A stretch of DNA of 35,957 bases from a virus. The position numbers were made by a program, and so were the translations under genes. The stretch lies in the IMG/VR virus record IMGVR_UViG_3300023223_000133, positions 1 through 35,957 of that record. One strand, given 5' to 3'. The notes under the pieces were generated by a model. The model was not told where the DNA came from, did not search any database, and saw nothing but the letters and a program-made list of their open reading frames with translations. This document shows, piece after piece, positions 1 to 35,957 of the stretch; positions within the stretch are counted from its first letter, which is position 1, and each line of letters opens with the position of its first letter.

Positions 1-144
1 GGTCACATTAACGGGCAGGGCTACTATTGAAAAGACAGGCGGCGGCTCTGATGTGTTGGAGGTTCGCTTTGCTGTTAATTGGAATGGAACGGTAAGTGAT
101 GGCGGCTTGGAGAAATCAAGAGCGCAAACACAAAACACAACCCC
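1..144. repeat. Terminal direct repeat identical to 35814..35957 (circular-assembly overlap or terminal redundancy)
   Basis: Read directly: ggtcacattaacgggcaggg...caaaacacaacccc is present at both ends of the window, 144/144 identical. Confidence 0.95.
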
Positions 145-271
145 GACAACCGTACCGATAGGCGCACTAACAAAGATAGTTACCGGTGATAATATACGTG
201 TAATATTTAGTAATAATGATGGAGGGTCAAATATAATCGCCTCTATCGCATCCGTGGAGGTTAGCGACTAA
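1..271 (+). CDS. 3' part of the wrap-around tail protein gene that starts at 34810 (424 aa in total when the circle is closed)
   Basis: Position 1 equals 35814. The frame from ATG 34810 stays open to the window end and continues in phase (codons start at position 2) to TAA 269-271. The track ORF 53..271 is only its internal-Met tail. Confidence 0.8.
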   Translation, partial: VTLTGRATIEKTGGGSDVLEVRFAVNWNGTVSDGGLEKSRAQTQNTTPTTVPIGALTKIVTGDNIRVIFSNNDGGSNIIASIASVEVSD

Positions 272-600
272 TGGCTATTAAACAATTAGTAGATAACTTT
301 GTTAACTCACAAGTTGACGCCGCTCAAGTCGCATTCACTGCACCAGCAACAATAGCGGTAACTATAGACTCATTTACAGCGGCTAATAACTCACAGGTTA
401 ACGCTAGCTATAAAGCTTATATAAAAACAAGCACTGGTGTCTTATCCCCTCAAGTGCCGTTTAAGGTCGTGGTATGGGGTGAGAATGATTTAGGTATTGG
501 AATTGTTAACCAAGTAATACCGCCCGGTGGTTCACTACAAGTTGAATCATCAGCGCTAGACTCGTTGTACTTTACAGTATCAGGCAGGGAAATAACCTAG
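271..600 (+). CDS. Hypothetical virion-module protein (109 aa)
   Basis: The ATG overlaps the preceding stop (TAATG). It lies within a co-oriented, tightly packed tail gene block. No family recognised. Confidence 0.6.
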   Translation: MAIKQLVDNFVNSQVDAAQVAFTAPATIAVTIDSFTAANNSQVNASYKAYIKTSTGVLSPQVPFKVVVWGENDLGIGIVNQVIPPGGSLQVESSALDSLYFTVSGREIT

Positions 601-601
601 A

Positions 602-1108
602 GTGTTTATCATTGGATTACCTAGAAGCCGAACAGCGTGGCTATCTGTTTTTATGTCTCAGTCTGGTATTAAGTTTTACCATGAAGCTATTAACGGTTGT
701 AATTCTTTAGCTGAATACGAGGATAAAATAAAAGGTTTAGGTGATTGCACAACAGCCTTTGATTTGCCGAATATAGACGAAGTTACAAGCGGGGCTAAAG
801 TTGTTATAATAGAAAAAAATCAAGATGAATTAAACCGGTGTATTGAATGGAGTGATCAAGAATACTCTATTGACAGCAAAGACATGTTGGTTGAGTTAAA
901 TAGCAAGCTAAAAAATGTTACCGGCTTAAAGGTTAGGCAATCAGAAATAAACGACAGGTTGCAGGATATTTGGGAATACTTAGTTGATATTCCTTGGCAT
1001 GACAAATACAAAGACTTAATTGAGTTCAACATACAAGTTCAATCAACAGCGATAGATGAAGAGGCAGCAAGAAATCTATATGAAAGCATTCAACAAAATT
1101 CACAGTGA
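602..1108 (+). CDS. Hypothetical protein with a possible sulfotransferase-type N-terminal loop (168 aa)
   Basis: GTG start 1 nt after the preceding stop. The N-terminal IIGLPRSRTAWLS resembles the PAPS 5'-phosphosulfate-binding loop (PKxGTTW type) of sulfotransferase-fold enzymes. The rest is not recognised, so the functional call is weak. Confidence 0.5.
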   Translation: MFIIGLPRSRTAWLSVFMSQSGIKFYHEAINGCNSLAEYEDKIKGLGDCTTAFDLPNIDEVTSGAKVVIIEKNQDELNRCIEWSDQEYSIDSKDMLVELNSKLKNVTGLKVRQSEINDRLQDIWEYLVDIPWHDKYKDLIEFNIQVQSTAIDEEAARNLYESIQQNSQ

Positions 1109-1661
1109 TTTAGATATATCATTAGCCAGAAAAGAAATAGCTAGTAATGCTGATTTGTTTGGTGAATTCAACGCTCGTAAAGATGCAGGCCCAGTAATGG
1201 CGCAAATGGATGACATATGGTTACGATACGGCGATCCTTCTGGCATGATTGAAAGCGGTGACTATTCAACACTAGCCGATGAGCACGATTCTATTTGGCT
1301 TAAAGATTTACCTGAATGCAAAAAGTTATGCTTTGAGTTAATGAAGCTTGTTGACGGTGAAAGATTAGGCGGTGTTTTAATCTCTCGACTTCCTCCAGGT
1401 GGTGAGATGTTAGAGCATACCGATGCAGGTTGGCATGCTGACTATTATGATAAATATTATGTACCCATTGAAAACGAAATTGGTTCTGTATTCGGTTTTG
1501 ATGAAGGTGATATTAAACCAAGCCTTGGTGATGTATGGGCATTCGATAACTCATTTAATCACTGGGTTAAAAACGACTCTAAAAGCGAGAGAATAGCTAT
1601 GATTGTTTGTATCAAACAAGAAAAATACACAAGAGGGGGTTTATTATGCCTTGGGCAGTAG
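1056..1661 (+). CDS. Aspartyl/asparaginyl beta-hydroxylase-like 2OG-Fe(II) oxygenase (cupin)
   Basis: LISRLPPGGEMLEHTD ... FDNSFNHWVKNDSKSERIAMIV matches the HxD...H metal triad and the FDdSxxH..N.s...Ri.li signature I associate with Pfam Asp_Arg_Hydrox. The start is ambiguous (ATG 1056 or ATG 1080), and both overlap the upstream gene. Confidence 0.75.
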   Translation: MKRQQEIYMKAFNKIHSDLDISLARKEIASNADLFGEFNARKDAGPVMAQMDDIWLRYGDPSGMIESGDYSTLADEHDSIWLKDLPECKKLCFELMKLVDGERLGGVLISRLPPGGEMLEHTDAGWHADYYDKYYVPIENEIGSVFGFDEGDIKPSLGDVWAFDNSFNHWVKNDSKSERIAMIVCIKQEKYTRGGLLCLGQ

Positions 1662-2323
1662 CAGCAGCAGCAGTCGGCGCAGTGGGCGCTAACGTAGCAG
1701 CAAATAAAGCGGATAAAGCATCAAAGAGAAGTGCAGATGCGGCAGTTGATGCGGCAGATGCGCAGATATTAGCAGGGCAAGAGGCTTCAACACTTTTAGA
1801 CCCGTTTCAGCGTATAGGCAGGCAAGGAATAGTAAGAAGTGGCTTCTTAACTGACCCCGATGCACAGTTTGACTTCTTGCAAAGCAACCCTTTATTCCAG
1901 CAAATCCAAGAACAGAACCAGCAAGTAACTGGTGATGCTCAAGAAGCTTTATTTAAAACGGCAGCGGCTAGAGGTAGATTAAGCGCAGGAGATACGATTC
2001 AGCAGACTGCTAACTTAGGTGAGCAAAGCGCTAGAAACTTATTGTTAGCATCTCAACCGCTTATAGCTGACCAAAAACAATCTATTGGCGACTTATTAAA
2101 CTTCGGTCAAGCAACCGCTGTCAATCAAGGTAACTTACGCACAGGTATTGGTGCAGCACAAGCAGGTGGTATCGTCGGCGCTCAAAACGCATTAAATCAA
2201 GGTACACAGGCAAGTATTAACAACGTAAATTCACAGGCTGCATTACTTAGTGGTATATTAGCTAATCAACAAAAAGTCGCGCCACCTTCTTCAGTTACCG
2301 ATGCAAGAATAGGAATTACATAA
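1646..2323 (+). CDS. Putative ejection/internal virion protein (position of P22 gp7)
   Basis: ATG 1646 follows an AGAGGGGG RBS, whereas the track start 1607 has none. The protein is Ala/Gln-rich with a hydrophobic N-terminus, MPWAVAAAAVGAVGANVAA. It is the first of three coupled genes immediately before the tailspike. Confidence 0.55.
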   Translation: MPWAVAAAAVGAVGANVAANKADKASKRSADAAVDAADAQILAGQEASTLLDPFQRIGRQGIVRSGFLTDPDAQFDFLQSNPLFQQIQEQNQQVTGDAQEALFKTAAARGRLSAGDTIQQTANLGEQSARNLLLASQPLIADQKQSIGDLLNFGQATAVNQGNLRTGIGAAQAGGIVGAQNALNQGTQASINNVNSQAALLSGILANQQKVAPPSSVTDARIGIT

Positions 2324-3513
2324 TGGCCATTGACCCAAGAATATCACTAGCAGGTATCGTACCTCAAACGCAATCAGCACAGACTGTATCTAATATATTT
2401 CAGTCTAACCTGAATAACGCCCAAAATAGACGCGCGAATGAGCAAAACATACAGCAACAAGCAGCCTTACAGCCTTTTCAATTACAACAGGCTCAGCAAA
2501 TCGAGGCAGCAGGAGAGCAGAGCGCAGCATTTGAAGCTGAAAACGCCAATATCAGAAGTTTAGTCGAAGCAGGTGTCCCACTTAAATCATTCTTAGAATC
2601 AGGTGATAATGAAGGGGCTGTTCAATTCCTGCAAAACAGAAGGGCAGAAATTACCGCTCGTGGTGGTGATACTGCTCAAACTGATGGCGCACTAAATCAA
2701 ATACTATCTGGTAATCCTCAGAATGTTTTACAGGGTATTCAAGCCAATGAAACTATTGCACAGCAACGTGGATTGCTTGGTGTATCTCAAATGTCAGTAG
2801 GGCAAAGGGACTTTGAATCAAAGGTTAATATTGTTAAGAATGATCCTAACCTAGAAACGGCAGAGGGAAAGGCAGCAGCTATCGCGTTAGGACTAGAGGC
2901 TAAAGCATCATCAGCAGCGCAAATACAAATAGCAAAAGATCCAGAGCTAACCAAAGCGGTGGCGGAATCTGAGGCCACAATAGCGGGCGCTAAATCCGAA
3001 GCAACTGAAGGCGAAAAGCTTAAGCAGCAACGTAAACATAAGCCAGCCATTATAGCGCTTAGTAAATTAGCTGAAAAAGCAGCGATTGAAAGAGGTGAAG
3101 TGCTAACCGATTTATCTAGAATGGAAGCTACATTGCCTGGGTTGTTAGAGGTAACTTCTGAGCTTAAAGAGTTAGCAACAATAGCAACTAGCACATTGGG
3201 CGGCAAAGCCTATGACGCTATAGTTAAACAAACTGGATTCGGAGCAACTAAAGGATCAACCGCTAGAGCAAAGTTTATAGCTATTATAGACAATCAAGTA
3301 TTGCCACTATTAAAGCCTACTTTCGGCGGTTCATTTACAGTTGGTGAGGGTGACGCTTTACGGGCTACACTTGGCGATCCAGATGCGACTTTGGAAGCAA
3401 AGGTTGAGCAAATAAACGCATTTATAGCACAGAAAGAAAGAGATATAAGAAGCAAGCAAACTCAAGCAGCTTCCAGTGATGAAGAATTCGCGGGATTTAA
3501 GGTGGTTCGATAA
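2323..3513 (+). CDS. Putative ejection/internal virion protein (position of P22 gp20), 396 aa
   Basis: TAATG coupling to the upstream gene. Gln/Ala-rich, low-complexity, coiled-coil-like sequence. Synteny only. Confidence 0.5.
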   Translation: MAIDPRISLAGIVPQTQSAQTVSNIFQSNLNNAQNRRANEQNIQQQAALQPFQLQQAQQIEAAGEQSAAFEAENANIRSLVEAGVPLKSFLESGDNEGAVQFLQNRRAEITARGGDTAQTDGALNQILSGNPQNVLQGIQANETIAQQRGLLGVSQMSVGQRDFESKVNIVKNDPNLETAEGKAAAIALGLEAKASSAAQIQIAKDPELTKAVAESEATIAGAKSEATEGEKLKQQRKHKPAIIALSKLAEKAAIERGEVLTDLSRMEATLPGLLEVTSELKELATIATSTLGGKAYDAIVKQTGFGATKGSTARAKFIAIIDNQVLPLLKPTFGGSFTVGEGDALRATLGDPDATLEAKVEQINAFIAQKERDIRSKQTQAASSDEEFAGFKVVR

Positions 3514-5213
3514 TGCCAGTTATAACTATACAAACACCTAGCGGTGGTACAGTTCAAATTGATGCCCCGGAAGGTGCGACAGATGAGCAGATACTTAGGT
3601 TTGCTAAGTCTCAAGGCTTGTTTGATGACGTGTTAACCAGGTCAGCTCAAAATCCCGATGTGCCAGGTATAGAGGGCGACCCAGCGCAACCACAACCAGA
3701 GCAGCAAGAGGCGCAATCATTTTCCGATCAAGTTCTTGGTGTAGGTGAGGCTTTGTTAACTACTGCAACAGGTGCAACTACCGGCGCTTTAGGTTTTATT
3801 GGTGGAACTGTCGAGGGTGCGGTTAAAGAATTAACTGGTGATATTGAGCGCGGCGAAGGTCAAAAAATAGCACAAGAGCGCGCGGCAGGTTTAACTTTTG
3901 CCCCGAGAACTGAAGCCGGTCAAGATATCGTTCAGGGTATCGGTGATGTTTTAGGTGTGTTACCTCCTGTAATTGGCACTACGCCATTAAATACACTTAG
4001 ACCGCTAGTGACAGGCAAAGCAATCACAGATAGGTTATTACGCAACCCCAGAGCTAAGCGCGCATTGTTAGCCGATGAAATCAGAAAGGGTAATCCTAAC
4101 ATTGAAAACGTCACTAAAGCTTTAGATGCTAGCGGCGAGATAATCACAAGACCGGCAAGCAAGAGAGCGGTTAAAGTTTTAGGCGGCGATCATGTTGCAA
4201 AAGGTACAGTTAGTGTTTTAGAGAATATGAATCCCGCATCAAAAGCACAAGTAAATAAAATGCTAGCCAATATTGAGCGAGGCAGAAGAGAGCCTTTATT
4301 TGGTGATGCTAATAGGCCGTCCGATGTATTAGGTCAATCAGTTTTAAATAGAGCTAAAAAGGTTTCGGAGATAAACCAAAGAGCGGGTAAGGCTATTGGT
4401 AATACTGCGAGATCATTATCAGATATTAATGTTGATATTGGCCCGGTTAATAATCAATTTTTCAATAAACTTAATGAGCTAGGTGTTACTTTTAGTCGCG
4501 CCGATGATGGATGGGTTACCCCTGACTTTTCACGGTCTAAGTTTAACGGTGGTGATAAGCAGATGATGACCGTTTTAGTTAATGATTTACTAGACGGGAC
4601 ACCGGGATTTGAAGTTGCGCACAAATTAAAGAGAACGATACGCGACAATGTTGATTTTGATAAAGGCGGTGTAGGTCAAATAAAAGGCGAATCACAAAAA
4701 ATACTAAAAGACTTATCAAGCGGTATTGATGATGTTTTAGATTCTACCTCACCAAAGTATAAAAAGGCTAATGAGGCATTTGCCAAGACTATCAAGGTTA
4801 AAGAGGATTTTGACAAGCTAGCCGGCAAAGATATTGATATTGGTACGGATTTATCAGCGGAAATATTAGGCGGCAAAGCTATGCGCCTTGACTCTAACGC
4901 AGTATCAAGAACGGCAATTAAAAAGCTATTCCTTGATGCTGACAATGTGCTTGGTGAATTCGGGATTAAATTTAAAGATGATATTCCTAGCTTAATTCAC
5001 ATTACTAGTAAGCTAAATGATGCTTTCAAACTTGCGCCAGGTGGTTCGTTAAAAGGTAATATTATCAGCGGCGGCTTAGATGTTGCAGAAGCGGCAAGCG
5101 GCCCCGTTGGAGCGGCAAGAATTGCAGCCAAAAAACTATCACAAATAAAAGATCCAGATTTTAATAAGAAGCTACGTGCTTTTCGATCACTAACAACAAC
5201 GCAGGATAAATAA
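3513..5213 (+). CDS. Putative ejection/internal virion protein (position of P22 gp16), 566 aa
   Basis: TAATG coupling to the upstream gene. It is a large protein directly upstream of the tailspike. Synteny only. Confidence 0.5.
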   Translation: MPVITIQTPSGGTVQIDAPEGATDEQILRFAKSQGLFDDVLTRSAQNPDVPGIEGDPAQPQPEQQEAQSFSDQVLGVGEALLTTATGATTGALGFIGGTVEGAVKELTGDIERGEGQKIAQERAAGLTFAPRTEAGQDIVQGIGDVLGVLPPVIGTTPLNTLRPLVTGKAITDRLLRNPRAKRALLADEIRKGNPNIENVTKALDASGEIITRPASKRAVKVLGGDHVAKGTVSVLENMNPASKAQVNKMLANIERGRREPLFGDANRPSDVLGQSVLNRAKKVSEINQRAGKAIGNTARSLSDINVDIGPVNNQFFNKLNELGVTFSRADDGWVTPDFSRSKFNGGDKQMMTVLVNDLLDGTPGFEVAHKLKRTIRDNVDFDKGGVGQIKGESQKILKDLSSGIDDVLDSTSPKYKKANEAFAKTIKVKEDFDKLAGKDIDIGTDLSAEILGGKAMRLDSNAVSRTAIKKLFLDADNVLGEFGIKFKDDIPSLIHITSKLNDAFKLAPGGSLKGNIISGGLDVAEAASGPVGAARIAAKKLSQIKDPDFNKKLRAFRSLTTTQDK

Positions 5214-5215
5214 AC

Positions 5216-7111
5216 ATGGCATTTTCACCTATTGCGTTCATCGCACCAAACTATCGAGATTTTAAAAACTACTGGTTAAAAGCTTATCAACCAGGAACTA
5301 CCACCCCTAAAGTTATGGCGCTTGACTCTGAGGGAGTAGTAACCGTTGCTAAATTAGAACTCAACAAAGATGGCTTTATTGAATCAGCAGGCGGGGCAAT
5401 TGTTACCCCTTATATAACTGGTGCTTATGATGCTTGGTTATTCCCTACTGAAGCTGAAGCAGATGCCAATGATACGTCAAACGCTGAAAGGGTTGCTGAT
5501 GATCTTAGCGCTGGATTTATCAATGACTTATCGCAAACCTATGACTTTCCTGATGGTGTTCCAGAGTACAAAGCTTTCTCGTCTGAATTCCCGGTAGGAA
5601 AGCGCATTTACCTCGCTGATAGGGATGCTTATTTTAATGTTATTGCCGGCACAGGCACAGCTAACACGTTTGACATAATCGCCAGCACAGAAGTAGACCA
5701 AAGTATCAGCATGATTATAGGCGATACGCTAAGCATAGATAAACTAGGCGGTAAGTTCGATGCTTCAGATGAAAAGGATGTGGTATCTAGGTTTTTCGAG
5801 CTACTTAACTCAACTGTAAGGCATGGCATTATACAGCCGTTATCAATTGCAACGTCAATATCTCACGCAATAACTAGAAGTGATGTAACCCTTGAATGGT
5901 CAGAGGATGGACACTTAAAAGCATTTGCCGCCATGAATTCACAAATAGTAATAGGTGATGGCTCACAAAGAAAGCAATCTATCCACCTTGTAAACCCTCA
6001 CTTGCTTGGTAATAACCTGGCTAATTTTGGTATTGAAGATGTTGGCACAAGAATATCATCAATTAAAGGCGGTATTTTTCACGACCACCTTGAATACCAC
6101 ATACTTCAAGAACCTACCACGGTAGATTTTAGCGAATTTTTAGAGATAAAAGAGAATCAAGGCAATGATGCTAGAGGCTTCTTTATCCACAAGGCGACAA
6201 CAATAGGCCGCGCTACTGATACTGTACTTGAAGATAATGTTATGTTTAGGGCTACTGATTGGTTTGCCAAAATAACATCAGGACAAAGATTTAAATTTGA
6301 CCGGAATATGATAGGTAGGCAGAGTGCTACCTTCTTAGGTGGAATACTTATAACAGCTAGTGACTTACATACAGGCAATGAAACAGCCGAACATATTATT
6401 AATGACTTGTATGTTGAATCTAATGTAACTTATGGCGCCGGCATTGAAGCGGTGGTTATAGAAAACCAAAGCACCACACGCCCGGTAAACGGCTGTGTTA
6501 TCTCTAATATTAAAGTTGAGCCTGTAACCCTAGTCAAGCAAGTTGGAATTAGAACCCCTGCCGCTGGTGGCTCAAGACAGCACACTATAAAAAGTATGGA
6601 TCCTAAAGGCGGCTTTGCTGACAGTATCAAAATCGGCACAAGCGTAGCATGGACTAGAATAACCGTTGATGGTCAAGATGCTAATGCAGAGGACTTCATA
6701 AACGATGCAGGTAACAACACTGTAATTAATGGCCTTATGTATGAAGCTGCTGGCGCAGGTGGTACACCAACAACAGGCACCGAAGGCGATACAATTGTAA
6801 ATACTTCTGACAATAGTACATGGCTAAAAGTTAGCGGAGGCTATCAAAGGTTGAGTTATGATGAAATAACCTTTAGTGATACTTTTAACGCGCCATCTAT
6901 TGCAGCAGGAGGCACACACACAACCTCTTTTGTTGTTACTGGTGCAGTTGCAAGGGATACGCCTTTAGTGACGTTAGAAACGAATATGATGGGGTTAATG
7001 CTAACTAGTTACACTAGAACCGATGCGTTACATATCATTCTATTTAACCCAACTGTCGGCGCTGTAGATTTAGGATCAACAACGTTACGCGCGGTTGTAA
7101 TGAAAACCTAA
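5216..7111 (+). CDS. Tailspike / tail fibre protein (631 aa)
   Basis: It is the last gene of the virion module. The N-terminus (PNYRDFKNYWLKAYQPGTTTP ... FPTEAEADANDTSNAERVADDL) resembles particle-binding N-domains of podoviral tailspikes. The central region has beta-helix-like repetitive G/N/T-rich strands. An intrinsic terminator follows. Confidence 0.7.
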   Translation: MAFSPIAFIAPNYRDFKNYWLKAYQPGTTTPKVMALDSEGVVTVAKLELNKDGFIESAGGAIVTPYITGAYDAWLFPTEAEADANDTSNAERVADDLSAGFINDLSQTYDFPDGVPEYKAFSSEFPVGKRIYLADRDAYFNVIAGTGTANTFDIIASTEVDQSISMIIGDTLSIDKLGGKFDASDEKDVVSRFFELLNSTVRHGIIQPLSIATSISHAITRSDVTLEWSEDGHLKAFAAMNSQIVIGDGSQRKQSIHLVNPHLLGNNLANFGIEDVGTRISSIKGGIFHDHLEYHILQEPTTVDFSEFLEIKENQGNDARGFFIHKATTIGRATDTVLEDNVMFRATDWFAKITSGQRFKFDRNMIGRQSATFLGGILITASDLHTGNETAEHIINDLYVESNVTYGAGIEAVVIENQSTTRPVNGCVISNIKVEPVTLVKQVGIRTPAAGGSRQHTIKSMDPKGGFADSIKIGTSVAWTRITVDGQDANAEDFINDAGNNTVINGLMYEAAGAGGTPTTGTEGDTIVNTSDNSTWLKVSGGYQRLSYDEITFSDTFNAPSIAAGGTHTTSFVVTGAVARDTPLVTLETNMMGLMLTSYTRTDALHIILFNPTVGAVDLGSTTLRAVVMKT

Positions 7112-7115
7112 AAGC

Positions 7116-7137
7116 AAAGCCCCTAACCGGGGCTTTT
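7116..7137. terminator. Bidirectional rho-independent terminator between the convergent tailspike gene and the nin-like operon
   Basis: aaagcccc-taacc-ggggcttt: GC stem with an A-run upstream and a T-run downstream. Confidence 0.75.
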
Positions 7138-7196
7138 CGCATTGTGCATAAACATTAATATTGGCGTTACTACTAGTGCCCAGTAAATAAAATAAA

Positions 7197-7652
7197 TCAT
7201 TTTGCAACCCCTAACCAACCAAAATAAGCAGCACTGCGGGTATCTTCATTGCTGCGACCTTTCCACCCTGTAACCTTTTCAAACTGTGCTTTATCCTTTT
7301 TCCACATCTTAGATATTTTATGTTTAACTACCTTTACCCCGAAGTATTCAAATACTCTCTCTAGCTCTACTTGTGATTGCTGACACTTACCGACAGAATT
7401 TGCCATCTTCATATTTATGGCTTGGTTTGTTTTTTGTCTCTGCCTAAATACAGCATTCATACCACAAACGTTTTCCATATGAACAGTGACGTCATTTGTG
7501 TCAATATTTTTTGCGCCGTTAACCCACTCTATCAACATAAAGTGAATGGATAGCAGAGGCATGGCTTCGCAACTAATAAACTTACCATCAAGATAGACTG
7601 CCACACCATGTGCTTTACTATCCGGATCAATACCGATAATTATTTTAGACAT
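7197..7652 (-). CDS. RuvC-like Holliday junction resolvase
   Basis: N-terminal KIIIGIDPDSKAHGVAV (catalytic Asp motif), HMEN, and C-terminal SNEDTRSAAYFG fit the RuvC/RNase H-like fold. It is the last gene of a nin-like operon, in the position of rusA. Confidence 0.7.
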   Translation of the reverse strand: MSKIIIGIDPDSKAHGVAVYLDGKFISCEAMPLLSIHFMLIEWVNGAKNIDTNDVTVHMENVCGMNAVFRQRQKTNQAINMKMANSVGKCQQSQVELERVFEYFGVKVVKHKISKMWKKDKAQFEKVTGWKGRSNEDTRSAAYFGWLGVAK

Positions 7653-7933
7653 AATAAACCTTTATCAATAAATTTCTGTTGAGTTCTTTCTAGTGCCATA
7701 AATTTAGCACTATCAACCATATCCCAACCATAAAGCGGAGGGGCGCGACCGTCTATAACATCATGGCAATTAGAGCAAGCATACACAGCAAAGTGATCCC
7801 CACATTTAGTACCCATACCTCTAATCTTGCCAATATGACAAAGTACAACGGTTTCATTACTCGAGCAGTTACCAAGCATTAAGGTGCAATCCTCACCTCT
7901 TGCTGATTTAGTAAACTTCGTTTGCTTCGCCAT
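7640..7933 (-). CDS. YbcO-like protein (DUF1364 putative nuclease)
   Basis: ARGEDCTLMLGNCSSNETVVLCHI...GTKCGDHFAVYACSNCHDVIDGR matches the Cys/His pattern of lambdoid YbcO proteins. ATG 7933 follows a GGAGGGG RBS, and the upstream extension to 7984 in the track lacks one. Confidence 0.7.
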   Translation of the reverse strand: MAKQTKFTKSARGEDCTLMLGNCSSNETVVLCHIGKIRGMGTKCGDHFAVYACSNCHDVIDGRAPPLYGWDMVDSAKFMALERTQQKFIDKGLLCLK

Positions 7934-8025
7934 AACCCCTCCAATTATCCCACATAATACAAATACAAATGCTAACAGATACATCTAGCATAAAGTAAAC
8001 CGCTAAGTCAGTCATTGCTAATTGA

Positions 8026-8145
8026 TCAAGCATAAGGTGCAGTCCATGCAGATATGCTAAAAATCAAAGCAAGAGTTATTAACAAGCAGCCTAATACTAT
8101 TCTTGAGTAGTGTAAAAGGTTTGGTGTAATACTTAATTTGCACAT
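8026..8145 (-). CDS. Small hydrophobic peptide (39 aa), below the ORF-track cutoff
   Basis: ATG 8145 sits 5 nt after an AAGGAGAG RBS. MCKLSITPNLLHYSRIVLGCLLITLALIFSISAWTAPYA contains one TM segment. It occupies the small-gene slot between the DUF1367-like and YbcO-like genes. Confidence 0.45.
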   Translation of the reverse strand: MCKLSITPNLLHYSRIVLGCLLITLALIFSISAWTAPYA

Positions 8146-8156
8146 GTTAACTCTCC

Positions 8157-8600
8157 TTAAAACCAAGCTACAACTTGCTTTAATATTTCAGGGTCAGTTG
8201 TTTTATCAAAGACCCGCTTAAGCGCTGCATCGGTTATTTTTTTATAAAATAAACCTCTATCTTCTGGCGCCATACTTTCATACTTTAAACTTAACGGTAT
8301 TAATTCAAAGCTAGTGCCATCACGCGAATATACTTGCTTAAAATACCCCGCAATGACCGTTAGCTTACGTCTAACATAATCAAGCTGGTATTCGTCCTTT
8401 GCTGCGTCCTCATCACCATAGTAGTGACGGGTGCAGAATGAAAAGAATGCAAATATTTTAGCGTGTAGTCGATAGTTTTGATTAAGCTTTACATCGTGAC
8501 TATGAACGGCGCCAACTTTAAACTTTGACATCTTAGCCTGTGATTCTTCATCGCACGCTACAAAGCCACGGTCAGCAGTTAGGATTAAATTGATCTTCAC
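8157..8600 (-). CDS. DUF1367-like (YbcN-like) nin-region protein
   Basis: The assignment rests on overall resemblance and on its position upstream of the YbcO-like and resolvase genes, as in lambdoid nin regions. GTG start overlaps the upstream stop (GTGA). The family call is from memory only. Confidence 0.4.
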   Translation of the reverse strand: MKINLILTADRGFVACDEESQAKMSKFKVGAVHSHDVKLNQNYRLHAKIFAFFSFCTRHYYGDEDAAKDEYQLDYVRRKLTVIAGYFKQVYSRDGTSFELIPLSLKYESMAPEDRGLFYKKITDAALKRVFDKTTDPEILKQVVAWF

Positions 8601-8998
8601 TTTAACAACTCAGGGTGCTGATGAACATTACCTATGACTTCAGGTCTAAACGCATCAACTATTATTTGCAAGCAACCGTCACCAGATGTAAAGCCACAAC
8701 CTTGATATGATACCTCTTCATTTACACGGCCCGCATCATAAGCGCAATTAATTTCATGACTTAAAATATCACCCTCATAAATATCAACGCCATTCTTATC
8801 GGTTAACCCTGTGAATTGCATTATATGAAAGTTAGCATCTTCTTCAATCCTAGCTAAAGACTCCCATAACCTAGTAAAAGCACCTGAACTAGTTGTTCTT
8901 ATTTCGGTATCAGGCTCGTCATACCCATATTGATTAACTCCGCTCATCATGGAGTTTCTTTCAGTGTTAAAAACTCTAAATTTAATTACTCTACTCAT
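8597..8998 (-). CDS. YopX family protein
   Basis: IKFRVFN ... MQFTGLTDKNGVDIYEGDIL is the characteristic YopX signature. Confidence 0.8.
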   Translation of the reverse strand: MSRVIKFRVFNTERNSMMSGVNQYGYDEPDTEIRTTSSGAFTRLWESLARIEEDANFHIMQFTGLTDKNGVDIYEGDILSHEINCAYDAGRVNEEVSYQGCGFTSGDGCLQIIVDAFRPEVIGNVHQHPELLK

Positions 8999-9225
8999 TA
9001 AAACTTTCTCCCTTGATTAACTAAGCTAGTTCTTAACACCCATTTATCACCTTCACGATAAACACAATGCGACTTCATATCAGTATCAAGTAGGTATTTA
9101 GCAAGCTTGCCACGGCTAACGCATAACTCTTTGGCCAGTACCGATTGATTGCCCTTGTAGTACGGAGTTAATAAAATCTCCTGTACGCTGTAAATATTAA
9201 CTTGTCTCAAAACTTTCCCCATCAA
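8998..9225 (-). CDS. Small protein with a possible HTH (75 aa)
   Basis: QSVLAKELCVSRGKLAKYL looks like a helix-turn-helix. TAATG coupling to the yopX-like gene. Confidence 0.5.
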   Translation of the reverse strand: MMGKVLRQVNIYSVQEILLTPYYKGNQSVLAKELCVSRGKLAKYLLDTDMKSHCVYREGDKWVLRTSLVNQGRKF

Positions 9226-9264
9226 TTGATTGTGTGACTAATAATAGAGCAATTTGCTAGATAG

Positions 9265-9570
9265 TCAAGCAGACAGGTTAATTATTTCATCTTCTAGCTT
9301 TTGGCAATACTTCTGCAATGCTATGTGTTCGCTACACCCAATATCATGAGCGTTAAGTTTGAAATGTTTAGCTAGTGCGATAACGTCCCTTTTATAAAGG
9401 TCGATAATTGAACCGCAAAAACCTGAAGATTCAAAATAGTCAGGGTAAGTCAGCTCGACATAATCACCACAATCACTAACTTTATTATCATCTGTAGTAA
9501 ACTTGTGAATTTCAATACCTGCATATTCTGGCGTTATACGACCACTAAATAAATTAACTGATTCTTTCAT
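9265..9570 (-). CDS. Hypothetical protein (101 aa), paralogue of 10234..10458
   Basis: Shares HKF and DVIALAKHFKLNAHDI with the 74-aa protein (DVIALVKHFGLTAEDI). Confidence 0.6.
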   Translation of the reverse strand: MKESVNLFSGRITPEYAGIEIHKFTTDDNKVSDCGDYVELTYPDYFESSGFCGSIIDLYKRDVIALAKHFKLNAHDIGCSEHIALQKYCQKLEDEIINLSA

Positions 9571-9581
9571 GTTATTCTCAC

Positions 9582-9776
9582 TTATTTATAAGGTTTTAAT
9601 TTCTTCTTTACGCGAATAATTGACCACTTAGTAACAAGCTCCTTTGCTCGTTCAATATTCTTCGGATCATTCATAAGCCGCTCAATATCATCTTCATCTT
9701 TACACTTGTATGATATTAATTGTTCAAGCGTTGCCTGTTCAAAATCAGTTAGTGGAAAATCAAAAGATGATTGCAT
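9582..9776 (-). CDS. Hypothetical protein (64 aa)
   Basis: Co-oriented ORF in the tightly packed early operon. No family recognised. Confidence 0.5.
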   Translation of the reverse strand: MQSSFDFPLTDFEQATLEQLISYKCKDEDDIERLMNDPKNIERAKELVTKWSIIRVKKKLKPYK

Positions 9777-9789
9777 TACATTACCCTTA

Positions 9790-10194
9790 CTAGTTATTGA
9801 TGTTATTTAACTTACGACCAGCACGAGTTATTGCGCCTCTTATCTGCCCTAGCTTATTGCCGACAGTACCCATTTCAACCTTTAGCTTTCTGGCATTTAC
9901 ACAGTGTTGACAGCCGTACATGTGCAAGACTTCTTCATAGCTATAACCTTCAGGCCATTGAGCATCACGGTTTAATATATTAACAGCCCGATAAGCCAAG
10001 CCCGGGCAATATTCAATAGCTTTATCAAGTTCATTTAATTTATCGTCACCAGTAAATACCTCACTAAAATCCATATCCTTTTCATTGTGGTTTGATAATT
10101 CAACGCCAATCTTGCGCTTTAAGTCGCGCTTTAAGTCTGAGTAAATAGCGTGTTTTGATAATAGGCTTTCTAACTGATTCATAACATCTCTCAT
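9790..10194 (-). CDS. Hypothetical protein (134 aa)
   Basis: Co-oriented ORF. An alternative start at 10182 (MNQLESL) is possible. No family recognised. Confidence 0.55.
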   Translation of the reverse strand: MRDVMNQLESLLSKHAIYSDLKRDLKRKIGVELSNHNEKDMDFSEVFTGDDKLNELDKAIEYCPGLAYRAVNILNRDAQWPEGYSYEEVLHMYGCQHCVNARKLKVEMGTVGNKLGQIRGAITRAGRKLNNINN

Positions 10195-10233
10195 TAGTTA
10201 ATATTGTAAGCTACTGCTGTTATGCAATAGCTG

Positions 10234-10458
10234 CTATTTGATATCTTCAGCAGTCAATCCAAAATGTTTAACCAGTGCAATAACGTCACCCTTATCTATT
10301 TCAAATCTAACCTCATCCCCATCTTCACGCTCATCTGAATCACTGTAAAAAGCATCTGTAAAATAAATACTTAAATCATCACCTTTCGATGGCTCAAGTG
10401 TATTTAACTCTAATTGCGTATCGCTAAACTTATGCGCTGAAATATCGGTCATCTTCAT
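10234..10458 (-). CDS. Hypothetical acidic protein (74 aa), first gene of the leftward early operon and paralogue of 9265..9570
   Basis: The shared C-terminal motif is given under 9265..9570. A promoter lies immediately upstream. Confidence 0.6.
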   Translation of the reverse strand: MKMTDISAHKFSDTQLELNTLEPSKGDDLSIYFTDAFYSDSDEREDGDEVRFEIDKGDVIALVKHFGLTAEDIK

Positions 10459-10495
10459 TCTCTCTATTGGTTAGTTGTTTGCGTTAGTTGAGTTA

Positions 10496-10523
10496 ACTTT
10501 AGCATGACCATTTAACCTGTCAA
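10496..10523 (-). promoter_or_regulatory. Sigma70-like promoter for the leftward nin-like operon
   Basis: On the minus strand: TTGACA, 16 nt, TAAAGT. Confidence 0.5.
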
Positions 10524-10524
10524 T

Positions 10525-10542
10525 ACAATAATGCAATATTGT
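10525..10542. promoter_or_regulatory. Operator-like inverted repeat ACAATA-atgcaa-TATTGT between divergent promoters
   Basis: A perfect 6-bp inverted repeat. Its centre contains TGCAAT, which is related to the TTGCAAT motif in the other two divergent promoter regions. Confidence 0.45.
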
Positions 10543-10557
10543 TTGTTTAAATATATA

Positions 10558-10586
10558 TTGACGTAAAGAGCGATACGCGCTATTGT
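10558..10586 (+). promoter_or_regulatory. Sigma70-like promoter for the rightward replication operon
   Basis: TTGACG, 17 nt, TATTGT, ending 31 nt upstream of ATG 10618. Confidence 0.45.
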
Positions 10587-10617
10587 TCACTCAGTTTTTA
10601 ATTAAAGGGTTTACAAG

Positions 10618-10857
10618 ATGCAATTACAAGAATTAAAGAAGTTAGTAGAATATGAAGCCGTAGGAACTCTTATGGCTACACAGTACGGTGATGGATGGGT
10701 GCTAATAGCATTAAAGGATGATGAGCAAGAAAAGCCAGCTAGTAATGATTGTGCCTTACAGTTAGCAAGAGGTGGTATCAGAAAGTTTATGACACTTGAT
10801 GCAATAGCGAAGTTAGTTAAAAGTGATTTGTATAATTCTACATTCACTGTTTGCTAG
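10618..10857 (+). CDS. Hypothetical protein (79 aa), first gene of the replication operon
   Basis: ORF directly downstream of the promoter. The antisense ORF 10611..10847 is rejected. No family confidently recognised. Confidence 0.55.
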   Translation: MQLQELKKLVEYEAVGTLMATQYGDGWVLIALKDDEQEKPASNDCALQLARGGIRKFMTLDAIAKLVKSDLYNSTFTVC

Positions 10858-10911
10858 AAATGAAAAAACGCCTTGCAGGGCGCTTAATAAAAGTAACGAG
10901 GTAATTATAAC

Positions 10912-11550
10912 ATGACTAATAAGAAAAAGTCATTTCTGCTACATATTGATAGCTTAGACATTCTTGATGATCTTACAAACGGTCAAGCGGGCGTTCTATT
11001 TAAAGCTATTAAAGCATACCAACATAATGAAGATTTCCCGCTTGATAGCATTGTAAAAGTGGCATTTTCACCATTCAAAAACCAGTTTATTAGGGATGAT
11101 GAAAAATACATTAAAACCTGTGAAAGACGCGCCATTGCTGGCTCTAAAGGTGGTAAGCAAAAGGTAGCAAATGCTAGCAAGTGCAAGCAAGAGTTAGCAA
11201 ACGTAGCAGATAGTAATAATAAGAATAAGAATAAAACAAAGAATAAGAGTGATAATTATAGTAAAGACATATATCAGCAAGTAGCTGATGCATACAATGA
11301 AGTATTCCCACATTTACCTCAAGTGGTGAAAGTTAGCCAGAAAAGAAAGTCTCACATATCAGCAAGCATAACCGAGTTTAAAAAAGATTATGGTTTTGAT
11401 AGCGCAGACAATTGGAAGAATTTATTTTACCATGCTGCAAAAAGCGATTACCTTATGGGGAAAGTAAACGGTTGGTCAATGAACTTTGACTTCGTGATAA
11501 ACAAAGCTAACTTATTAAAAATAATTGAAGGGAATTACGACAATGCTTAA
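10912..11550 (+). CDS. Replisome organiser / replication initiation-associated protein (Phg_2220_C-type C-terminus)
   Basis: The C-terminal WKNLFYHAAKSDYLMGKVNGWSMNFDFVINKANLLKIIEGNY matches the conserved phage C-terminus found in DnaD-like replication proteins. It lies directly upstream of, and overlaps, the DnaB gene. Confidence 0.65.
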   Translation: MTNKKKSFLLHIDSLDILDDLTNGQAGVLFKAIKAYQHNEDFPLDSIVKVAFSPFKNQFIRDDEKYIKTCERRAIAGSKGGKQKVANASKCKQELANVADSNNKNKNKTKNKSDNYSKDIYQQVADAYNEVFPHLPQVVKVSQKRKSHISASITEFKKDYGFDSADNWKNLFYHAAKSDYLMGKVNGWSMNFDFVINKANLLKIIEGNYDNA

Positions 11551-12922
11551 AGAACTACCGAGTAACCTAAATGCTGAAAAGGCGATACTAGGTGCGTTAC
11601 TAACAGACTGTAATAACGACATGTGCCGACAAGCTTTGGATATGATGGATTCATCAGCATTCTTTCTGCAAAGCAATCGCGTAATATTTGACACTATTAA
11701 AAACATGGCTGAAAATAAATTAACTGTTGATCCGATAACCGTAACCGAGAAGCTAAAGACGGATGGCAATGAAAGCATATCAGGCGGTTATTTTTATATA
11801 TCTGAGCTACCAAGGTCAGTAACTAGTTTGGCGCTTACACTGGTTCACGTTAACCTGGTAAACAAAACAGCCACCACAAGAGAGATAATAGCCACAGCTC
11901 AAAAGGCAATCGAACACTCTGAAAACCTAGAACCATCAGAATTAATTGAGATGATCGAGTCTCATTTAAAAACAATAACCTCAAAAGATACCGGCAAAGA
12001 AGCAAGCCACATATCAGACTTTGGTGACGGTTGGGCTGATGACCTAGATGAAAAAACAAGAAGGGAAAGCTCTATAAGCGGATTAGAGACAGGAATCGCC
12101 GAACTCGATGAAAGACTATCGGGTTTTGATTTAGAGGGCTTAATTGTTCTTGCAGGTCGCCCTAGCATGGGTAAAACGCTATTTGCTCAGACAATTCTTG
12201 ATAATGTTGGCGGTTTAGCACAAAAAGACTGTATGTTTTTCTCAATGGAAATGAGTGAGAAACAGGTTTATGAAAGATTCGTATCAAAGGCTTCAGGTGT
12301 TTGCCCTAAGAAAATCAGAAGCGGTAAAGGTTTAAATAATGAAGATTGGGGTAGGCTCACTACAGGCGTTTCTGCTGTAAATAATAGTAAGATTTACGTT
12401 GATACTGATGCAAGGTTATCAGTTGGGCAAATTAGAGCGAGAGTCAGAAGGCAGGTATCTAAAAAAGGATATTTAAGTTTGATTGTTATTGATTACCTTG
12501 GGCTAATGTCAAAACCTAAAGCAGACAGAAATGATATTGCTATTGGCGAGATAACAAGCTCACTAAAAAGCTTAGCTAAAGAAATTAAAACACCAATACT
12601 CTTACTTGTGCAAGGTAGTCGTAGTATGGATAAAGGCGGCAGACCTGTAATGAGTGACCTAAAAGACTCAAGTTCAATTGAAGCTGATGCAGATGTGGTT
12701 TTATTTGTCCATCGTCAAGAGGTTTTAGATCCCGATACTGAGTTAAAAGGGGTGACAGAATTGATTATCGCTAAAGATCGACACAACGATGGTAACGGAA
12801 CTATATACCTATCTAAAATGAATGGCGGCTTTGGTGAGTTAAGCATTCAAGAAGTTGCAGAAATGACGCAACGAGAAGAAGCTAAGAAGATGCCACAGCA
12901 ACGCGGCTACGCAAGGAAATAA
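11543..12922 (+). CDS. dnaB: Replicative DNA helicase DnaB
   Basis: N-terminal NAEKAILGALL, Walker A GRPSMGKT, Walker B LIVIDYLGLM, and SDLKDSSSIEADADVVLFVHR. ATG 11543 follows GAAGGGAA, whereas the track start 11525 is a TTG. Confidence 0.9.
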   Translation: MLKELPSNLNAEKAILGALLTDCNNDMCRQALDMMDSSAFFLQSNRVIFDTIKNMAENKLTVDPITVTEKLKTDGNESISGGYFYISELPRSVTSLALTLVHVNLVNKTATTREIIATAQKAIEHSENLEPSELIEMIESHLKTITSKDTGKEASHISDFGDGWADDLDEKTRRESSISGLETGIAELDERLSGFDLEGLIVLAGRPSMGKTLFAQTILDNVGGLAQKDCMFFSMEMSEKQVYERFVSKASGVCPKKIRSGKGLNNEDWGRLTTGVSAVNNSKIYVDTDARLSVGQIRARVRRQVSKKGYLSLIVIDYLGLMSKPKADRNDIAIGEITSSLKSLAKEIKTPILLLVQGSRSMDKGGRPVMSDLKDSSSIEADADVVLFVHRQEVLDPDTELKGVTELIIAKDRHNDGNGTIYLSKMNGGFGELSIQEVAEMTQREEAKKMPQQRGYARK

Positions 12923-12923
12923 T

Positions 12924-13151
12924 ATGTATAACGACAACAGAATGGAAATAGAAAAGCAGTTTAAAAATGACATGGGCTTCACCATTGCTGAAGCCGAAAT
13001 TAAATTGAGAGGTATAAAAAGAAATAGCGATGAATTGTACGGGCTGAGATGTTCACTTAATGGTTTTTGCTCAACTACAAATGTAAAAATAAATCTAACA
13101 GGTGATGACAGATTAATCGTACAAGCAAGGATAGACGAATTAGAGCAGTAA
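12924..13151 (+). CDS. Hypothetical protein (75 aa)
   Basis: Starts 1 nt after the dnaB stop. No family recognised. Confidence 0.5.
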   Translation: MYNDNRMEIEKQFKNDMGFTIAEAEIKLRGIKRNSDELYGLRCSLNGFCSTTNVKINLTGDDRLIVQARIDELEQ

Positions 13152-13208
13152 CCGTGTCTAAGTGATACCTATGAAAAAAATAAATGTAAATAACAAAGGG
13201 ATTATAAA

Positions 13209-13394
13209 ATGATATTCAAATACTACACAGCTGAGTTAATTATGTTGAACGGCGAAAAACTAGAAGTACCGTCAATTACTATACAAACATGGTTCTTTCG
13301 TAATCCAATAAATGCAGTTGATATGATGAAAAATCAACTTGAGGCATGGGGCATTACTAATCATAGAATAATTAACTTGCGCAGAATCAAATAA
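13209..13394 (+). CDS. Hypothetical protein (61 aa)
   Basis: AAGGGA RBS upstream of the ATG. No family recognised. Confidence 0.45.
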   Translation: MIFKYYTAELIMLNGEKLEVPSITIQTWFFRNPINAVDMMKNQLEAWGITNHRIINLRRIK

Positions 13395-13420
13395 CACTAA
13401 CTATTTAAAGAGGGTAAGCA

Positions 13421-13615
13421 ATGAATCAAAAACACTTGGTAAGCAATCTTCTAGATTGTATTGAAAATGAAATGTATACATTGGAAGGATCTAACGATGC
13501 TCAAAGGCAAGATGTGCATATGCGAAAAGAGGCTAAAAAAGCACTTAGAGAATTATTGCCAACAGTACAATCCGTAATATTAAAGCACTTTAATAACGGG
13601 CAATTTAACACCTAA
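13421..13615 (+). CDS. Hypothetical protein (64 aa)
   Basis: AGAGGG RBS upstream of the ATG. No family recognised. Confidence 0.45.
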   Translation: MNQKHLVSNLLDCIENEMYTLEGSNDAQRQDVHMRKEAKKALRELLPTVQSVILKHFNNGQFNT

Positions 13616-13635
13616 TAAACATATAAAGGAAAACA

Positions 13636-13737
13636 ATGAAACACTACGCAAAACAGATTAAAGAAAACGAAACTAAACTAGCGGCGGCGATGGAAGTAGG
13701 CGAGGATGAACAAGCCAAGACTTCAAGCTGCCATTGA
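13636..13737 (+). CDS. Small coiled-coil ORF (33 aa), apparently interrupted by a +1 frame change (the continuation ends at 13771)
   Basis: AAGGAAAA RBS. MKHYAKQIKENETKLAAAMEVGEDEQAKTSSCH stops at 13735-13737. The next frame continues sensibly as LQAAIDDYKQMQKQVK. Confidence 0.35.
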   Translation: MKHYAKQIKENETKLAAAMEVGEDEQAKTSSCH

Positions 13738-13813
13738 TGATTATAAGCAAATGCAAAAACAGGTTAAATAAACATGATATACTAACTACGCAAACAGGAT
13801 TACCCGACAAACC

Positions 13814-13841
13814 AAAAAGCTATCATCGCGATAGCTTTTTT
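13814..13841 (+). terminator. Rho-independent terminator ending the replication operon
   Basis: aaaaagctatc-atcgc-gatagcttttt followed by t. The A-run/T-run symmetry makes it potentially bidirectional. Confidence 0.75.
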
Positions 13842-13856
13842 ATTGGGTGAAATATA

Positions 13857-13960
13857 GCTAGAATTTTCTGTGAATTTTTCGCAACACGTTGAGCTCACTT
13901 TAAACTATTGATTTAACTTATAATTTTACTGTGAAAATACGCTAGAATTTCTGTGTGAAA
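13857..13960. repeat. Iteron-like direct repeats in an untranscribed AT-rich gap
   Basis: GCTAGAATTTTCTGTGAA (13857-13874) and GCTAGAATTTCTGTGTGAAA (13941-13960) are 84 bp apart, with a third CTGTGAAAA core at about 13930. Terminators bracket the gap on both sides. Confidence 0.6.
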
Positions 13961-13970
13961 ATTTGGCAAT

Positions 13971-14000
13971 AAAAAAGACCGCTATAACTGCGGCCTTTTT
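13971..14000 (-). terminator. Rho-independent terminator ending the leftward 16140->14044 operon
   Basis: On the minus strand: aaaaaggccgc-agttata-gcggtctttttt (one mismatch in the stem, strong T-run). Confidence 0.6.
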
Positions 14001-14043
14001 AATTTAATATTCAAGTATGTTACATATAATCTATAACAAGTAA

Positions 14044-14400
14044 TCAACCATTGTTAGCATCCTCTCTAAGTCCTGCAATTATAGCATCTAAGCAATTAAA
14101 GCAATCTACACCTCTAGTAAGCCCTTTTATTCTTCTGTTAGCAAACTCTATAGTATCAGCTTTAACTTTATTATGTAAAGCTACACAGTCAGGACAGTCC
14201 ATTGAGTCAAATATATTGCCAACCATTCCATGACCATCACACATTTGGCAAACACGCTTACGATAACCATCAACCTCATTAGTTAACGCTTTGTTTTCAG
14301 CATGTAGCATTTTATTTTCCGCTATAGTATCAAGCGCCTTTTTCTGGAATGAATTAGATGACTCTACCCATTTTATTAATTGAATTTCATCGTCTTTCAT
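14044..14400 (-). CDS. Coiled-coil protein with a DnaJ-type CxxCxGxG zinc motif (118 aa)
   Basis: CQMCDGHG ... CPDC, with an N-terminal heptad-like region. Confidence 0.55.
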   Translation of the reverse strand: MKDDEIQLIKWVESSNSFQKKALDTIAENKMLHAENKALTNEVDGYRKRVCQMCDGHGMVGNIFDSMDCPDCVALHNKVKADTIEFANRRIKGLTRGVDCFNCLDAIIAGLREDANNG

Positions 14401-14860
14401 TATTCGCCCCTTGCTTTAGATTTCTGTGTAATTCCAAATGATGCTTTCTGCATAACCATCTAACATCAATTGGCTTGTCGTAATCATCGTGATGCGCGTC
14501 TACTTTCTTACATCCGCAAACCTCGCAATCACCCCTTATCAATCTACCACTTTTAATTTCCGCCCTTGCCTTTCTTCTTGCTTTTTCCTTATAAAGATTT
14601 ATAGGGTCTTTCATTCTTTCGTAAAAGCCAGCCAAAGCCCTTTTCTTTACCTCTGGTCTTTTTGAGTACTCGATCTGGTAATTTACATGGTACTCTCTAC
14701 CCATTGCTACCCCACTAACAGGAAGTCCTTTGCTCTTCCTTTTGTTCCTGTTACTAATCCCCTCGGTCTTTCTGCATGGTTTGCATATGTAGTTCCTTTT
14801 CTTTATGGCTGATTCGCTTGGGTTGTATATATCGCCGCAAACCCTGCAAGTGTGACTCAT
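14387..14860 (-). CDS. HNH-like zinc-binding protein (157 aa)
   Basis: The C-terminal CEVCGCKKVDAHHDDYDKPIDVRWLCRKHHLELH matches the AHHxDYxKPLxVxWLC..CH motif common in phage HNH-type proteins. The N-terminus has CRVC...CKPC. Confidence 0.65.
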   Translation of the reverse strand: MSHTCRVCGDIYNPSESAIKKRNYICKPCRKTEGISNRNKRKSKGLPVSGVAMGREYHVNYQIEYSKRPEVKKRALAGFYERMKDPINLYKEKARRKARAEIKSGRLIRGDCEVCGCKKVDAHHDDYDKPIDVRWLCRKHHLELHRNLKQGANNERR

Positions 14861-15120
14861 ATATCACCACGGGCCTTGGCCAGTAAATTATCAATATAAC
14901 TTGCTTGGTGGTTATCTCTAAATACTGCGCTTTTTGATAGTGATAGTAGAGCTAGATACATATCAGGAGCAGCAGCTATTAAATGTGCGTTGGCTTTGTT
15001 GTTGCCGTAATAATCTAAGTCACAAACTCGACTACTTTTAGTGGTATCCATTAGCGAGGATACACTGTAAGACCCTCTACTCATCCCGACTTGCCACTTA
15101 CCTTTAGTAAATTCAGTCAT
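14857..15120 (-). CDS. Hypothetical protein with a conserved phage motif ANAHLIAAAPDMY (87 aa)
   Basis: The motif is widespread in phage hypothetical proteins, from memory. ATGA coupling. Confidence 0.55.
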   Translation of the reverse strand: MTEFTKGKWQVGMSRGSYSVSSLMDTTKSSRVCDLDYYGNNKANAHLIAAAPDMYLALLSLSKSAVFRDNHQASYIDNLLAKARGDI

Positions 15121-15350
15121 TAGTGATTGCCTTGTAAGTCATATTGGTCAAAGTAAGTCGCACTATCAACATCAGCAGCTAATATAGCATCCTCTTTATC
15201 ATTCATATGAGTACGAACCTCTGCTGCATACTTACCATGTGAGCTGGACATATGCGTATTACGTTTAGTATTCGCGCCAGCATTAATTATTTTTAAGCAA
15301 TTACTTAATGTATCGTTATTGTTTAAGTGGCATTCTTTTGATTCGTTCAT
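15120..15350 (-). CDS. Hypothetical protein (76 aa)
   Basis: TAATG coupling on both sides. Confidence 0.5.
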   Translation of the reverse strand: MNESKECHLNNNDTLSNCLKIINAGANTKRNTHMSSSHGKYAAEVRTHMNDKEDAILAADVDSATYFDQYDLQGNH

Positions 15351-15940
15351 TATGATTTAACCTCTAGTAATTGAATGTTAGTACAGTGAATAGGGTTGAA
15401 GGTGTGGTTATCAAACTGAAACTTACCGATAAATTCGTTATATCTCATTGCTACGTTATTCATGCCGGATGAACCATTGTGATAATCAAACTGATAAGCC
15501 TTACCATCTATTAGCTCTATAGGTGGGGTTAGTGGTTTAAATTTAAGGTGTGTATTTGATTGTGAATATTCAGTACCACCATGAACCCAAACAGTATTAC
15601 TTATACCAACGAATGATATTACACCTTTGTAATACTCATCATTATAGGCGTCATCCCTAATCAAGCACTCCATACCTACTATCGGCATTACTCCGTTAAC
15701 AGACATTATTTGCGTGTATATGGGTGTAACTGGCTTAATCCATTCCGCTTTACTCATTTCCTCTACGCATTGATTGAATTTTTCAACGGTGAAAGATGTT
15801 ACTGAATTACCTTTTTGGTAGTCAGCATCGTTACTATAAAACCCATAGCCATTTGCACCTGAAACGTAATACATTACAAGTGAGTTACTGTAAGGCCAAA
15901 CAGATTCGAGCTTATTTATCGCGTCTACTAATTTACTCAT
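15350..15940 (-). CDS. Hypothetical protein (196 aa)
   Basis: Coupled ORF in the early operon. No family recognised. Confidence 0.6.
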   Translation of the reverse strand: MSKLVDAINKLESVWPYSNSLVMYYVSGANGYGFYSNDADYQKGNSVTSFTVEKFNQCVEEMSKAEWIKPVTPIYTQIMSVNGVMPIVGMECLIRDDAYNDEYYKGVISFVGISNTVWVHGGTEYSQSNTHLKFKPLTPPIELIDGKAYQFDYHNGSSGMNNVAMRYNEFIGKFQFDNHTFNPIHCTNIQLLEVKS

Positions 15941-16140
15941 TATCCTTCTCCCTTAGTGAAATCAATATTCACATTTAAAAATATACAAACCGATTTAAGG
16001 TCATTGTATCGACATGTACCATCATCCTTTAGTATACGTCTAACTATGTAAGTACTAACGCCACAGCCATCACTTAGCTCGACTGCTCCGACAATACCTT
16101 TATCAACCATTGCTTTTTTCAATACGTTTGCAAACTTCAT
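15940..16140 (-). CDS. XRE/Cro-type helix-turn-helix transcriptional regulator (66 aa)
   Basis: LKKAMVDKGIVGAVELSDGCGVSTYIVRRILKD...LKSVCIFLNVNID fits the XRE HTH layout. It is the first gene after a divergent promoter region containing palindromic operators. Confidence 0.7.
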   Translation of the reverse strand: MKFANVLKKAMVDKGIVGAVELSDGCGVSTYIVRRILKDDGTCRYNDLKSVCIFLNVNIDFTKGEG

Positions 16141-16183
16141 TTTATGCCTCTTATTTATAGTGGTGTGTTACTTGATGCAGTAA

Positions 16184-16211
16184 TATTATAACTAAATGGC
16201 AAGGATTGCAA
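16184..16211 (-). promoter_or_regulatory. Sigma70-like promoter for the leftward early operon
   Basis: On the minus strand: TTGCAA, 16 nt, TATAAT. Confidence 0.55.
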
Positions 16212-16226
16212 ATTAAAGCTTGCAAT
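16205..16226. promoter_or_regulatory. Operator-like perfect inverted repeat ATTGCAA-N8-TTGCAAT
   Basis: Each arm supplies the TTGCAA -35 hexamer of one of the two back-to-back promoters. Confidence 0.6.
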
Positions 16227-16247
16227 AGTTATTTATTAGTCTAGTAT
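16220..16247 (+). promoter_or_regulatory. Sigma70-like rightward promoter (module A)
   Basis: TTGCAA, 16 nt, TAGTAT. Confidence 0.45.
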
Positions 16248-16253
16248 TAACCA

Positions 16254-16358
16254 CTCAAGAGGAATGATGATTTAAAACAACTGGAGGAATTGATTATGTA
16301 ACGCAAGGGTAACGCCCTAGAGATTCACAACCTCCCACCCGCTTAATTGCGGGTTTCT
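16254..16358 (+). ncRNA. Candidate short terminated leader transcript / sRNA (module A)
   Basis: The predicted start lies about 7 nt after the -10. The transcript contains GGAGG (16283-16287), then an ATG-TAA start-stop pair 8 nt later (16296-16301). It also contains a CCTCC (16331-16335) able to pair with the GGAGG, and ends in an intrinsic terminator. Confidence 0.3.
16337..16358 (+). terminator. Intrinsic terminator-like hairpin inside the early rightward leader
   Basis: acccgc-ttaatt-gcgggt followed by ttct. Confidence 0.5.
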
Positions 16359-16380
16359 GGGTAGTAGAGTATGTATATTT

Positions 16381-16439
16381 GAGTGCATTGTTCGCTGCTT
16401 AATATCCTATACGGTGCACTAAATATGGTTCGGTGCACT
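16381..16439. promoter_or_regulatory. Three GTGCAYT boxes around a possible second promoter
   Basis: The boxes are GAGTGCATT (16381-16389), CGGTGCACT (16412-16420) and CGGTGCACT (16431-16439). TTGAGT-15 nt-TAATAT (16379-16405) overlaps box 1. Confidence 0.4.
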
Positions 16440-16473
16440 CAACTATACAAATTAATAACAAGTGAGAGTTAAT

Positions 16474-16659
16474 ATGACTGACTTTGAGCAACAAGCTAAA
16501 CGAGCAGGGCAAATACATCTTAATGCAAAGATTGACGCACTAGCTGAAATGCTAATTGAAATTGAAGATGAAGATTACAGTACGGTTCACCAGGTAAAGG
16601 GCGCGATAAGAAGCCGCATTGAATTACTAACAAGTATTAAGGAAACTGAAGATGAATAA
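16474..16659 (+). CDS. Hypothetical protein (61 aa)
   Basis: ATG 16474 lies after GTGAGAG. The track start 16462 is a GTG. Confidence 0.5.
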   Translation: MTDFEQQAKRAGQIHLNAKIDALAEMLIEIEDEDYSTVHQVKGAIRSRIELLTSIKETEDE

Positions 16660-16798
16660 TTACCATGATCAATCAGAAAGTTGCCCGGCTGAATGCCCTG
16701 AGTGTTTTTCATCAATGACTGAAGAAGAAGAAAAAGGCTGCAAGTTTAATATTTGTGATAATGATAAATGTAAATATACAGTAGAGATAGGTGAGTAA
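16652..16798 (+). CDS. Small zinc-ribbon protein (48 aa), below the ORF-track cutoff
   Basis: MNNYHDQSESCPAECPECFSS...KGCKFNICDNDKCKYTVEIGE has CxxC-type pairs. It overlaps both neighbouring genes. Confidence 0.45.
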   Translation: MNNYHDQSESCPAECPECFSSMTEEEEKGCKFNICDNDKCKYTVEIGE

Positions 16799-16799
16799 T

Positions 16800-17810
16800 A
16801 TGAGTAATCAACTAGTAACAATTGAAAGTAATATAATGGGTGTTATCGAACAGGCCGGTAAACTGGCTAGTATTCATGATTCAATCGCAATAGACGCAGA
16901 GCAAAACTATGCCATACAGATTTTATATAAAAATAAAATGGCTATTGAGACAGCGCAAAAAAACCCGGTTAGCGTACAGAATGCGATATTAAACCTATCA
17001 AGCATCGGCATTAGTTTAAACCCTGCGCTTAAACACGCCTATTTAGTGCCTAGAGACGGGGCAATCTGTTTAGATATATCCTACATGGGGTTGATGCACT
17101 TAGCGCAAGAGATTGGCTCTATCGAATGGGGGCAAGCAAAGATAGTTTATGCAAATGACACCTATGAAAGCCAAGGCTTAAACATGCAGCCGATACATAA
17201 ATTTAACGCATTCTCTAAAGATAGGGGTGAAAAGGTTGGTGTATATTGTTCAGTAAAATTACCAAGCGGTGATTACTTAACAGAAGAAATGGATGCAGAA
17301 GAAATTGCAGGTGTTCGCAAGACCTCAAAAAGTCAACATTCAGCATATAGTCCTTGGAATACTTTTGAAAAAGAAATGTGGCGAAAGTCAGTAGTAAAGC
17401 GAGCGTCAAAATATTGGCCTAAGTCTAACGCTAACTCAACAGCTAATAGGCTTGATACTGCTATACATGTAATCAACGAGCATGAAGGTCTTGAAGGTGA
17501 AAGAGATATACAGCTTAAAAAGCTTATTGAGCTTTATGAAAGCAACTCTGAGCCACTAGTTTTATGGGGATATATGGAACAATTCAGAGGTGATGATCAA
17601 TTGTCTCAATGGATGTACTCAAATTTCCCTAAAGGACACAAGGGTAAGATTGCCGCATTGTTAAAACAAGGTCGAGAACAGTTTTTTGCCTATAAAGCAA
17701 TATTTGAAGATGGCGAAATAACAGCTATGGATGAGGCTAGGGCTGAACTGTCAGAAATGGAAATGAGAATAATCAATAAATCAATTAAAGAAAGAGCTGA
17801 ATTATGCTGA
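16800..17810 (+). CDS. recT: RecT-family single-strand annealing recombinase with a C-terminal extension
   Basis: NPALKHAYLVPRDGAICLDISYMGLMHLAQ ... KIVYANDTYE ... SPWNTFEKEMWRKSVVKRASKYWP are RecT hallmarks. ATG 16800 (the track start 16791 is a GTG). About 80 residues after the core are unassigned. Confidence 0.85.
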   Translation: MSNQLVTIESNIMGVIEQAGKLASIHDSIAIDAEQNYAIQILYKNKMAIETAQKNPVSVQNAILNLSSIGISLNPALKHAYLVPRDGAICLDISYMGLMHLAQEIGSIEWGQAKIVYANDTYESQGLNMQPIHKFNAFSKDRGEKVGVYCSVKLPSGDYLTEEMDAEEIAGVRKTSKSQHSAYSPWNTFEKEMWRKSVVKRASKYWPKSNANSTANRLDTAIHVINEHEGLEGERDIQLKKLIELYESNSEPLVLWGYMEQFRGDDQLSQWMYSNFPKGHKGKIAALLKQGREQFFAYKAIFEDGEITAMDEARAELSEMEMRIINKSIKERAELC

Positions 17811-18094
17811 CCGGTAACGCATTCCTAAACATGTTAAAAAAGCCAGAGCTTAAGATTGAATACGCTAAGCCGGTAGAGGAAAAAAGATTGGCAAAGCCGT
17901 TTAAGCGAACCATTGCCAGTGTATTAAATGCAGTTGAAAACAACCAAGGAGTAAACAGGAAAAAGATAATAGATATAACTGAGTATAGCGACCACTGTGT
18001 AGATAGGTGCCTTGATTGGCTGGTCCATACAGGAGAAATAACGCGGTCCTTTGTTAGAATGTCAGGACCATATAAAGTTTATAGTTATAAATAA
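17804..18094 (+). CDS. Hypothetical protein, possible winged-helix (96 aa)
   Basis: Overlaps the recT stop. KKIIDITEYSDHCVDRCLDWLVHTGEI resembles a wHTH recognition region. Weak call. Confidence 0.5.
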   Translation: MLTGNAFLNMLKKPELKIEYAKPVEEKRLAKPFKRTIASVLNAVENNQGVNRKKIIDITEYSDHCVDRCLDWLVHTGEITRSFVRMSGPYKVYSYK

Positions 18095-18142
18095 CAGTTA
18101 ACGCGGATCTTCACGGATGAGGCCGCAACCAATAAGAGGTGA

Positions 18143-18328
18143 GTGATGAATGATAAACCTTGCAATAAAATTAGCTTCAGCACAAGAAAGGAGGCAGCGA
18201 CTTATATTAAAATAATGAAAACAGGTAGGTTTAAATCAACAGTTAAAAAAACTAAACCGTACCTTTGTAAGTGTGAATCGTGGCACTTAACGTCATTCAA
18301 GGTACTGAAGCACCATAAATTAAAATAA
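18143..18328 (+). CDS. Small basic Cys-containing protein (61 aa)
   Basis: PYLCKCESWHLTS motif. AAGAGGTGAG RBS. Confidence 0.5.
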   Translation: MMNDKPCNKISFSTRKEAATYIKIMKTGRFKSTVKKTKPYLCKCESWHLTSFKVLKHHKLK

Positions 18329-18346
18329 ACAAATAAGGATATAACC

Positions 18347-18514
18347 ATGAAACTCATCAAGGCAACTAAATCACCATTAAGATGCAGAGGCTTTGATGGG
18401 GTGCATCATCCAATGTACACAGGCTTTGAATACACAAAGTTGCGGGGCCATAAGTTTTTATGTAAGTCGTGCCGTGATATTATAATTAATCAATCGAGTA
18501 AGAGGGTAAGATGA
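18347..18514 (+). CDS. Small Cys/His-rich protein (55 aa), below the ORF-track cutoff
   Basis: AAGGAT RBS. MKLIKATKSPLRCRGFDGVHHP...FLCKSCRDII. ATGA overlap with the next gene. Confidence 0.4.
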   Translation: MKLIKATKSPLRCRGFDGVHHPMYTGFEYTKLRGHKFLCKSCRDIIINQSSKRVR

Positions 18515-18723
18515 TTACAAGACATTATTTCGTATCAACAAAATGTAACACAGGTGATGGTAACGGAAGCTATTCTTATACGTACGCCACTGGAGATTAT
18601 AAATCATGGCTTCCTGACCCTGTAAAGGTTTTTAAATCAATGATTGAAAATGCAAAAGAGGGCTATGTTAAAAGAGGTCTGAATGCTGACAGTATAGAAA
18701 TACTCGCATTCAATCAAGTTTAA
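18511..18723 (+). CDS. Hypothetical protein (70 aa)
   Basis: AAGAGGGTAAG RBS. No family recognised. Confidence 0.5.
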   Translation: MITRHYFVSTKCNTGDGNGSYSYTYATGDYKSWLPDPVKVFKSMIENAKEGYVKRGLNADSIEILAFNQV

Positions 18724-18750
18724 TGCCACTAACAACTAAGGACGGTAAGC

Positions 18751-19110
18751 ATGAATAAATTATTATTAGCTTTATTGTTTACATCACTAGCTTCAGCGGC
18801 ACACTCTCAAATCCCGAGTAACTACGGGGGTGAGAAGCAACCATTTAAGGCTATGGTATTATCTAAGTTCACCACTGTGCAAATCACACTGGTAACACTT
18901 GGAGCAAGCCCGGTTAGTTATGATATTTATGTAGACGATAAGAAATCATTTACAACTGACCTTATCCCAAGCGGCACACGTATAAATCTAGCCGTCATGG
19001 TAGAAATGAATAAAAGGGAAACGCCAGAGGTACACAAGATTTGTAGTGTATCAACTGGCGGCAATGCTAAAACAAAGATGTGCACTACTGCGCGTCTATA
19101 TTGGATGTAG
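18751..19110 (+). CDS. Exported protein 1 (119 aa, Sec signal peptide)
   Basis: MNKLLLALLFTSLASAAHS/Q is a typical signal peptide with an AxA-like cleavage site and no lipobox Cys. Confidence 0.65.
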   Translation: MNKLLLALLFTSLASAAHSQIPSNYGGEKQPFKAMVLSKFTTVQITLVTLGASPVSYDIYVDDKKSFTTDLIPSGTRINLAVMVEMNKRETPEVHKICSVSTGGNAKTKMCTTARLYWM

Positions 19111-19120
19111 GAGGTGGTTT

Positions 19121-19483
19121 ATGATTAAGGTTATATTACTACTGCTGTTATCAATCGGTGCAGCACATGCTGACACTGTTAGGACTTCAGACGGTTCAAG
19201 TTGTTCTTTTGATTCTGATGACAGCGCATATGAAGTTAGCTTATACGCTAGGTCAAACAATAGAGACACCAGGCAAAACAACTTTCAGAATTTTCACAAT
19301 AACTACAACGACAACGGGGAGCAAATAGGCATAGAGTTTACGTACAAATTCGGTGGGCCAAAGCGGTTAAATTGCGATGCTTTGTACCAAATCGAGTTAA
19401 GAACTAAGACAGCTCAGTTAAGATTACTAGAACAAAAAATTAAAACGCTTGAAAAAGCCCAACTTATAAAATGGAATAAATAA
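19121..19483 (+). CDS. Exported protein 2 (120 aa, Sec signal peptide, C-terminal coiled coil)
   Basis: ATG 19121 lies 5 nt after GGAGGTGG, and the track extension to 19046 is rejected. MIKVILLLLLSIGAAHA/DT. The C-terminal region LRTKTAQLRLLEQKIKTLEKAQL is heptad-like. Confidence 0.65.
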   Translation: MIKVILLLLLSIGAAHADTVRTSDGSSCSFDSDDSAYEVSLYARSNNRDTRQNNFQNFHNNYNDNGEQIGIEFTYKFGGPKRLNCDALYQIELRTKTAQLRLLEQKIKTLEKAQLIKWNK

Positions 19484-19485
19484 AA

Positions 19486-20001
19486 ATGACTAAATTACTA
19501 TTAGCAGCAACTTTACTAGCAACTTCTTTAACAGCAACCGCAGCGGTAACGCCATTCACTGACAACAAGCAAGACGACATGCAGCTTAATATCGAAATCC
19601 TCGACGTATGTGGTGTGATTGTGGTGGATGATGTAGCGGAGTTATCCTTCAGCGATGATAGCAACAACAGCATGAAGTTTACCGTAATGCACAATAACTA
19701 TCATAATGTAAGCATCGCCTTTGATGTAACCATTCCAGGCATTGGGGTAACGCCTCGAGCTATTGCTGAGATTGACCAGATGGTAATGTTTAAGTTTGAT
19801 AACAATCACGGTAGCGCTGGTACTCCAACAGTATGGACGCCACTTTCAGATTTAGCTGGCGATTATGTAGTTGGTAATGGTCATAGACAATATGAACGCT
19901 CACCTGAGATTTTCTTCCAGTTTGATGATGCTGTAACTGAAGATATGATTAAAGCAGGAAACTACACTGTTGATGTTGAAGTAACTGTTAGTTGTGACTA
20001 A
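19486..20001 (+). CDS. Exported protein 3 (171 aa), resembles a pilin/SCPU-type fimbrial subunit
   Basis: Signal peptide MTKLLLAATLLATSLTATA/A. NIEILDVCGVIVVDDVAELSF and the C-terminal AGNYTVDVEVTVSCD resemble the conserved Cys strand and the G.Y...v.vtv C-terminal strand of spore-coat-U/Csu-type subunits (from memory). Confidence 0.55.
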   Translation: MTKLLLAATLLATSLTATAAVTPFTDNKQDDMQLNIEILDVCGVIVVDDVAELSFSDDSNNSMKFTVMHNNYHNVSIAFDVTIPGIGVTPRAIAEIDQMVMFKFDNNHGSAGTPTVWTPLSDLAGDYVVGNGHRQYERSPEIFFQFDDAVTEDMIKAGNYTVDVEVTVSCD

Positions 20002-20062
20002 TTGTAACTAGGCAGAATTAGCCGTCCGAATTATTGGGCGGCTATCCAATTAAAGGGATGCT

Positions 20063-20227
20063 ATGAAGATATTCACACACATATATAAAATTGAAATATT
20101 TAATAATGGTAAGTTTTGCTGGCGCAACCACGGATGGATTGAAAAGGGTATCAATGACTATCGCAAAGAAAAGGTGATAGACTTTGCATTTATAATAATT
20201 TTATCTGCTGCGTTTTTAATTAAGTAA
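20063..20227 (+). CDS. Small protein with a C-terminal TM segment (54 aa), below the ORF-track cutoff
   Basis: AAAGGGA RBS. ...VIDFAFIIILSAAFLIK. The stop overlaps ATG 20227 (TAATG). Confidence 0.35.
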   Translation: MKIFTHIYKIEIFNNGKFCWRNHGWIEKGINDYRKEKVIDFAFIIILSAAFLIK

Positions 20228-20301
20228 TGCGTAAACTAACAACGGTCAATGGTAAGTTGCCATTGATCATAACTAACTTAGATAAGTTAAGGGTAAAGAA
20301 A

Positions 20302-20733
20302 ATGGAATTAAAATTAATCACGTTTTCAACCAACCTATGCACAATGGGTAAGTGGTACGCTGATGGTGAATTAGTATGTAGCACCTTTGAATTGCCAGAC
20401 CGTAAAAATGCGCCAAACGTAAGTTGTATTCCTGCCGGTGAATATCCGCTTAAAATGATTGTTTCACCTAAGTACGGGCCGTGTTATAAAGTTCATAAAG
20501 TACCAGGTAGAACTAACATTTTAATTCACAAAGGAAACACTGTTGATGATACTCTTGGCTGTATAATGCCATGTGGTAGTTATGGTTTGTTAGATGTTAA
20601 GCGTAAAGGTAAAACCGATAAGGAAATATTTGTCGAGAAGCTCTTTGCAGGGTTATCGAGTCGAATTGCTTATATTAGGCTTATGGCTGTACTAGGCGGT
20701 GAAAATCACACATTAACAATAGAGAGGCATTAA
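20302..20733 (+). CDS. DUF5675-domain protein, candidate cell-wall enzyme of the lysis cassette
   Basis: MELKLITFSTNLCTMGKWYADGELVCSTFELPDRKN..SCIPAGEYPLK...VPGRTNILIHKGNTVDDTLGCI matches the DUF5675 signature (T.G.l...g...C.tlE...N.s.IP.G.Y...VpgR..IliH.GN...dT.GCI). The family normally starts at this Met, and the track start 20227 adds 25 unrelated residues. Confidence 0.7.
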   Translation: MELKLITFSTNLCTMGKWYADGELVCSTFELPDRKNAPNVSCIPAGEYPLKMIVSPKYGPCYKVHKVPGRTNILIHKGNTVDDTLGCIMPCGSYGLLDVKRKGKTDKEIFVEKLFAGLSSRIAYIRLMAVLGGENHTLTIERH

Positions 20734-20735
20734 TT

Positions 20736-20849
20736 ATGATTATTAACGCGATAAGCACAGTATGGGACACGGTAGGTTATACGGTGGTATTTATTATCGT
20801 TGCTAATCTATTATTTTTCGCAAAAGAATGGGTGAGGGGTAATTTATGA
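20736..20849 (+). CDS. Small single-TM peptide (37 aa), holin/antiholin-like, below the ORF-track cutoff
   Basis: MIINAISTVWDTVGYTVVFIIVANLLFFAKEWVRGNL. It starts 2 nt after the DUF5675 stop and has an ATGA overlap with the next gene. Confidence 0.45.
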   Translation: MIINAISTVWDTVGYTVVFIIVANLLFFAKEWVRGNL

Positions 20850-21247
20850 GTTGGTCTAAAATAGCAAGCTTCTTCACGGGCGGCGTTGTTAAGTCTATTG
20901 AAAATATTGCACTTGAATTCATCGACACAGACAAGGAAAGCGCAGAGGCTAAAGCTTTAATGGTAAGGACGTTAGACCCTAATGGTAAGATGAGGCGTGA
21001 TCAATCTAAAAACGTAGGAGGGATGTATAAATTCTATTTGATATCTACAGCCTTGATGATTCTTATTGAGCTTGTTTACTGTATGTACATGGGTGAAACC
21101 TTAACTAAAGATAATTATGTTTTAGTGGCACTAAGCAACGCTACGGATAAAATGACAGAATTATTCTTTCCAATAACGACTTTGTATGGCGTGATCCTTA
21201 CAGCTAGCTTTGGTGTTAACTATGCCAATACTAAGCAAAACAAATAA
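20846..21247 (+). CDS. Holin-like membrane protein (133 aa)
   Basis: A soluble N-terminus (TDKESAEAKALMV) is followed by hydrophobic segments YLISTALMILIELVYCMYM and LFFPITTLYGVILTASFGV. This is reminiscent of the GTA-type 3TM holin family (from memory). The position after the wall-enzyme candidate is consistent. Confidence 0.5.
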   Translation: MSWSKIASFFTGGVVKSIENIALEFIDTDKESAEAKALMVRTLDPNGKMRRDQSKNVGGMYKFYLISTALMILIELVYCMYMGETLTKDNYVLVALSNATDKMTELFFPITTLYGVILTASFGVNYANTKQNK

Positions 21248-21275
21248 ATCGTGATACAATAGGGTTTTAATTATT

Positions 21276-21845
21276 ATGGATATATTATGGTTTCAGCTAC
21301 TAAGCGCAAACGCACAAGATCTATTGCCACAACTAATGACAAGCCAACTACAGACATTAAGCCTGTTAAGCCAAAGCGCAGAAAGCCACGCAACAATAAA
21401 TAGCATAATTTTTATAGCGTATATATTCGTATCATTATTAATTAAAAGGTCATCAGCATTGGTGGCCTTTTTTGTTAGTTGGATGATATTCGAATTAAGC
21501 TTTTTCGAGCCATTGAGCGAGGCTAGCTTATACCTATTAACCTTCTCTATTTATTCTTACGTGATAACTTGTAATGCTCTGACATTAAAATCTAGATTAG
21601 CTTGTGGTATACTCGTAATCCTATCTATTACATTAGCTTACGATGCTTACTTTTATGGGATTGGCGGGGTATATGGAGAAGCTGAAACAGTTGTTTACAA
21701 CAATATCGAACACCTTGCTTTATGCGCTCATAGTCTCTTTATCGGTTCATTTATACCTTTCGCAAGAATACGAAACAATATACTCAGCTTTATTGATTCT
21801 ATTAGCCATGTCACGCGCAATAGTGCTTACATTGTCATTTGCTGA
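21276..21845 (+). CDS. Multi-pass membrane protein (up to 189 aa, start uncertain)
   Basis: Several hydrophobic segments lie after residue 45. The first 45 codons overlap an alternative-frame basic ORF (21287..21403), so the true start may be an internal TTG or GTG. Confidence 0.45.
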   Translation: MDILWFQLLSANAQDLLPQLMTSQLQTLSLLSQSAESHATINSIIFIAYIFVSLLIKRSSALVAFFVSWMIFELSFFEPLSEASLYLLTFSIYSYVITCNALTLKSRLACGILVILSITLAYDAYFYGIGGVYGEAETVVYNNIEHLALCAHSLFIGSFIPFARIRNNILSFIDSISHVTRNSAYIVIC

Positions 21846-21877
21846 TATAATAAGGGATAAGATACGGCAACCGATGA

Positions 21878-22222
21878 ATGATGATGAGCGAAGAAAGAAT
21901 ATCAAAGCTAGAAGGGGCAATGACTAAGCTAGCTGATGTTATGAGCGAATTTATCGCCGTTGAATCTGCTAGGAAGGAGAGAGAGAAGCACCAAGGCTCC
22001 TTAAATGAAAAGGTAATCACATTCATTGATAACTATAACGAGAATGACAAGCCAGTGGTAAACGTGGCAAGAGGCTATCAGAAATGGATGAGCTTTTTTG
22101 TCGGTAAAGTTATATTACCATCAGTTATCGTAGCTATATTATTAAGTGCCGGTTATCAATTCTTTGGCAAGGTAGCAACAAGCCAAGAAACATCAAAGAC
22201 GACTAGCAAGCTAGATAATTAA
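21878..22222 (+). CDS. Coiled-coil protein with a C-terminal TM segment (114 aa)
   Basis: FFVGKVILPSVIVAILLSAGYQFF lies near the C-terminus. It is the last gene before terS. The topology is not a canonical spanin topology. Confidence 0.5.
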   Translation: MMMSEERISKLEGAMTKLADVMSEFIAVESARKEREKHQGSLNEKVITFIDNYNENDKPVVNVARGYQKWMSFFVGKVILPSVIVAILLSAGYQFFGKVATSQETSKTTSKLDN

Positions 22223-22320
22223 TCAACAAAGCGTATTACATCAACCAATCGAATAACCATTTAAGGACTCGATATCATGTCAAAATTAAACAAGGTCTTT
22301 TTTATTTATCCTTTGTTATC

Positions 22321-22342
22321 AGATAAGGGCTAGATAAGGGCT
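22321..22342. repeat. Perfect tandem duplication (AGATAAGGGCT)x2 abutting the terS ATG
   Basis: Read directly. It is preceded by the small palindrome TTATCaGATAA (22315-22325). Confidence 0.9.
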
Positions 22343-22807
22343 ATGGCTAAATCAACAACAACACTTAAGAAAGGTGACAACCTACCGGCAAGGGGTAGAT
22401 CCAATAGGACATTAATACTTGAGGTTCTTAGGGAGAAAGGCCATCTAAGCCTTACCAAGAAATCAACAAAGGAGGATGCTGAAAAAGCATTTTTTGATAA
22501 TGTTGCCACTACTGCGTTTAACCTTGAAGATCAAAACAGAAGCATGTGCTTAAAGTTACTCGCCGATAAAGGCTGGGCTAGTGTTAAGCCATCTAGCGAG
22601 ATGATAAACTTCGACTTTGATATTGATGCACCACCTCACATACAGGCGGCACAGGTAATGAAAGCAGCCGCAGAGGGTAGAGTCCCGCCCGATATAGCAA
22701 ACACATTTGTACAGTCAATTAAAGCAATGATTGATATTGAAGAATTTACCAATTTAAAAAAACGCCTTGAAGATATTGAAAAGTCATTAGGCTTAAACCT
22801 TGAGTAG
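22343..22807 (+). CDS. terS: Terminase small subunit (positional call)
   Basis: 154-aa protein immediately upstream of, and overlapping, terL. It has a basic N-terminus with a possible HTH (RTLILEVLREKGHLSL). Confidence 0.55.
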   Translation: MAKSTTTLKKGDNLPARGRSNRTLILEVLREKGHLSLTKKSTKEDAEKAFFDNVATTAFNLEDQNRSMCLKLLADKGWASVKPSSEMINFDFDIDAPPHIQAAQVMKAAAEGRVPPDIANTFVQSIKAMIDIEEFTNLKKRLEDIEKSLGLNLE

Positions 22808-24503
22808 TGCCATATCTAGGCGACTAGCAAAGGCTGAGTTATTAGCTAAAGCAGCAAGCGGAACATTAGAGCCTACTGTCTACGGTGTTATAGATAGAGT
22901 TGATAAGATAGATGGCAAGCTAGTACCTAACATAATACGCAGATGGATTGGTACAATTGGCGATATGAGTAAGACCGACAAAGAGCCAACTGTTTTACTT
23001 GTGCCAAAGTTGGAGCCGTTCATATTAGAACACTGCAAATATAAATTGTTATTTGGTGGTCGCGGTGGAATGAAAACGCGCTTTGCTCAAAATATATTTG
23101 TAGCTGACGTTCATTCTACCGCCACTAAAAACTATGTTCTACGTGAAAGAATGACCGCATTAAGGGAAAGTATTTATTCGGGCATCGAGAATACAATTAA
23201 AGATTCTGGACTTGGTGGGTTCTTATCAGTACCGAGTAAATGGGAAATAAGAAACGGTAACGGTGGCAAGTTAGTATTTGGTGGCATGAAAAACATTCTT
23301 GATATGAAAGGCGCAGCAGCATTTAAGCGCTTTCTAATGGAAGAGGCAGAAAAGACCAAACAAGAAACAATTGATACTTTAGGGCCCACGTTGCGTGATA
23401 TGCCCGGCACTGAGTTATGGTACTTATGGAATACAGGTTCAAGCCAAGACCCAATGAGTCAAGAATTTATCACTCCATACCAAGCTGAATTAGATAAGAC
23501 CGGGTACTATAAAGATAAGTATCACATGATAGTCAAACTTACTTATAAAGATAACCCTTGGTTTATGTGGGATGAGTCATTACAAGGTGAGCTAGAAAAA
23601 GATGAGCAAAAAGTTGAGAGAGGAATTATGAGTCAATCAAGATTTGATGGTATATGGCATGGCAAGTTTAACGATGACGTTTCAAGCTCTGTAATTAAAG
23701 AAGATCACTTCTTAGCGTGTATTGATGCTCATATTAAATTAGGCATTGAACCAAGAGGCTTAAGAAACGCAGCTTGTGACCCAAGTGACACAGGTTTAGA
23801 TCCATGTGGTTATGCTGCAAGAGAAGGTATTGTATTCTTAGACATAGATGAGATACAAGCAGAGAATGGCAACCGTAAAATGGATGAAGCATGTAAGCGA
23901 GCTATATTGTTCGGTGTGGATTCATTCGGTTATGATGCTGATGGACTAGGCGCAACACTAAGAGATAACGTTGATGCTGCATTTAATGGTAAGGGTGCAC
24001 AGATTTATGCTTACAAAGGATCGACTGAAATACACGATCCATTAGATGAGTTTAAGAGCGAAACAGCCTGCTTAACCAATAGGCAGGATAACCTCAAAAA
24101 CAAAGATGTACTATTCAACAAGAAAGCACAGAATACTTTAGGGTTTGCCGAGCGAGTTTATAGGACATGGGAGGCTGTTACTCTGGGCATTTACCACGAC
24201 CCTGATACGCTTATATCATTCGCAACGTATAACAAGGAAACTGGCGTAGGTATCAAGCCCGAAATGCTAGAAAAACTTAAGTCAGAAGCATGTAAAACCC
24301 CTATTAAGCCGGGCAATACAGTTAGGTTTTACACTAAAGAAGAGTTGCGTAAAGGAATCATGCTACCAGGCGGCGCTAGACTTAAAATTCCTAGCCCTAA
24401 TCTATTTGATGCTTGTGTGGTATCATTAGATAAAGATAGCATAGTATCGGTTGGCCCTGTTTGGGCTGATACATCATCATACCAACCAGCGGGAATAGTT
24501 TAA
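22800..24503 (+). CDS. terL: Terminase large subunit
   Basis: P-loop LFGGRGGMKT, with a C-terminal RNase H-like nuclease motif AACDPSDTGLDPCGYA. The portal gene follows. The TTG start at 22800 is uncertain. Confidence 0.85.
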   Translation: MSSAISRRLAKAELLAKAASGTLEPTVYGVIDRVDKIDGKLVPNIIRRWIGTIGDMSKTDKEPTVLLVPKLEPFILEHCKYKLLFGGRGGMKTRFAQNIFVADVHSTATKNYVLRERMTALRESIYSGIENTIKDSGLGGFLSVPSKWEIRNGNGGKLVFGGMKNILDMKGAAAFKRFLMEEAEKTKQETIDTLGPTLRDMPGTELWYLWNTGSSQDPMSQEFITPYQAELDKTGYYKDKYHMIVKLTYKDNPWFMWDESLQGELEKDEQKVERGIMSQSRFDGIWHGKFNDDVSSSVIKEDHFLACIDAHIKLGIEPRGLRNAACDPSDTGLDPCGYAAREGIVFLDIDEIQAENGNRKMDEACKRAILFGVDSFGYDADGLGATLRDNVDAAFNGKGAQIYAYKGSTEIHDPLDEFKSETACLTNRQDNLKNKDVLFNKKAQNTLGFAERVYRTWEAVTLGIYHDPDTLISFATYNKETGVGIKPEMLEKLKSEACKTPIKPGNTVRFYTKEELRKGIMLPGGARLKIPSPNLFDACVVSLDKDSIVSVGPVWADTSSYQPAGIV

Positions 24504-24504
24504 A

Positions 24505-26607
24505 ATGGCAAACATATCAGAAGATAAACTCTTAAGTGTCGTTAACTCGAAGCAGGTTGATGCAGAAACCAACCGAAACAGAATCCAAAGAGATAATGAG
24601 TTTTTAGAAAGGCGGTATAACGCTGAGTATTACGGTACAGAAGTACCGGGCCGTTCTCGATTTGTATCTAATGATGTTAAAGATGCTGTTGAATCTGCTC
24701 ATGACTCATTAGTCAGAATGTTTTTGGGTGCCGGTTCTATAATTAAATTCACAGCAAACAATCCTGAAGATAAAGCACAGCAAACAGAAGCAGAAGAAAA
24801 AACAGCGTTTATTGATTGGCTGGTAAGAGGTCAAACTAACTCATATAAAACACAATCATCATTCTTAACTGAGGTGTTAAAGTTTAGAGCTGGTGTGCAA
24901 AAATACTTTTATGAAGAAACCGAGTCAACTGAAGATCATGCTTGGGAAGGTTTAACCGTTATAGAGGTCGCAGAGCAATTAATTGCCATGGGCTTTTCAA
25001 TAGAACTTACAGAGGGTGCTGAATTTTCTGAATTAGTTTCATCTGCTAAAACCAAAGAAGGTAAGATTGTTTCTCACAATGAGAATGATGATGGCACCTT
25101 TGATATTAAAATCAGAGTTAAAACCACACGGCAAGAAATTAAACTAATCACAGTCCCCACTGGTTCGTTCTTACTATCGACAGGTGCAACTGATTTAGAT
25201 GATGCTGAGCTAGTTGGTGATGAGTCATTTAAAACTAGGGGTGAGCTGTTATCAGAAGGGCATAGCCGCGAATTAGTTGAGAAACTACCGTCTGCATCAA
25301 TCAATGGCGAGATTGCAAGAACAATAACATCAGATGTTTTAGGTAATATCGCACAGTCAGACTTTAGCGAGTGGGCTAGCCAATTAGTTCCTATTGCTGA
25401 CTTGTATGTAAAGGTTGATTATAACAACGATGGCATTGCAGAGCGCCGACACATTCAGAAATCTAACGATCATATATTATTTAACGAACCGTTTGACCAT
25501 GTACCTTACGCAACAGCATCAGCCTTGATAGTCCCTAACGCTGTCATTGGTGAAGGTTGGGGCGAGCAGGTAGTAGATATACAAGAAGTTAACACAGCTA
25601 TTACTCGCGGTACCTTAGATAACATCTATGCTGTAAACAATACTAAGAAGGTTGTCAGAGTTGGCAAAAATGGCGTTAACCTTGACGAAGTATTATCCCC
25701 AGGTATCGGCGGTGTTATCCAAGCAACCGGTGATGGGCCGTTACTTGATAAGGTTGTGCCATTGGTTACAGAGTTTATTGGTGATAAAGCATTACTGATT
25801 AAACAACATATGGATCAAATGAAATCGTTGCGTGTTGGCGGTCAATTAGCCTCGCAAGGTTTAGACGGTAATAAATTAGCTGAAGAGTCGGCGACCCGCT
25901 TTACCGGCATAGAGAAAACCGACCAAGCCAAAGTTGAGAAGATAGCCCGTAACGTTGTCGAGATGGGTTACCGTAAAATTTATGAAGGTGTTGCATGGTT
26001 AGCTGCTCACTTCCAAATGGATGAGGTTGAGTTTAATGTATTAGGTAAGACACTAACCGCTAATCCTGCTAACTGGAAACATGACAGTAATGTAGCTACA
26101 GAGGTCGGCCTTGGCTCTGGTGACAATGAAAAGGTTGTCGAGAATATGTCGGGCATGTGGCAAATTCATCAAGCTAACAAGGCGGCAGGCTCACCATTAA
26201 CCGATGAAAAGAAAGGCTATAACATCCTTAATAAGATGTATAAAGCTTTAGATATTAAAGACACATCACTTTATATTAATGACCCTGAAGAGCCAAGCGA
26301 ACAATTACGCGTTGATAACGAGCAATTAAACTCTATGGTGCTTCAAATGCAACAAGCTATGGAAGCACAAGCCGAACAGATTAAGCAGCTACAGGCGCTA
26401 TCTGAGGTTGAAACAATCAAAGTACAAGCTAAAGCCGAATCTGATAACAAGAAAGCCGCGCTTGATATTGCAGAGTTACAGGAAAATCAACGTCAATTTA
26501 ATATCACGACAGCACAGAAGGGAAACAAACAAACAGAAGATACCGCCGTTAAACTAACTGAACTAGAAGTTAAAAGCGGTGTGGATATACCAGGTAGTGC
26601 AGTTTAA
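24505..26607 (+). CDS. Portal protein (700 aa) with a long C-terminal coiled-coil barrel-like tail
   Basis: It starts 1 nt after terL, and its size and position are typical. The C-terminal LNSMVLQMQQAMEAQAEQIKQLQAL...AALDIAELQENQ resembles the helical barrel of P22-type portals. Confidence 0.8.
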   Translation: MANISEDKLLSVVNSKQVDAETNRNRIQRDNEFLERRYNAEYYGTEVPGRSRFVSNDVKDAVESAHDSLVRMFLGAGSIIKFTANNPEDKAQQTEAEEKTAFIDWLVRGQTNSYKTQSSFLTEVLKFRAGVQKYFYEETESTEDHAWEGLTVIEVAEQLIAMGFSIELTEGAEFSELVSSAKTKEGKIVSHNENDDGTFDIKIRVKTTRQEIKLITVPTGSFLLSTGATDLDDAELVGDESFKTRGELLSEGHSRELVEKLPSASINGEIARTITSDVLGNIAQSDFSEWASQLVPIADLYVKVDYNNDGIAERRHIQKSNDHILFNEPFDHVPYATASALIVPNAVIGEGWGEQVVDIQEVNTAITRGTLDNIYAVNNTKKVVRVGKNGVNLDEVLSPGIGGVIQATGDGPLLDKVVPLVTEFIGDKALLIKQHMDQMKSLRVGGQLASQGLDGNKLAEESATRFTGIEKTDQAKVEKIARNVVEMGYRKIYEGVAWLAAHFQMDEVEFNVLGKTLTANPANWKHDSNVATEVGLGSGDNEKVVENMSGMWQIHQANKAAGSPLTDEKKGYNILNKMYKALDIKDTSLYINDPEEPSEQLRVDNEQLNSMVLQMQQAMEAQAEQIKQLQALSEVETIKVQAKAESDNKKAALDIAELQENQRQFNITTAQKGNKQTEDTAVKLTELEVKSGVDIPGSAV

Positions 26608-26642
26608 TCTTATTTTAAATAGGAGGTGATTCATCTACACGC

Positions 26643-26670
26643 AAAACCCTCTAGAATGAGGGTTTTTTAT
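26643..26670. terminator. Strong rho-independent terminator after the portal gene, probably also closing the convergent cassette
   Basis: aaaaccctc-tagaat-gagggtttt followed by ttatt. Confidence 0.8.
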
Positions 26671-26831
26671 TGGTTACCATTCATTAAACTTTCTAATAAT
26701 ATTACATGGTAGGGATAAGGGTGATATTAGTAACATTTTAAAACAATGCTTAACACCTAGGTATGGATCAAACACCAACCATTTTAAGCACCAAAAGAGC
26801 ATAATCACATAACTAATAAATACATATTCAA

Positions 26832-27128
26832 TCATTCCTCATCACTCCCAATAATTACTTTACCTATAATTTTATAATCACGGCGCTGATATGGCATCCA
26901 ATCAGTAGTCCTAGTTATCCCTGTCATAACGTCTGAACTCATGGAGCTAATCTCCAAAAGAGAATCGTACAACCTCCTATTTAAATCAAAACTGTACCAT
27001 TCTAGGGAGTGCTTATTGTTATTCTCAACAATTAACAACCCGTTATTGTAAAACTTAACCTTTGGCTTTTTATCTCTATTGACTTTTTCGGCCCACTTAC
27101 CAACCGCGTTAAAAATTCCTATATTCAT
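26832..27128 (-). CDS. Cassette gene 9, hypothetical (98 aa)
   Basis: ATGA overlap with the upstream small ORF. No family recognised. Confidence 0.6.
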   Translation of the reverse strand: MNIGIFNAVGKWAEKVNRDKKPKVKFYNNGLLIVENNNKHSLEWYSFDLNRRLYDSLLEISSMSSDVMTGITRTTDWMPYQRRDYKIIGKVIIGSDEE

Positions 27129-27274
27129 AACCCTAACCCTATCCTTACAGCCTTACACACAAGGCTGAGCCTAATTGAATAAACAGGAGTCTTACAGCTA
27201 CCCCTGCTACCACGTTTCACCCTAATTACTGGCTTTTGTATGAATGCCACTAATGGAAGTGCTGCCATATTCAT
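27125..27274 (-). CDS. Cassette gene 8, small basic peptide (49 aa), below the ORF-track cutoff
   Basis: Translated by hand: MNMAALPLVAFIQKPVIRVKRGSRGSCKTPVYSIRLSLVCKAVRIGLGL. TAATG overlap upstream and ATGA overlap downstream fill what would otherwise be a 145-nt gap. Confidence 0.4.
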   Translation of the reverse strand: MNMAALPLVAFIQKPVIRVKRGSRGSCKTPVYSIRLSLVCKAVRIGLGL

Positions 27275-27459
27275 TAGCCTTTACCCCACCAAAGAGCAGC
27301 ATTAGCAATACTCATTTGTGTAATTATAAGATTAACCCCGGTGTTGATAGCGTCCTGTTTAGCTTTATGTTTCGCCATAGATTGATAATGCTTTAGCCTC
27401 TGTTCGCGGTTCTCAGCTTCGAGCTTCAGTATGTATTCAGCCATTCCTGATTGAGTCAT
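27274..27459 (-). CDS. Cassette gene 7, hypothetical (61 aa) with a hydrophobic C-terminus
   Basis: ATGA overlap upstream. ...GVNLIITQMSIANAALWWGKG. Confidence 0.55.
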   Translation of the reverse strand: MTQSGMAEYILKLEAENREQRLKHYQSMAKHKAKQDAINTGVNLIITQMSIANAALWWGKG

Positions 27460-27791
27460 TCTATTTCCCCATTGTTAAACATTGTCACAACCTTGTTAGC
27501 TTGCTCGTTGACTAACCGGTAAAAGAATGATTTCTTATTCCTGATATCAATACCCTTTGCAATATCCTTCTTAGCTGCTGCTAGTAAGGTATCTTCAAGC
27601 AATTCGAGTATAGCCTCATCATCTTCAAGTAAAGCTTTAGTTACCTTATACTTAAAGCTATCACCCTCTAAGCGGCTAACCTTCTTTGTTAGGTTATCAT
27701 TTAGTAATCTCAAAGCGTCAATAGTATCATTGGCGCAAGATAGGTCAGATGTTAAGGTTTTAATAAGCAACTTACCTTTACTGAAAAACAT
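27456..27791 (-). CDS. Cassette gene 6, coiled-coil protein (111 aa)
   Basis: It abuts the upstream stop (TAA then ATG). Heptad-like LRLLNDNLTKKVSRLEGD. Confidence 0.6.
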   Translation of the reverse strand: MFFSKGKLLIKTLTSDLSCANDTIDALRLLNDNLTKKVSRLEGDSFKYKVTKALLEDDEAILELLEDTLLAAAKKDIAKGIDIRNKKSFFYRLVNEQANKVVTMFNNGEIE

Positions 27792-27905
27792 TTAATACTC
27801 CTCGTAAACGTCAACATCAATACCGAAAGCTAATGCAATCTTGTTTATAGCTTCGATTGCTAGTTGCTCGCTACCTAACTCTTCTATAAGTTTGTCGATA
27901 TTCAT
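27792..27905 (-). CDS. Cassette gene 5, acidic peptide (37 aa), below the ORF-track cutoff
   Basis: MNIDKLIEELGSEQLAIEAINKIALAFGIDVDVYEEY. AAGGTGGTGG RBS and an ATGA overlap upstream. Confidence 0.45.
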   Translation of the reverse strand: MNIDKLIEELGSEQLAIEAINKIALAFGIDVDVYEEY

Positions 27906-28054
27906 AGCACCACCACCTTAACTACTGGCATTGTCCACATCATCACAGCTATCACCGCTATAGCAATCACTGAAACTATCAGCATTCTGCGAGTTGTCTT
28001 CTCATACTCTGCTATCTTTACGCGTTGTTCTTCTGCTTTTTGTTGGTTATTCAT
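27902..28054 (-). CDS. Cassette gene 4, single-TM peptide (50 aa), below the ORF-track cutoff
   Basis: Translated by hand: MNNQQKAEEQRVKIAEYEKTTRRMLIVSVIAIAVIAVMMWTMPVVKVVVL. ATGA overlaps at both ends. Confidence 0.5.
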   Translation of the reverse strand: MNNQQKAEEQRVKIAEYEKTTRRMLIVSVIAIAVIAVMMWTMPVVKVVVL

Positions 28055-28416
28055 AGTCCGTGACCCTCTTCAAATTGTGATAGGTCGATACATGCAAGCC
28101 TTGTTGTTTTGTTCGACTCATTATCGGCGACCTCTCTGGTTGCGTGTATTGGTGATTCACAGTACCTACTAGCGTAAATATTAATAAACCCACTAAGCTT
28201 TTTAGGTGCCATGAAAAGGTCGCCACCACACTCATTGGTGCCCTTGTGATAATTACCAGCAACAAACCATTGTTCAACATGGTCGTTATCAACATCATAC
28301 CCGTAAAGTATAGGGTCGTTAGTATGATTGAATACATGGAATTGCGTAACCTCGCGCCCGTCTCTAGTCACAACCTTGTCACCCGCTAATGCTTTTTCTA
28401 AATCGAATTTATCCAT
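28051..28416 (-). CDS. Cassette gene 3, hypothetical (121 aa)
   Basis: MDKFDLEKALAGDKVVTRDGREV...GGDLFMAPKK resembles a widespread phage hypothetical family (from memory). The overlapping ORF 28047..28337 is rejected. Confidence 0.65.
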   Translation of the reverse strand: MDKFDLEKALAGDKVVTRDGREVTQFHVFNHTNDPILYGYDVDNDHVEQWFVAGNYHKGTNECGGDLFMAPKKLSGFINIYASRYCESPIHATREVADNESNKTTRLACIDLSQFEEGHGL

Positions 28417-28540
28417 TATTCTTATCCTTTTGATTTAATCGCCATTGTTTAACCCTACACGCTGAGCTGCATACTTTTGCATCTTCGCGCACAGGTTGAT
28501 CTTTCTTCTTGCATACAGGGCAGTCTATTAATTTAGTCAA
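28409..28540 (-). CDS. Cassette gene 2, Cys4 zinc-ribbon peptide (43 aa), below the ORF-track cutoff
   Basis: Translated by hand: (TTG)MTKLIDCPVCKKKDQPVREDAKVCSSACRVKQWRLNQKDKNNG. The CPxC-x13-CSxxCR pattern is a common phage zinc ribbon. It has 8-nt overlaps at both ends. The non-ATG start lowers confidence. Confidence 0.4.
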   Translation of the reverse strand: MTKLIDCPVCKKKDQPVREDAKVCSSACRVKQWRLNQKDKNNG

Positions 28541-28973
28541 AATTTAAGCTATCCCAATAGTCAGGTCTACCACAATCAATCACATCAAAATCTTCAGTTA
28601 AATCTTTGATTGCCCCGTATGCACTCTTAGCTTTTACCATGGCGAATTCAGCGTGACCTATTTGTGACAACTTTCTTTTTTTATACGAATGCAAAGCCTC
28701 TTTCTTTGTTGGGTAACAGAAGCGCCTCATACTATCTTTTGATACCCTTCTTGTTTTGGGTATCCTGTCAGGGTTTCTTTTTTGTATCAACATAGACCAA
28801 TGATCAATCACCATATAAAAACAAGGAGTCTCGCGCACAGGATAAAGCCTTCTAACTCTAACCTCTATCCCATCCTCGCTAATGTAATCATCGTAACGGT
28901 AATGAATGGGCAGGTCATTTAATTTTTCCTCATCATTCACCAACCTTAGCCCATCAGTAATTTTGTCTCGCAT
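28533..28973 (-). CDS. Cassette gene 1, hypothetical basic protein (146 aa)
   Basis: GGAG RBS and a promoter upstream. RRVSKDSMRRFCYPTKKEALHSYKKRK resembles a motif seen in many phage hypotheticals. No function known to me. Confidence 0.65.
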   Translation of the reverse strand: MRDKITDGLRLVNDEEKLNDLPIHYRYDDYISEDGIEVRVRRLYPVRETPCFYMVIDHWSMLIQKRNPDRIPKTRRVSKDSMRRFCYPTKKEALHSYKKRKLSQIGHAEFAMVKAKSAYGAIKDLTEDFDVIDCGRPDYWDSLNFD

Positions 28974-29001
28974 ATTTTATCTCCATTGATTAATTGCCTC
29001 A

Positions 29002-29029
29002 AGTGTAACGCATATCCGTTTCAAGTCAA
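29002..29029 (-). promoter_or_regulatory. Sigma70-like promoter of the counter-oriented cassette
   Basis: On the minus strand: TTGACT, 16 nt, TACACT, ending about 29 nt upstream of ATG 28973. Confidence 0.5.
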
Positions 29030-29035
29030 CACTAT

Positions 29036-29064
29036 TTGTTAATTAAATTGCAATGCTGTATAAT
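29036..29064 (+). promoter_or_regulatory. Sigma70-like rightward promoter (module B) with ATTGCAAT in its spacer
   Basis: TTGTTA, 17 nt, TATAAT. The palindrome ATTGCAAT lies at 29047-29054. Confidence 0.5.
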
Positions 29065-29070
29065 TGGTTT

Positions 29071-29199
29071 TGCGGTGTGAAGACCGTTTAAAAAGACAGC
29101 TGGATAGGGTATTTAGACATGTGATCTTTGGTGGGTTTAGTTACACATCAACTGTCGCCCCTCTTCAACAGAGGTTACATGATCTAAGTACCCTTTTTT
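29071..29199 (+). ncRNA. Candidate structured, terminated transcript (module B), about 130 nt
   Basis: A long imperfect hairpin pairs 29107-29127 (GGGTATTTAGACATGTGATCT) with 29172-29193 (AGGTTACATGATCTAAGTACCC). TTTTTT follows immediately (29194-29199). There is no credible ORF or RBS. Confidence 0.35.
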
Positions 29200-29585
29200 G
29201 TATCTAGTATAAGTTAGGCCATAACCGAATTTAAACTATATACAAAGCACATGTAGAACCTAGGAATGATGACAGGTAGTATAATCGACTACCCGCATGT
29301 GCAACCCTTTCAAAGCATCTTCACACAGCCGAATTTTCTCGGTTATCGTAAAAAACCTTAATCAAGCTAACGATTATAATTAGCAAATATCGAATACTTA
29401 GTATTAATCGACTTTTAGACACGAGAATAAACAGCATTTTCTGCATGGTATATGGCTTGGGCAGCCAACAAGGATTGTGAATAGCTAGCTGATACTGATT
29501 TAATACTACTTGATATAAACTAAGCACACTTACTCATCCATGCAGTAACGTGTCTAATGATACTTATTGCCAATAATTAGCATAT

Positions 29586-29614
29586 TTGACCAACCAACTA
29601 TTAAAGAGTAAAAT
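29586..29614 (+). promoter_or_regulatory. Sigma70-like promoter proximal to the head operon
   Basis: TTGACC, 17 nt, TAAAAT, ending 37 nt upstream of ATG 29652. Confidence 0.45.
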
Positions 29615-29651
29615 AAACTCACACCATATTTGAATAACCTTTAGGACTCAA

Positions 29652-29945
29652 ATGAGAAACGAAACAGAACTAGCGGCTGATATTACTAACGCTAAACAAG
29701 CTGAAGCAATAGTAAATCACCCGTTATTCATCGCATCAATTAAATCGTTAAGAGCAGTAACGATTGATAAGTTTGAAAACCTGGGGTTTGAAGATACAAC
29801 GCAAATGCGAGAATGCAACATTAGGCTGAACTTAATAGAAGAACTTGAGATTAACCTATCAACAATTATCAGTAGTGGTAATGCAGCATTCAAAACATTA
29901 GAAGAGATTCAAACATTCAACCAGGAAATGCAAAATGAGCGATGA
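29652..29945 (+). CDS. Hypothetical head-module protein (97 aa)
   Basis: It is the first gene of the head operon and overlaps the scaffold gene start. Confidence 0.6.
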   Translation: MRNETELAADITNAKQAEAIVNHPLFIASIKSLRAVTIDKFENLGFEDTTQMRECNIRLNLIEELEINLSTIISSGNAAFKTLEEIQTFNQEMQNER

Positions 29946-30807
29946 GCAAGTACAAACATTCGAAGAAACTGTAAACGCATTCTATCCTACCGATGAAGCG
30001 GAGCCTCTCGAAGTGCCAACCGAAGAAGTCGTCAAGGATGAATTACCAGAAGAAACTAAAGAAGAGTCAACAGATGTTGTTGATGAATCTGATGAGGAAA
30101 CTGAAGAGGAGGCTGCTAGCGATGATGAAGCCGATGATACTGAGGACGTTCAAACTGTCGATATAGATGGGACTGAGCACAACCTAACTGATATCACCGA
30201 GTGGAAAGAAGCGCATGATAACGTAAAGTTAATGCAAGCTGACTGCACGAAGAAATGGCAAGAGGCAAGCGACCTTAAAAAGTCTGCTGAATCTCAAGCT
30301 GAAAAAGCTCAAGATTTAACTTTAGAATTAGAGGCTTTGATTGCTGAAGATGAAGAAGTTAATATGGAAGAGCTTAAGGAGTATGACGAGGTTGAGTATT
30401 ATCAGCGAAAGGAAAAGCTTGATAAACGTAAGGCAAAGGTGGAAGAGCTTAAGGCTAAAAAACCTAGTGCTAAAGACTTACTAACTCAAGATGAATTGAC
30501 TGCGGAGAGTAATGATTTTTATGCTTACGATCCAAAGTGGAAAGAGGGCGATAAGCTTACCAAAGCATTTAATGATGATATGAAAGCTGCTGGCGAATAC
30601 CTAAACGAAATGGGTTATTCAAAGGAAGACATTGATAACATCGTTTATTCGCACCAATGGAAAACAATCATAGATGCTTCTAAGTACAACAAGCAAAGTA
30701 AAAAGACTACAGAAATAAAAAAGAAAGTACGCAAAACGCCAAAGGCAACTAAGCCAGCGGCACAGGAAACTAACTTAACGGCAGAAGAAATCTTCTACCC
30801 TAAATAA
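29935..30807 (+). CDS. Scaffolding protein
   Basis: Highly acidic N-terminus (DESDEETEEEAASDDEADDTED), long charged helical middle and basic C-terminus. It lies directly upstream of the capsid gene. Confidence 0.7.
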   Translation: MSDEQVQTFEETVNAFYPTDEAEPLEVPTEEVVKDELPEETKEESTDVVDESDEETEEEAASDDEADDTEDVQTVDIDGTEHNLTDITEWKEAHDNVKLMQADCTKKWQEASDLKKSAESQAEKAQDLTLELEALIAEDEEVNMEELKEYDEVEYYQRKEKLDKRKAKVEELKAKKPSAKDLLTQDELTAESNDFYAYDPKWKEGDKLTKAFNDDMKAAGEYLNEMGYSKEDIDNIVYSHQWKTIIDASKYNKQSKKTTEIKKKVRKTPKATKPAAQETNLTAEEIFYPK

Positions 30808-30822
30808 CGAGAGGCAGTCACA

Positions 30823-31839
30823 ATGGCTACTATTGGAAATGATGTAATCACGCTTACAGATTGGGCAAAGCGTAACGATCCAAAGGGTAAAACCCCGATG
30901 ATCGTAGAAATTTTATCTCAATCAAACATGGCACTGGAAGATATGCCATTCAAAGAGGGTAACTTACCTACCGGTGAACAGGTTACAATTCGAACAGGTT
31001 TACCTGATTCTTATTACCGCCAGATTAACCAGGGTGTACCTAAATCAAAATCAACTACAGCGCAAGTTGTAGAAAATGCCGCGATGTTAGAAGCACGCTC
31101 GGAAATTGATGTTAAGGTTGCTAAGTTAAATGGTAATCTTGGTTCATTCCGTTTAAGTGAGTCTAAACCATTCGTTGAATCAATGGCACAAACTCAAGCT
31201 ACTACCTTAATTTACGGTACAGCTTCAAACCCTGAAGAGTACGTGGGTTTCTTCCCTCGTTACAATGATACTTCAGCAACTAACGGCGAGAATATTTTAC
31301 TTGCCGGTGGTGCCGGTTCAGACAATACATCAATCTTATTGGTTGGTTGGGGTTCTGATACTGTATTCGGTGTTTATCCTAAAGGCTCTAAAGCCGGTAT
31401 GGATCATCAAGATTTAGGTGAGATTGATGCCTTTGATGACAACAACAACCGTTTCCGCGCTTATGCTGACTTGTACACGTGGGATAATGGCTTAGTTGTT
31501 AAGGATTGGCGTAACGTTGTACGTATCGCTAACATTGATGTAAGTGATTTAGTGGCAGCTTCAGGTACTCAACTACCTACAGCGGCAACAGCTATCATTA
31601 AGTTGATGGCACGCGCACAAGATCGCTTACCTAACATTACATCAGTTAAAGATGTGTTTTATGTTAACCGTACTGTTGCATCGCACTTACGCTTAGCTGC
31701 ACTTGATAAGAGTTCAGCAGCGGTTACAATCGAGCCTGCAATTAATCAGTTTGGCAACAACATCCATCAACTTACGTTTTTAGGTACTCCAGTTAAAATT
31801 ATGGATGTTATCTTAAACACTGAAGAAGCGATTTCTTAA
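30823..31839 (+). CDS. Major capsid protein (338 aa)
   Basis: GAGAGG RBS. Its position after the scaffold gene and before the cement-like gene and a strong terminator is typical, as are its size and composition. Confidence 0.8.
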   Translation: MATIGNDVITLTDWAKRNDPKGKTPMIVEILSQSNMALEDMPFKEGNLPTGEQVTIRTGLPDSYYRQINQGVPKSKSTTAQVVENAAMLEARSEIDVKVAKLNGNLGSFRLSESKPFVESMAQTQATTLIYGTASNPEEYVGFFPRYNDTSATNGENILLAGGAGSDNTSILLVGWGSDTVFGVYPKGSKAGMDHQDLGEIDAFDDNNNRFRAYADLYTWDNGLVVKDWRNVVRIANIDVSDLVAASGTQLPTAATAIIKLMARAQDRLPNITSVKDVFYVNRTVASHLRLAALDKSSAAVTIEPAINQFGNNIHQLTFLGTPVKIMDVILNTEEAIS

Positions 31840-31850
31840 GGAGAAATATT

Positions 31851-32270
31851 ATGTACGTAGATTCAAAACAAGCTTTCGCTGACGGTCAAGCTTTAACAGC
31901 TACAGCGGTTTCAACAAACGTTATTGATTTAGGCGTTGATCGAGATATTGGCCCAGGTGAGAGCATGGCTGTAATGGTTAGCTCTTCAGTTGACGCGGGT
32001 GGCACTACTCCAACCCTTCAAGTTGTGGTTCAAACCTCTAACGATGAAGGTATGGCAGGCTTAACTGTTATCGGTACTTCAGCGGTAATTACTGAAATCA
32101 AAGCAGGTGAGAAAATTGTTGTACCTATTGGCACTAAGAACTTTCGCTATATGCGTTTGAGCTTGGTTACTGGTGGTACATCGCCGACTCACACCATTGA
32201 CGCTTATCTTCAGCCTTACAGCATGGTTGATGCTAAGACTGATTACGCTAACGCTTACAACATCGTATAA
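31851..32270 (+). CDS. Capsid cement/decoration protein (Bbp16-like, tentative)
   Basis: 139 aa, immediately after the capsid gene. AVSTNVIDLGVDRDIGPGESM and FRYMRLSLV resemble the BPP-1-type cement protein family (from memory). Confidence 0.55.
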   Translation: MYVDSKQAFADGQALTATAVSTNVIDLGVDRDIGPGESMAVMVSSSVDAGGTTPTLQVVVQTSNDEGMAGLTVIGTSAVITEIKAGEKIVVPIGTKNFRYMRLSLVTGGTSPTHTIDAYLQPYSMVDAKTDYANAYNIV

Positions 32271-32278
32271 GGTGACTT

Positions 32279-32425
32279 ATGAAAGTTAAAGCTACTAAAA
32301 AGGGCTTTTACGGCAAGTTTCGCAAAGAAGGCGATGAGTTTGAAATCTCTGACAAAAAAGAACTAGGTTCTTGGATGGAAGAAATTAAGCAAACAAAAAA
32401 AGTAAAAGCGAGTAAAAGCGAGTAA
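32279..32425 (+). CDS. Small basic head-module protein (48 aa), below the ORF-track cutoff
   Basis: AAGGTG RBS. MKVKATKKGFYGKFRKEGDEFEISDKKELGSWMEEIK resembles small proteins often found after capsid genes. The 3' end contains the tandem AGTAAAAGCG x2. Confidence 0.5.
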   Translation: MKVKATKKGFYGKFRKEGDEFEISDKKELGSWMEEIKQTKKVKASKSE

Positions 32426-32428
32426 AAT

Positions 32429-32458
32429 AAAGGGAGGGTAAAACCTCCCTTTCTATTT
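32429..32458 (+). terminator. Rho-independent terminator after the capsid genes
   Basis: aaagggagg-gtaaaa-cctcccttt followed by ctattt. Confidence 0.75.
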
Positions 32459-32468
32459 AGGATTTATC

Positions 32469-33098
32469 ATGGCGTTAGATACTTACGATAATTTATTCAA
32501 GACTATATCTGCAAGGATAGAGCGCGGTACAAGTTTAGACCTTGAGATACCAGATTTTATATTGCTAGCTGAAAGAGATATGCTAGCAAACCCTACCGAG
32601 TCACTAAAGATTAGTGAAGCAGAAACAATTTCAACAGATACAACTAGCACGTTAACTCGAACATTAGCCCTACCAAGCGGCTTTAAGAAGTCGCGTGACT
32701 TCTCTATATCATTCGATAACGGCATTGAAAAACTAACGTATAGAACTCCTGAGCAAATGAACGTTAGAAACGGCACCGGTCGCCCTTGCTTCTTTACCAT
32801 TCAAGGCAATAACATGGCTTTTGATATCCTGCCAGAAGAAGAATGGGTGGTAACCTTTGATTACTTCAAGGACTTCGAGCCACTAACTGTACTAAATCAA
32901 ACAAACATAATTTTAGATAAATACCCAAGCGTATATTTATTTGGTGCACTTCGTCATGCGTTTATGCGAGCACAAGACTTTGAGCAAGGCACTGTTTACG
33001 GGGGCAACTTCTTTAGTGCTATCGAATCAGCTAATCTTTCTGAGCTTGAAAAAAGAAACGGCAACATGCCACAACAAACCGTTGGGTGGTCACCTTAA
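32469..33098 (+). CDS. Head-tail adaptor (position of P22 gp4), 209 aa
   Basis: Synteny only. TAATG coupling to the gp10-like gene. Confidence 0.45.
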   Translation: MALDTYDNLFKTISARIERGTSLDLEIPDFILLAERDMLANPTESLKISEAETISTDTTSTLTRTLALPSGFKKSRDFSISFDNGIEKLTYRTPEQMNVRNGTGRPCFFTIQGNNMAFDILPEEEWVVTFDYFKDFEPLTVLNQTNIILDKYPSVYLFGALRHAFMRAQDFEQGTVYGGNFFSAIESANLSELEKRNGNMPQQTVGWSP

Positions 33099-34516
33099 TG
33101 CCTTTCCAAACTGTACCAATTAACCTGACCGGGCCATCTTATCAAAGTAGGTCTAAACCTTTATCTAGTCAGCAGACTAAAAACTGGTACCCGCAACTAA
33201 GCGACCAAGGCAAAGATCAATATGTATTAATGCCATTCCCTGGCTTAAAGGTTGTGGGTAACGCTGTCGGTATTGATCGCGGCTTTCATCGTATGGCTGA
33301 AATACTTTACCAGGTAAAAGGCTCGTCGCTGTATGAGATAGATAGCCAAGGCAACCACACGTTAAGAGGCACTATTCATGGCAGCGGTCGCGCAATAATC
33401 AGAGATGATGGCATCAATATGTTTATCGTTACTGACTTGAAGGTATGGCAATACTCAACAGATACCCACTCACTAATCGAGGTTAATGATCCTAATATTA
33501 CCGGTGCCAAATCCGTTGACTTTATTAACAATCAATTTCTTTATACTTTCGATAAGTTCACCACTGTTTCAGATGTTGGTAACGGTGCTAGCGCTAGTGG
33601 ATTGAATATCATAGGCGAGGAAACGCTACCCGATGACCTAGTACGTGATTATGTTTTCGATGAGGTTATATATCGCTGTGGTGTTCGTTCTATCGTTGGC
33701 TGGTATAACTCAGGCGTAGGCTCACCACCAATCGAGAAGCTACAAGGCAGATTATTTGCAGTTGGTTTAGCGGCTATAAATTCAATTGCTGAAACTGATG
33801 AAGCATTTTATTGGCTAGGTGATGATCAATCAATATACAGAGCAACAGCAGGCAGAAAGGAAAGAGTGTCAACTGATGCTATATCAAACCAAATAAGCAA
33901 GTTTGAAACGATTAGTGATGCTATTGGTAACGTTATGACATTTGAGGGGCAGAACTTCTACTGCTTAACATTCCCTTTAGAAAATAAAACATTCATTATT
34001 AGTGAAGAGTTAGGCGAAAACGGATGGTTTGAAATATCAAGCGGCACCGCTGATGGCAAGTATCAAGGCTCATCATTTATTAGCGCTTACGGTAAAACCT
34101 TTGTAGCTGATGAGTTTAACGGTAATGTTTACGAGTTAGATTTAGATACTTTCATGAACAACGATGAAACACTTCAGCGAACCAGAGTTACACAAAGCGT
34201 CAACGGTGATTTACTTAACTCCAAAGGTAAACGAGTTCAGATGTCCGAGCTTAAGATTATAATGGAAACTGGTGTTGGTTTAGTTAGTGGTCAAGGTGAT
34301 AACCCTCGTATCATGGTTGAATACTCTGATGACGGTGGTCGCACATGGAGCGCAGGCTCATGGCCTCGTACTGGTAGAATGGGCGAGTTTACATTACAGG
34401 TTTATTTCTACGACTTAGGCTCGTTTTATGATCGCATGTTTAGGATCTCAACAACCGACCCAGTTAGTTACTCGCTATATTCTGCGACTATTGACTTAAG
34501 GCTAGCAGGTAGATAA
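33098..34516 (+). CDS. Tail hub / packaged-DNA stabilisation protein (P22 gp10-like), 472 aa
   Basis: ATG 33098 overlaps the upstream stop (TAATG), and the track start 33086 is a GTG. The length, the N-terminal MPFQTVPINL...SR, the repeated beta-strand-rich body and the C-terminal DDGGRTWS...FRISTTDPVSYSLYSATIDL parallel gp10 as I recall it. Confidence 0.55.
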   Translation: MPFQTVPINLTGPSYQSRSKPLSSQQTKNWYPQLSDQGKDQYVLMPFPGLKVVGNAVGIDRGFHRMAEILYQVKGSSLYEIDSQGNHTLRGTIHGSGRAIIRDDGINMFIVTDLKVWQYSTDTHSLIEVNDPNITGAKSVDFINNQFLYTFDKFTTVSDVGNGASASGLNIIGEETLPDDLVRDYVFDEVIYRCGVRSIVGWYNSGVGSPPIEKLQGRLFAVGLAAINSIAETDEAFYWLGDDQSIYRATAGRKERVSTDAISNQISKFETISDAIGNVMTFEGQNFYCLTFPLENKTFIISEELGENGWFEISSGTADGKYQGSSFISAYGKTFVADEFNGNVYELDLDTFMNNDETLQRTRVTQSVNGDLLNSKGKRVQMSELKIIMETGVGLVSGQGDNPRIMVEYSDDGGRTWSAGSWPRTGRMGEFTLQVYFYDLGSFYDRMFRISTTDPVSYSLYSATIDLRLAGR

Positions 34517-34810
34517 ATGACTAATCCAGTTAACCCGCCACCTCAATTAAGAATACCTAGGGCGTTTTTAAAAGATCCAGAGGTCGCGGCATTTATAGAG
34601 CAACAGAATATTATACTGTTTCAACTATACAGGAAGCTAGGCGGCGTTAACGACCCTGTAGGCGAAATAGGCAACCAAGGCATAAACAGCTTTGCGCCAC
34701 TATTACAGCAAACAATAAAGCAGTTAAATGGTTTACCTAAATTTACATGTGACACAACAGGCTTTACAGCAGATTCCACCGAGTGGACAGCAGACAAGGA
34801 TATAGCATAA
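34517..34810 (+). CDS. Hypothetical tail-module protein (97 aa)
   Basis: It starts directly after the hub gene stop, and TAATG couples it to the next gene. Confidence 0.55.
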   Translation: MTNPVNPPPQLRIPRAFLKDPEVAAFIEQQNIILFQLYRKLGGVNDPVGEIGNQGINSFAPLLQQTIKQLNGLPKFTCDTTGFTADSTEWTADKDIA

Positions 34811-35957
34811 TGGCTCAAGAAATAATCAACGTTGGCGGCGCAAATGAAAAACAAGGTGATACGCCTTTCGTGTTTTGCCCTAAAATAAACAGAAACTTTA
34901 CCGAGTTATTCACCATAAAACAGGCGTGCGTTAGTTACATTTACGAAGAGGCTGATTTTCCAGTGCAGGATGCTACAACTATAACACTACAAGCCGATGC
35001 AGCTTATTGTTTATGTGCCCTAATATCCACAGGAAAGAGGTTTATTGTTGAAGATAGTTCCTACATATGCGGAGTTACTCAAACTGTTCCTATGCTTGAA
35101 TATACCGGCACTGGCGTAATGTTCACATCGACAACAGTATGGACTCTTGAAAATCTTGGTTTTACTTGCCCTAATGGAACGGTTTTCAGTCACACCGGCG
35201 CTGGCCAGTTTATAATAATGAGAAACTCAACCTGTTCCAATTGTTTAAATATTGGCACCATAAACTCAAGCGGTTATTTCTCAACAGGCAGCAGTTTTGT
35301 TAATATCACAGGTGCAGGGTTAACCTTTACCGGTGCTAATAACGGGTTCTTATACGCTACTGGTAACATGATCACCTCATCAGCATCAACCACTATTGTT
35401 GACTTTGGCACTGCTACATTCTTTTTAATGCGGGTATTAGATTCCACATATGCGGGGCCACCTGGCGCGGTTGCATTCTCAGGATTACCGGACGGCGCTA
35501 ATATAAACTCAGGCAATAAAGGTGTATTTGAAGTAAATGATTTACAGTCTGGTGGAATAACTCCTATGGCTGGAATGTCACCATCAGACATTAGAATGGC
35601 GGTTAGATTTTCAGATGGGCTAATGGACTCTCGAAACGCTGCTGATATGTTCATGGTTGGCGGCTCTGAAACAATAACGATCGGAGGCTCTAACGAATGG
35701 AATGAAATCGGAGTACCAAGCGGCGGCGGTGTATCTTGGGATAGCGATATAAGTGACAGGTTTACCATAGGTACTGATGGTGTTTTAACCTACATCGGAG
35801 AGGATGATATAGAGGTCACATTAACGGGCAGGGCTACTATTGAAAAGACAGGCGGCGGCTCTGATGTGTTGGAGGTTCGCTTTGCTGTTAATTGGAATGG
35901 AACGGTAAGTGATGGCGGCTTGGAGAAATCAAGAGCGCAAACACAAAACACAACCCC
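34810..35957 (+). CDS. Tail protein, possible second receptor-binding protein; 5' part of a 424-aa gene that continues at 1..271
   Basis: I read the frame from ATG 34810 codon by codon and found no stop before the window end. The ORF track misses it because it has no in-window stop. Its G/T/S/N-rich repetitive strands suggest a beta-helix-like fold. The minus ORF 35274..35768 is its antisense shadow. Confidence 0.75.
   Translation, partial: MAQEIINVGGANEKQGDTPFVFCPKINRNFTELFTIKQACVSYIYEEADFPVQDATTITLQADAAYCLCALISTGKRFIVEDSSYICGVTQTVPMLEYTGTGVMFTSTTVWTLENLGFTCPNGTVFSHTGAGQFIIMRNSTCSNCLNIGTINSSGYFSTGSSFVNITGAGLTFTGANNGFLYATGNMITSSASTTIVDFGTATFFLMRVLDSTYAGPPGAVAFSGLPDGANINSGNKGVFEVNDLQSGGITPMAGMSPSDIRMAVRFSDGLMDSRNAADMFMVGGSETITIGGSNEWNEIGVPSGGGVSWDSDISDRFTIGTDGVLTYIGEDDIEVTLTGRATIEKTGGGSDVLEVRFAVNWNGTVSDGGLEKSRAQTQNTT
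35814..35957. repeat. Second copy of the 144-bp terminal direct repeat
   Basis: Identical to 1..144. Confidence 0.95.

Follow-up and report, generated by a model that had tools for sequence, protein, structure and literature searches.

The locus described here raises the question of what two apparently enzymatic genes do between the tail genes and the ejection genes of a short-tailed phage. The window, that is, the whole stretch of 35,957 nucleotides that was analysed (IMG/VR record IMGVR_UViG_3300023223_000133), is derived, to judge by its genes, from an uncultured short-tailed phage with a P22-type virion module. Its portal protein is 25–27% identical to those of the nearest cultured phages. 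A search of 185,579 species genomes returned 16 loci, mostly on phage-like MAG contigs, and no host was obtained. All genes discussed below lie on the plus strand. The upstream border of the module is formed by a P22 gp10-like tail hub or head-closure protein (33086–34516; phrog_578, E = 2e-73), and the same PHROG also holds P22 gp10. A tail-module ORF of ~481 residues has its first part at 34783–35957 and its C-terminal part at 2–271; as it runs across the window ends in frame, the genome is probably permuted or circular. Close relatives carry an ORF of 438–477 residues at this position, and no PHROG match was obtained for the window ORF. The ORF directly upstream of the gene pair (271–600, 109 residues) gave no match in Pfam or PHROG, and is also found in the close relative L009.

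Both genes of the pair are present in the ORF list at the places and on the strand given in the initial annotation. The first, G1 (602–1108), has a GTG start and encodes a protein of 168 residues with the N-terminus MFIIGLPRSRTAW, which we describe below as a minimal sulfotransferase-superfamily protein on the basis of its AF2 model and of fold and Pfam matches. The second, G2, is listed in the ORF table at 1056–1661 with 201 residues, and this is the length that had been annotated; it would give a 53-nt overlap with G1. The ORF is real, but the ATG at 1056 is probably an alternative start. Because most of the 120 listed homologs begin at the second ATG and are 193 residues long, position 1080 is the most likely start, which gives a protein of 193 residues (1080–1661), assigned to the Fe(II)/2-oxoglutarate (2OG) dioxygenases of Pfam family PF05118, and reduces the overlap with G1 to 29 nt (1080–1108). 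G2 overlaps in turn by 16 nt (1646–1661) with the gene for the first ejection protein, Ej1 (1646–2323), which has the N-terminus MPWAVAAAAVGAVG and belongs to the P22 gp7 family (phrog_598, E = 3.7e-9; P22 gp7 is assigned to the same PHROG at 2e-95). Two larger proteins follow. One, of 396 residues (2323–3513), corresponds in position and size to the P22 gp20 class, and its C-terminal half matches phrog_26675. The other, of 566 residues (3513–5213), corresponds in the same way to the gp16 class and has relatives at the same place in related loci. The annotated position of the pair, between tail and ejection-type genes, is thus borne out by the phrog_578 protein upstream and by the phrog_598 protein and its two larger neighbours downstream. 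Co-expression with the virion genes, which had also been suggested, is supported by the tight packing, with overlaps of 29 and 16 nt. Promoter and terminator searches returned nothing above chance for the pair itself. The G+C content of the pair (0.35–0.40) is slightly below that of its flanks, a mild difference that is not distinctive enough to serve as a signature of horizontal transfer.

By family, G2 is a bona fide PF05118 Fe(II)/2OG dioxygenase, with the corresponding activity predicted. An HMM search yields 33.5 bits (E = 4.6e-8) against a gathering threshold of 22.6, in agreement with the initial assignment to the Asp_Arg_Hydrox family; 302 relatives were found, and PF05118 is precomputed for nearly all of the homologs listed. 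In an alignment of 40 homologs that are 59–83% identical to the window protein (numbering of the 193-residue form), the iron-binding residues His113 and Asp115 of the H-T-D motif (1416–1424), the distal iron ligand His161 within the NHWV of FDNSFNHWVKN (1560–1562), and Arg171 in RIAMIV (1590–1592) are invariant. Both the HxD...H triad and the FDNSFNHWVKN...RIAMIV signature named in the annotation could therefore be located. Arg171 lies ~10 residues past the distal histidine and is a candidate ligand for the 2OG C5-carboxylate, in keeping with the usual position of this residue in 2OG oxygenases. The AF2 model (pLDDT 90.1) contains at least 8 strands and predicts a double-stranded β-helix, or cupin, fold. 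With this model, Foldseek returned 431 matches in the PDB at E ≤ 1e-3, and 2OG hydroxylases head the list. The best match is L-proline cis-4-hydroxylase, which acts on free proline (PDB code 4p7w, 4e-9), and others include a nucleoside-antibiotic hydroxylase (7v4f, 1.7e-8), AspH (6yyu and 5apa, 8.7e-7) and proline 3-hydroxylase (1e5r). By sequence, no recognisably related solved structure was found in the PDB (best E = 0.085).

PF05118 members include protein Asp/Asn hydroxylases, LpxO and free-proline hydroxylases. G2 resembles the characterised enzymes AspH, LpxO and the proline cis-4- and 3-hydroxylases in its above-threshold score, fold, metal ligands and arginine, but it consists of the catalytic domain and a short helical N-terminal part and nothing else. 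AspH carries a TPR domain, acts on EGF-domain substrates and binds iron through two histidines only, whereas G2 has the canonical triad and no Pfam match to a TPR domain. An AspH-type enzyme with a TPR substrate-recognition domain was therefore rejected for this protein of only 193 residues. LpxO has a membrane segment that G2 does not (maximum 19-residue hydropathy 1.0), and assignment as LpxO was likewise rejected, with 17.4 bits for the NCBIfam model NF033391 against a cutoff of 500 and no membrane anchor. Among the structural matches is also vCPH, the prolyl 4-hydroxylase of PBCV-1 (5c5t). Like G2 it is a virus-encoded 2OG oxygenase, and it hydroxylates protein residues; it differs from G2 in belonging to another 2OG subfamily, in serving a virus of a eukaryotic host, and in targeting proline-rich repeats.

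G1 is, by predicted fold and by homology through intermediates, a truncated and divergent member of the sulfotransferase superfamily. Its family comprises 94 close relatives, is reached by the G1 profile in 2,260 clusters (50% identity), and is almost exclusively viral. The LPRSRTAW loop at residues 6–13 (617–640) is a variant of the 5′-phosphosulfate-binding loop PKSGTTW/PRSGTTW, and in the model (pLDDT 91.9) the PRSRTAW segment sits between a strand at residues 2–4 and a helix at residues 11–19. Across 121 diverse relatives, which are 20–53% identical to the window protein with a mean column identity of 23%, each position of this loop is conserved in 76–100%. Trp13 and His27 are invariant, and Glu28 is conserved in 82% with Asp in most of the others; by conservation, His27-Glu28 (680–685) could supply the catalytic base. 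A further segment, Lys72...Cys80 (815–841), aligns with a family R-x7-S pattern that resembles the 3′-phosphate-binding motif. The family columns are Arg in 84% and Ser in 78%, and the clade of the window has Lys and Cys.

The HMM searches and structure predictions that had been suggested for both proteins placed G2 above the PF05118 threshold, while G1 has a sulfotransferase-like fold but no Pfam match of its own. Direct Pfam and NCBIfam searches with G1 gave noise below every threshold, and the sulfotransferase families were not matched even at E ≤ 10. Sulfotransfer_3, Sulfotransfer_4 and Sulfotransfer_1 are weakly matched by 60, 28 and 11 of the 121 relatives, respectively (best E = 5.5e-10), and are the sole recurrent Pfam families among them, with kinase families at 0. 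One homolog from a prophage (L174), whose loop also reads LPRSRTAW, reaches 50.1 bits against Sulfotransfer_3 (GA 27) and matches the G1 profile at 99.2% (E = 1.3e-19). The top BFVD fold matches are two phage proteins annotated as "Sulfotransferase family", A0A6J5NPC3 and A0A858WNC0 from Xanthomonas phage FoX4 (E = 3.8e-6 with TM 0.63/0.67, and 1.3e-4). Since family matches, a same-loop homolog above threshold and these fold matches coincide, the resemblance of the loop to a PAPS-binding loop, pointed out in the initial annotation, is more than coincidence; PAPS use itself is putative. In the PDB, fold matches are weak (E ≥ 1.7e-3, TM ~0.5) and mix SULT2A1, SULT1A1, Stf0 and Teg12 with small P-loop kinases. 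PDB sequence searches with G1 profiles gave no significant match, the best being the sulfotransferase 5tiz to the Lys72–Cys80 segment (E = 0.017, weak). A P-loop nucleotide or shikimate kinase was considered and rejected, as GLPRSRTA lacks the Gly-Lys of Walker A and kinase families do not recur. The closest named phage family is PHROG 10855 (E = 6.9e-10), for whose label "hydrolase" we found no support. In 50,697 phage records, tBLASTn with G1 or with the consensus of its family gave no match, and Pseudomonas phage BL5 was found in this way only from a more distant family member. The BL5 homolog (XBC24059) matches the G1 profile at 99.5%; it and PHROG 10855, which it typifies, resemble G1 in length and motifs and have its invariant His. 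The BL5 protein differs from G1 in its canonical PRSGTTW loop and its DNA-metabolism setting, the gene lying between those for endonuclease V and ribonucleotide reductase and not among virion genes.

Like the sulfotransferases (PF13469, Sulfotransfer_1 and _4), G1 has an N-terminal strand-loop-helix followed by a strand, with a PKSGTTW-like variant of the loop and a basic-x7-Ser/Cys segment as candidate binding motifs, but it has about half their usual size and lacks the C-terminal region that binds adenine and the 3′-phosphate. The C-terminal PAPS-binding segment of sulfotransferases carries a GxxGxxK-type motif, which is not present in G1, a protein that ends at residue 168. Its loop departs from the canonical one by Arg in place of Gly and Ala in place of the second Thr. 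The missing segment, the Gly-to-Arg replacement and the substitution of Lys72 and Cys80 for Arg and Ser suggest that G1 may use a donor other than PAPS, or may not be catalytic. No membrane segment was found.

The pair had been described as interrupting a structural block. Comparison with other loci leads to a different picture: in hundreds of viral contigs the G1 and G2 families hold one slot, immediately before the gene for the first ejection protein, an arrangement newly recognised here and conserved in this type of virion module. In ~80 IMG/VR loci, G1 follows a gp10-like or other tail protein and precedes three proteins of ~200, 400 and 600 residues. G2 occupies the same slot in ~56 further loci without G1, and the arrangement recurs in prophage-like regions of bacterial assemblies. 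Small cupins and GNAT acetyltransferases are co-occupants of the slot in other podophages. A cupin follows G2 in many loci, a GNAT follows it in Pseudomonas phage PfAn1 and Limnohabitans phage DC33, and in some prophages, from Azospirillum, Sphingomonas and Beijerinckiaceae assemblies, a G1 domain is fused to the slot GNAT, which retains its motifs. Of the two families, G1 is by far the commoner in the slot. The two genes overlap by 4–50 nt at 32 of 35 distinct junctions elsewhere, and their divergence runs parallel across loci. In P22 the same slot, from the tail hub and needle genes to gene 7, is taken by gene 14 (DUF2824, phrog_651), which encodes a small late protein of 151 residues. It is a positional analogue only, with no detectable sequence relation to G1 or to the slot GNATs: homology of G1 to gp14 was rejected (hhalign probability 0.1%; PHROGs 10855 versus 651), and comparison gave no support for gp14 as a GNAT like the slot acetyltransferases. 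The 190-residue protein upstream of G2 in MW202665 is also unrelated to G1. Literature searches on a phage sulfotransferase near ejection genes and on the function of P22 gene 14 yielded nothing usable.

A second new observation is that the enzyme set of the slot seems to track residue 2 of Ej1, the hydroxylase going with Pro and the GNAT with Gly. With G2-positive and G2-negative loci collected by different patterns, and with clustering of Ej1 at 30% identity as a crude correction, Pro is residue 2 of all 64 distinct N-termini, and of all 16 sequence clusters, where the slot holds G2 without a GNAT; residue 2 is Pro in 17, Ala in 13 and another residue in 4 of the 34 cases with G1 alone, and Gly in 6 of 9 with a GNAT. 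Pro2 was also present in 18 of 33 G2-negative N-termini in a first count, made before the GNAT slots were set apart. Because the two sets of loci were fished with different patterns, the covariation may have arisen through shared ancestry and sampling. DC33 and PfAn1 possess G2, yet their Ej1 begins with MG or MV. The close relatives L015 and L016 lack G2 and retain the MPW start, which is kept with or without overlap of the upstream gene. As such relatives manage without G2, it is, on this comparison, an accessory and dispensable gene.

In podophage infection, the work of the ejection proteins is understood least: kept in the capsid in an unfolded or compact state, these proteins have to move through the portal and reassemble into a channel across the envelope. 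Our best inference, which we advance tentatively, is that G1 and G2 covalently modify an ejection protein before packaging. Both would be soluble cytoplasmic enzymes expressed as part of the late virion operon, with translational coupling linking G1, G2 and the gene for Ej1, and the slot enzymes would act on one or more ejection proteins in the infected cell before these are packaged into the procapsid. Ej1, the ejection protein that inserts into the membrane, would be the likeliest target, modified at its N-terminus or close to it. G2 would hydroxylate this protein, possibly on the Pro exposed once Met is removed, and G1 would attach a sulfuryl or similar group to it; such changes might tune packaging, stability or membrane insertion. 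The initial annotation had left the choice between a tail or ejection protein and the host envelope as the substrate, and the comparative data lean towards an ejection protein. In favour of this are the conservation of the slot, the links among its enzymes and the covariation with residue 2 of Ej1, as well as the top structural match of G2 to a hydroxylase of free L-proline and the lack of membrane segments in both enzymes. N-terminal maturation of gp7-class proteins also has a precedent in P22 gp7, from which a host protease removes 20 residues (GenBank note). The proposal is weakened by the frequency of Pro2 without G2, by the MG or MV starts in DC33 and PfAn1, by the MPW start that L015 and L016 keep without G2, by the BL5 homolog outside the virion module, by the deviation of the window G1 from the sulfotransferase motifs, and by the fact that lipids and free amino acids are also substrates within the PF05118 family. 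In the literature searched, no covalent modification of ejection proteins beyond the proteolysis of P22 gp7 was found. We know of no other such modification, and hydroxylation of a phage ejection protein has, to our knowledge, not been described. More doubtful is the wider idea that mini-sulfotransferase, 2OG hydroxylase, cupin and GNAT form a widespread, hitherto unrecognised toolkit of short-tailed phages with the P22-type module, dedicated to covalent modification of the N-terminus of Ej1 before packaging and matched to its exposed residue.

Other readings of the pair have to be weighed against modification of an ejection protein. G1 and G2 might be accessory "moron" or auxiliary metabolic genes whose target, late in infection, is a molecule of the host and not a virion protein. 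Precursors of lipid A or LPS would be candidates, as would other envelope glycans and small metabolites (proline or a polyamine, for example), and the effect might be to block superinfection or to prevent progeny from re-adsorbing to debris. Papers on marine and freshwater phages indeed treat PF05118 genes as metabolic genes (PMC7029224, PMC12195039). The slightly low G+C content of the pair, the small-molecule hydroxylases 4p7w and 7v4f as best structural matches of G2, and its weak match to LpxO, which belongs to PF05118 as do free-proline hydroxylases, all fit such a role. So do the relatives that manage without G2 and the BL5 homolog of G1 outside the virion module. Cupins, GNATs and sulfotransferases are, moreover, typical classes of sugar-modifying enzymes. 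Yet G2, which lacks a membrane segment, reaches just 17 bits with the LpxO model, whose cutoff is 500. The place beside the ejection gene is strictly conserved in very divergent phages, with overlapping reading frames, and cargo genes that move freely do not usually keep so fixed a position. The parallel divergence of G1 and G2 and the covariation of the enzyme set with the Ej1 N-terminus point in the same direction, and we regard action on a host molecule as rather unlikely.

A lower probability still is given to G1, and possibly G2, being a non-catalytic assembly or stability factor for ejection proteins, with an enzyme fold reused as a chaperone in analogy to P22 gene 14. That gene, which is annotated as a "virion stability factor" and falls in a "head morphogenesis" PHROG, occupies exactly the same slot; G1 is found there far more widely than G2; and the window G1, with its deviating sulfotransferase motifs, is missing the C-terminal part that would bind PAPS. 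Against this, the PRSRTxW loop and His27 are near-invariant in 121 divergent sequences, which argues for a ligand-binding or catalytic site, and all catalytic residues are kept in G2. The fusion of G1 to a GNAT with intact motifs likewise suggests chemistry over scaffolding, and no homology between G1 and P22 gp14 was detected. Very improbable is the packaging of G1 and G2 themselves, for ejection with the DNA and early action in the next host against a defence system or on the envelope at entry. The two proteins are small and their genes adjoin those for known packaged and ejected proteins, but the ejection channel passes unfolded proteins, so that an Fe/2OG enzyme would need to regain its fold and its cofactors afterwards. 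No packaging signal was identified, and the P22 gene in this slot, gene 14, has no annotation beyond that of a stability factor. The least probable reading makes the pair a DNA or nucleotide modification system resembling hypermodification, in which a base or nucleotide would be hydroxylated by G2 and the new hydroxyl then activated or decorated by G1, acting as a kinase or sulfotransferase. It draws on the match of G2 to the nucleoside-antibiotic hydroxylase 7v4f (1.7e-8), on the likeness of the G1 fold to small nucleotide kinases, and on the BL5 homolog between endonuclease V and ribonucleotide reductase genes. It is opposed by the membership of G2 in PF05118 and not in the TET/JBP or AlkB families, by the lack of a Walker A lysine in G1 and of kinase Pfam families among its relatives, and by the location of the genes in a late virion operon instead of a replication module.

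If modification of an ejection protein is the correct reading, a conserved set of enzymes that tailors ejection proteins would add a new layer to phage genome delivery, and mass shifts of the N-terminal peptide would offer a handle on how these proteins are packaged, stabilised and targeted to membranes. Many genes of environmental phages now labelled "auxiliary metabolic genes", "hydrolase" or "hypothetical" would then be reassigned. If a host molecule is the substrate, the two genes would be an ordinary accessory pair. The G1 family, with at least 2,260 clusters at 50% identity, also bears on the minimal requirements of the sulfotransferase fold. At the junction with Ej1, the C-terminal ...LCLGQ of G2 corresponds to ATGCCTTGGGCAGTAG read out of frame, and many G2 homologs have a CLGQ-type tail, as does the cupin in front of the ejection gene at locus L163.

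The gene pair lies in a virion module whose layout follows that of P22. An ORF of ~481 aa, which reads in frame across the window ends (34783-35957 joined to 2-271), is followed by a 109-aa ORF (271-600), the sulfotransferase-like gene G1 (602-1108, + strand, GTG start, 168 aa), the dioxygenase gene G2 (listed as 1056-1661, + strand) and the gene of the first ejection protein, Ej1 (1646-2323, + strand; 225 aa, beginning MPWAVAAAA). Behind Ej1 come a second ejection-type protein of 396 aa (2323-3513) and proteins of 566 and 631 aa. Ej1 belongs to phrog_598 'DNA ejection', the PHROG of P22 gp7, and the 'head closure Hc3' protein (33086-34516) to phrog_578, the PHROG of P22 gp10. With these two families shared, the gene order agrees with the P22 order gp10 - gp26 - gp14 - gp7 - gp20 - gp16, gene 14 of P22 standing where G1 and G2 are found here. 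The ORF that crosses the ends implies that the window is circularly permuted or a complete genome; it has no match in PHROGs, and its counterpart in close relatives (438-477 aa) occupies the same place.

The window, which also carries genes for a large terminase (22800-24503), a portal (24505-26607), a scaffold and a major capsid protein, appears to be a whole podophage genome in permuted form. The portal is only 25-27% identical to those of the nearest cultured phages and no phage record matches the window at the DNA level; it represents an uncultured lineage. A replication module within 10912-12922 and 16791-17810 encodes RecT, a DnaB-like helicase and an initiator of the O type, and no match to a DNA or RNA polymerase was returned for the subset of ORFs scanned against PHROGs. 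Replication looks to follow a lambdoid/P22-style strategy in an otherwise novel podophage.

G2 scores 33.5 bits (E 4.6e-8) against Pfam Asp_Arg_Hydrox (PF05118), above the gathering score of 22.6. Most of its 302 relatives are 193 aa long and start at the second ATG, so that translation of G2 probably begins at 1080, with an overlap of 29 nt with G1. An alignment of 40 relatives shows H113, D115, H161 and R171 to be invariant, and the AlphaFold model (pLDDT 90.1) is a double-stranded beta-helix. By threshold, invariant residues and modelled fold, G2 is a predicted 2OG/Fe(II) hydroxylase of PF05118, which bears out the family assignment in the initial annotation. No solved structure is related to G2 by sequence. 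The best fold match in the PDB is L-proline cis-4-hydroxylase (4p7w, E 4e-9, TM 0.65), and other top matches include a small nucleoside-antibiotic hydroxylase (7v4f) and prolyl hydroxylases from bacteria and viruses; a further match is human AspH (E 8.7e-7), which has extra domains that G2 lacks. The class of substrate cannot be read from this modelled fold. An LpxO identity was rejected: G2 has no membrane segment, and its score with the equivalog model, 17 bits, falls far short of the cutoff of 500.

G1 alone matches nothing in Pfam or NCBIfam, and its sole PHROG match is phrog_10855, labelled 'hydrolase'. The family is nonetheless genuine and very large: besides 94 close relatives, a profile search returned 2,260 clusters at 50% identity, 1,192 of them with E<=1e-10, and most of the best 150 members stand alone as proteins of 150-190 aa. 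In a diverse set of 121 members, the G-L-P-R-S-R-T-A-W loop is conserved at 76-100% per position and W13 and H27 are invariant, and downstream the family consensus reads VIIxRxxxxVxxSL (R-x7-S). We take the loop to correspond to the 5'-phosphosulfate loop of sulfotransferases (PKSGTTW), and R-x7-S to their 3'-phosphate motif (RxxxxxxxS). When all 121 members were scanned against Pfam, 60 matched Sulfotransfer_3 (best E 5.5e-10), 28 Sulfotransfer_4 and 11 Sulfotransfer_1; no other family recurred, and kinase families were absent. The G1 model (pLDDT 91.9) has a P-loop kinase/sulfotransferase fold, with weak and mixed PDB matches (shikimate kinase, Fap7, SULT2A1, Stf0, SULT1A1); among viral models, the top two matches are named 'Sulfotransferase family' (E 3.8e-6 and 1.3e-4). 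A 325-aa prophage protein from a Verrucomicrobiae assembly, with an LPRSRTAW loop identical to that of G1, matches the G1 profile at 99.2% and Sulfotransfer_3 at 50.1 bits (Pfam threshold 27). The resemblance of GLPRSRTAW to a PAPS loop, noted initially from the motif, thus extends to family, fold and an above-threshold homolog. Homology and modelled fold place G1 firmly in the sulfotransferase superfamily, of which it is a miniature and divergent representative. Use of PAPS by G1, and even catalysis, is at most putative: the loop carries Arg at the usual Gly position, K72 and C80 replace the family R and S, and the protein stops before the adenine and 3'-phosphate region of known sulfotransferases. 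The core of phrog_10855 is a 'hydrolase' of Pseudomonas phage BL5 (locus L089, 7001-7540, PP791527), which matches the G1 profile at 99.5% and has a canonical PRSGTTW loop and R-x7-S; the 'hydrolase' label appears unfounded. The gene of this protein, the sole G1 homolog found in a cultured phage, is flanked by those for endonuclease V and ribonucleotide reductase, outside the virion module.

Relatives of G1 are encoded on 206 IMG/VR contigs. In the 80 loci fetched, G1 is nearly always preceded by the gene of a tail protein, gp10-like or other, from which one or two small ORFs may separate it, and three proteins of ~200, 400 and 600 aa are encoded after it. About 30 of these loci contain G2, always directly 3' of G1, and 32 of 35 distinct G1-G2 junctions show an overlap of 4-50 nt. 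G2 occurs on 227 viral contigs, and among the best 80 its position is unchanged with G1 upstream (~25) or without (~56). Many G1-less loci carry, between G2 and the Ej1 gene, a Cupin_2-like protein of 117-132 aa (for example L116 5512-5907, L128 5560-5931, L152 5582-5968 and L157 5588-5986), with Pfam E-values (1e-5 to 9e-3) that are sub-threshold but consistent; these cupins show a conserved H-x-H...H pattern. G2 is directly followed by a GNAT acetyltransferase gene in phages PfAn1 (Pseudomonas) and DC33 (Limnohabitans). Bacterial assemblies rarely contain G1 relatives (16 loci in 185,579 species), and these occupy the same slot in prophage-like regions. Proteins of ~355 aa encoded within the tail/ejection slot (L177, ~3986-5050, Azospirillum rugosum NZ_JAGINP010000001; L170; L178; L180) join a G1-like domain to a GNAT at the C-terminus; besides the A. 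rugosum genome, MAGs of Sphingomonas, Sphingomonadales and Beijerinckiaceae have the fusion. The fused GNAT is homologous to the one that stands alone in PfAn1 (E 3e-9) and to its counterpart in DC33 (E 6e-7). Adjacency, overlap and fusion tie four enzyme families to one genomic position, and the G1/G2 pair belongs to this conserved enzyme slot just upstream of Ej1. The conserved G2 C-terminus ...LCLGQ was discarded as a functional motif: it is an out-of-frame reading of the ejection-gene start (ATGCCTTGGGCAGTAG, 1646-1661), and the CLGQ/CLGE(QQQ) tail across homologs is the +1-frame reading of ATG CCT TGG GC. Through the same tight gene packing, a cupin directly before the ejection gene bears such a tail too.

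The content of the slot varies with the N-terminus of Ej1. In 139 loci, a hydrophobic N-terminus rich in Ala and Gly served to locate the gp7-type protein encoded behind the slot, and its residue 2 was compared with the slot enzymes, the Ej1 body being clustered at 30% identity with the first 25 residues left out. In this comparison, which joins two locus sets retrieved with different patterns under a crude phylogenetic control, residue 2 is Pro in 64/64 distinct N-termini (16/16 clusters), mostly MPW, where G2 occurs without GNAT; Pro in 17, Ala in 13 and another residue in 4 (11, 8 and 4 clusters) where G1 occurs alone; and Gly in 6/9 (4/6 clusters) where GNAT is present, against 1/~97 without it. 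Pro, Ala, Gly, Ser and Val at position 2 permit removal of the initiator Met, so that nearly all residues seen there would become the mature N-terminus. Overlap constraints do not explain MPW, which is retained both when the ejection gene overlaps its upstream neighbour and when it lies at least 300 nt after G2. The pattern is a correlation of the kind expected if the enzymes of the slot had the N-terminal end of Ej1 as their target, and it fits the top structural match of the G2 model, a free-proline hydroxylase. However, Pro2 is also common in loci that lack G2, MPW persists in the G2-less close relatives L015 and L016, and DC33 and PfAn1 have G2, yet their Ej1 proteins begin MG or MV. In P22 gp7 (L088, 9369-10058), which begins MLYAFTLGRK..., a host protease cuts off 20 residues; the hydrophobic MPW, MAW and MG N-termini are of a different maturation type.

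The best-supported reading, which we hold tentatively, is that late, cytoplasmic, coupled enzymes modify the ejection protein(s) before packaging; G2 would hydroxylate, and G1 would transfer a sulfuryl-type or other group. Its main rival, in which an accessory pair would act on a lipid, glycan or metabolite of the host, seems rather unlikely: the known repertoire of PF05118, the fact that G2 is dispensable and the location of the BL5 homolog amid DNA-metabolism genes speak for it, but the strictly conserved slot, the gene overlaps, the G1-GNAT fusion and the covariation with Ej1 argue against it. Less probable still is a non-catalytic chaperone like P22 gene 14, conceivable mainly for G1 and a poor fit with its near-invariant loop and His. 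Packaged effectors and DNA modification are minor possibilities.

Phage genes already bear both names: some small proteins are automatically called 'Sulfotransferase family', record MW202665 annotates its own PF05118 homolog as such, the homolog in DC33 was described as an auxiliary gene (PMC12195039), and a PF05118 gene is core to pelagimyophages (PMC7029224). G1 and G2 are thus new members of known superfamilies. A limited literature search found no papers on the pair, the slot, the G1-GNAT fusion or a link between these enzymes and the ejection-protein N-terminus; the arrangement and its possible role are new and worth experiment.

Residues 191-385 of the 396-aa protein, its C-terminal half, match phrog_26675, labelled 'endolysin' (E 2e-25); no Pfam domain was detected in this protein, and the label does not establish lytic activity. 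On a contig of 64,750 bp (IMGVR_UViG_3300026519_000012; L103 and L104), the G1-G2-ejection module occurs twice, ~32.7 kb apart and with the same ORF lengths each time, probably through head-to-tail dimer assembly of a ~32 kb genome.

Follow-up and report, generated by a model that had tools for sequence, protein, structure and literature searches.

The counter-oriented cassette

The question raised by this locus is whether the block of small, counter-oriented genes that separates the portal gene from the head-assembly operon constitutes a single undescribed system, as proposed in a first-pass annotation that described a fully coupled cassette of nine genes, or an assembly of exchangeable parts. 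The window (the whole stretch of 35,957 nucleotides that was analysed) holds the complete genome of a marine phage of ~35.8 kb, with a terminal direct repeat of 144 bp. All nine ORFs of that annotation are present on the minus strand at the coordinates proposed, and its eight junctions are right (overlaps of 8, 8, 4, 4, 0, 4, 1 and 4 nt). The coupled chain thus stands, but its count does not, since a tenth coupled ORF, c10, had been missed; it is joined to c9 by an ATGA overlap at 26832–26835. The complete minus-strand chain spans 26674–28973 and its ten ORFs tile 2300 of 2300 nt, each junction being overlapping or abutting. The cassette genes and the hairpin that follows them are:

28533–28973, minus strand: c1, 146 aa, first cassette gene, member of a small, well conserved phage family
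28409–28540, minus strand: c2, 43-aa Cys4 zinc-ribbon protein with a basic tail (...KQWRLNQK...), pI 9.5
28051–28416, minus strand: c3, 121 aa, member of a large, mostly marine phage family, predicted fold beta-rich
27902–28054, minus strand: c4, 50-aa single-pass membrane peptide, as judged by hydropathy
27792–27905, minus strand: c5, 37-aa acidic peptide, pI 4.1
27456–27791, minus strand: c6, 111 aa, putative coiled-coil protein of the first-pass annotation, forming a conserved gene pair with c5
27274–27459, minus strand: c7, 61 aa, C-terminal segment moderately hydrophobic
27125–27274, minus strand: c8, putative gene, 49-aa basic ORF, pI 11.5
26832–27128, minus strand: c9, 98 aa, codon score positive
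26674–26835, minus strand: c10, 53-aa hydrophobic (membrane) peptide, last cassette gene
26643–26666: terminator hairpin between the convergent portal gene (stop 26607) and c10 (stop 26674)

In 300 shuffles of the sequence the longest coupled chain did not exceed three ORFs, and the antisense strand of other gene blocks within the window gave chains of one or two. SD-like motifs are found upstream of nearly all cassette starts (the start codon of c2 being TTG), the GC skew changes sign over the cassette block, and the descriptors earlier given for four of the products (a Cys4 protein, a single-TM peptide, a 37-aa acidic peptide of pI 4.1 and a 49-aa basic peptide) matched our own. Judged from the sequence, the small genes are probably translationally coupled. 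The GC content of the block (0.374–0.398 at 26501–29000) shows no deviation from the rest of the genome (0.36–0.42 in the flanks). The terminator thought to be common to the cassette and the portal gene was found as the hairpin at 26643–26666, whose T-run is good on the plus strand and holds just 4 T on the minus strand.

The insertion site in related phages

The phage had been taken to be of the P22 type, in which the scaffold gene directly follows the portal gene. We rejected this assignment: the portal protein is ~26% identical to those of Pseudomonas phage tf, LUZ24-like (e.g. MR299-2) and Vibrio VPp1-like podophages, and even in relatives that carry no insert the next gene after the portal gene is not the scaffold gene but a conserved 97-aa gene (29652–29945). 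To the right of the insert lies the head-assembly operon, composed of the 97-aa gene, the scaffold gene and the major capsid gene, which has its own promoter:

29586–29614, plus strand: resident promoter of the 97-aa gene/scaffold/major capsid operon (TTGACC-17-TAAAAT), right edge of the insertion

The insert occupies the boundary between the portal gene and the 97-aa gene, a natural terminator/promoter site, and homology to all relatives restarts at 29608–29629. We refer to the interval 26608–29628 as the island. The gap between the portal gene and the 97-aa gene measures 3.04 kb in the window, which agrees with the insert of ~3 kb first reported, versus 71–131 bp at the empty sites of related loci (L004, L010, L011, L012 and L020). 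In the five cassette-free relatives the portal and capsid proteins are 66–79% and 71–92% identical, respectively, to those of the window, so that the cassette is missing from close relatives and is clearly not among the virion or assembly components that are conserved throughout. All empty sites keep a TATAAT box at constant distance to the start of the 97-aa gene, and several of them (L010, L011) show a terminator-like hairpin with a T-run.

Other relatives have filled gaps of differing content (~530–550 bp in L001, L002 and L009, 1.0 kb in L007, 1.6 kb in L006, 1.7 kb in L005 and L018, and >3 kb in L003). Their replacement cassettes are also tightly packed and contain entirely different genes, some for DNA methyltransferases and others of Phd/YefM-like, HTH-like or GNAT-like type; related cassettes hold one HD hydrolase and two DNA methyltransferases that are unrelated to each other (phrog_757, 9e-72, and phrog_954, 4e-79). 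The small HTH-like proteins of some relatives were not confirmed by Pfam, and the Phd/YefM domain protein precedes a c1 homologue in L006 only; neither the window nor any other c1 context examined has it, and no type II toxin-antitoxin pair was recognised in the window. The comparison of relatives at the portal junction, which the first-pass annotation had suggested, thus revealed presence, absence and replacement of the cassette, and the empty sites bear out its view of the cassette as an insertion.

Distribution of the cassette genes

Conservation extends to nine of the ten ORFs, with homologues elsewhere in differing combinations and phages, c8 being the exception. The recurring units are c2-c3-c4, c5-c6, c7, c9 and c10, of which just c2-c3-c4 and c5-c6 travel jointly, and the order, orientation and genome position of these families vary among unrelated phages.

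For c1 we found 24 homologues, the window's own protein not counted, and a match to phrog_13631 (E=8e-17), a family annotated as of unknown function. The AF2 model of c1 (pLDDT 84) had no match in the PDB, and its fold is common to 14 uncharacterised phage proteins in BFVD. Homologues of c1 are mostly located in lambdoid early or nin-type regions, with one in a Mu-F-type phage (L014). All Pfam matches of c2 (NinG N-terminus, DUF2116 and zf-C6H2) are sub-threshold. A c2 homologue is present in six of the six loci that carry the PL/PR promoter block (see below), some of the six being closely related, and c2 would be the best candidate for a regulator of the cassette promoters or operon. More than 320 homologues were retrieved for c3 (AF2 pLDDT 93), with no significant fold or sequence match in the PDB; a precomputed annotation assigns PF26890 (Phage_HP1_YO09), flagged 'weak', to a protein identical to c3 (P0026) and to many homologues, while our local Pfam scan of c3 was empty. 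Homologues of c3 are found between NinH and NinG in a nin-type region and also in counter-oriented cassettes of one siphophage and of one phage with a different terminase. The c4 peptide has homologues of 93 and 76% identity in L028 and L027, respectively, and related TM peptides come after c3 homologues in L003, L025 and L029.

The c5 and c6 homologues of L022 (79 and 71% identical, respectively) abut in the same order as in the window and form, together with a c10 homologue, a cassette between the terL and portal genes of that phage; c5 has the best codon score per codon of the cassette. The C-terminal part of a 106-aa ORF of L026 matches c7 at 64% identity; this ORF is located in the portal-scaffold interval of a different phage and on the same strand as the head genes. 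No homologue of c8 was found and its codon log-likelihood is ambiguous; its support consists of its place in the coupled chain and an SD-like motif, and it may not be a gene. Five weak homologues were found for c9 (best E 3e-12 and 8e-10), with a common core KPxxKFYSNGLLIV...SLxWYSFDL, and no relative in IMG/VR. The most widely shared member is c10, which is the terminal gene wherever found (L001/L002, L003, L007, L021, L022 and L029/L030, the last at 91% identity). The membrane peptides among the cassette products are c4, c10 and perhaps c7.

Promoters and a conserved non-coding RNA module

The 680 bp to the right of the cassette constitute a conserved, mobile non-coding module, composed of two divergent promoters, a predicted RNA (RNA-A) and a second, structured non-coding element (element B):

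29002–29029, minus strand: PL, sigma70-type promoter of the cassette (TTGACT-16-TACACT)
29036–29064, plus strand: PR, divergent and back-to-back with PL (TTGTTA-17-TATAAT, 10/12 matches)
29065–29203, plus strand: RNA-A, predicted RNA of ~135 nt
29314–29600, plus strand: element B, non-coding, ~250–290 nt, with two nested covarying long-range helices

The sigma70-like promoter attributed to the cassette is present in the sequence, and its hexamers are conserved in at least five other loci, but as a bare consensus match PL is at chance level (12 sites versus 11.4 expected in the region), and the PL-specific pattern had at least one match in 34 of 100 shuffles. It is the conservation that singles it out: the −35 and −10 hexamers are kept, with a variable spacer, in L003, L025, L035, L036 and L037. 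PR is nearly invariant in L003, L025, L035 and L036, and the divergent promoters of the module carry TTAATTAA-type palindromes.

The predicted layout of RNA-A includes a 5′ hairpin, a long terminator hairpin with a U-run and a long-range/pseudoknot helix, X-X′ (TGAAGA/TCTTCA in the window), with a fold z-score of −6.1. Over nine loci, 90.8% of the cells of the alignment are paired, versus 31–47% when the structure is slid; the X-X′ helix is 100% paired in these loci, with five of its six pairs altered on both sides, and it covaries in every copy inspected. A covariance model (R1) retrieved additional copies of RNA-A in L031, L033/L034, L040, L041 and L042, those of L031 and L033 presenting new complementary X-X′ variants. 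Element B, which at its 3′ end runs into the promoter of the 97-aa gene, is 80–96% identical across at least seven loci of unrelated phages, and 12 copies were found with nhmmer; it does not keep an ORF, because of indels. Rfam gave no match at E≤1 for 26400–29800, none at the gathering score for the whole window and none for the module in seven other loci. This conserved structured RNA beside the cassette promoter is the most unusual part of the island.

Comparison with known systems

The morons of lambdoid phages, such as HK97 gene 15 and lambda lom and bor, are among the closest known counterparts. A moron is defined as additional DNA separating two genes that are neighbours in related phages, with its own promoter and terminator, and the definition also includes expression from the repressed prophage, to the benefit of the lysogen (PMC3594210). 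The island shares with them the extra DNA between neighbours, the promoter and terminator (here at the sequence level) and the horizontal spread. It differs in having ten coupled genes instead of one or two, in the absence of the GC anomaly of classical morons, in the conserved non-coding RNA module at its head and in the lack of any sign of lysogeny, the ORFs scanned having yielded neither an integrase nor a repressor. An integron-like array was also considered and rejected, as the ORFs scanned include no integrase; there is, moreover, no room for attC-type sites in the cassette, since its genes overlap or abut.

In Pseudomonas Mu-like phages, plasticity regions are found among the head genes, including an anti-CRISPR locus with a conserved companion, g9/aca1 (PMC4378225). 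These regions and the island have in common a fixed hotspot in the morphogenesis genes, occupied by zero to several small ORFs (34–100 codons) that differ between close relatives, and a conserved companion beside variable neighbours, a place taken in the island by c10 and c2. The island, in contrast, is counter-oriented, none of its products is homologous to known Acr or Aca proteins, and Pfam detected no HTH domain, as expected of an Aca-type regulator, among the ten proteins of the window. The lambda nin region (NinB–NinH) is made up of similar genes, small, dispensable and tightly packed; nin-type regions house c1 and c3 homologues beside NinG, NinH, Dam and other methyltransferases, and c2 has a weak likeness to the NinG N-terminal zinc ribbon. 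The island nevertheless lies in the packaging/head region, on the opposite strand and with its own promoter, and the window has a separate nin-type operon at 7197–10458.

The immI/sieA region of P22, between the ejection-protein and tailspike genes, holds accessory genes with their own promoters in the late region, the sar RNA and an exclusion function. It resembles the island in these late-region accessory genes and in a small RNA at divergent/convergent promoters, but has no sequence or family relationship to it, and the phage of the window is not P22-like. In lambda PR′-6S-tR′, transcription from a promoter yields a short structured RNA and stops at a strong terminator ahead of co-directional downstream genes; RNA-A, with its constitutive-looking promoter, has the same layout, and its covarying short complementary segments are reminiscent of the P1/P7 c4 and P4 CI RNA regulators. 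When compared with these RNAs, RNA-A has both X and X′ inside one RNA of ~135 nt and belongs to a module that close relatives can do without; no Rfam family matches it, C4 included, and, as opposed to lambda 6S, there is no Q-like gene upstream. Overall, the island resembles known moron and plasticity-region types, and the conserved RNA module is an unexpected addition.

Nature of the island

Very probably, 26608–29628 is a dispensable, horizontally exchanged island of accessory genes at the portal/head-operon terminator/promoter boundary. Scattered homologues and a variable site argue for a mosaic accessory region of the moron/plasticity type and not for one system. It would be pieced together from six or more units, each mobile on its own (c1, c2-c3-c4, c5-c6, c7, c9 and c10), drawn from a gene pool common to marine phages, much of which would normally reside in early nin-type regions. 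The unbroken packing behind a single promoter and before a single terminator, the recurrence of c2-c3-c4 and c5-c6 as sub-modules and the presence of several membrane peptides would also fit one coherent, undescribed multi-protein anti-defence or superinfection-exclusion system, coupled because its parts cooperate. We consider this very improbable, since no other locus holds more than three of the ten genes, the families occur singly or recombined in unrelated phages, the replacement cassettes of relatives, whose genes are quite different, are tightly packed too and PADLOC gave no meaningful matches. Thus, of the first-pass annotation, the observation itself, the insertion and the promoter and terminator of the cassette hold, while the P22 premise and the single nine-gene system, whose members are found separately and in varied combinations, positions and orientations, were abandoned. 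Even less probable, at close to no likelihood, are assembly or virion accessory factors of the morphogenesis module, e.g. chaperones or decoration proteins: the location within the packaging and head region would suit them, but the ORFs are missing from five relatives with similar portal and capsid proteins, lie on the opposite strand with their own promoter, have homologues in early regions of other phages and gave no PHROG structural match above noise, so that, at the level of sequence, the comparative data already refute them.

A classical temperate-phage moron, expressed from the repressed prophage and benefiting the lysogen (e.g. by excluding other phages), would have the promoter, the terminator and the position between genes adjacent in relatives that the moron definition demands (PMC3594210), as well as small membrane proteins and lambdoid-type early genes in the same genome. 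It is unlikely, however, since neither an integrase nor a repressor nor any other lysogeny module appeared among the ORFs scanned, 185,579 bacterial and archaeal genomes yielded no relative of the portal gene, the GC anomaly is absent and related modules lie on MAG contigs of 38–39 kb, about the size of a phage genome, with no sign of chromosomal integration. Prophage expression of the cassette is unlikely for the first two of these reasons. Of similarly low probability is a relocated nin-type early block devoted mainly to internal phage regulation and not to action on the host, in which c1 and/or c2, with RNA-A and element B, would control read-through or timing of the head operon. RNA-A and element B do point to an adjacent co-directional downstream gene in all loci but L003, a late gene where identifiable (the 97-aa gene in the window, portal in L035 and connector-like in L025, L037, L038 and L041), c1 homologues adjoin RNA-A in L031 and L033/L034 as in the window, the promoter block is accompanied by c2, and the promoter/short terminated RNA/downstream gene layout recalls lambda PR′-6S-tR′. 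Nevertheless, in close relatives whose site is empty this same operon is expressed with neither cassette nor RNA-A nor element B, so that head-gene expression cannot depend on the module; in L039 RNA-A and element B have no divergent cassette beside them, in L031 they lie within an early region, and most cassette genes (c3–c10) are linked to the module by proximity alone.

Expression, function and exchange

As a mosaic accessory island, the ten tightly packed small genes would form an autonomous leftward operon driven by PL, with a timing of expression that is putatively early. Leftward transcription would stop at the hairpin shared with the portal gene, so that host RNA polymerase could read this operon in the direction opposite to the morphogenesis genes and without depending on them. 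The targets of the products are most likely the host cell or competing genetic elements (with takeover, counter-defence or exclusion as the outcome) and not the virion, and the context suggests an anti-defence or superinfection-exclusion role. Such host-directed or counter-defence activity is a guess from context, since a functional annotation or a solved structural relative was found for none of the cassette proteins: PADLOC models gave no match above noise, with just two noise-level hits of c6 to LmuA/LmuB (E=0.003–0.006, 14–15 bits), and the PHROGs gave none in the anti-defence category.

Exchange between phages probably proceeds by recombination via conserved flanks, which would be c10 and the terminator on one side and PL/PR, RNA-A and element B on the other. 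The window encodes recombination functions of its own, RecT, NinB/Orf and a Holliday-junction resolvase, which could help in this exchange.

A tentative and rather doubtful suggestion is that PL/PR, RNA-A and element B represent a new class of portable phage regulatory RNA module. The X-X′ helix would then compete with, or lock, the terminator, gating read-through from the island to the downstream operon, with the c2 zinc ribbon, or an HTH protein in other versions, as the protein partner of the RNA. If so, accessory cassettes could join any operon boundary of unrelated phages and leave the timing of the late genes undisturbed.

The counter-oriented cassette

An unbroken chain of ten small ORFs (c1–c10) runs along the minus strand (window 26674–28973) between the portal gene and a conserved gene coding for a 97-aa protein.

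28533–28973, minus: c1, 146 aa
28409–28540, minus: c2, 43 aa, TTG start
28051–28416, minus: c3, 121 aa
27902–28054, minus: c4, 50 aa
27792–27905, minus: c5, 37 aa
27456–27791, minus: c6, 111 aa
27274–27459, minus: c7, 61 aa
27125–27274, minus: c8, 49 aa
26832–27128, minus: c9, 98 aa
26674–26835, minus: c10, 53 aa

From c1 to c10, successive ORFs overlap by 8, 8, 4, 4, 0, 4, 1, 4 and 4 nt, and nearly all starts have a Shine-Dalgarno-like motif upstream. The nine ORFs listed in the first-pass annotation are all present, the eight junctions that it described match ours exactly (the first eight of nine), and four of its product descriptors (Cys4, single TM, 37-aa acidic and 49-aa basic) are correct, but the tenth coupled ORF, c10, was absent from its list. 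The ORFs tile 2300 of 2300 nt; the longest coupled chain was three ORFs in 300 shuffles and one to two in the antisense of other gene blocks of the window. The sign of the GC skew flips in the cassette block, and GC content is the same as elsewhere in the genome. An alternative-frame ORF of 96 aa inside c3 (28047–28337, minus) was rejected as a gene, as the codon score prefers the c3 frame; it seems conserved in other loci only because it overlaps conserved c3 DNA.

The insertion site and its contents in relatives

The genome carries an exact 144-bp terminal direct repeat (window 1–144 and 35814–35957) and is therefore complete, about 35.8 kb, and circularly permuted or terminally redundant. 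Its portal protein shares only about 26% identity with the portal proteins of Pseudomonas phage tf and of LUZ24-like (e.g., MR299-2) and Vibrio VPp1-like podophages, and megablast retrieved no nucleotide match to the region in 50,697 phage records, so the premise of a P22-type phage, from which the first-pass annotation started, was wrong. The 97-aa gene (29652–29945) is followed by those for scaffold (phrog_3927), major capsid (phrog_212) and connector proteins, while DnaB, RecT, NinB/Orf, a Holliday-junction resolvase and an HNH protein are encoded elsewhere. No integrase or repressor was found among the genome ORFs scanned, and a portal scan of 185,579 genomes gave no prophage relatives. 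The relatives come from bins of Colwellia and other marine MAGs.

Further counter-oriented small-gene clusters are present on the minus strand at 7197–10458, with the Holliday-junction resolvase, HNH protein and NinB/Orf (nin-type early genes), and at 14044–15940, with an endonuclease-like protein; most of their other ORFs have no assignment. The stretches 13151–14044 and 15940–16791, about 850–900 bp each, are non-coding (no ORF of at least 70 aa) and gave no Rfam match at the gathering threshold. Among the tail/structural genes, a 201-aa protein (1056–1661, plus) has a match to the Asp/Arg beta-hydroxylase domain (Pfam PF05118, E = 4.6e-8), which is unusual in a small phage.

The junction was compared with that of 17 relatives from IMG/VR and metagenomes (portal proteins 66–84% identical), measuring the gap from the portal stop codon to the start of the 97-aa gene; compared loci are numbered L001–L042.

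Gap between the portal and 97-aa genes, with cassette contents
L012, L010, L011, L004, L020: 71–131 bp
L001, L002, L009: about 530–550 bp; HTH-like protein and one further gene
L007: 1.0 kb; HTH-like protein, TM peptide, "GFDV" family protein, c10 homologue
L006: 1.6 kb; Phd/YefM protein (Pfam, 1.5e-11), c1 homologue (58% identical), 40-aa ORF, GFDV protein, 100-aa ORF
L005, L018: 1.7 kb; gene for a 488-aa GNAT-like protein, plus strand (L005 2229–3695)
L003: over 3 kb; DNA methyltransferase (phrog_757, 9e-72), TM peptide, homologues of c2, c3 and c4, followed by a second cassette with a c10 homologue at its end
Window: 3.04 kb; c1–c10

When this junction is compared for presence, absence or replacement of the cassette, as the first-pass annotation had proposed, relatives have the site either empty or filled with other, differing cassettes, which are counter-oriented apart from the L005/L018 gene. 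The cassette genes are not universally conserved assembly components, which supports reading them as accessory genes. The 488-aa product, encoded on the same strand as the head genes and with a weak match to GNAT acetyltransferases (E = 0.0017), may be an internal or ejection-type protein. The GFDV accessory family (63–157 aa) is conserved at the N-terminus, M(N)NxEKKLDALIDALGFDV, and variable at the C-terminus; it occurs in hotspot cassettes of several phage lineages (L003, L006, L007, L022, L026 and L035), is not encoded in the window and has no Pfam or PHROG match.

Homology to all relatives ends at the portal stop codon and restarts at 29608–29629. The empty sites of L010 and L011 have a hairpin with a T-run 3' of the portal gene, and in all family members a TATAAT-type box precedes the 97-aa gene at an unvarying distance (window 29586–29651 compared with the intergenic regions of L004, L010, L011, L012 and L020). 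These signals indicate that the site is a natural operon boundary, and that in this lineage the portal and head-assembly genes seem to be transcribed separately. In the window, a hairpin at 26643–26666 separates the convergent portal and c10 genes.

Homologues and mosaic distribution

Nine of the ten small ORFs have homologues and are in that sense conserved; the exception is c8, which has none and whose codon score is ambiguous. For c1 there are 24 metagenomic homologues (the window's own protein excluded), for c3 more than 320 (precomputed Pfam PF26890, Phage_HP1_YO09) and for c9 five weak ones; neither c8 nor c9 has relatives in IMG/VR. Homologues of c2 are encoded in L003, L025, L035, L036, L037 and L027, those of c4 in L028 (93% identity) and L027 (76%), and that of c7 in L026 (64%), while homologues of c5 (79%) and c6 (71%) are adjacent in L022. 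The c10 homologue is the terminal gene in L001/L002, L003, L007, L021 and L022, and is 91% identical in L029/L030.

These homologues are found in diverse surroundings. Those of c1 occur in lambdoid early/nin-type regions, near genes for DnaC-like, DUF1376, lambda-P-like, NinG, Dam and other methyltransferase proteins, and one adjoins the packaging genes of a Mu-F-type phage. Homologues of c3 lie between NinH and NinG in a phage containing P22-gp7, in a siphophage cassette that is counter-oriented and separates head from tail genes (in the order different methyltransferase, c3, HD hydrolase) and, in another locus, together with c10 and a c4-like peptide beside a different terminase. In L022 (portal 41% identical) the cassette is placed between terL and the portal gene, and in L026 the accessory genes share the strand of the head genes. 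The first-pass annotation took the array as a candidate for an undescribed nine-gene system, which is not supported, as no single locus has more than three of the ten genes in common with the window; this divides the array into c1 / c2-c3-c4 / c5-c6 / c7 / (c8) / c9 / c10. Judged from these distributions, the cassette is a patchwork of units that would travel separately, and not one co-inherited system.

The non-coding module

The most conserved part of the island is window 28975–29651, where no credible ORF was found. It is composed of four parts: divergent promoters (PL, for the cassette, and PR, which would drive RNA-A), a predicted terminated RNA (RNA-A), a longer non-coding element (element B) and the resident promoter of the 97-aa gene.

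29029–29002, minus: PL, TTGACT-16-TACACT
29036–29064, plus: PR, TTGTTA-17-TATAAT, back-to-back with PL
29065–29203, plus: RNA-A, with a 5' hairpin, a long terminator hairpin and a U-run
about 29314–29600, plus: element B, non-coding, about 250–290 nt

A minus-strand ORF of 68 aa (29321–29527) was discarded as a gene, given its negative codon score and indels among homologous copies, and blastx of 29030–29660 against the pool of cassette proteins identified no pseudogene remnants. The module has no Rfam match.

As a bare consensus match, PL is not above chance. The PL block is 81–85% identical in L003, L025, L035, L036 and L037, and across these five loci the -35 and -10 hexamers are retained while the spacer is variable, the pattern that a functional promoter would show. 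TTAATTAA-type palindromes (GATTAATTGC, GTTAATTAAAT) in window 28985–29050 overlap the PL leader and the PR spacer and are kept in L003, L025, L035 and L036; they are possible operator sites.

At least 15 of the 42 loci retrieved, from phages with unrelated structural genes, carry RNA-A (fold z-score -6.1 in the window, about 110–140 nt across loci); copies lie in the window and in L003, L025, L028, L031, L033/L034 and L035–L042. In nine loci, 90.8% of cells are paired, versus 31–47% with partners slid by 1–3 columns, a pairing score that none of 500 shuffles reached, and compensatory changes affect six of ten pairs of the terminator stem. A 6-bp long-range helix (X-X') connects the loop of the 5' hairpin with an internal part of the terminator hairpin; all nine sequences are paired here, and five of the six pairs are altered on both sides. 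A covariance model built from these nine loci retrieved further copies in L031, L033/L034, L040, L041 and L042, among which L031 and L033 have new complementary versions of X-X' (TAGAAAG/CTTTCTA and TGGAAG/CTTCCA). Altogether, this helix (6–7 bp) has at least nine complementary versions and covaries perfectly in every copy examined. On this covariation, RNA-A is a well-supported, previously unrecognised family of predicted structured RNAs of marine phages.

Element B is 80–96% identical in at least seven loci, in phages with unrelated structural genes, a conservation that exceeds that of any cassette protein, and a profile search gave 12 copies (window and 11 other loci). Among the contigs that carry it are some of phage size from the bins of a Colwellia MAG and a "Robiginitomaculum" MAG which, together with a GC content of roughly 39%, suggests a marine host, plausibly among the Alteromonadales. 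Element B contains two nested, covarying long-range helices, helix I in the versions TTAGACACG/CGTGTCTAA, TTAGAAGCG/CGCTTCTAA, TTAGATACG/CGTATCTAA and ATGACCG/CGGTCAT, and helix II in the versions CTGCATGG/CCATGCAG, GTCATGG/CCATGAC and CTGCAAGG/CCTTGCAG; G-U pairs favour the plus strand as the one transcribed. Between RNA-A and element B, T-loop-like motifs (GGTTCGAATCC, GGTTCGATTCC) are present in L035 (about 4330–4460) and L038 (about 3790–3870). ARAGORN finds no tRNA genes in the module despite these motifs, which could be what is left of tRNAs or else motifs of RNA tertiary structure.

In all loci but L003, RNA-A and element B are directed toward an adjacent co-directional gene: the 97-aa gene (window), the portal gene (L035), nin-type early genes (L031) or a head-tail connector-like gene (L025, L037, L038 and L041). 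In L039 both are present without a divergent cassette, and in L031 they lie within the early region, just 3' of a c1 homologue. A c1 homologue is followed by RNA-A on the same strand in the lambdoid-like phages L031 (4001–5026), L033 (4001–4795) and L034 (44–838), and in L031 by element B too; c1 and the RNA module are thus neighbours in three independent arrangements.

Function and proposed mechanism

None of the ten proteins had a match above noise in Pfam, NCBIfam or PADLOC, and PHROGs returned "unknown function" families for c1 and a weak match of the c3 N-terminus to a family labelled "kinase". Single-sequence and profile searches of PDB sequences retrieved no relative of c1 or c3; their AF2 models are confident (pLDDT 84 and 93, respectively), and Foldseek against the PDB gave no match at E ≤ 0.001, c3 having only a vague likeness to SH3, Tudor and WYL-like barrels. 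The c1 fold was found in 14 phage proteins in BFVD, all uncharacterised. The L006 cassette raised the idea of c1 as the toxin of a Phd-type toxin-antitoxin pair, which we rejected, given five other c1 contexts without an antitoxin. With no usable database or PDB match, the function of the cassette can be inferred only from context. The related gene pool (orphan methyltransferases, a Phd-like protein, an HD hydrolase, small DNA-binding-like proteins and membrane peptides) has members of the kinds usually seen among early, nin-type, counter-defence or exclusion accessory genes.

The comparisons show an autonomous-looking promoter-to-terminator unit that is inserted at an operon boundary and has conserved sequences on its flanks; relatives can do without it, and its content is mosaic. 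We propose that host RNA polymerase would transcribe the cassette early from PL, that the overlapping stops and starts would couple its translation, and that its products, several of which would work at the membrane, would be directed at the host or at competitors. Six loci have the PL/PR block in common, and c2 is the one protein that every one of them encodes; a 61–71-aa HTH-like protein takes its place in L028, L041 and L042, which have RNA-A and a different promoter. This makes c2 a possible regulator of the divergent promoters. The RNA-A terminator would bar PR transcription from the head operon, or let it through under control. The conserved flanks may be where recombination exchanges cassettes, in keeping with the RecT, NinB and resolvase genes that the phage carries.

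Like morons (PMC3594210), the island is extra DNA between otherwise adjacent genes, with its own promoter and terminator; unlike them, it is without the GC anomaly, and there is no sign of lysogeny. A close parallel is given by the "regions of genomic plasticity" of Pseudomonas Mu-like phages, fixed sites with zero to six small ORFs, where one conserved gene accompanies anti-CRISPR genes (PMC4378225), although no homology or activity links them to the island. The most fitting label is that of an accessory island of several counter-oriented genes, whose control module is conserved and bears an RNA.

The cassette is a well-documented example of a plasticity hotspot at a fixed site, in a marine phage lineage about which little is known. 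Its co-travel map (c2-c3-c4, c5-c6 and terminal c10) gives a rational shortlist for anti-defence, exclusion or takeover screens, replacing the handling of ten ORFans as a single unit. The non-coding module is the part most likely to repay work: should RNA-A prove to govern termination or to work as an sRNA, it would represent a new kind of regulatory device, one moving with accessory genes between phages.

Follow-up and report, generated by a model that had tools for sequence, protein, structure and literature searches.

A conserved, folded non-coding RNA cassette in the gap upstream of the head genes of a viral genome

The window analysed here is the whole 35,957-nt stretch of IMG/VR virus record IMGVR_UViG_3300023223_000133. 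Between a divergent upstream gene (phrog_13631) and the head operon, whose first ORF starts at 29652 and which encodes scaffold and major head protein, lies a non-coding gap of 678 nt (28974-29651). The first-pass annotation called this the longest non-coding stretch in the genome, and beside runners-up of 428-463 nt it is, provided that a 68-aa ORF on the - strand (29321-29527) is discounted. That ORF, the sole one in the gap, lies inside the region designated RNA2 below, and was rejected as a gene because its frame is not kept in homologues, which bears out the earlier remark that no credible ORF follows the promoter. The promoter, hairpin and U-run noticed in that annotation are the first domain (RNA1, ~29071-29199) of a conserved, folded non-coding cassette of ~0.5 kb that marine phages carry ahead of tRNAs and operons, and whose modules run in the order promoter, RNA1, tRNA or tRNA-like slot, linker motif, RNA2 (to ~29579), and then genes. 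In place of the one ~130-nt hairpin transcript originally assigned to the gap, several conserved RNA modules fill the whole of it. The features, with the evidence for each, are as follows.

29036-29064, + strand: sigma70-type promoter, -35 TTGTTA (29036-29041), 17-nt spacer, -10 TATAAT (29059-29064); scan score 10/12
29072-29087, + strand: 5' hairpin H1 of RNA1, stem GCGG/CCGU with 8-nt loop UGUGAAGA (29076-29083)
29095-29103, + strand: linker segment L, GACAGCUGG, the 5' strand of PK1, inside the A-rich linker 29088-29106
29107-29126, + strand: 5' strand of the long stem P2, GGGUAUUUAGACAUGUGAUC; folding and covariation
29127-29174, + strand: three-way junction, with conserved junction strand UUUGGU and hairpins A and B; covariation
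29133-29136 with 29157-29160, + strand: hairpin A, GGGU/GCCC with 20-nt loop; U-A, U-G and C-G variants
29161-29164 with 29170-29173, + strand: hairpin B, CUCU/AGAG; both-side changes at 3/4 pairs
29095-29103 with 29148-29156, + strand: long-range pairing PK1, L with the 3' part of the hairpin-A loop; complementarity and covariation
29078-29083 with 29162-29167, + strand: long-range pairing PK2, H1 loop with UCUUCA of the hairpin B 5' arm and loop; covariation
29175-29193, + strand: 3' strand of P2, UUACAUGAUCUAAGUACCC, with A29182 bulged; folding and covariation
29194-29199, + strand: U6 run that adjoins the G+C-rich base of P2, a terminator-like 3' end or processing point
29200-29246, + strand: degenerate "tRNA slot", stem GUAUCUAGU (29200-29208) / ACUAUAUAC (29235-29243) around a small hairpin; read by eye
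29302-29579, + strand: RNA2, a second structured RNA of ~270 nt with a pseudoknot; conservation and covariation
29415-29423/29549-29557, 29442-29448/29538-29544 and 29400-29411/29495-29507, + strand: example helices of RNA2
29305-29322, + strand: conserved linker motif CCCUUUCAAAGCAUCUUC, found in 44/50 contexts
29586-29614, + strand: promoter-like TTGACC-17-TAAAAT between RNA2 and the head operon; scan score 10/12

The sigma70-like TTGTTA-17-TATAAT element reported earlier is present, and transcription from it would start near 29071. As a single match it is not above chance, the window holding 13 promoter-like sites against 9.2 +/- 3.0 in shuffled sequence; its significance comes from its conserved position rather than from the lone scan match. 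Among 44 distinct homologous upstream regions, 43 score at least 9/12 at the same place and 35 at least 10/12, levels reached by 8.7% and 1.7% of control windows, respectively. The hexamers are kept across homologues, and the spacer sequences differ.

Folding of 29065-29205 gave a minimum free energy of -50.3 kcal/mol, against -32.3 +/- 3.6 kcal/mol for shuffled sequences (z = -5.06, with 0/200 as stable), and the hairpin is both conserved and covarying in related sequences. It had been described as a stem of about 21 bp pairing 29107-29127 with 29172-29193. Arms at 29107-29126 and 29173-29193, with one bulge and G-U pairs, hold up, but the stem, designated P2, is ~17 bp long, and the fold is not the simple ~130-nt hairpin first envisaged: RNA1 folds as a three-way junction, which two long-range pairings lock. 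We rejected the distal third of the single 21-bp-plus hairpin of the minimum-energy fold in favour of the three-way junction because hairpin B is compensated at three of its four pairs, whereas the long-stem extension of the minimum-energy fold is compensated at none. In the alignment 99% of P2 cells are paired, compared with 42-57% when the partners are slid, and the middle and lower parts of the stem show compensatory changes, among them A-U to G-C in copies retrieved from an unbiased anchor. The pair U29112-G29188 is kept in 43/48 sequences. The G-U pairs of P2 identify the + strand as the RNA, and the RNA1 model scores 134.7 bits on that strand against 31.8 bits on the - strand.

The remaining elements of RNA1 covary as well. 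Four of five H1 stem pairs are changed on both sides among 48 distinct sequences. The complementarity of PK1 recurs in every homologue, with an ungapped run averaging 9.3 bp (range 5-13) and with many positions changed on both sides; cognate PK1 duplexes average -10.2 kcal/mol against -5.2 kcal/mol for non-cognate ones, a difference equalled in 0/10000 permutations. Weakest of all is the window copy, which has 5+3 bp and one C.A mismatch. Of the six pairs of PK2, 93% are canonical, and at five of the six positions 10-19 of 47 sequences have substitutions in both partners. In variant L147 one loop holds both of the complementary segments, which shows that what is conserved is the complementarity and not any one topology. 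With a further one in RNA2, PK1 and PK2 make three pseudoknot-type pairings with covariation support. Conserved nucleotides of RNA1 cluster at the three-way junction and along the 5' strand of the lower stem. In a search for outside targets, 9-mers that RNA1 shares with other parts of the window, direct or complementary, occur at about the chance level by a rough estimate. A 9-mer at 29318-29326 that complements the H1 loop perfectly was considered as a target and set aside, since relatives do not match it consistently.

Immediately beyond P2 stands the run of six T residues that the first-pass annotation had pointed out, and a T-run of 5-8 occupies this place in 54/55 distinct copies, the one copy lacking it being L083. 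The base of P2 carries GGG/CCC followed by U6, as in an intrinsic terminator. P2 is not, however, a compact, small-loop terminator hairpin; its "loop" is the three-way junction of ~47 nt, and a simple terminator scan misses the site for that reason. Folding of truncated transcripts in search of an antiterminator was uninformative, the G/U-rich junction strand pairing promiscuously in a programme that does not model pseudoknots.

The slot that follows RNA1 is degenerate in the window, where tRNA and tmRNA searches found none. In relatives the slot is filled by a genuine tRNA or by an acceptor-like stem of 7 bp (GUGUCUG...CAGACAC, then A and CC) around a variable insert. Genes for tRNAs on the same strand begin ~0-6 nt after the U-run in L013, L048, L052, L053, L055 and L078. 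Since these tRNAs abut the U-run and so have no space for separate promoters, read-through must occur there, at least in part. Optional inserts also contain T-loop-like hairpins, GGUUCGAUUCC. A motif of the relatives, TAGCTCATTTCACTATACAGA, was considered as a phage-type promoter and rejected, as it pairs with TCTGTATAAGTGAAGTGAG to make an optional long hairpin, of which it is the 3' arm. The conserved linker motif lies 41-127 nt after RNA1, except in the outlier L056 (+181). Its sequence complements the H1 3' arm and linker of RNA1, with a duplex energy of ~-21 kcal/mol and weak covariation.

RNA2 shows 96% identity with a Colwellia MAG contig and 72-80% with 15 other loci. By nhmmer it is found in 25/50 contexts, always after RNA1 and on the same strand, and the two occur together even in divergent members found through the RNA2 pattern. 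It went undetected by nhmmer in about one-third of loci with enough flanking sequence, including Vibrio phages NF and 1.054.O; RNA2-negative loci have other conserved non-coding blocks instead. Over 45 pairs, 86.9% of cells are paired compared with 29-41% when slid, and 20 pairs are changed on both sides compared with 2-6 (0/500 shuffles). No conserved ORF runs through the region. The pattern of substitution argues that RNA2 is a real structured RNA. In eight loci its 3' end lies 12-25 nt before the next ORF, and few good promoters intervene.

At least 55 distinct copies of RNA1 were collected, from Vibrio phages NF and 1.054.O, the Colwellia MAG contig, and marine viral or metagenome contigs; a covariance model recovered 47 distinct copies, and unbiased anchors supplied 9 further ones. 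A BLAST search against phages matched the window at 29072-29205 only, in two Vibrio phages where the region is unannotated, and a megablast search of phage records with 25 kb of the window returned no match. The genes that flank the cassette vary between loci, and the cassette is therefore portable. In Rfam 15 no family matched the whole window at gathering score. Positions 28900-29700, searched with E up to 10, gave chance-level matches only (mir-3622, RMST_3); twenty relatives gave tRNA only; and five relatives, searched with E up to 1, gave tRNA and one sub-gathering snoRNA match (sR5, E 0.16). Among the families that the cassette does not match are GOLLD, ROOL, C4/CI, 6S, Y RNA/YrlA, riboswitches and ribozymes. 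The cassette is a new RNA family, outside Rfam 15, which may overlap the 10,006 unnamed viral candidate RNAs of Fremin et al. 2023.

The first downstream ORF lies on the same strand as the cassette in 33/33 loci. Structural or packaging genes follow in the window, 1.054.O, L016, L022, L032, L041 and L070, and early-type genes (RecT, methylase, ParB-like, T5orf172) follow in many relatives. The proximal promoter-like element that had been listed at 29586-29614 exists and could alone serve the head genes of the window. An equivalent scoring at least 10/12 occurs in only 3/20 homologues, however, so the site is probably outside the conserved cassette. On the upstream side, the proteins of 24 loci fall into 23 unrelated clusters, and a common upstream regulator gene was accordingly rejected; the C-terminal "...KLENKGG" that these proteins share arises because their frames read into conserved promoter DNA. 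No antiterminator family was found among 30 window ORFs scanned (20 against PHROGs, 10 against Pfam).

Our tentative reading, to which we assign a probability of roughly 0.45, is that the cassette forms a structured, modular leader that contains a leaky or conditional terminator of its own. It rests on the conserved promoter and fold, the two long-range pairings, the co-linear order of modules, and the lack of promoter room in many relatives. The first-pass annotation had offered a stand-alone sRNA and a terminated leader as options, and of these the leader fits better, given the constant strand of the downstream gene. The layout proposed there, a promoter leading into a structured transcript ended by a U-tract, is borne out by the conserved promoter, the covarying + strand RNA, and the stem with its U-run, the 3' end itself being a prediction. 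Host sigma70 RNA polymerase would start at the conserved promoter, and the nascent RNA would form H1 first and then the ~17-bp P2 capped by the three-way junction, with the H1 loop and the linker pairing with the loops of the two junction hairpins. P2 and the U-run would act as a leaky or conditional intrinsic terminator, with presumed partial termination. Some transcripts would end at the U-run, leaving a stable ~130-nt RNA, and in relatives RNase P may produce such an RNA by cutting at the 5' end of the adjoining tRNA. Read-through transcripts would carry the tRNA (where present), RNA2 and the downstream genes, which in the window are those for scaffold and capsid. PK1 and PK2 may tune termination, as both can form while the 3' arm of P2 is still to be transcribed. 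By geometric reasoning, PK1 and PK2 could also coexist with P2 in a compact fold, and so need not act as a switch. Weighing against the leader, the start site, the 3' end and the efficiency of termination are all predicted from sequence. The lack of a U-run in L083, the loci in which RNA2 went undetected, and the promoter-like site at 29586-29614 also count against it. The fold is too elaborate and too conserved for a terminator alone, moreover, which suggests some further function, such as binding of a protein or ligand, RNA-RNA assembly, or action on RNA polymerase.

RNA1 might instead be a stand-alone stable RNA acting in trans, made from its own promoter, ended efficiently at P2 and U6, and binding a protein, ligand or RNA, with its position a mere matter of gene order. 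RNA1 has what such an RNA would need in a conserved promoter of its own and a stem with U-run; its conserved junction and lower-stem 5' strand are as expected of a binding surface; and its sequence is kept in phages whose downstream blocks differ. A hairpin with a U-rich 3' tail is typical of Hfq-dependent sRNAs in gamma-proteobacteria, and the tail of RNA1 resembles theirs. We nevertheless think this rather unlikely. RNA1 and the downstream gene point the same way at all 33 loci, tRNAs abut the U-run with no space for a promoter, RNA1 was never seen ending a transcription unit, and the variable segments complement each other within the molecule, with no obvious target outside it.

RNA1 may alternatively be the 5' domain of one ornate RNA of 0.5-0.9 kb, comprising RNA1, slot and RNA2, of the GOLLD/ROOL type, in which P2 and U6 are structural and some loop pairings are intermolecular and form homo-oligomers. 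Pseudoknotted conserved domains in a fixed order, tRNAs embedded in a variable linker, and the T-loop-like hairpins of the optional inserts all agree with such an RNA, as does L147 with its two complementary segments in a single loop, and GOLLD and ROOL share phage origin, tRNA proximity and covarying kissing loops (PMC12286853). Judged as a single RNA of >500 nt, RNA1 and RNA2 are each supported and are co-linear, but the covariation of pairing between the two domains is weak. The searches described above found no similarity to GOLLD, ROOL or any other Rfam family, the nearly universal stem and U-run resemble an end signal, the 3' domain is replaceable between loci, and RNA2 runs up to an ORF in the manner of a 5' UTR. 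We regard this as improbable. We would give a similarly low rating to the bolder proposal that the cassette is an undescribed large modular phage RNA, in which PK1 and PK2 hinder the 17-bp stem and so make a protein-free choice of self-termination, and/or in which intermolecular pairing builds a GOLLD/ROOL-like multimer of RNA1, tRNA and RNA2 around the tRNAs.

Least probable by our estimate is a lambda-type late switch, in which a short terminated RNA from a constitutive promoter gives way to read-through into late genes by means of a Q-like protein loaded at the promoter, with the fold incidental: it would suit the strong conserved sigma70 promoter with a terminator-like hairpin within ~130 nt, the structural or packaging genes downstream in the window and the six other loci named above, the nin-region-type genes among the upstream neighbours (lambda Q sits in the nin region), and the tRNA genes downstream of PR' known in Stx phages, but the fold and its two long-range pairings are strongly selected and a Q mechanism needs neither, the 23 unrelated upstream clusters offer no common candidate, the scanned window ORFs include no antiterminator family, and many relatives have early-type genes downstream.

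Returning to the cassette as a structured leader, we note that it accounts for the "empty" 678-nt gap here and for unannotated gaps of ~550-650 nt in Vibrio phages NF and 1.054.O. To our knowledge, few large multi-domain structured RNAs come from phages, and GOLLD and ROOL are still without a known function. The cassette is experimentally tractable, with a defined promoter, a slot for a tRNA or stem, and a simple read-out from the genes directly behind it. Should PK1 and PK2 control the terminator, it would be an unusual attenuator made of RNA only.

Among known systems, the P4 CI and P1 C4 immunity RNAs, like countertranscript attenuation in pT181, use pairing to decide whether transcription continues. 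The cassette likewise has variable, mutually complementary segments within one leader, and by analogy with P4 CI and P1 C4, which have a link to RNase P processing, the adjoining tRNA makes RNase P cutting plausible. It differs in that no Rfam C4 match was found, that the partners lie in one molecule and are compatible with intramolecular pairing, and that no immunity context is evident. HK022 put consists of two simple stem-loops with no terminator inside and acts in cis as an antitermination RNA; EAR is comparable. Both have a structured RNA right after the promoter, upstream of terminators and a long operon, and no dedicated adjacent protein gene, as the cassette does, the likeness being one of position only. 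Unlike put, the structured domain of the cassette includes a terminator-like stem.

By analogy, the cassette appears closest to lambda PR'-6S-tR' in its logic and to GOLLD and ROOL in its genomic setting. At lambda PR'-6S-tR' a strong sigma70 promoter is followed by a terminator hairpin within ~130-200 nt and by Q antitermination. The cassette resembles it in the promoter, the near terminator-like hairpin, and the promoterless operon genes beyond, and some lambdoid phages have tRNA genes within the leader as well. The analogy drawn in the first-pass annotation goes no further than this, for the cassette has no detectable adjacent Q-like gene, it conserves a fold that Q does not need (a covarying three-way junction, two long-range pairings and further RNA modules), and its downstream genes are often not late. 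Phages encode both GOLLD and ROOL close to tRNA islands, the linker of GOLLD sometimes holding tRNAs, and the two RNAs assemble by covarying kissing loops, which had at first been taken for tertiary contacts (PMC12286853). The cassette differs from them in giving no covariance-model match, in its smaller size (~0.5 kb in the window), in its promoter-proximal hairpin and U-run, and in abutting a coding gene. Like them it is phage-encoded and lies by or around tRNA genes, with copies on viral contigs and in isolated Vibrio phages, and like them it combines multi-domain pseudoknots, a variable linker that can hold tRNAs, and covarying loop-loop pairings. Assembly of the cassette RNA, if it occurs, would bring the GOLLD/ROOL phenomenon to marine vibriophages as well.

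A distant-homology BLAST search of 28900-29700 against ~50,000 phage records returned matches to 29072-29205 only. These matches, in Vibrio phages NF and 1.054.O, are unannotated and lie within non-coding gaps of ~550-650 nt. In the three-way alignment the -10 box, the small hairpin, the stem base, the internal core GAUCUUUG...CCCCUC and the T-run are all kept, while the stem arms diverge by compensatory changes. Scanning viral, genome and metagenome collections for sequence patterns and then with a covariance model turned up 47 distinct copies of this structured RNA, here called RNA1; a further 9, some of them divergent, came from anchors that left the stem sequence free. The copies come from marine viral and metagenome contigs (including Tara), the two isolated Vibrio phages, and one Colwellia MAG contig. 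Rfam 15 has no family matching the window or its relatives, tRNAs excepted. The RNA1 cassette (promoter, RNA1, tRNA slot, linker motif, and a second structured block, RNA2) represents a new RNA family, with an architecture that is a novel variation on a known type of element; Fremin et al. 2023 listed 10,006 unnamed candidates, and the family may be one of them. The features in and beside the cassette are as follows.

Features of the window
29036-29041 and 29059-29064, + strand: sigma70-type promoter, TTGTTA, 17-nt spacer, TATAAT (window sequence and promoter scan)
29072-29087, + strand: small hairpin H1
29107-29126 (GGGUAUUUAGACAUGUGAUC) with 29173-29193 (GGUUACAUGAUCUAAGUACCC), + strand: long stem P2
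29194-29199, + strand: U6, directly 3' of the long stem
29200-29246, + strand: degenerate tRNA slot
29305-29322, + strand: linker motif CCCUUUCAAAGCAUCUUC, found in 44/50 contexts, 41-127 nt 3' of RNA1
29302-29579, + strand: RNA2, ~270 nt, 96% identity to the Colwellia contig and 72-80% to 15 others
29029 to 29002, - strand: promoter-like site TTGACT-16-TACACT
29002 to 28974, - strand: promoter-like site TTGAGG-17-TAAAAT
26674-28973, - strand: block of seven small ORFs between the portal and scaffold genes, functions unassigned

The window has 13 promoter-like sites against 9.2 expected, so a lone match is not above chance, and the P2-U6 "loop" is too large for a consensus terminator scan to call the site. 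What carries the case, then, is comparative evidence. The promoter described in the first-pass annotation is present, and a sigma70 match of at least 9/12, ending 6-29 nt 5' of the first hairpin, occurs in 43 of 44 distinct upstream regions (at least 10/12 in 35 of 44), compared with 8.7% and 1.7%, respectively, of control windows from the same contigs. The hexamers are kept (TTGAAA, TTGATA, TTGACT, TTGTTA; TATAAT, TAAAAT, TACAAT) and the spacers vary. The promoter upstream of RNA1 is under selection. Some 40 nt before RNA1, mutually unrelated upstream ORFs (e.g. L047, L058, L061, L055) come to similar C-terminal ends (...KLENKGG, ...LENKE), since their frames extend into the conserved promoter DNA (AAACTTGAAAATAAAGGAGG). 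The cassette evidently has a sharp 5' boundary, marked by these shared ORF ends, which suggests that it moves as a unit.

The same annotation had described a long stem with one bulge and several G-U pairs, followed directly by U6, and had proposed folding and covariation as checks. The stem and U6 are confirmed in the window sequence, and both checks favor the structure. RNAfold gives 29065-29205 a minimum free energy of -50.3 kcal/mol, compared with -32.3 +/- 3.6 in dinucleotide shuffles (z = -5.06). Over a set of 48 distinct sequences, pairing in the model structure reaches 99%, dropping to 42-57% when partners are slid; H1, P2, and hairpin A, one of two hairpins at the head of P2, all show compensatory changes. 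The covariance model scores 134.7 bits on the + strand and 31.8 bits on the - strand; this gap, together with the frequent G-U pairs, identifies the + strand as the RNA. The distal part of the long hairpin needs to be redrawn, a three-way junction being the better description. The second hairpin, B (29161-29164 with 29170-29173), has both-side changes at 3 of 4 pairs, whereas U-A to U-G changes are all that is seen if the long stem is extended instead.

Two long-range pairings, PK1 and PK2, were first spotted by eye and tested afterwards. PK1 joins the linker immediately 5' of P2 to the loop of hairpin A, in an ungapped run averaging 9.3 bp (range 5-13); the window's own version, at 5+3 bp, is weaker than that of any other family member. 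The mean duplex energy is -10.2 kcal/mol for cognate and -5.2 for non-cognate pairs; no permutation out of 10,000 matches this, and in 72% of sequences no partner pairs better than the cognate one. In PK2 the H1 loop pairs with hairpin B, at its loop and 5' arm; the six pairs are 93% canonical, with both-side changes at five positions in 10-19 of 47 sequences. On geometric reasoning, a stack of hairpin A on PK1, ~15-17 bp in all, could run beside P2 (~17-20 bp), which would make a compact intramolecular fold plausible. In a variant RNA1 missed by the covariance model (L147 2980-3210, - strand), promoter, H1, long stem, and U-run are as elsewhere, and the complements of the H1 loop (CUCUCACAC) and linker (GUUUAAUUCCA) are adjacent within a single internal loop.

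A GATC (Dam site) lies at 29124-29127, inside the conserved junction strand GUGAUCUUUGG. It is invariant in 47/47 copies from the first search, but GATC was a fixed part of the pattern used there; it is missing from divergent copies that other anchors recovered (L117, GTGGCTTCTGG; L120 and L127, GTAATCTCGG). DNA methylase genes directly precede several cassettes, and we saw no sign that this adjacency is anything beyond coincidence.

The first downstream ORF is on the same strand as RNA1 in all 33 loci that have one, at a distance of 280-940 nt, with no ORF of at least 70 aa between; further conserved non-coding modules occupy the space. A tRNA gene begins ~0-6 nt 3' of the U-run in six loci (L013, L048, L052, L053, L055, L078), and in others its place is taken by a 7-bp acceptor-like stem (GUGUCUG...CAGACAC, then A and CC) enclosing a variable insert. 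The linker motif, which in one outlier (L056) lies at +181, is complementary to the H1 3' arm and linker of RNA1, with weak covariation. Another module between RNA1 and RNA2 is an optional long hairpin, whose inserts include T-loop-like hairpins. T-arm-like hairpins (GGTTCGATTCC, GTTAGTTCGATTCTAAC) occur in optional inserts of L055, L011, L075, and L016, and in L055 a second predicted tRNA sits inside the optional long hairpin; some of these inserts may be tRNA fragments or tRNA mimics.

RNA2 is found by nhmmer in 25/50 contexts, each time downstream of RNA1 on the same strand. Its hand-built 45-pair structure is 86.9% paired (29-41% when slid), with both-side changes at 20 pairs (2-6 in slid controls); none of 500 shuffles gives values as high. 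RNA2 is also pseudoknotted, with one of its helices (12 bp) crossing two others, and it contains no conserved reading frame. Members found with an RNA2-only pattern also have RNA1 upstream wherever the stored locus extends far enough; in L147 it is the variant form. Loci without RNA2 carry other conserved blocks in its place: a different non-coding block of ~190-440 nt in L022, L023, L068, L044, and L007, and yet other sequence in NF and 1.054.O. The 3' module of the cassette thus appears exchangeable.

From the end of RNA2 to the next ORF is 12-25 nt in eight loci, and a promoter-like site of at least 10/12 follows RNA2 in only 3/20. With tRNAs abutting the U-run as well, the promoter upstream of RNA1 is the only evident one for the whole unit in many phages. 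Going by this arrangement, polymerase in many phages would have to pass the P2-U6 hairpin at least sometimes; hairpin and U-run are retained in 54/55 copies. The simplest reading is that P2-U6 would act as a leaky or conditional terminator heading a structured leader. A ~130-nt RNA would arise through termination there, or alternatively if RNase P cuts at the tRNA or tRNA-like stem next to the U-run. PK1 and PK2 could form before the P2 3' arm exists and, on topological grounds, would hinder completion of the 17-bp helix; we infer that they may modulate termination. Pseudoknot-blind folding of truncated transcripts was uninformative. Of the two options originally raised, sRNA or leader, the leader fits better, in a unit much larger and structurally more elaborate than was proposed.

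Upstream genes include nin-type genes and methylases; downstream lie scaffold/capsid, connector, terminase-region, T5orf172, HNH, ParB-like, phosphoesterase, and RecT genes. Such heterogeneity indicates that the cassette is generic and not bound to one gene. The first gene 3' is often T5orf172/GIY-YIG-like or HNH/AP2-like (L003, L023, L068, L021, L013, L041, L007). Such proteins are typical of free-standing homing endonucleases, a hint that the cassette is linked to mobile endonuclease genes.

By gene content the window phage is lambdoid or P22-like, with an O-like initiator, DnaB helicase, RecT, terminase, 700-aa portal, scaffold, major head protein, and head-closure genes. The - strand block, in which one ORF has a weak PHROG "kinase" match and another matches phrog_13631, breaks what is otherwise a co-linear run (terminase, portal, scaffold, capsid). 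It has the look of an accessory block that was inserted and is transcribed divergently. The cassette lies at the point of divergence, facing the head genes. The two leftward promoter-like sites stand back-to-back with the RNA1 promoter and could drive the block. The next-largest ORF-free stretches are 13616-14043 (428 nt) and 34811-35273 (463 nt).

Among known systems, HK022 put and P4 CI/P1 C4 have only single features in common with the cassette. Lambda PR'-6S-tR', the analogy first proposed, is closest in logic, but it speaks against placing the cassette in that type that its RNA fold is conserved, that no Q-like protein turned up among 30 window ORFs scanned, and that the downstream genes vary. 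GOLLD and ROOL, whose models do not match the cassette, are closest in genomic setting and complexity: both are phage-encoded near tRNA islands, the GOLLD linker sometimes holds tRNAs, and their covarying kissing loops proved intermolecular (PMC12286853).
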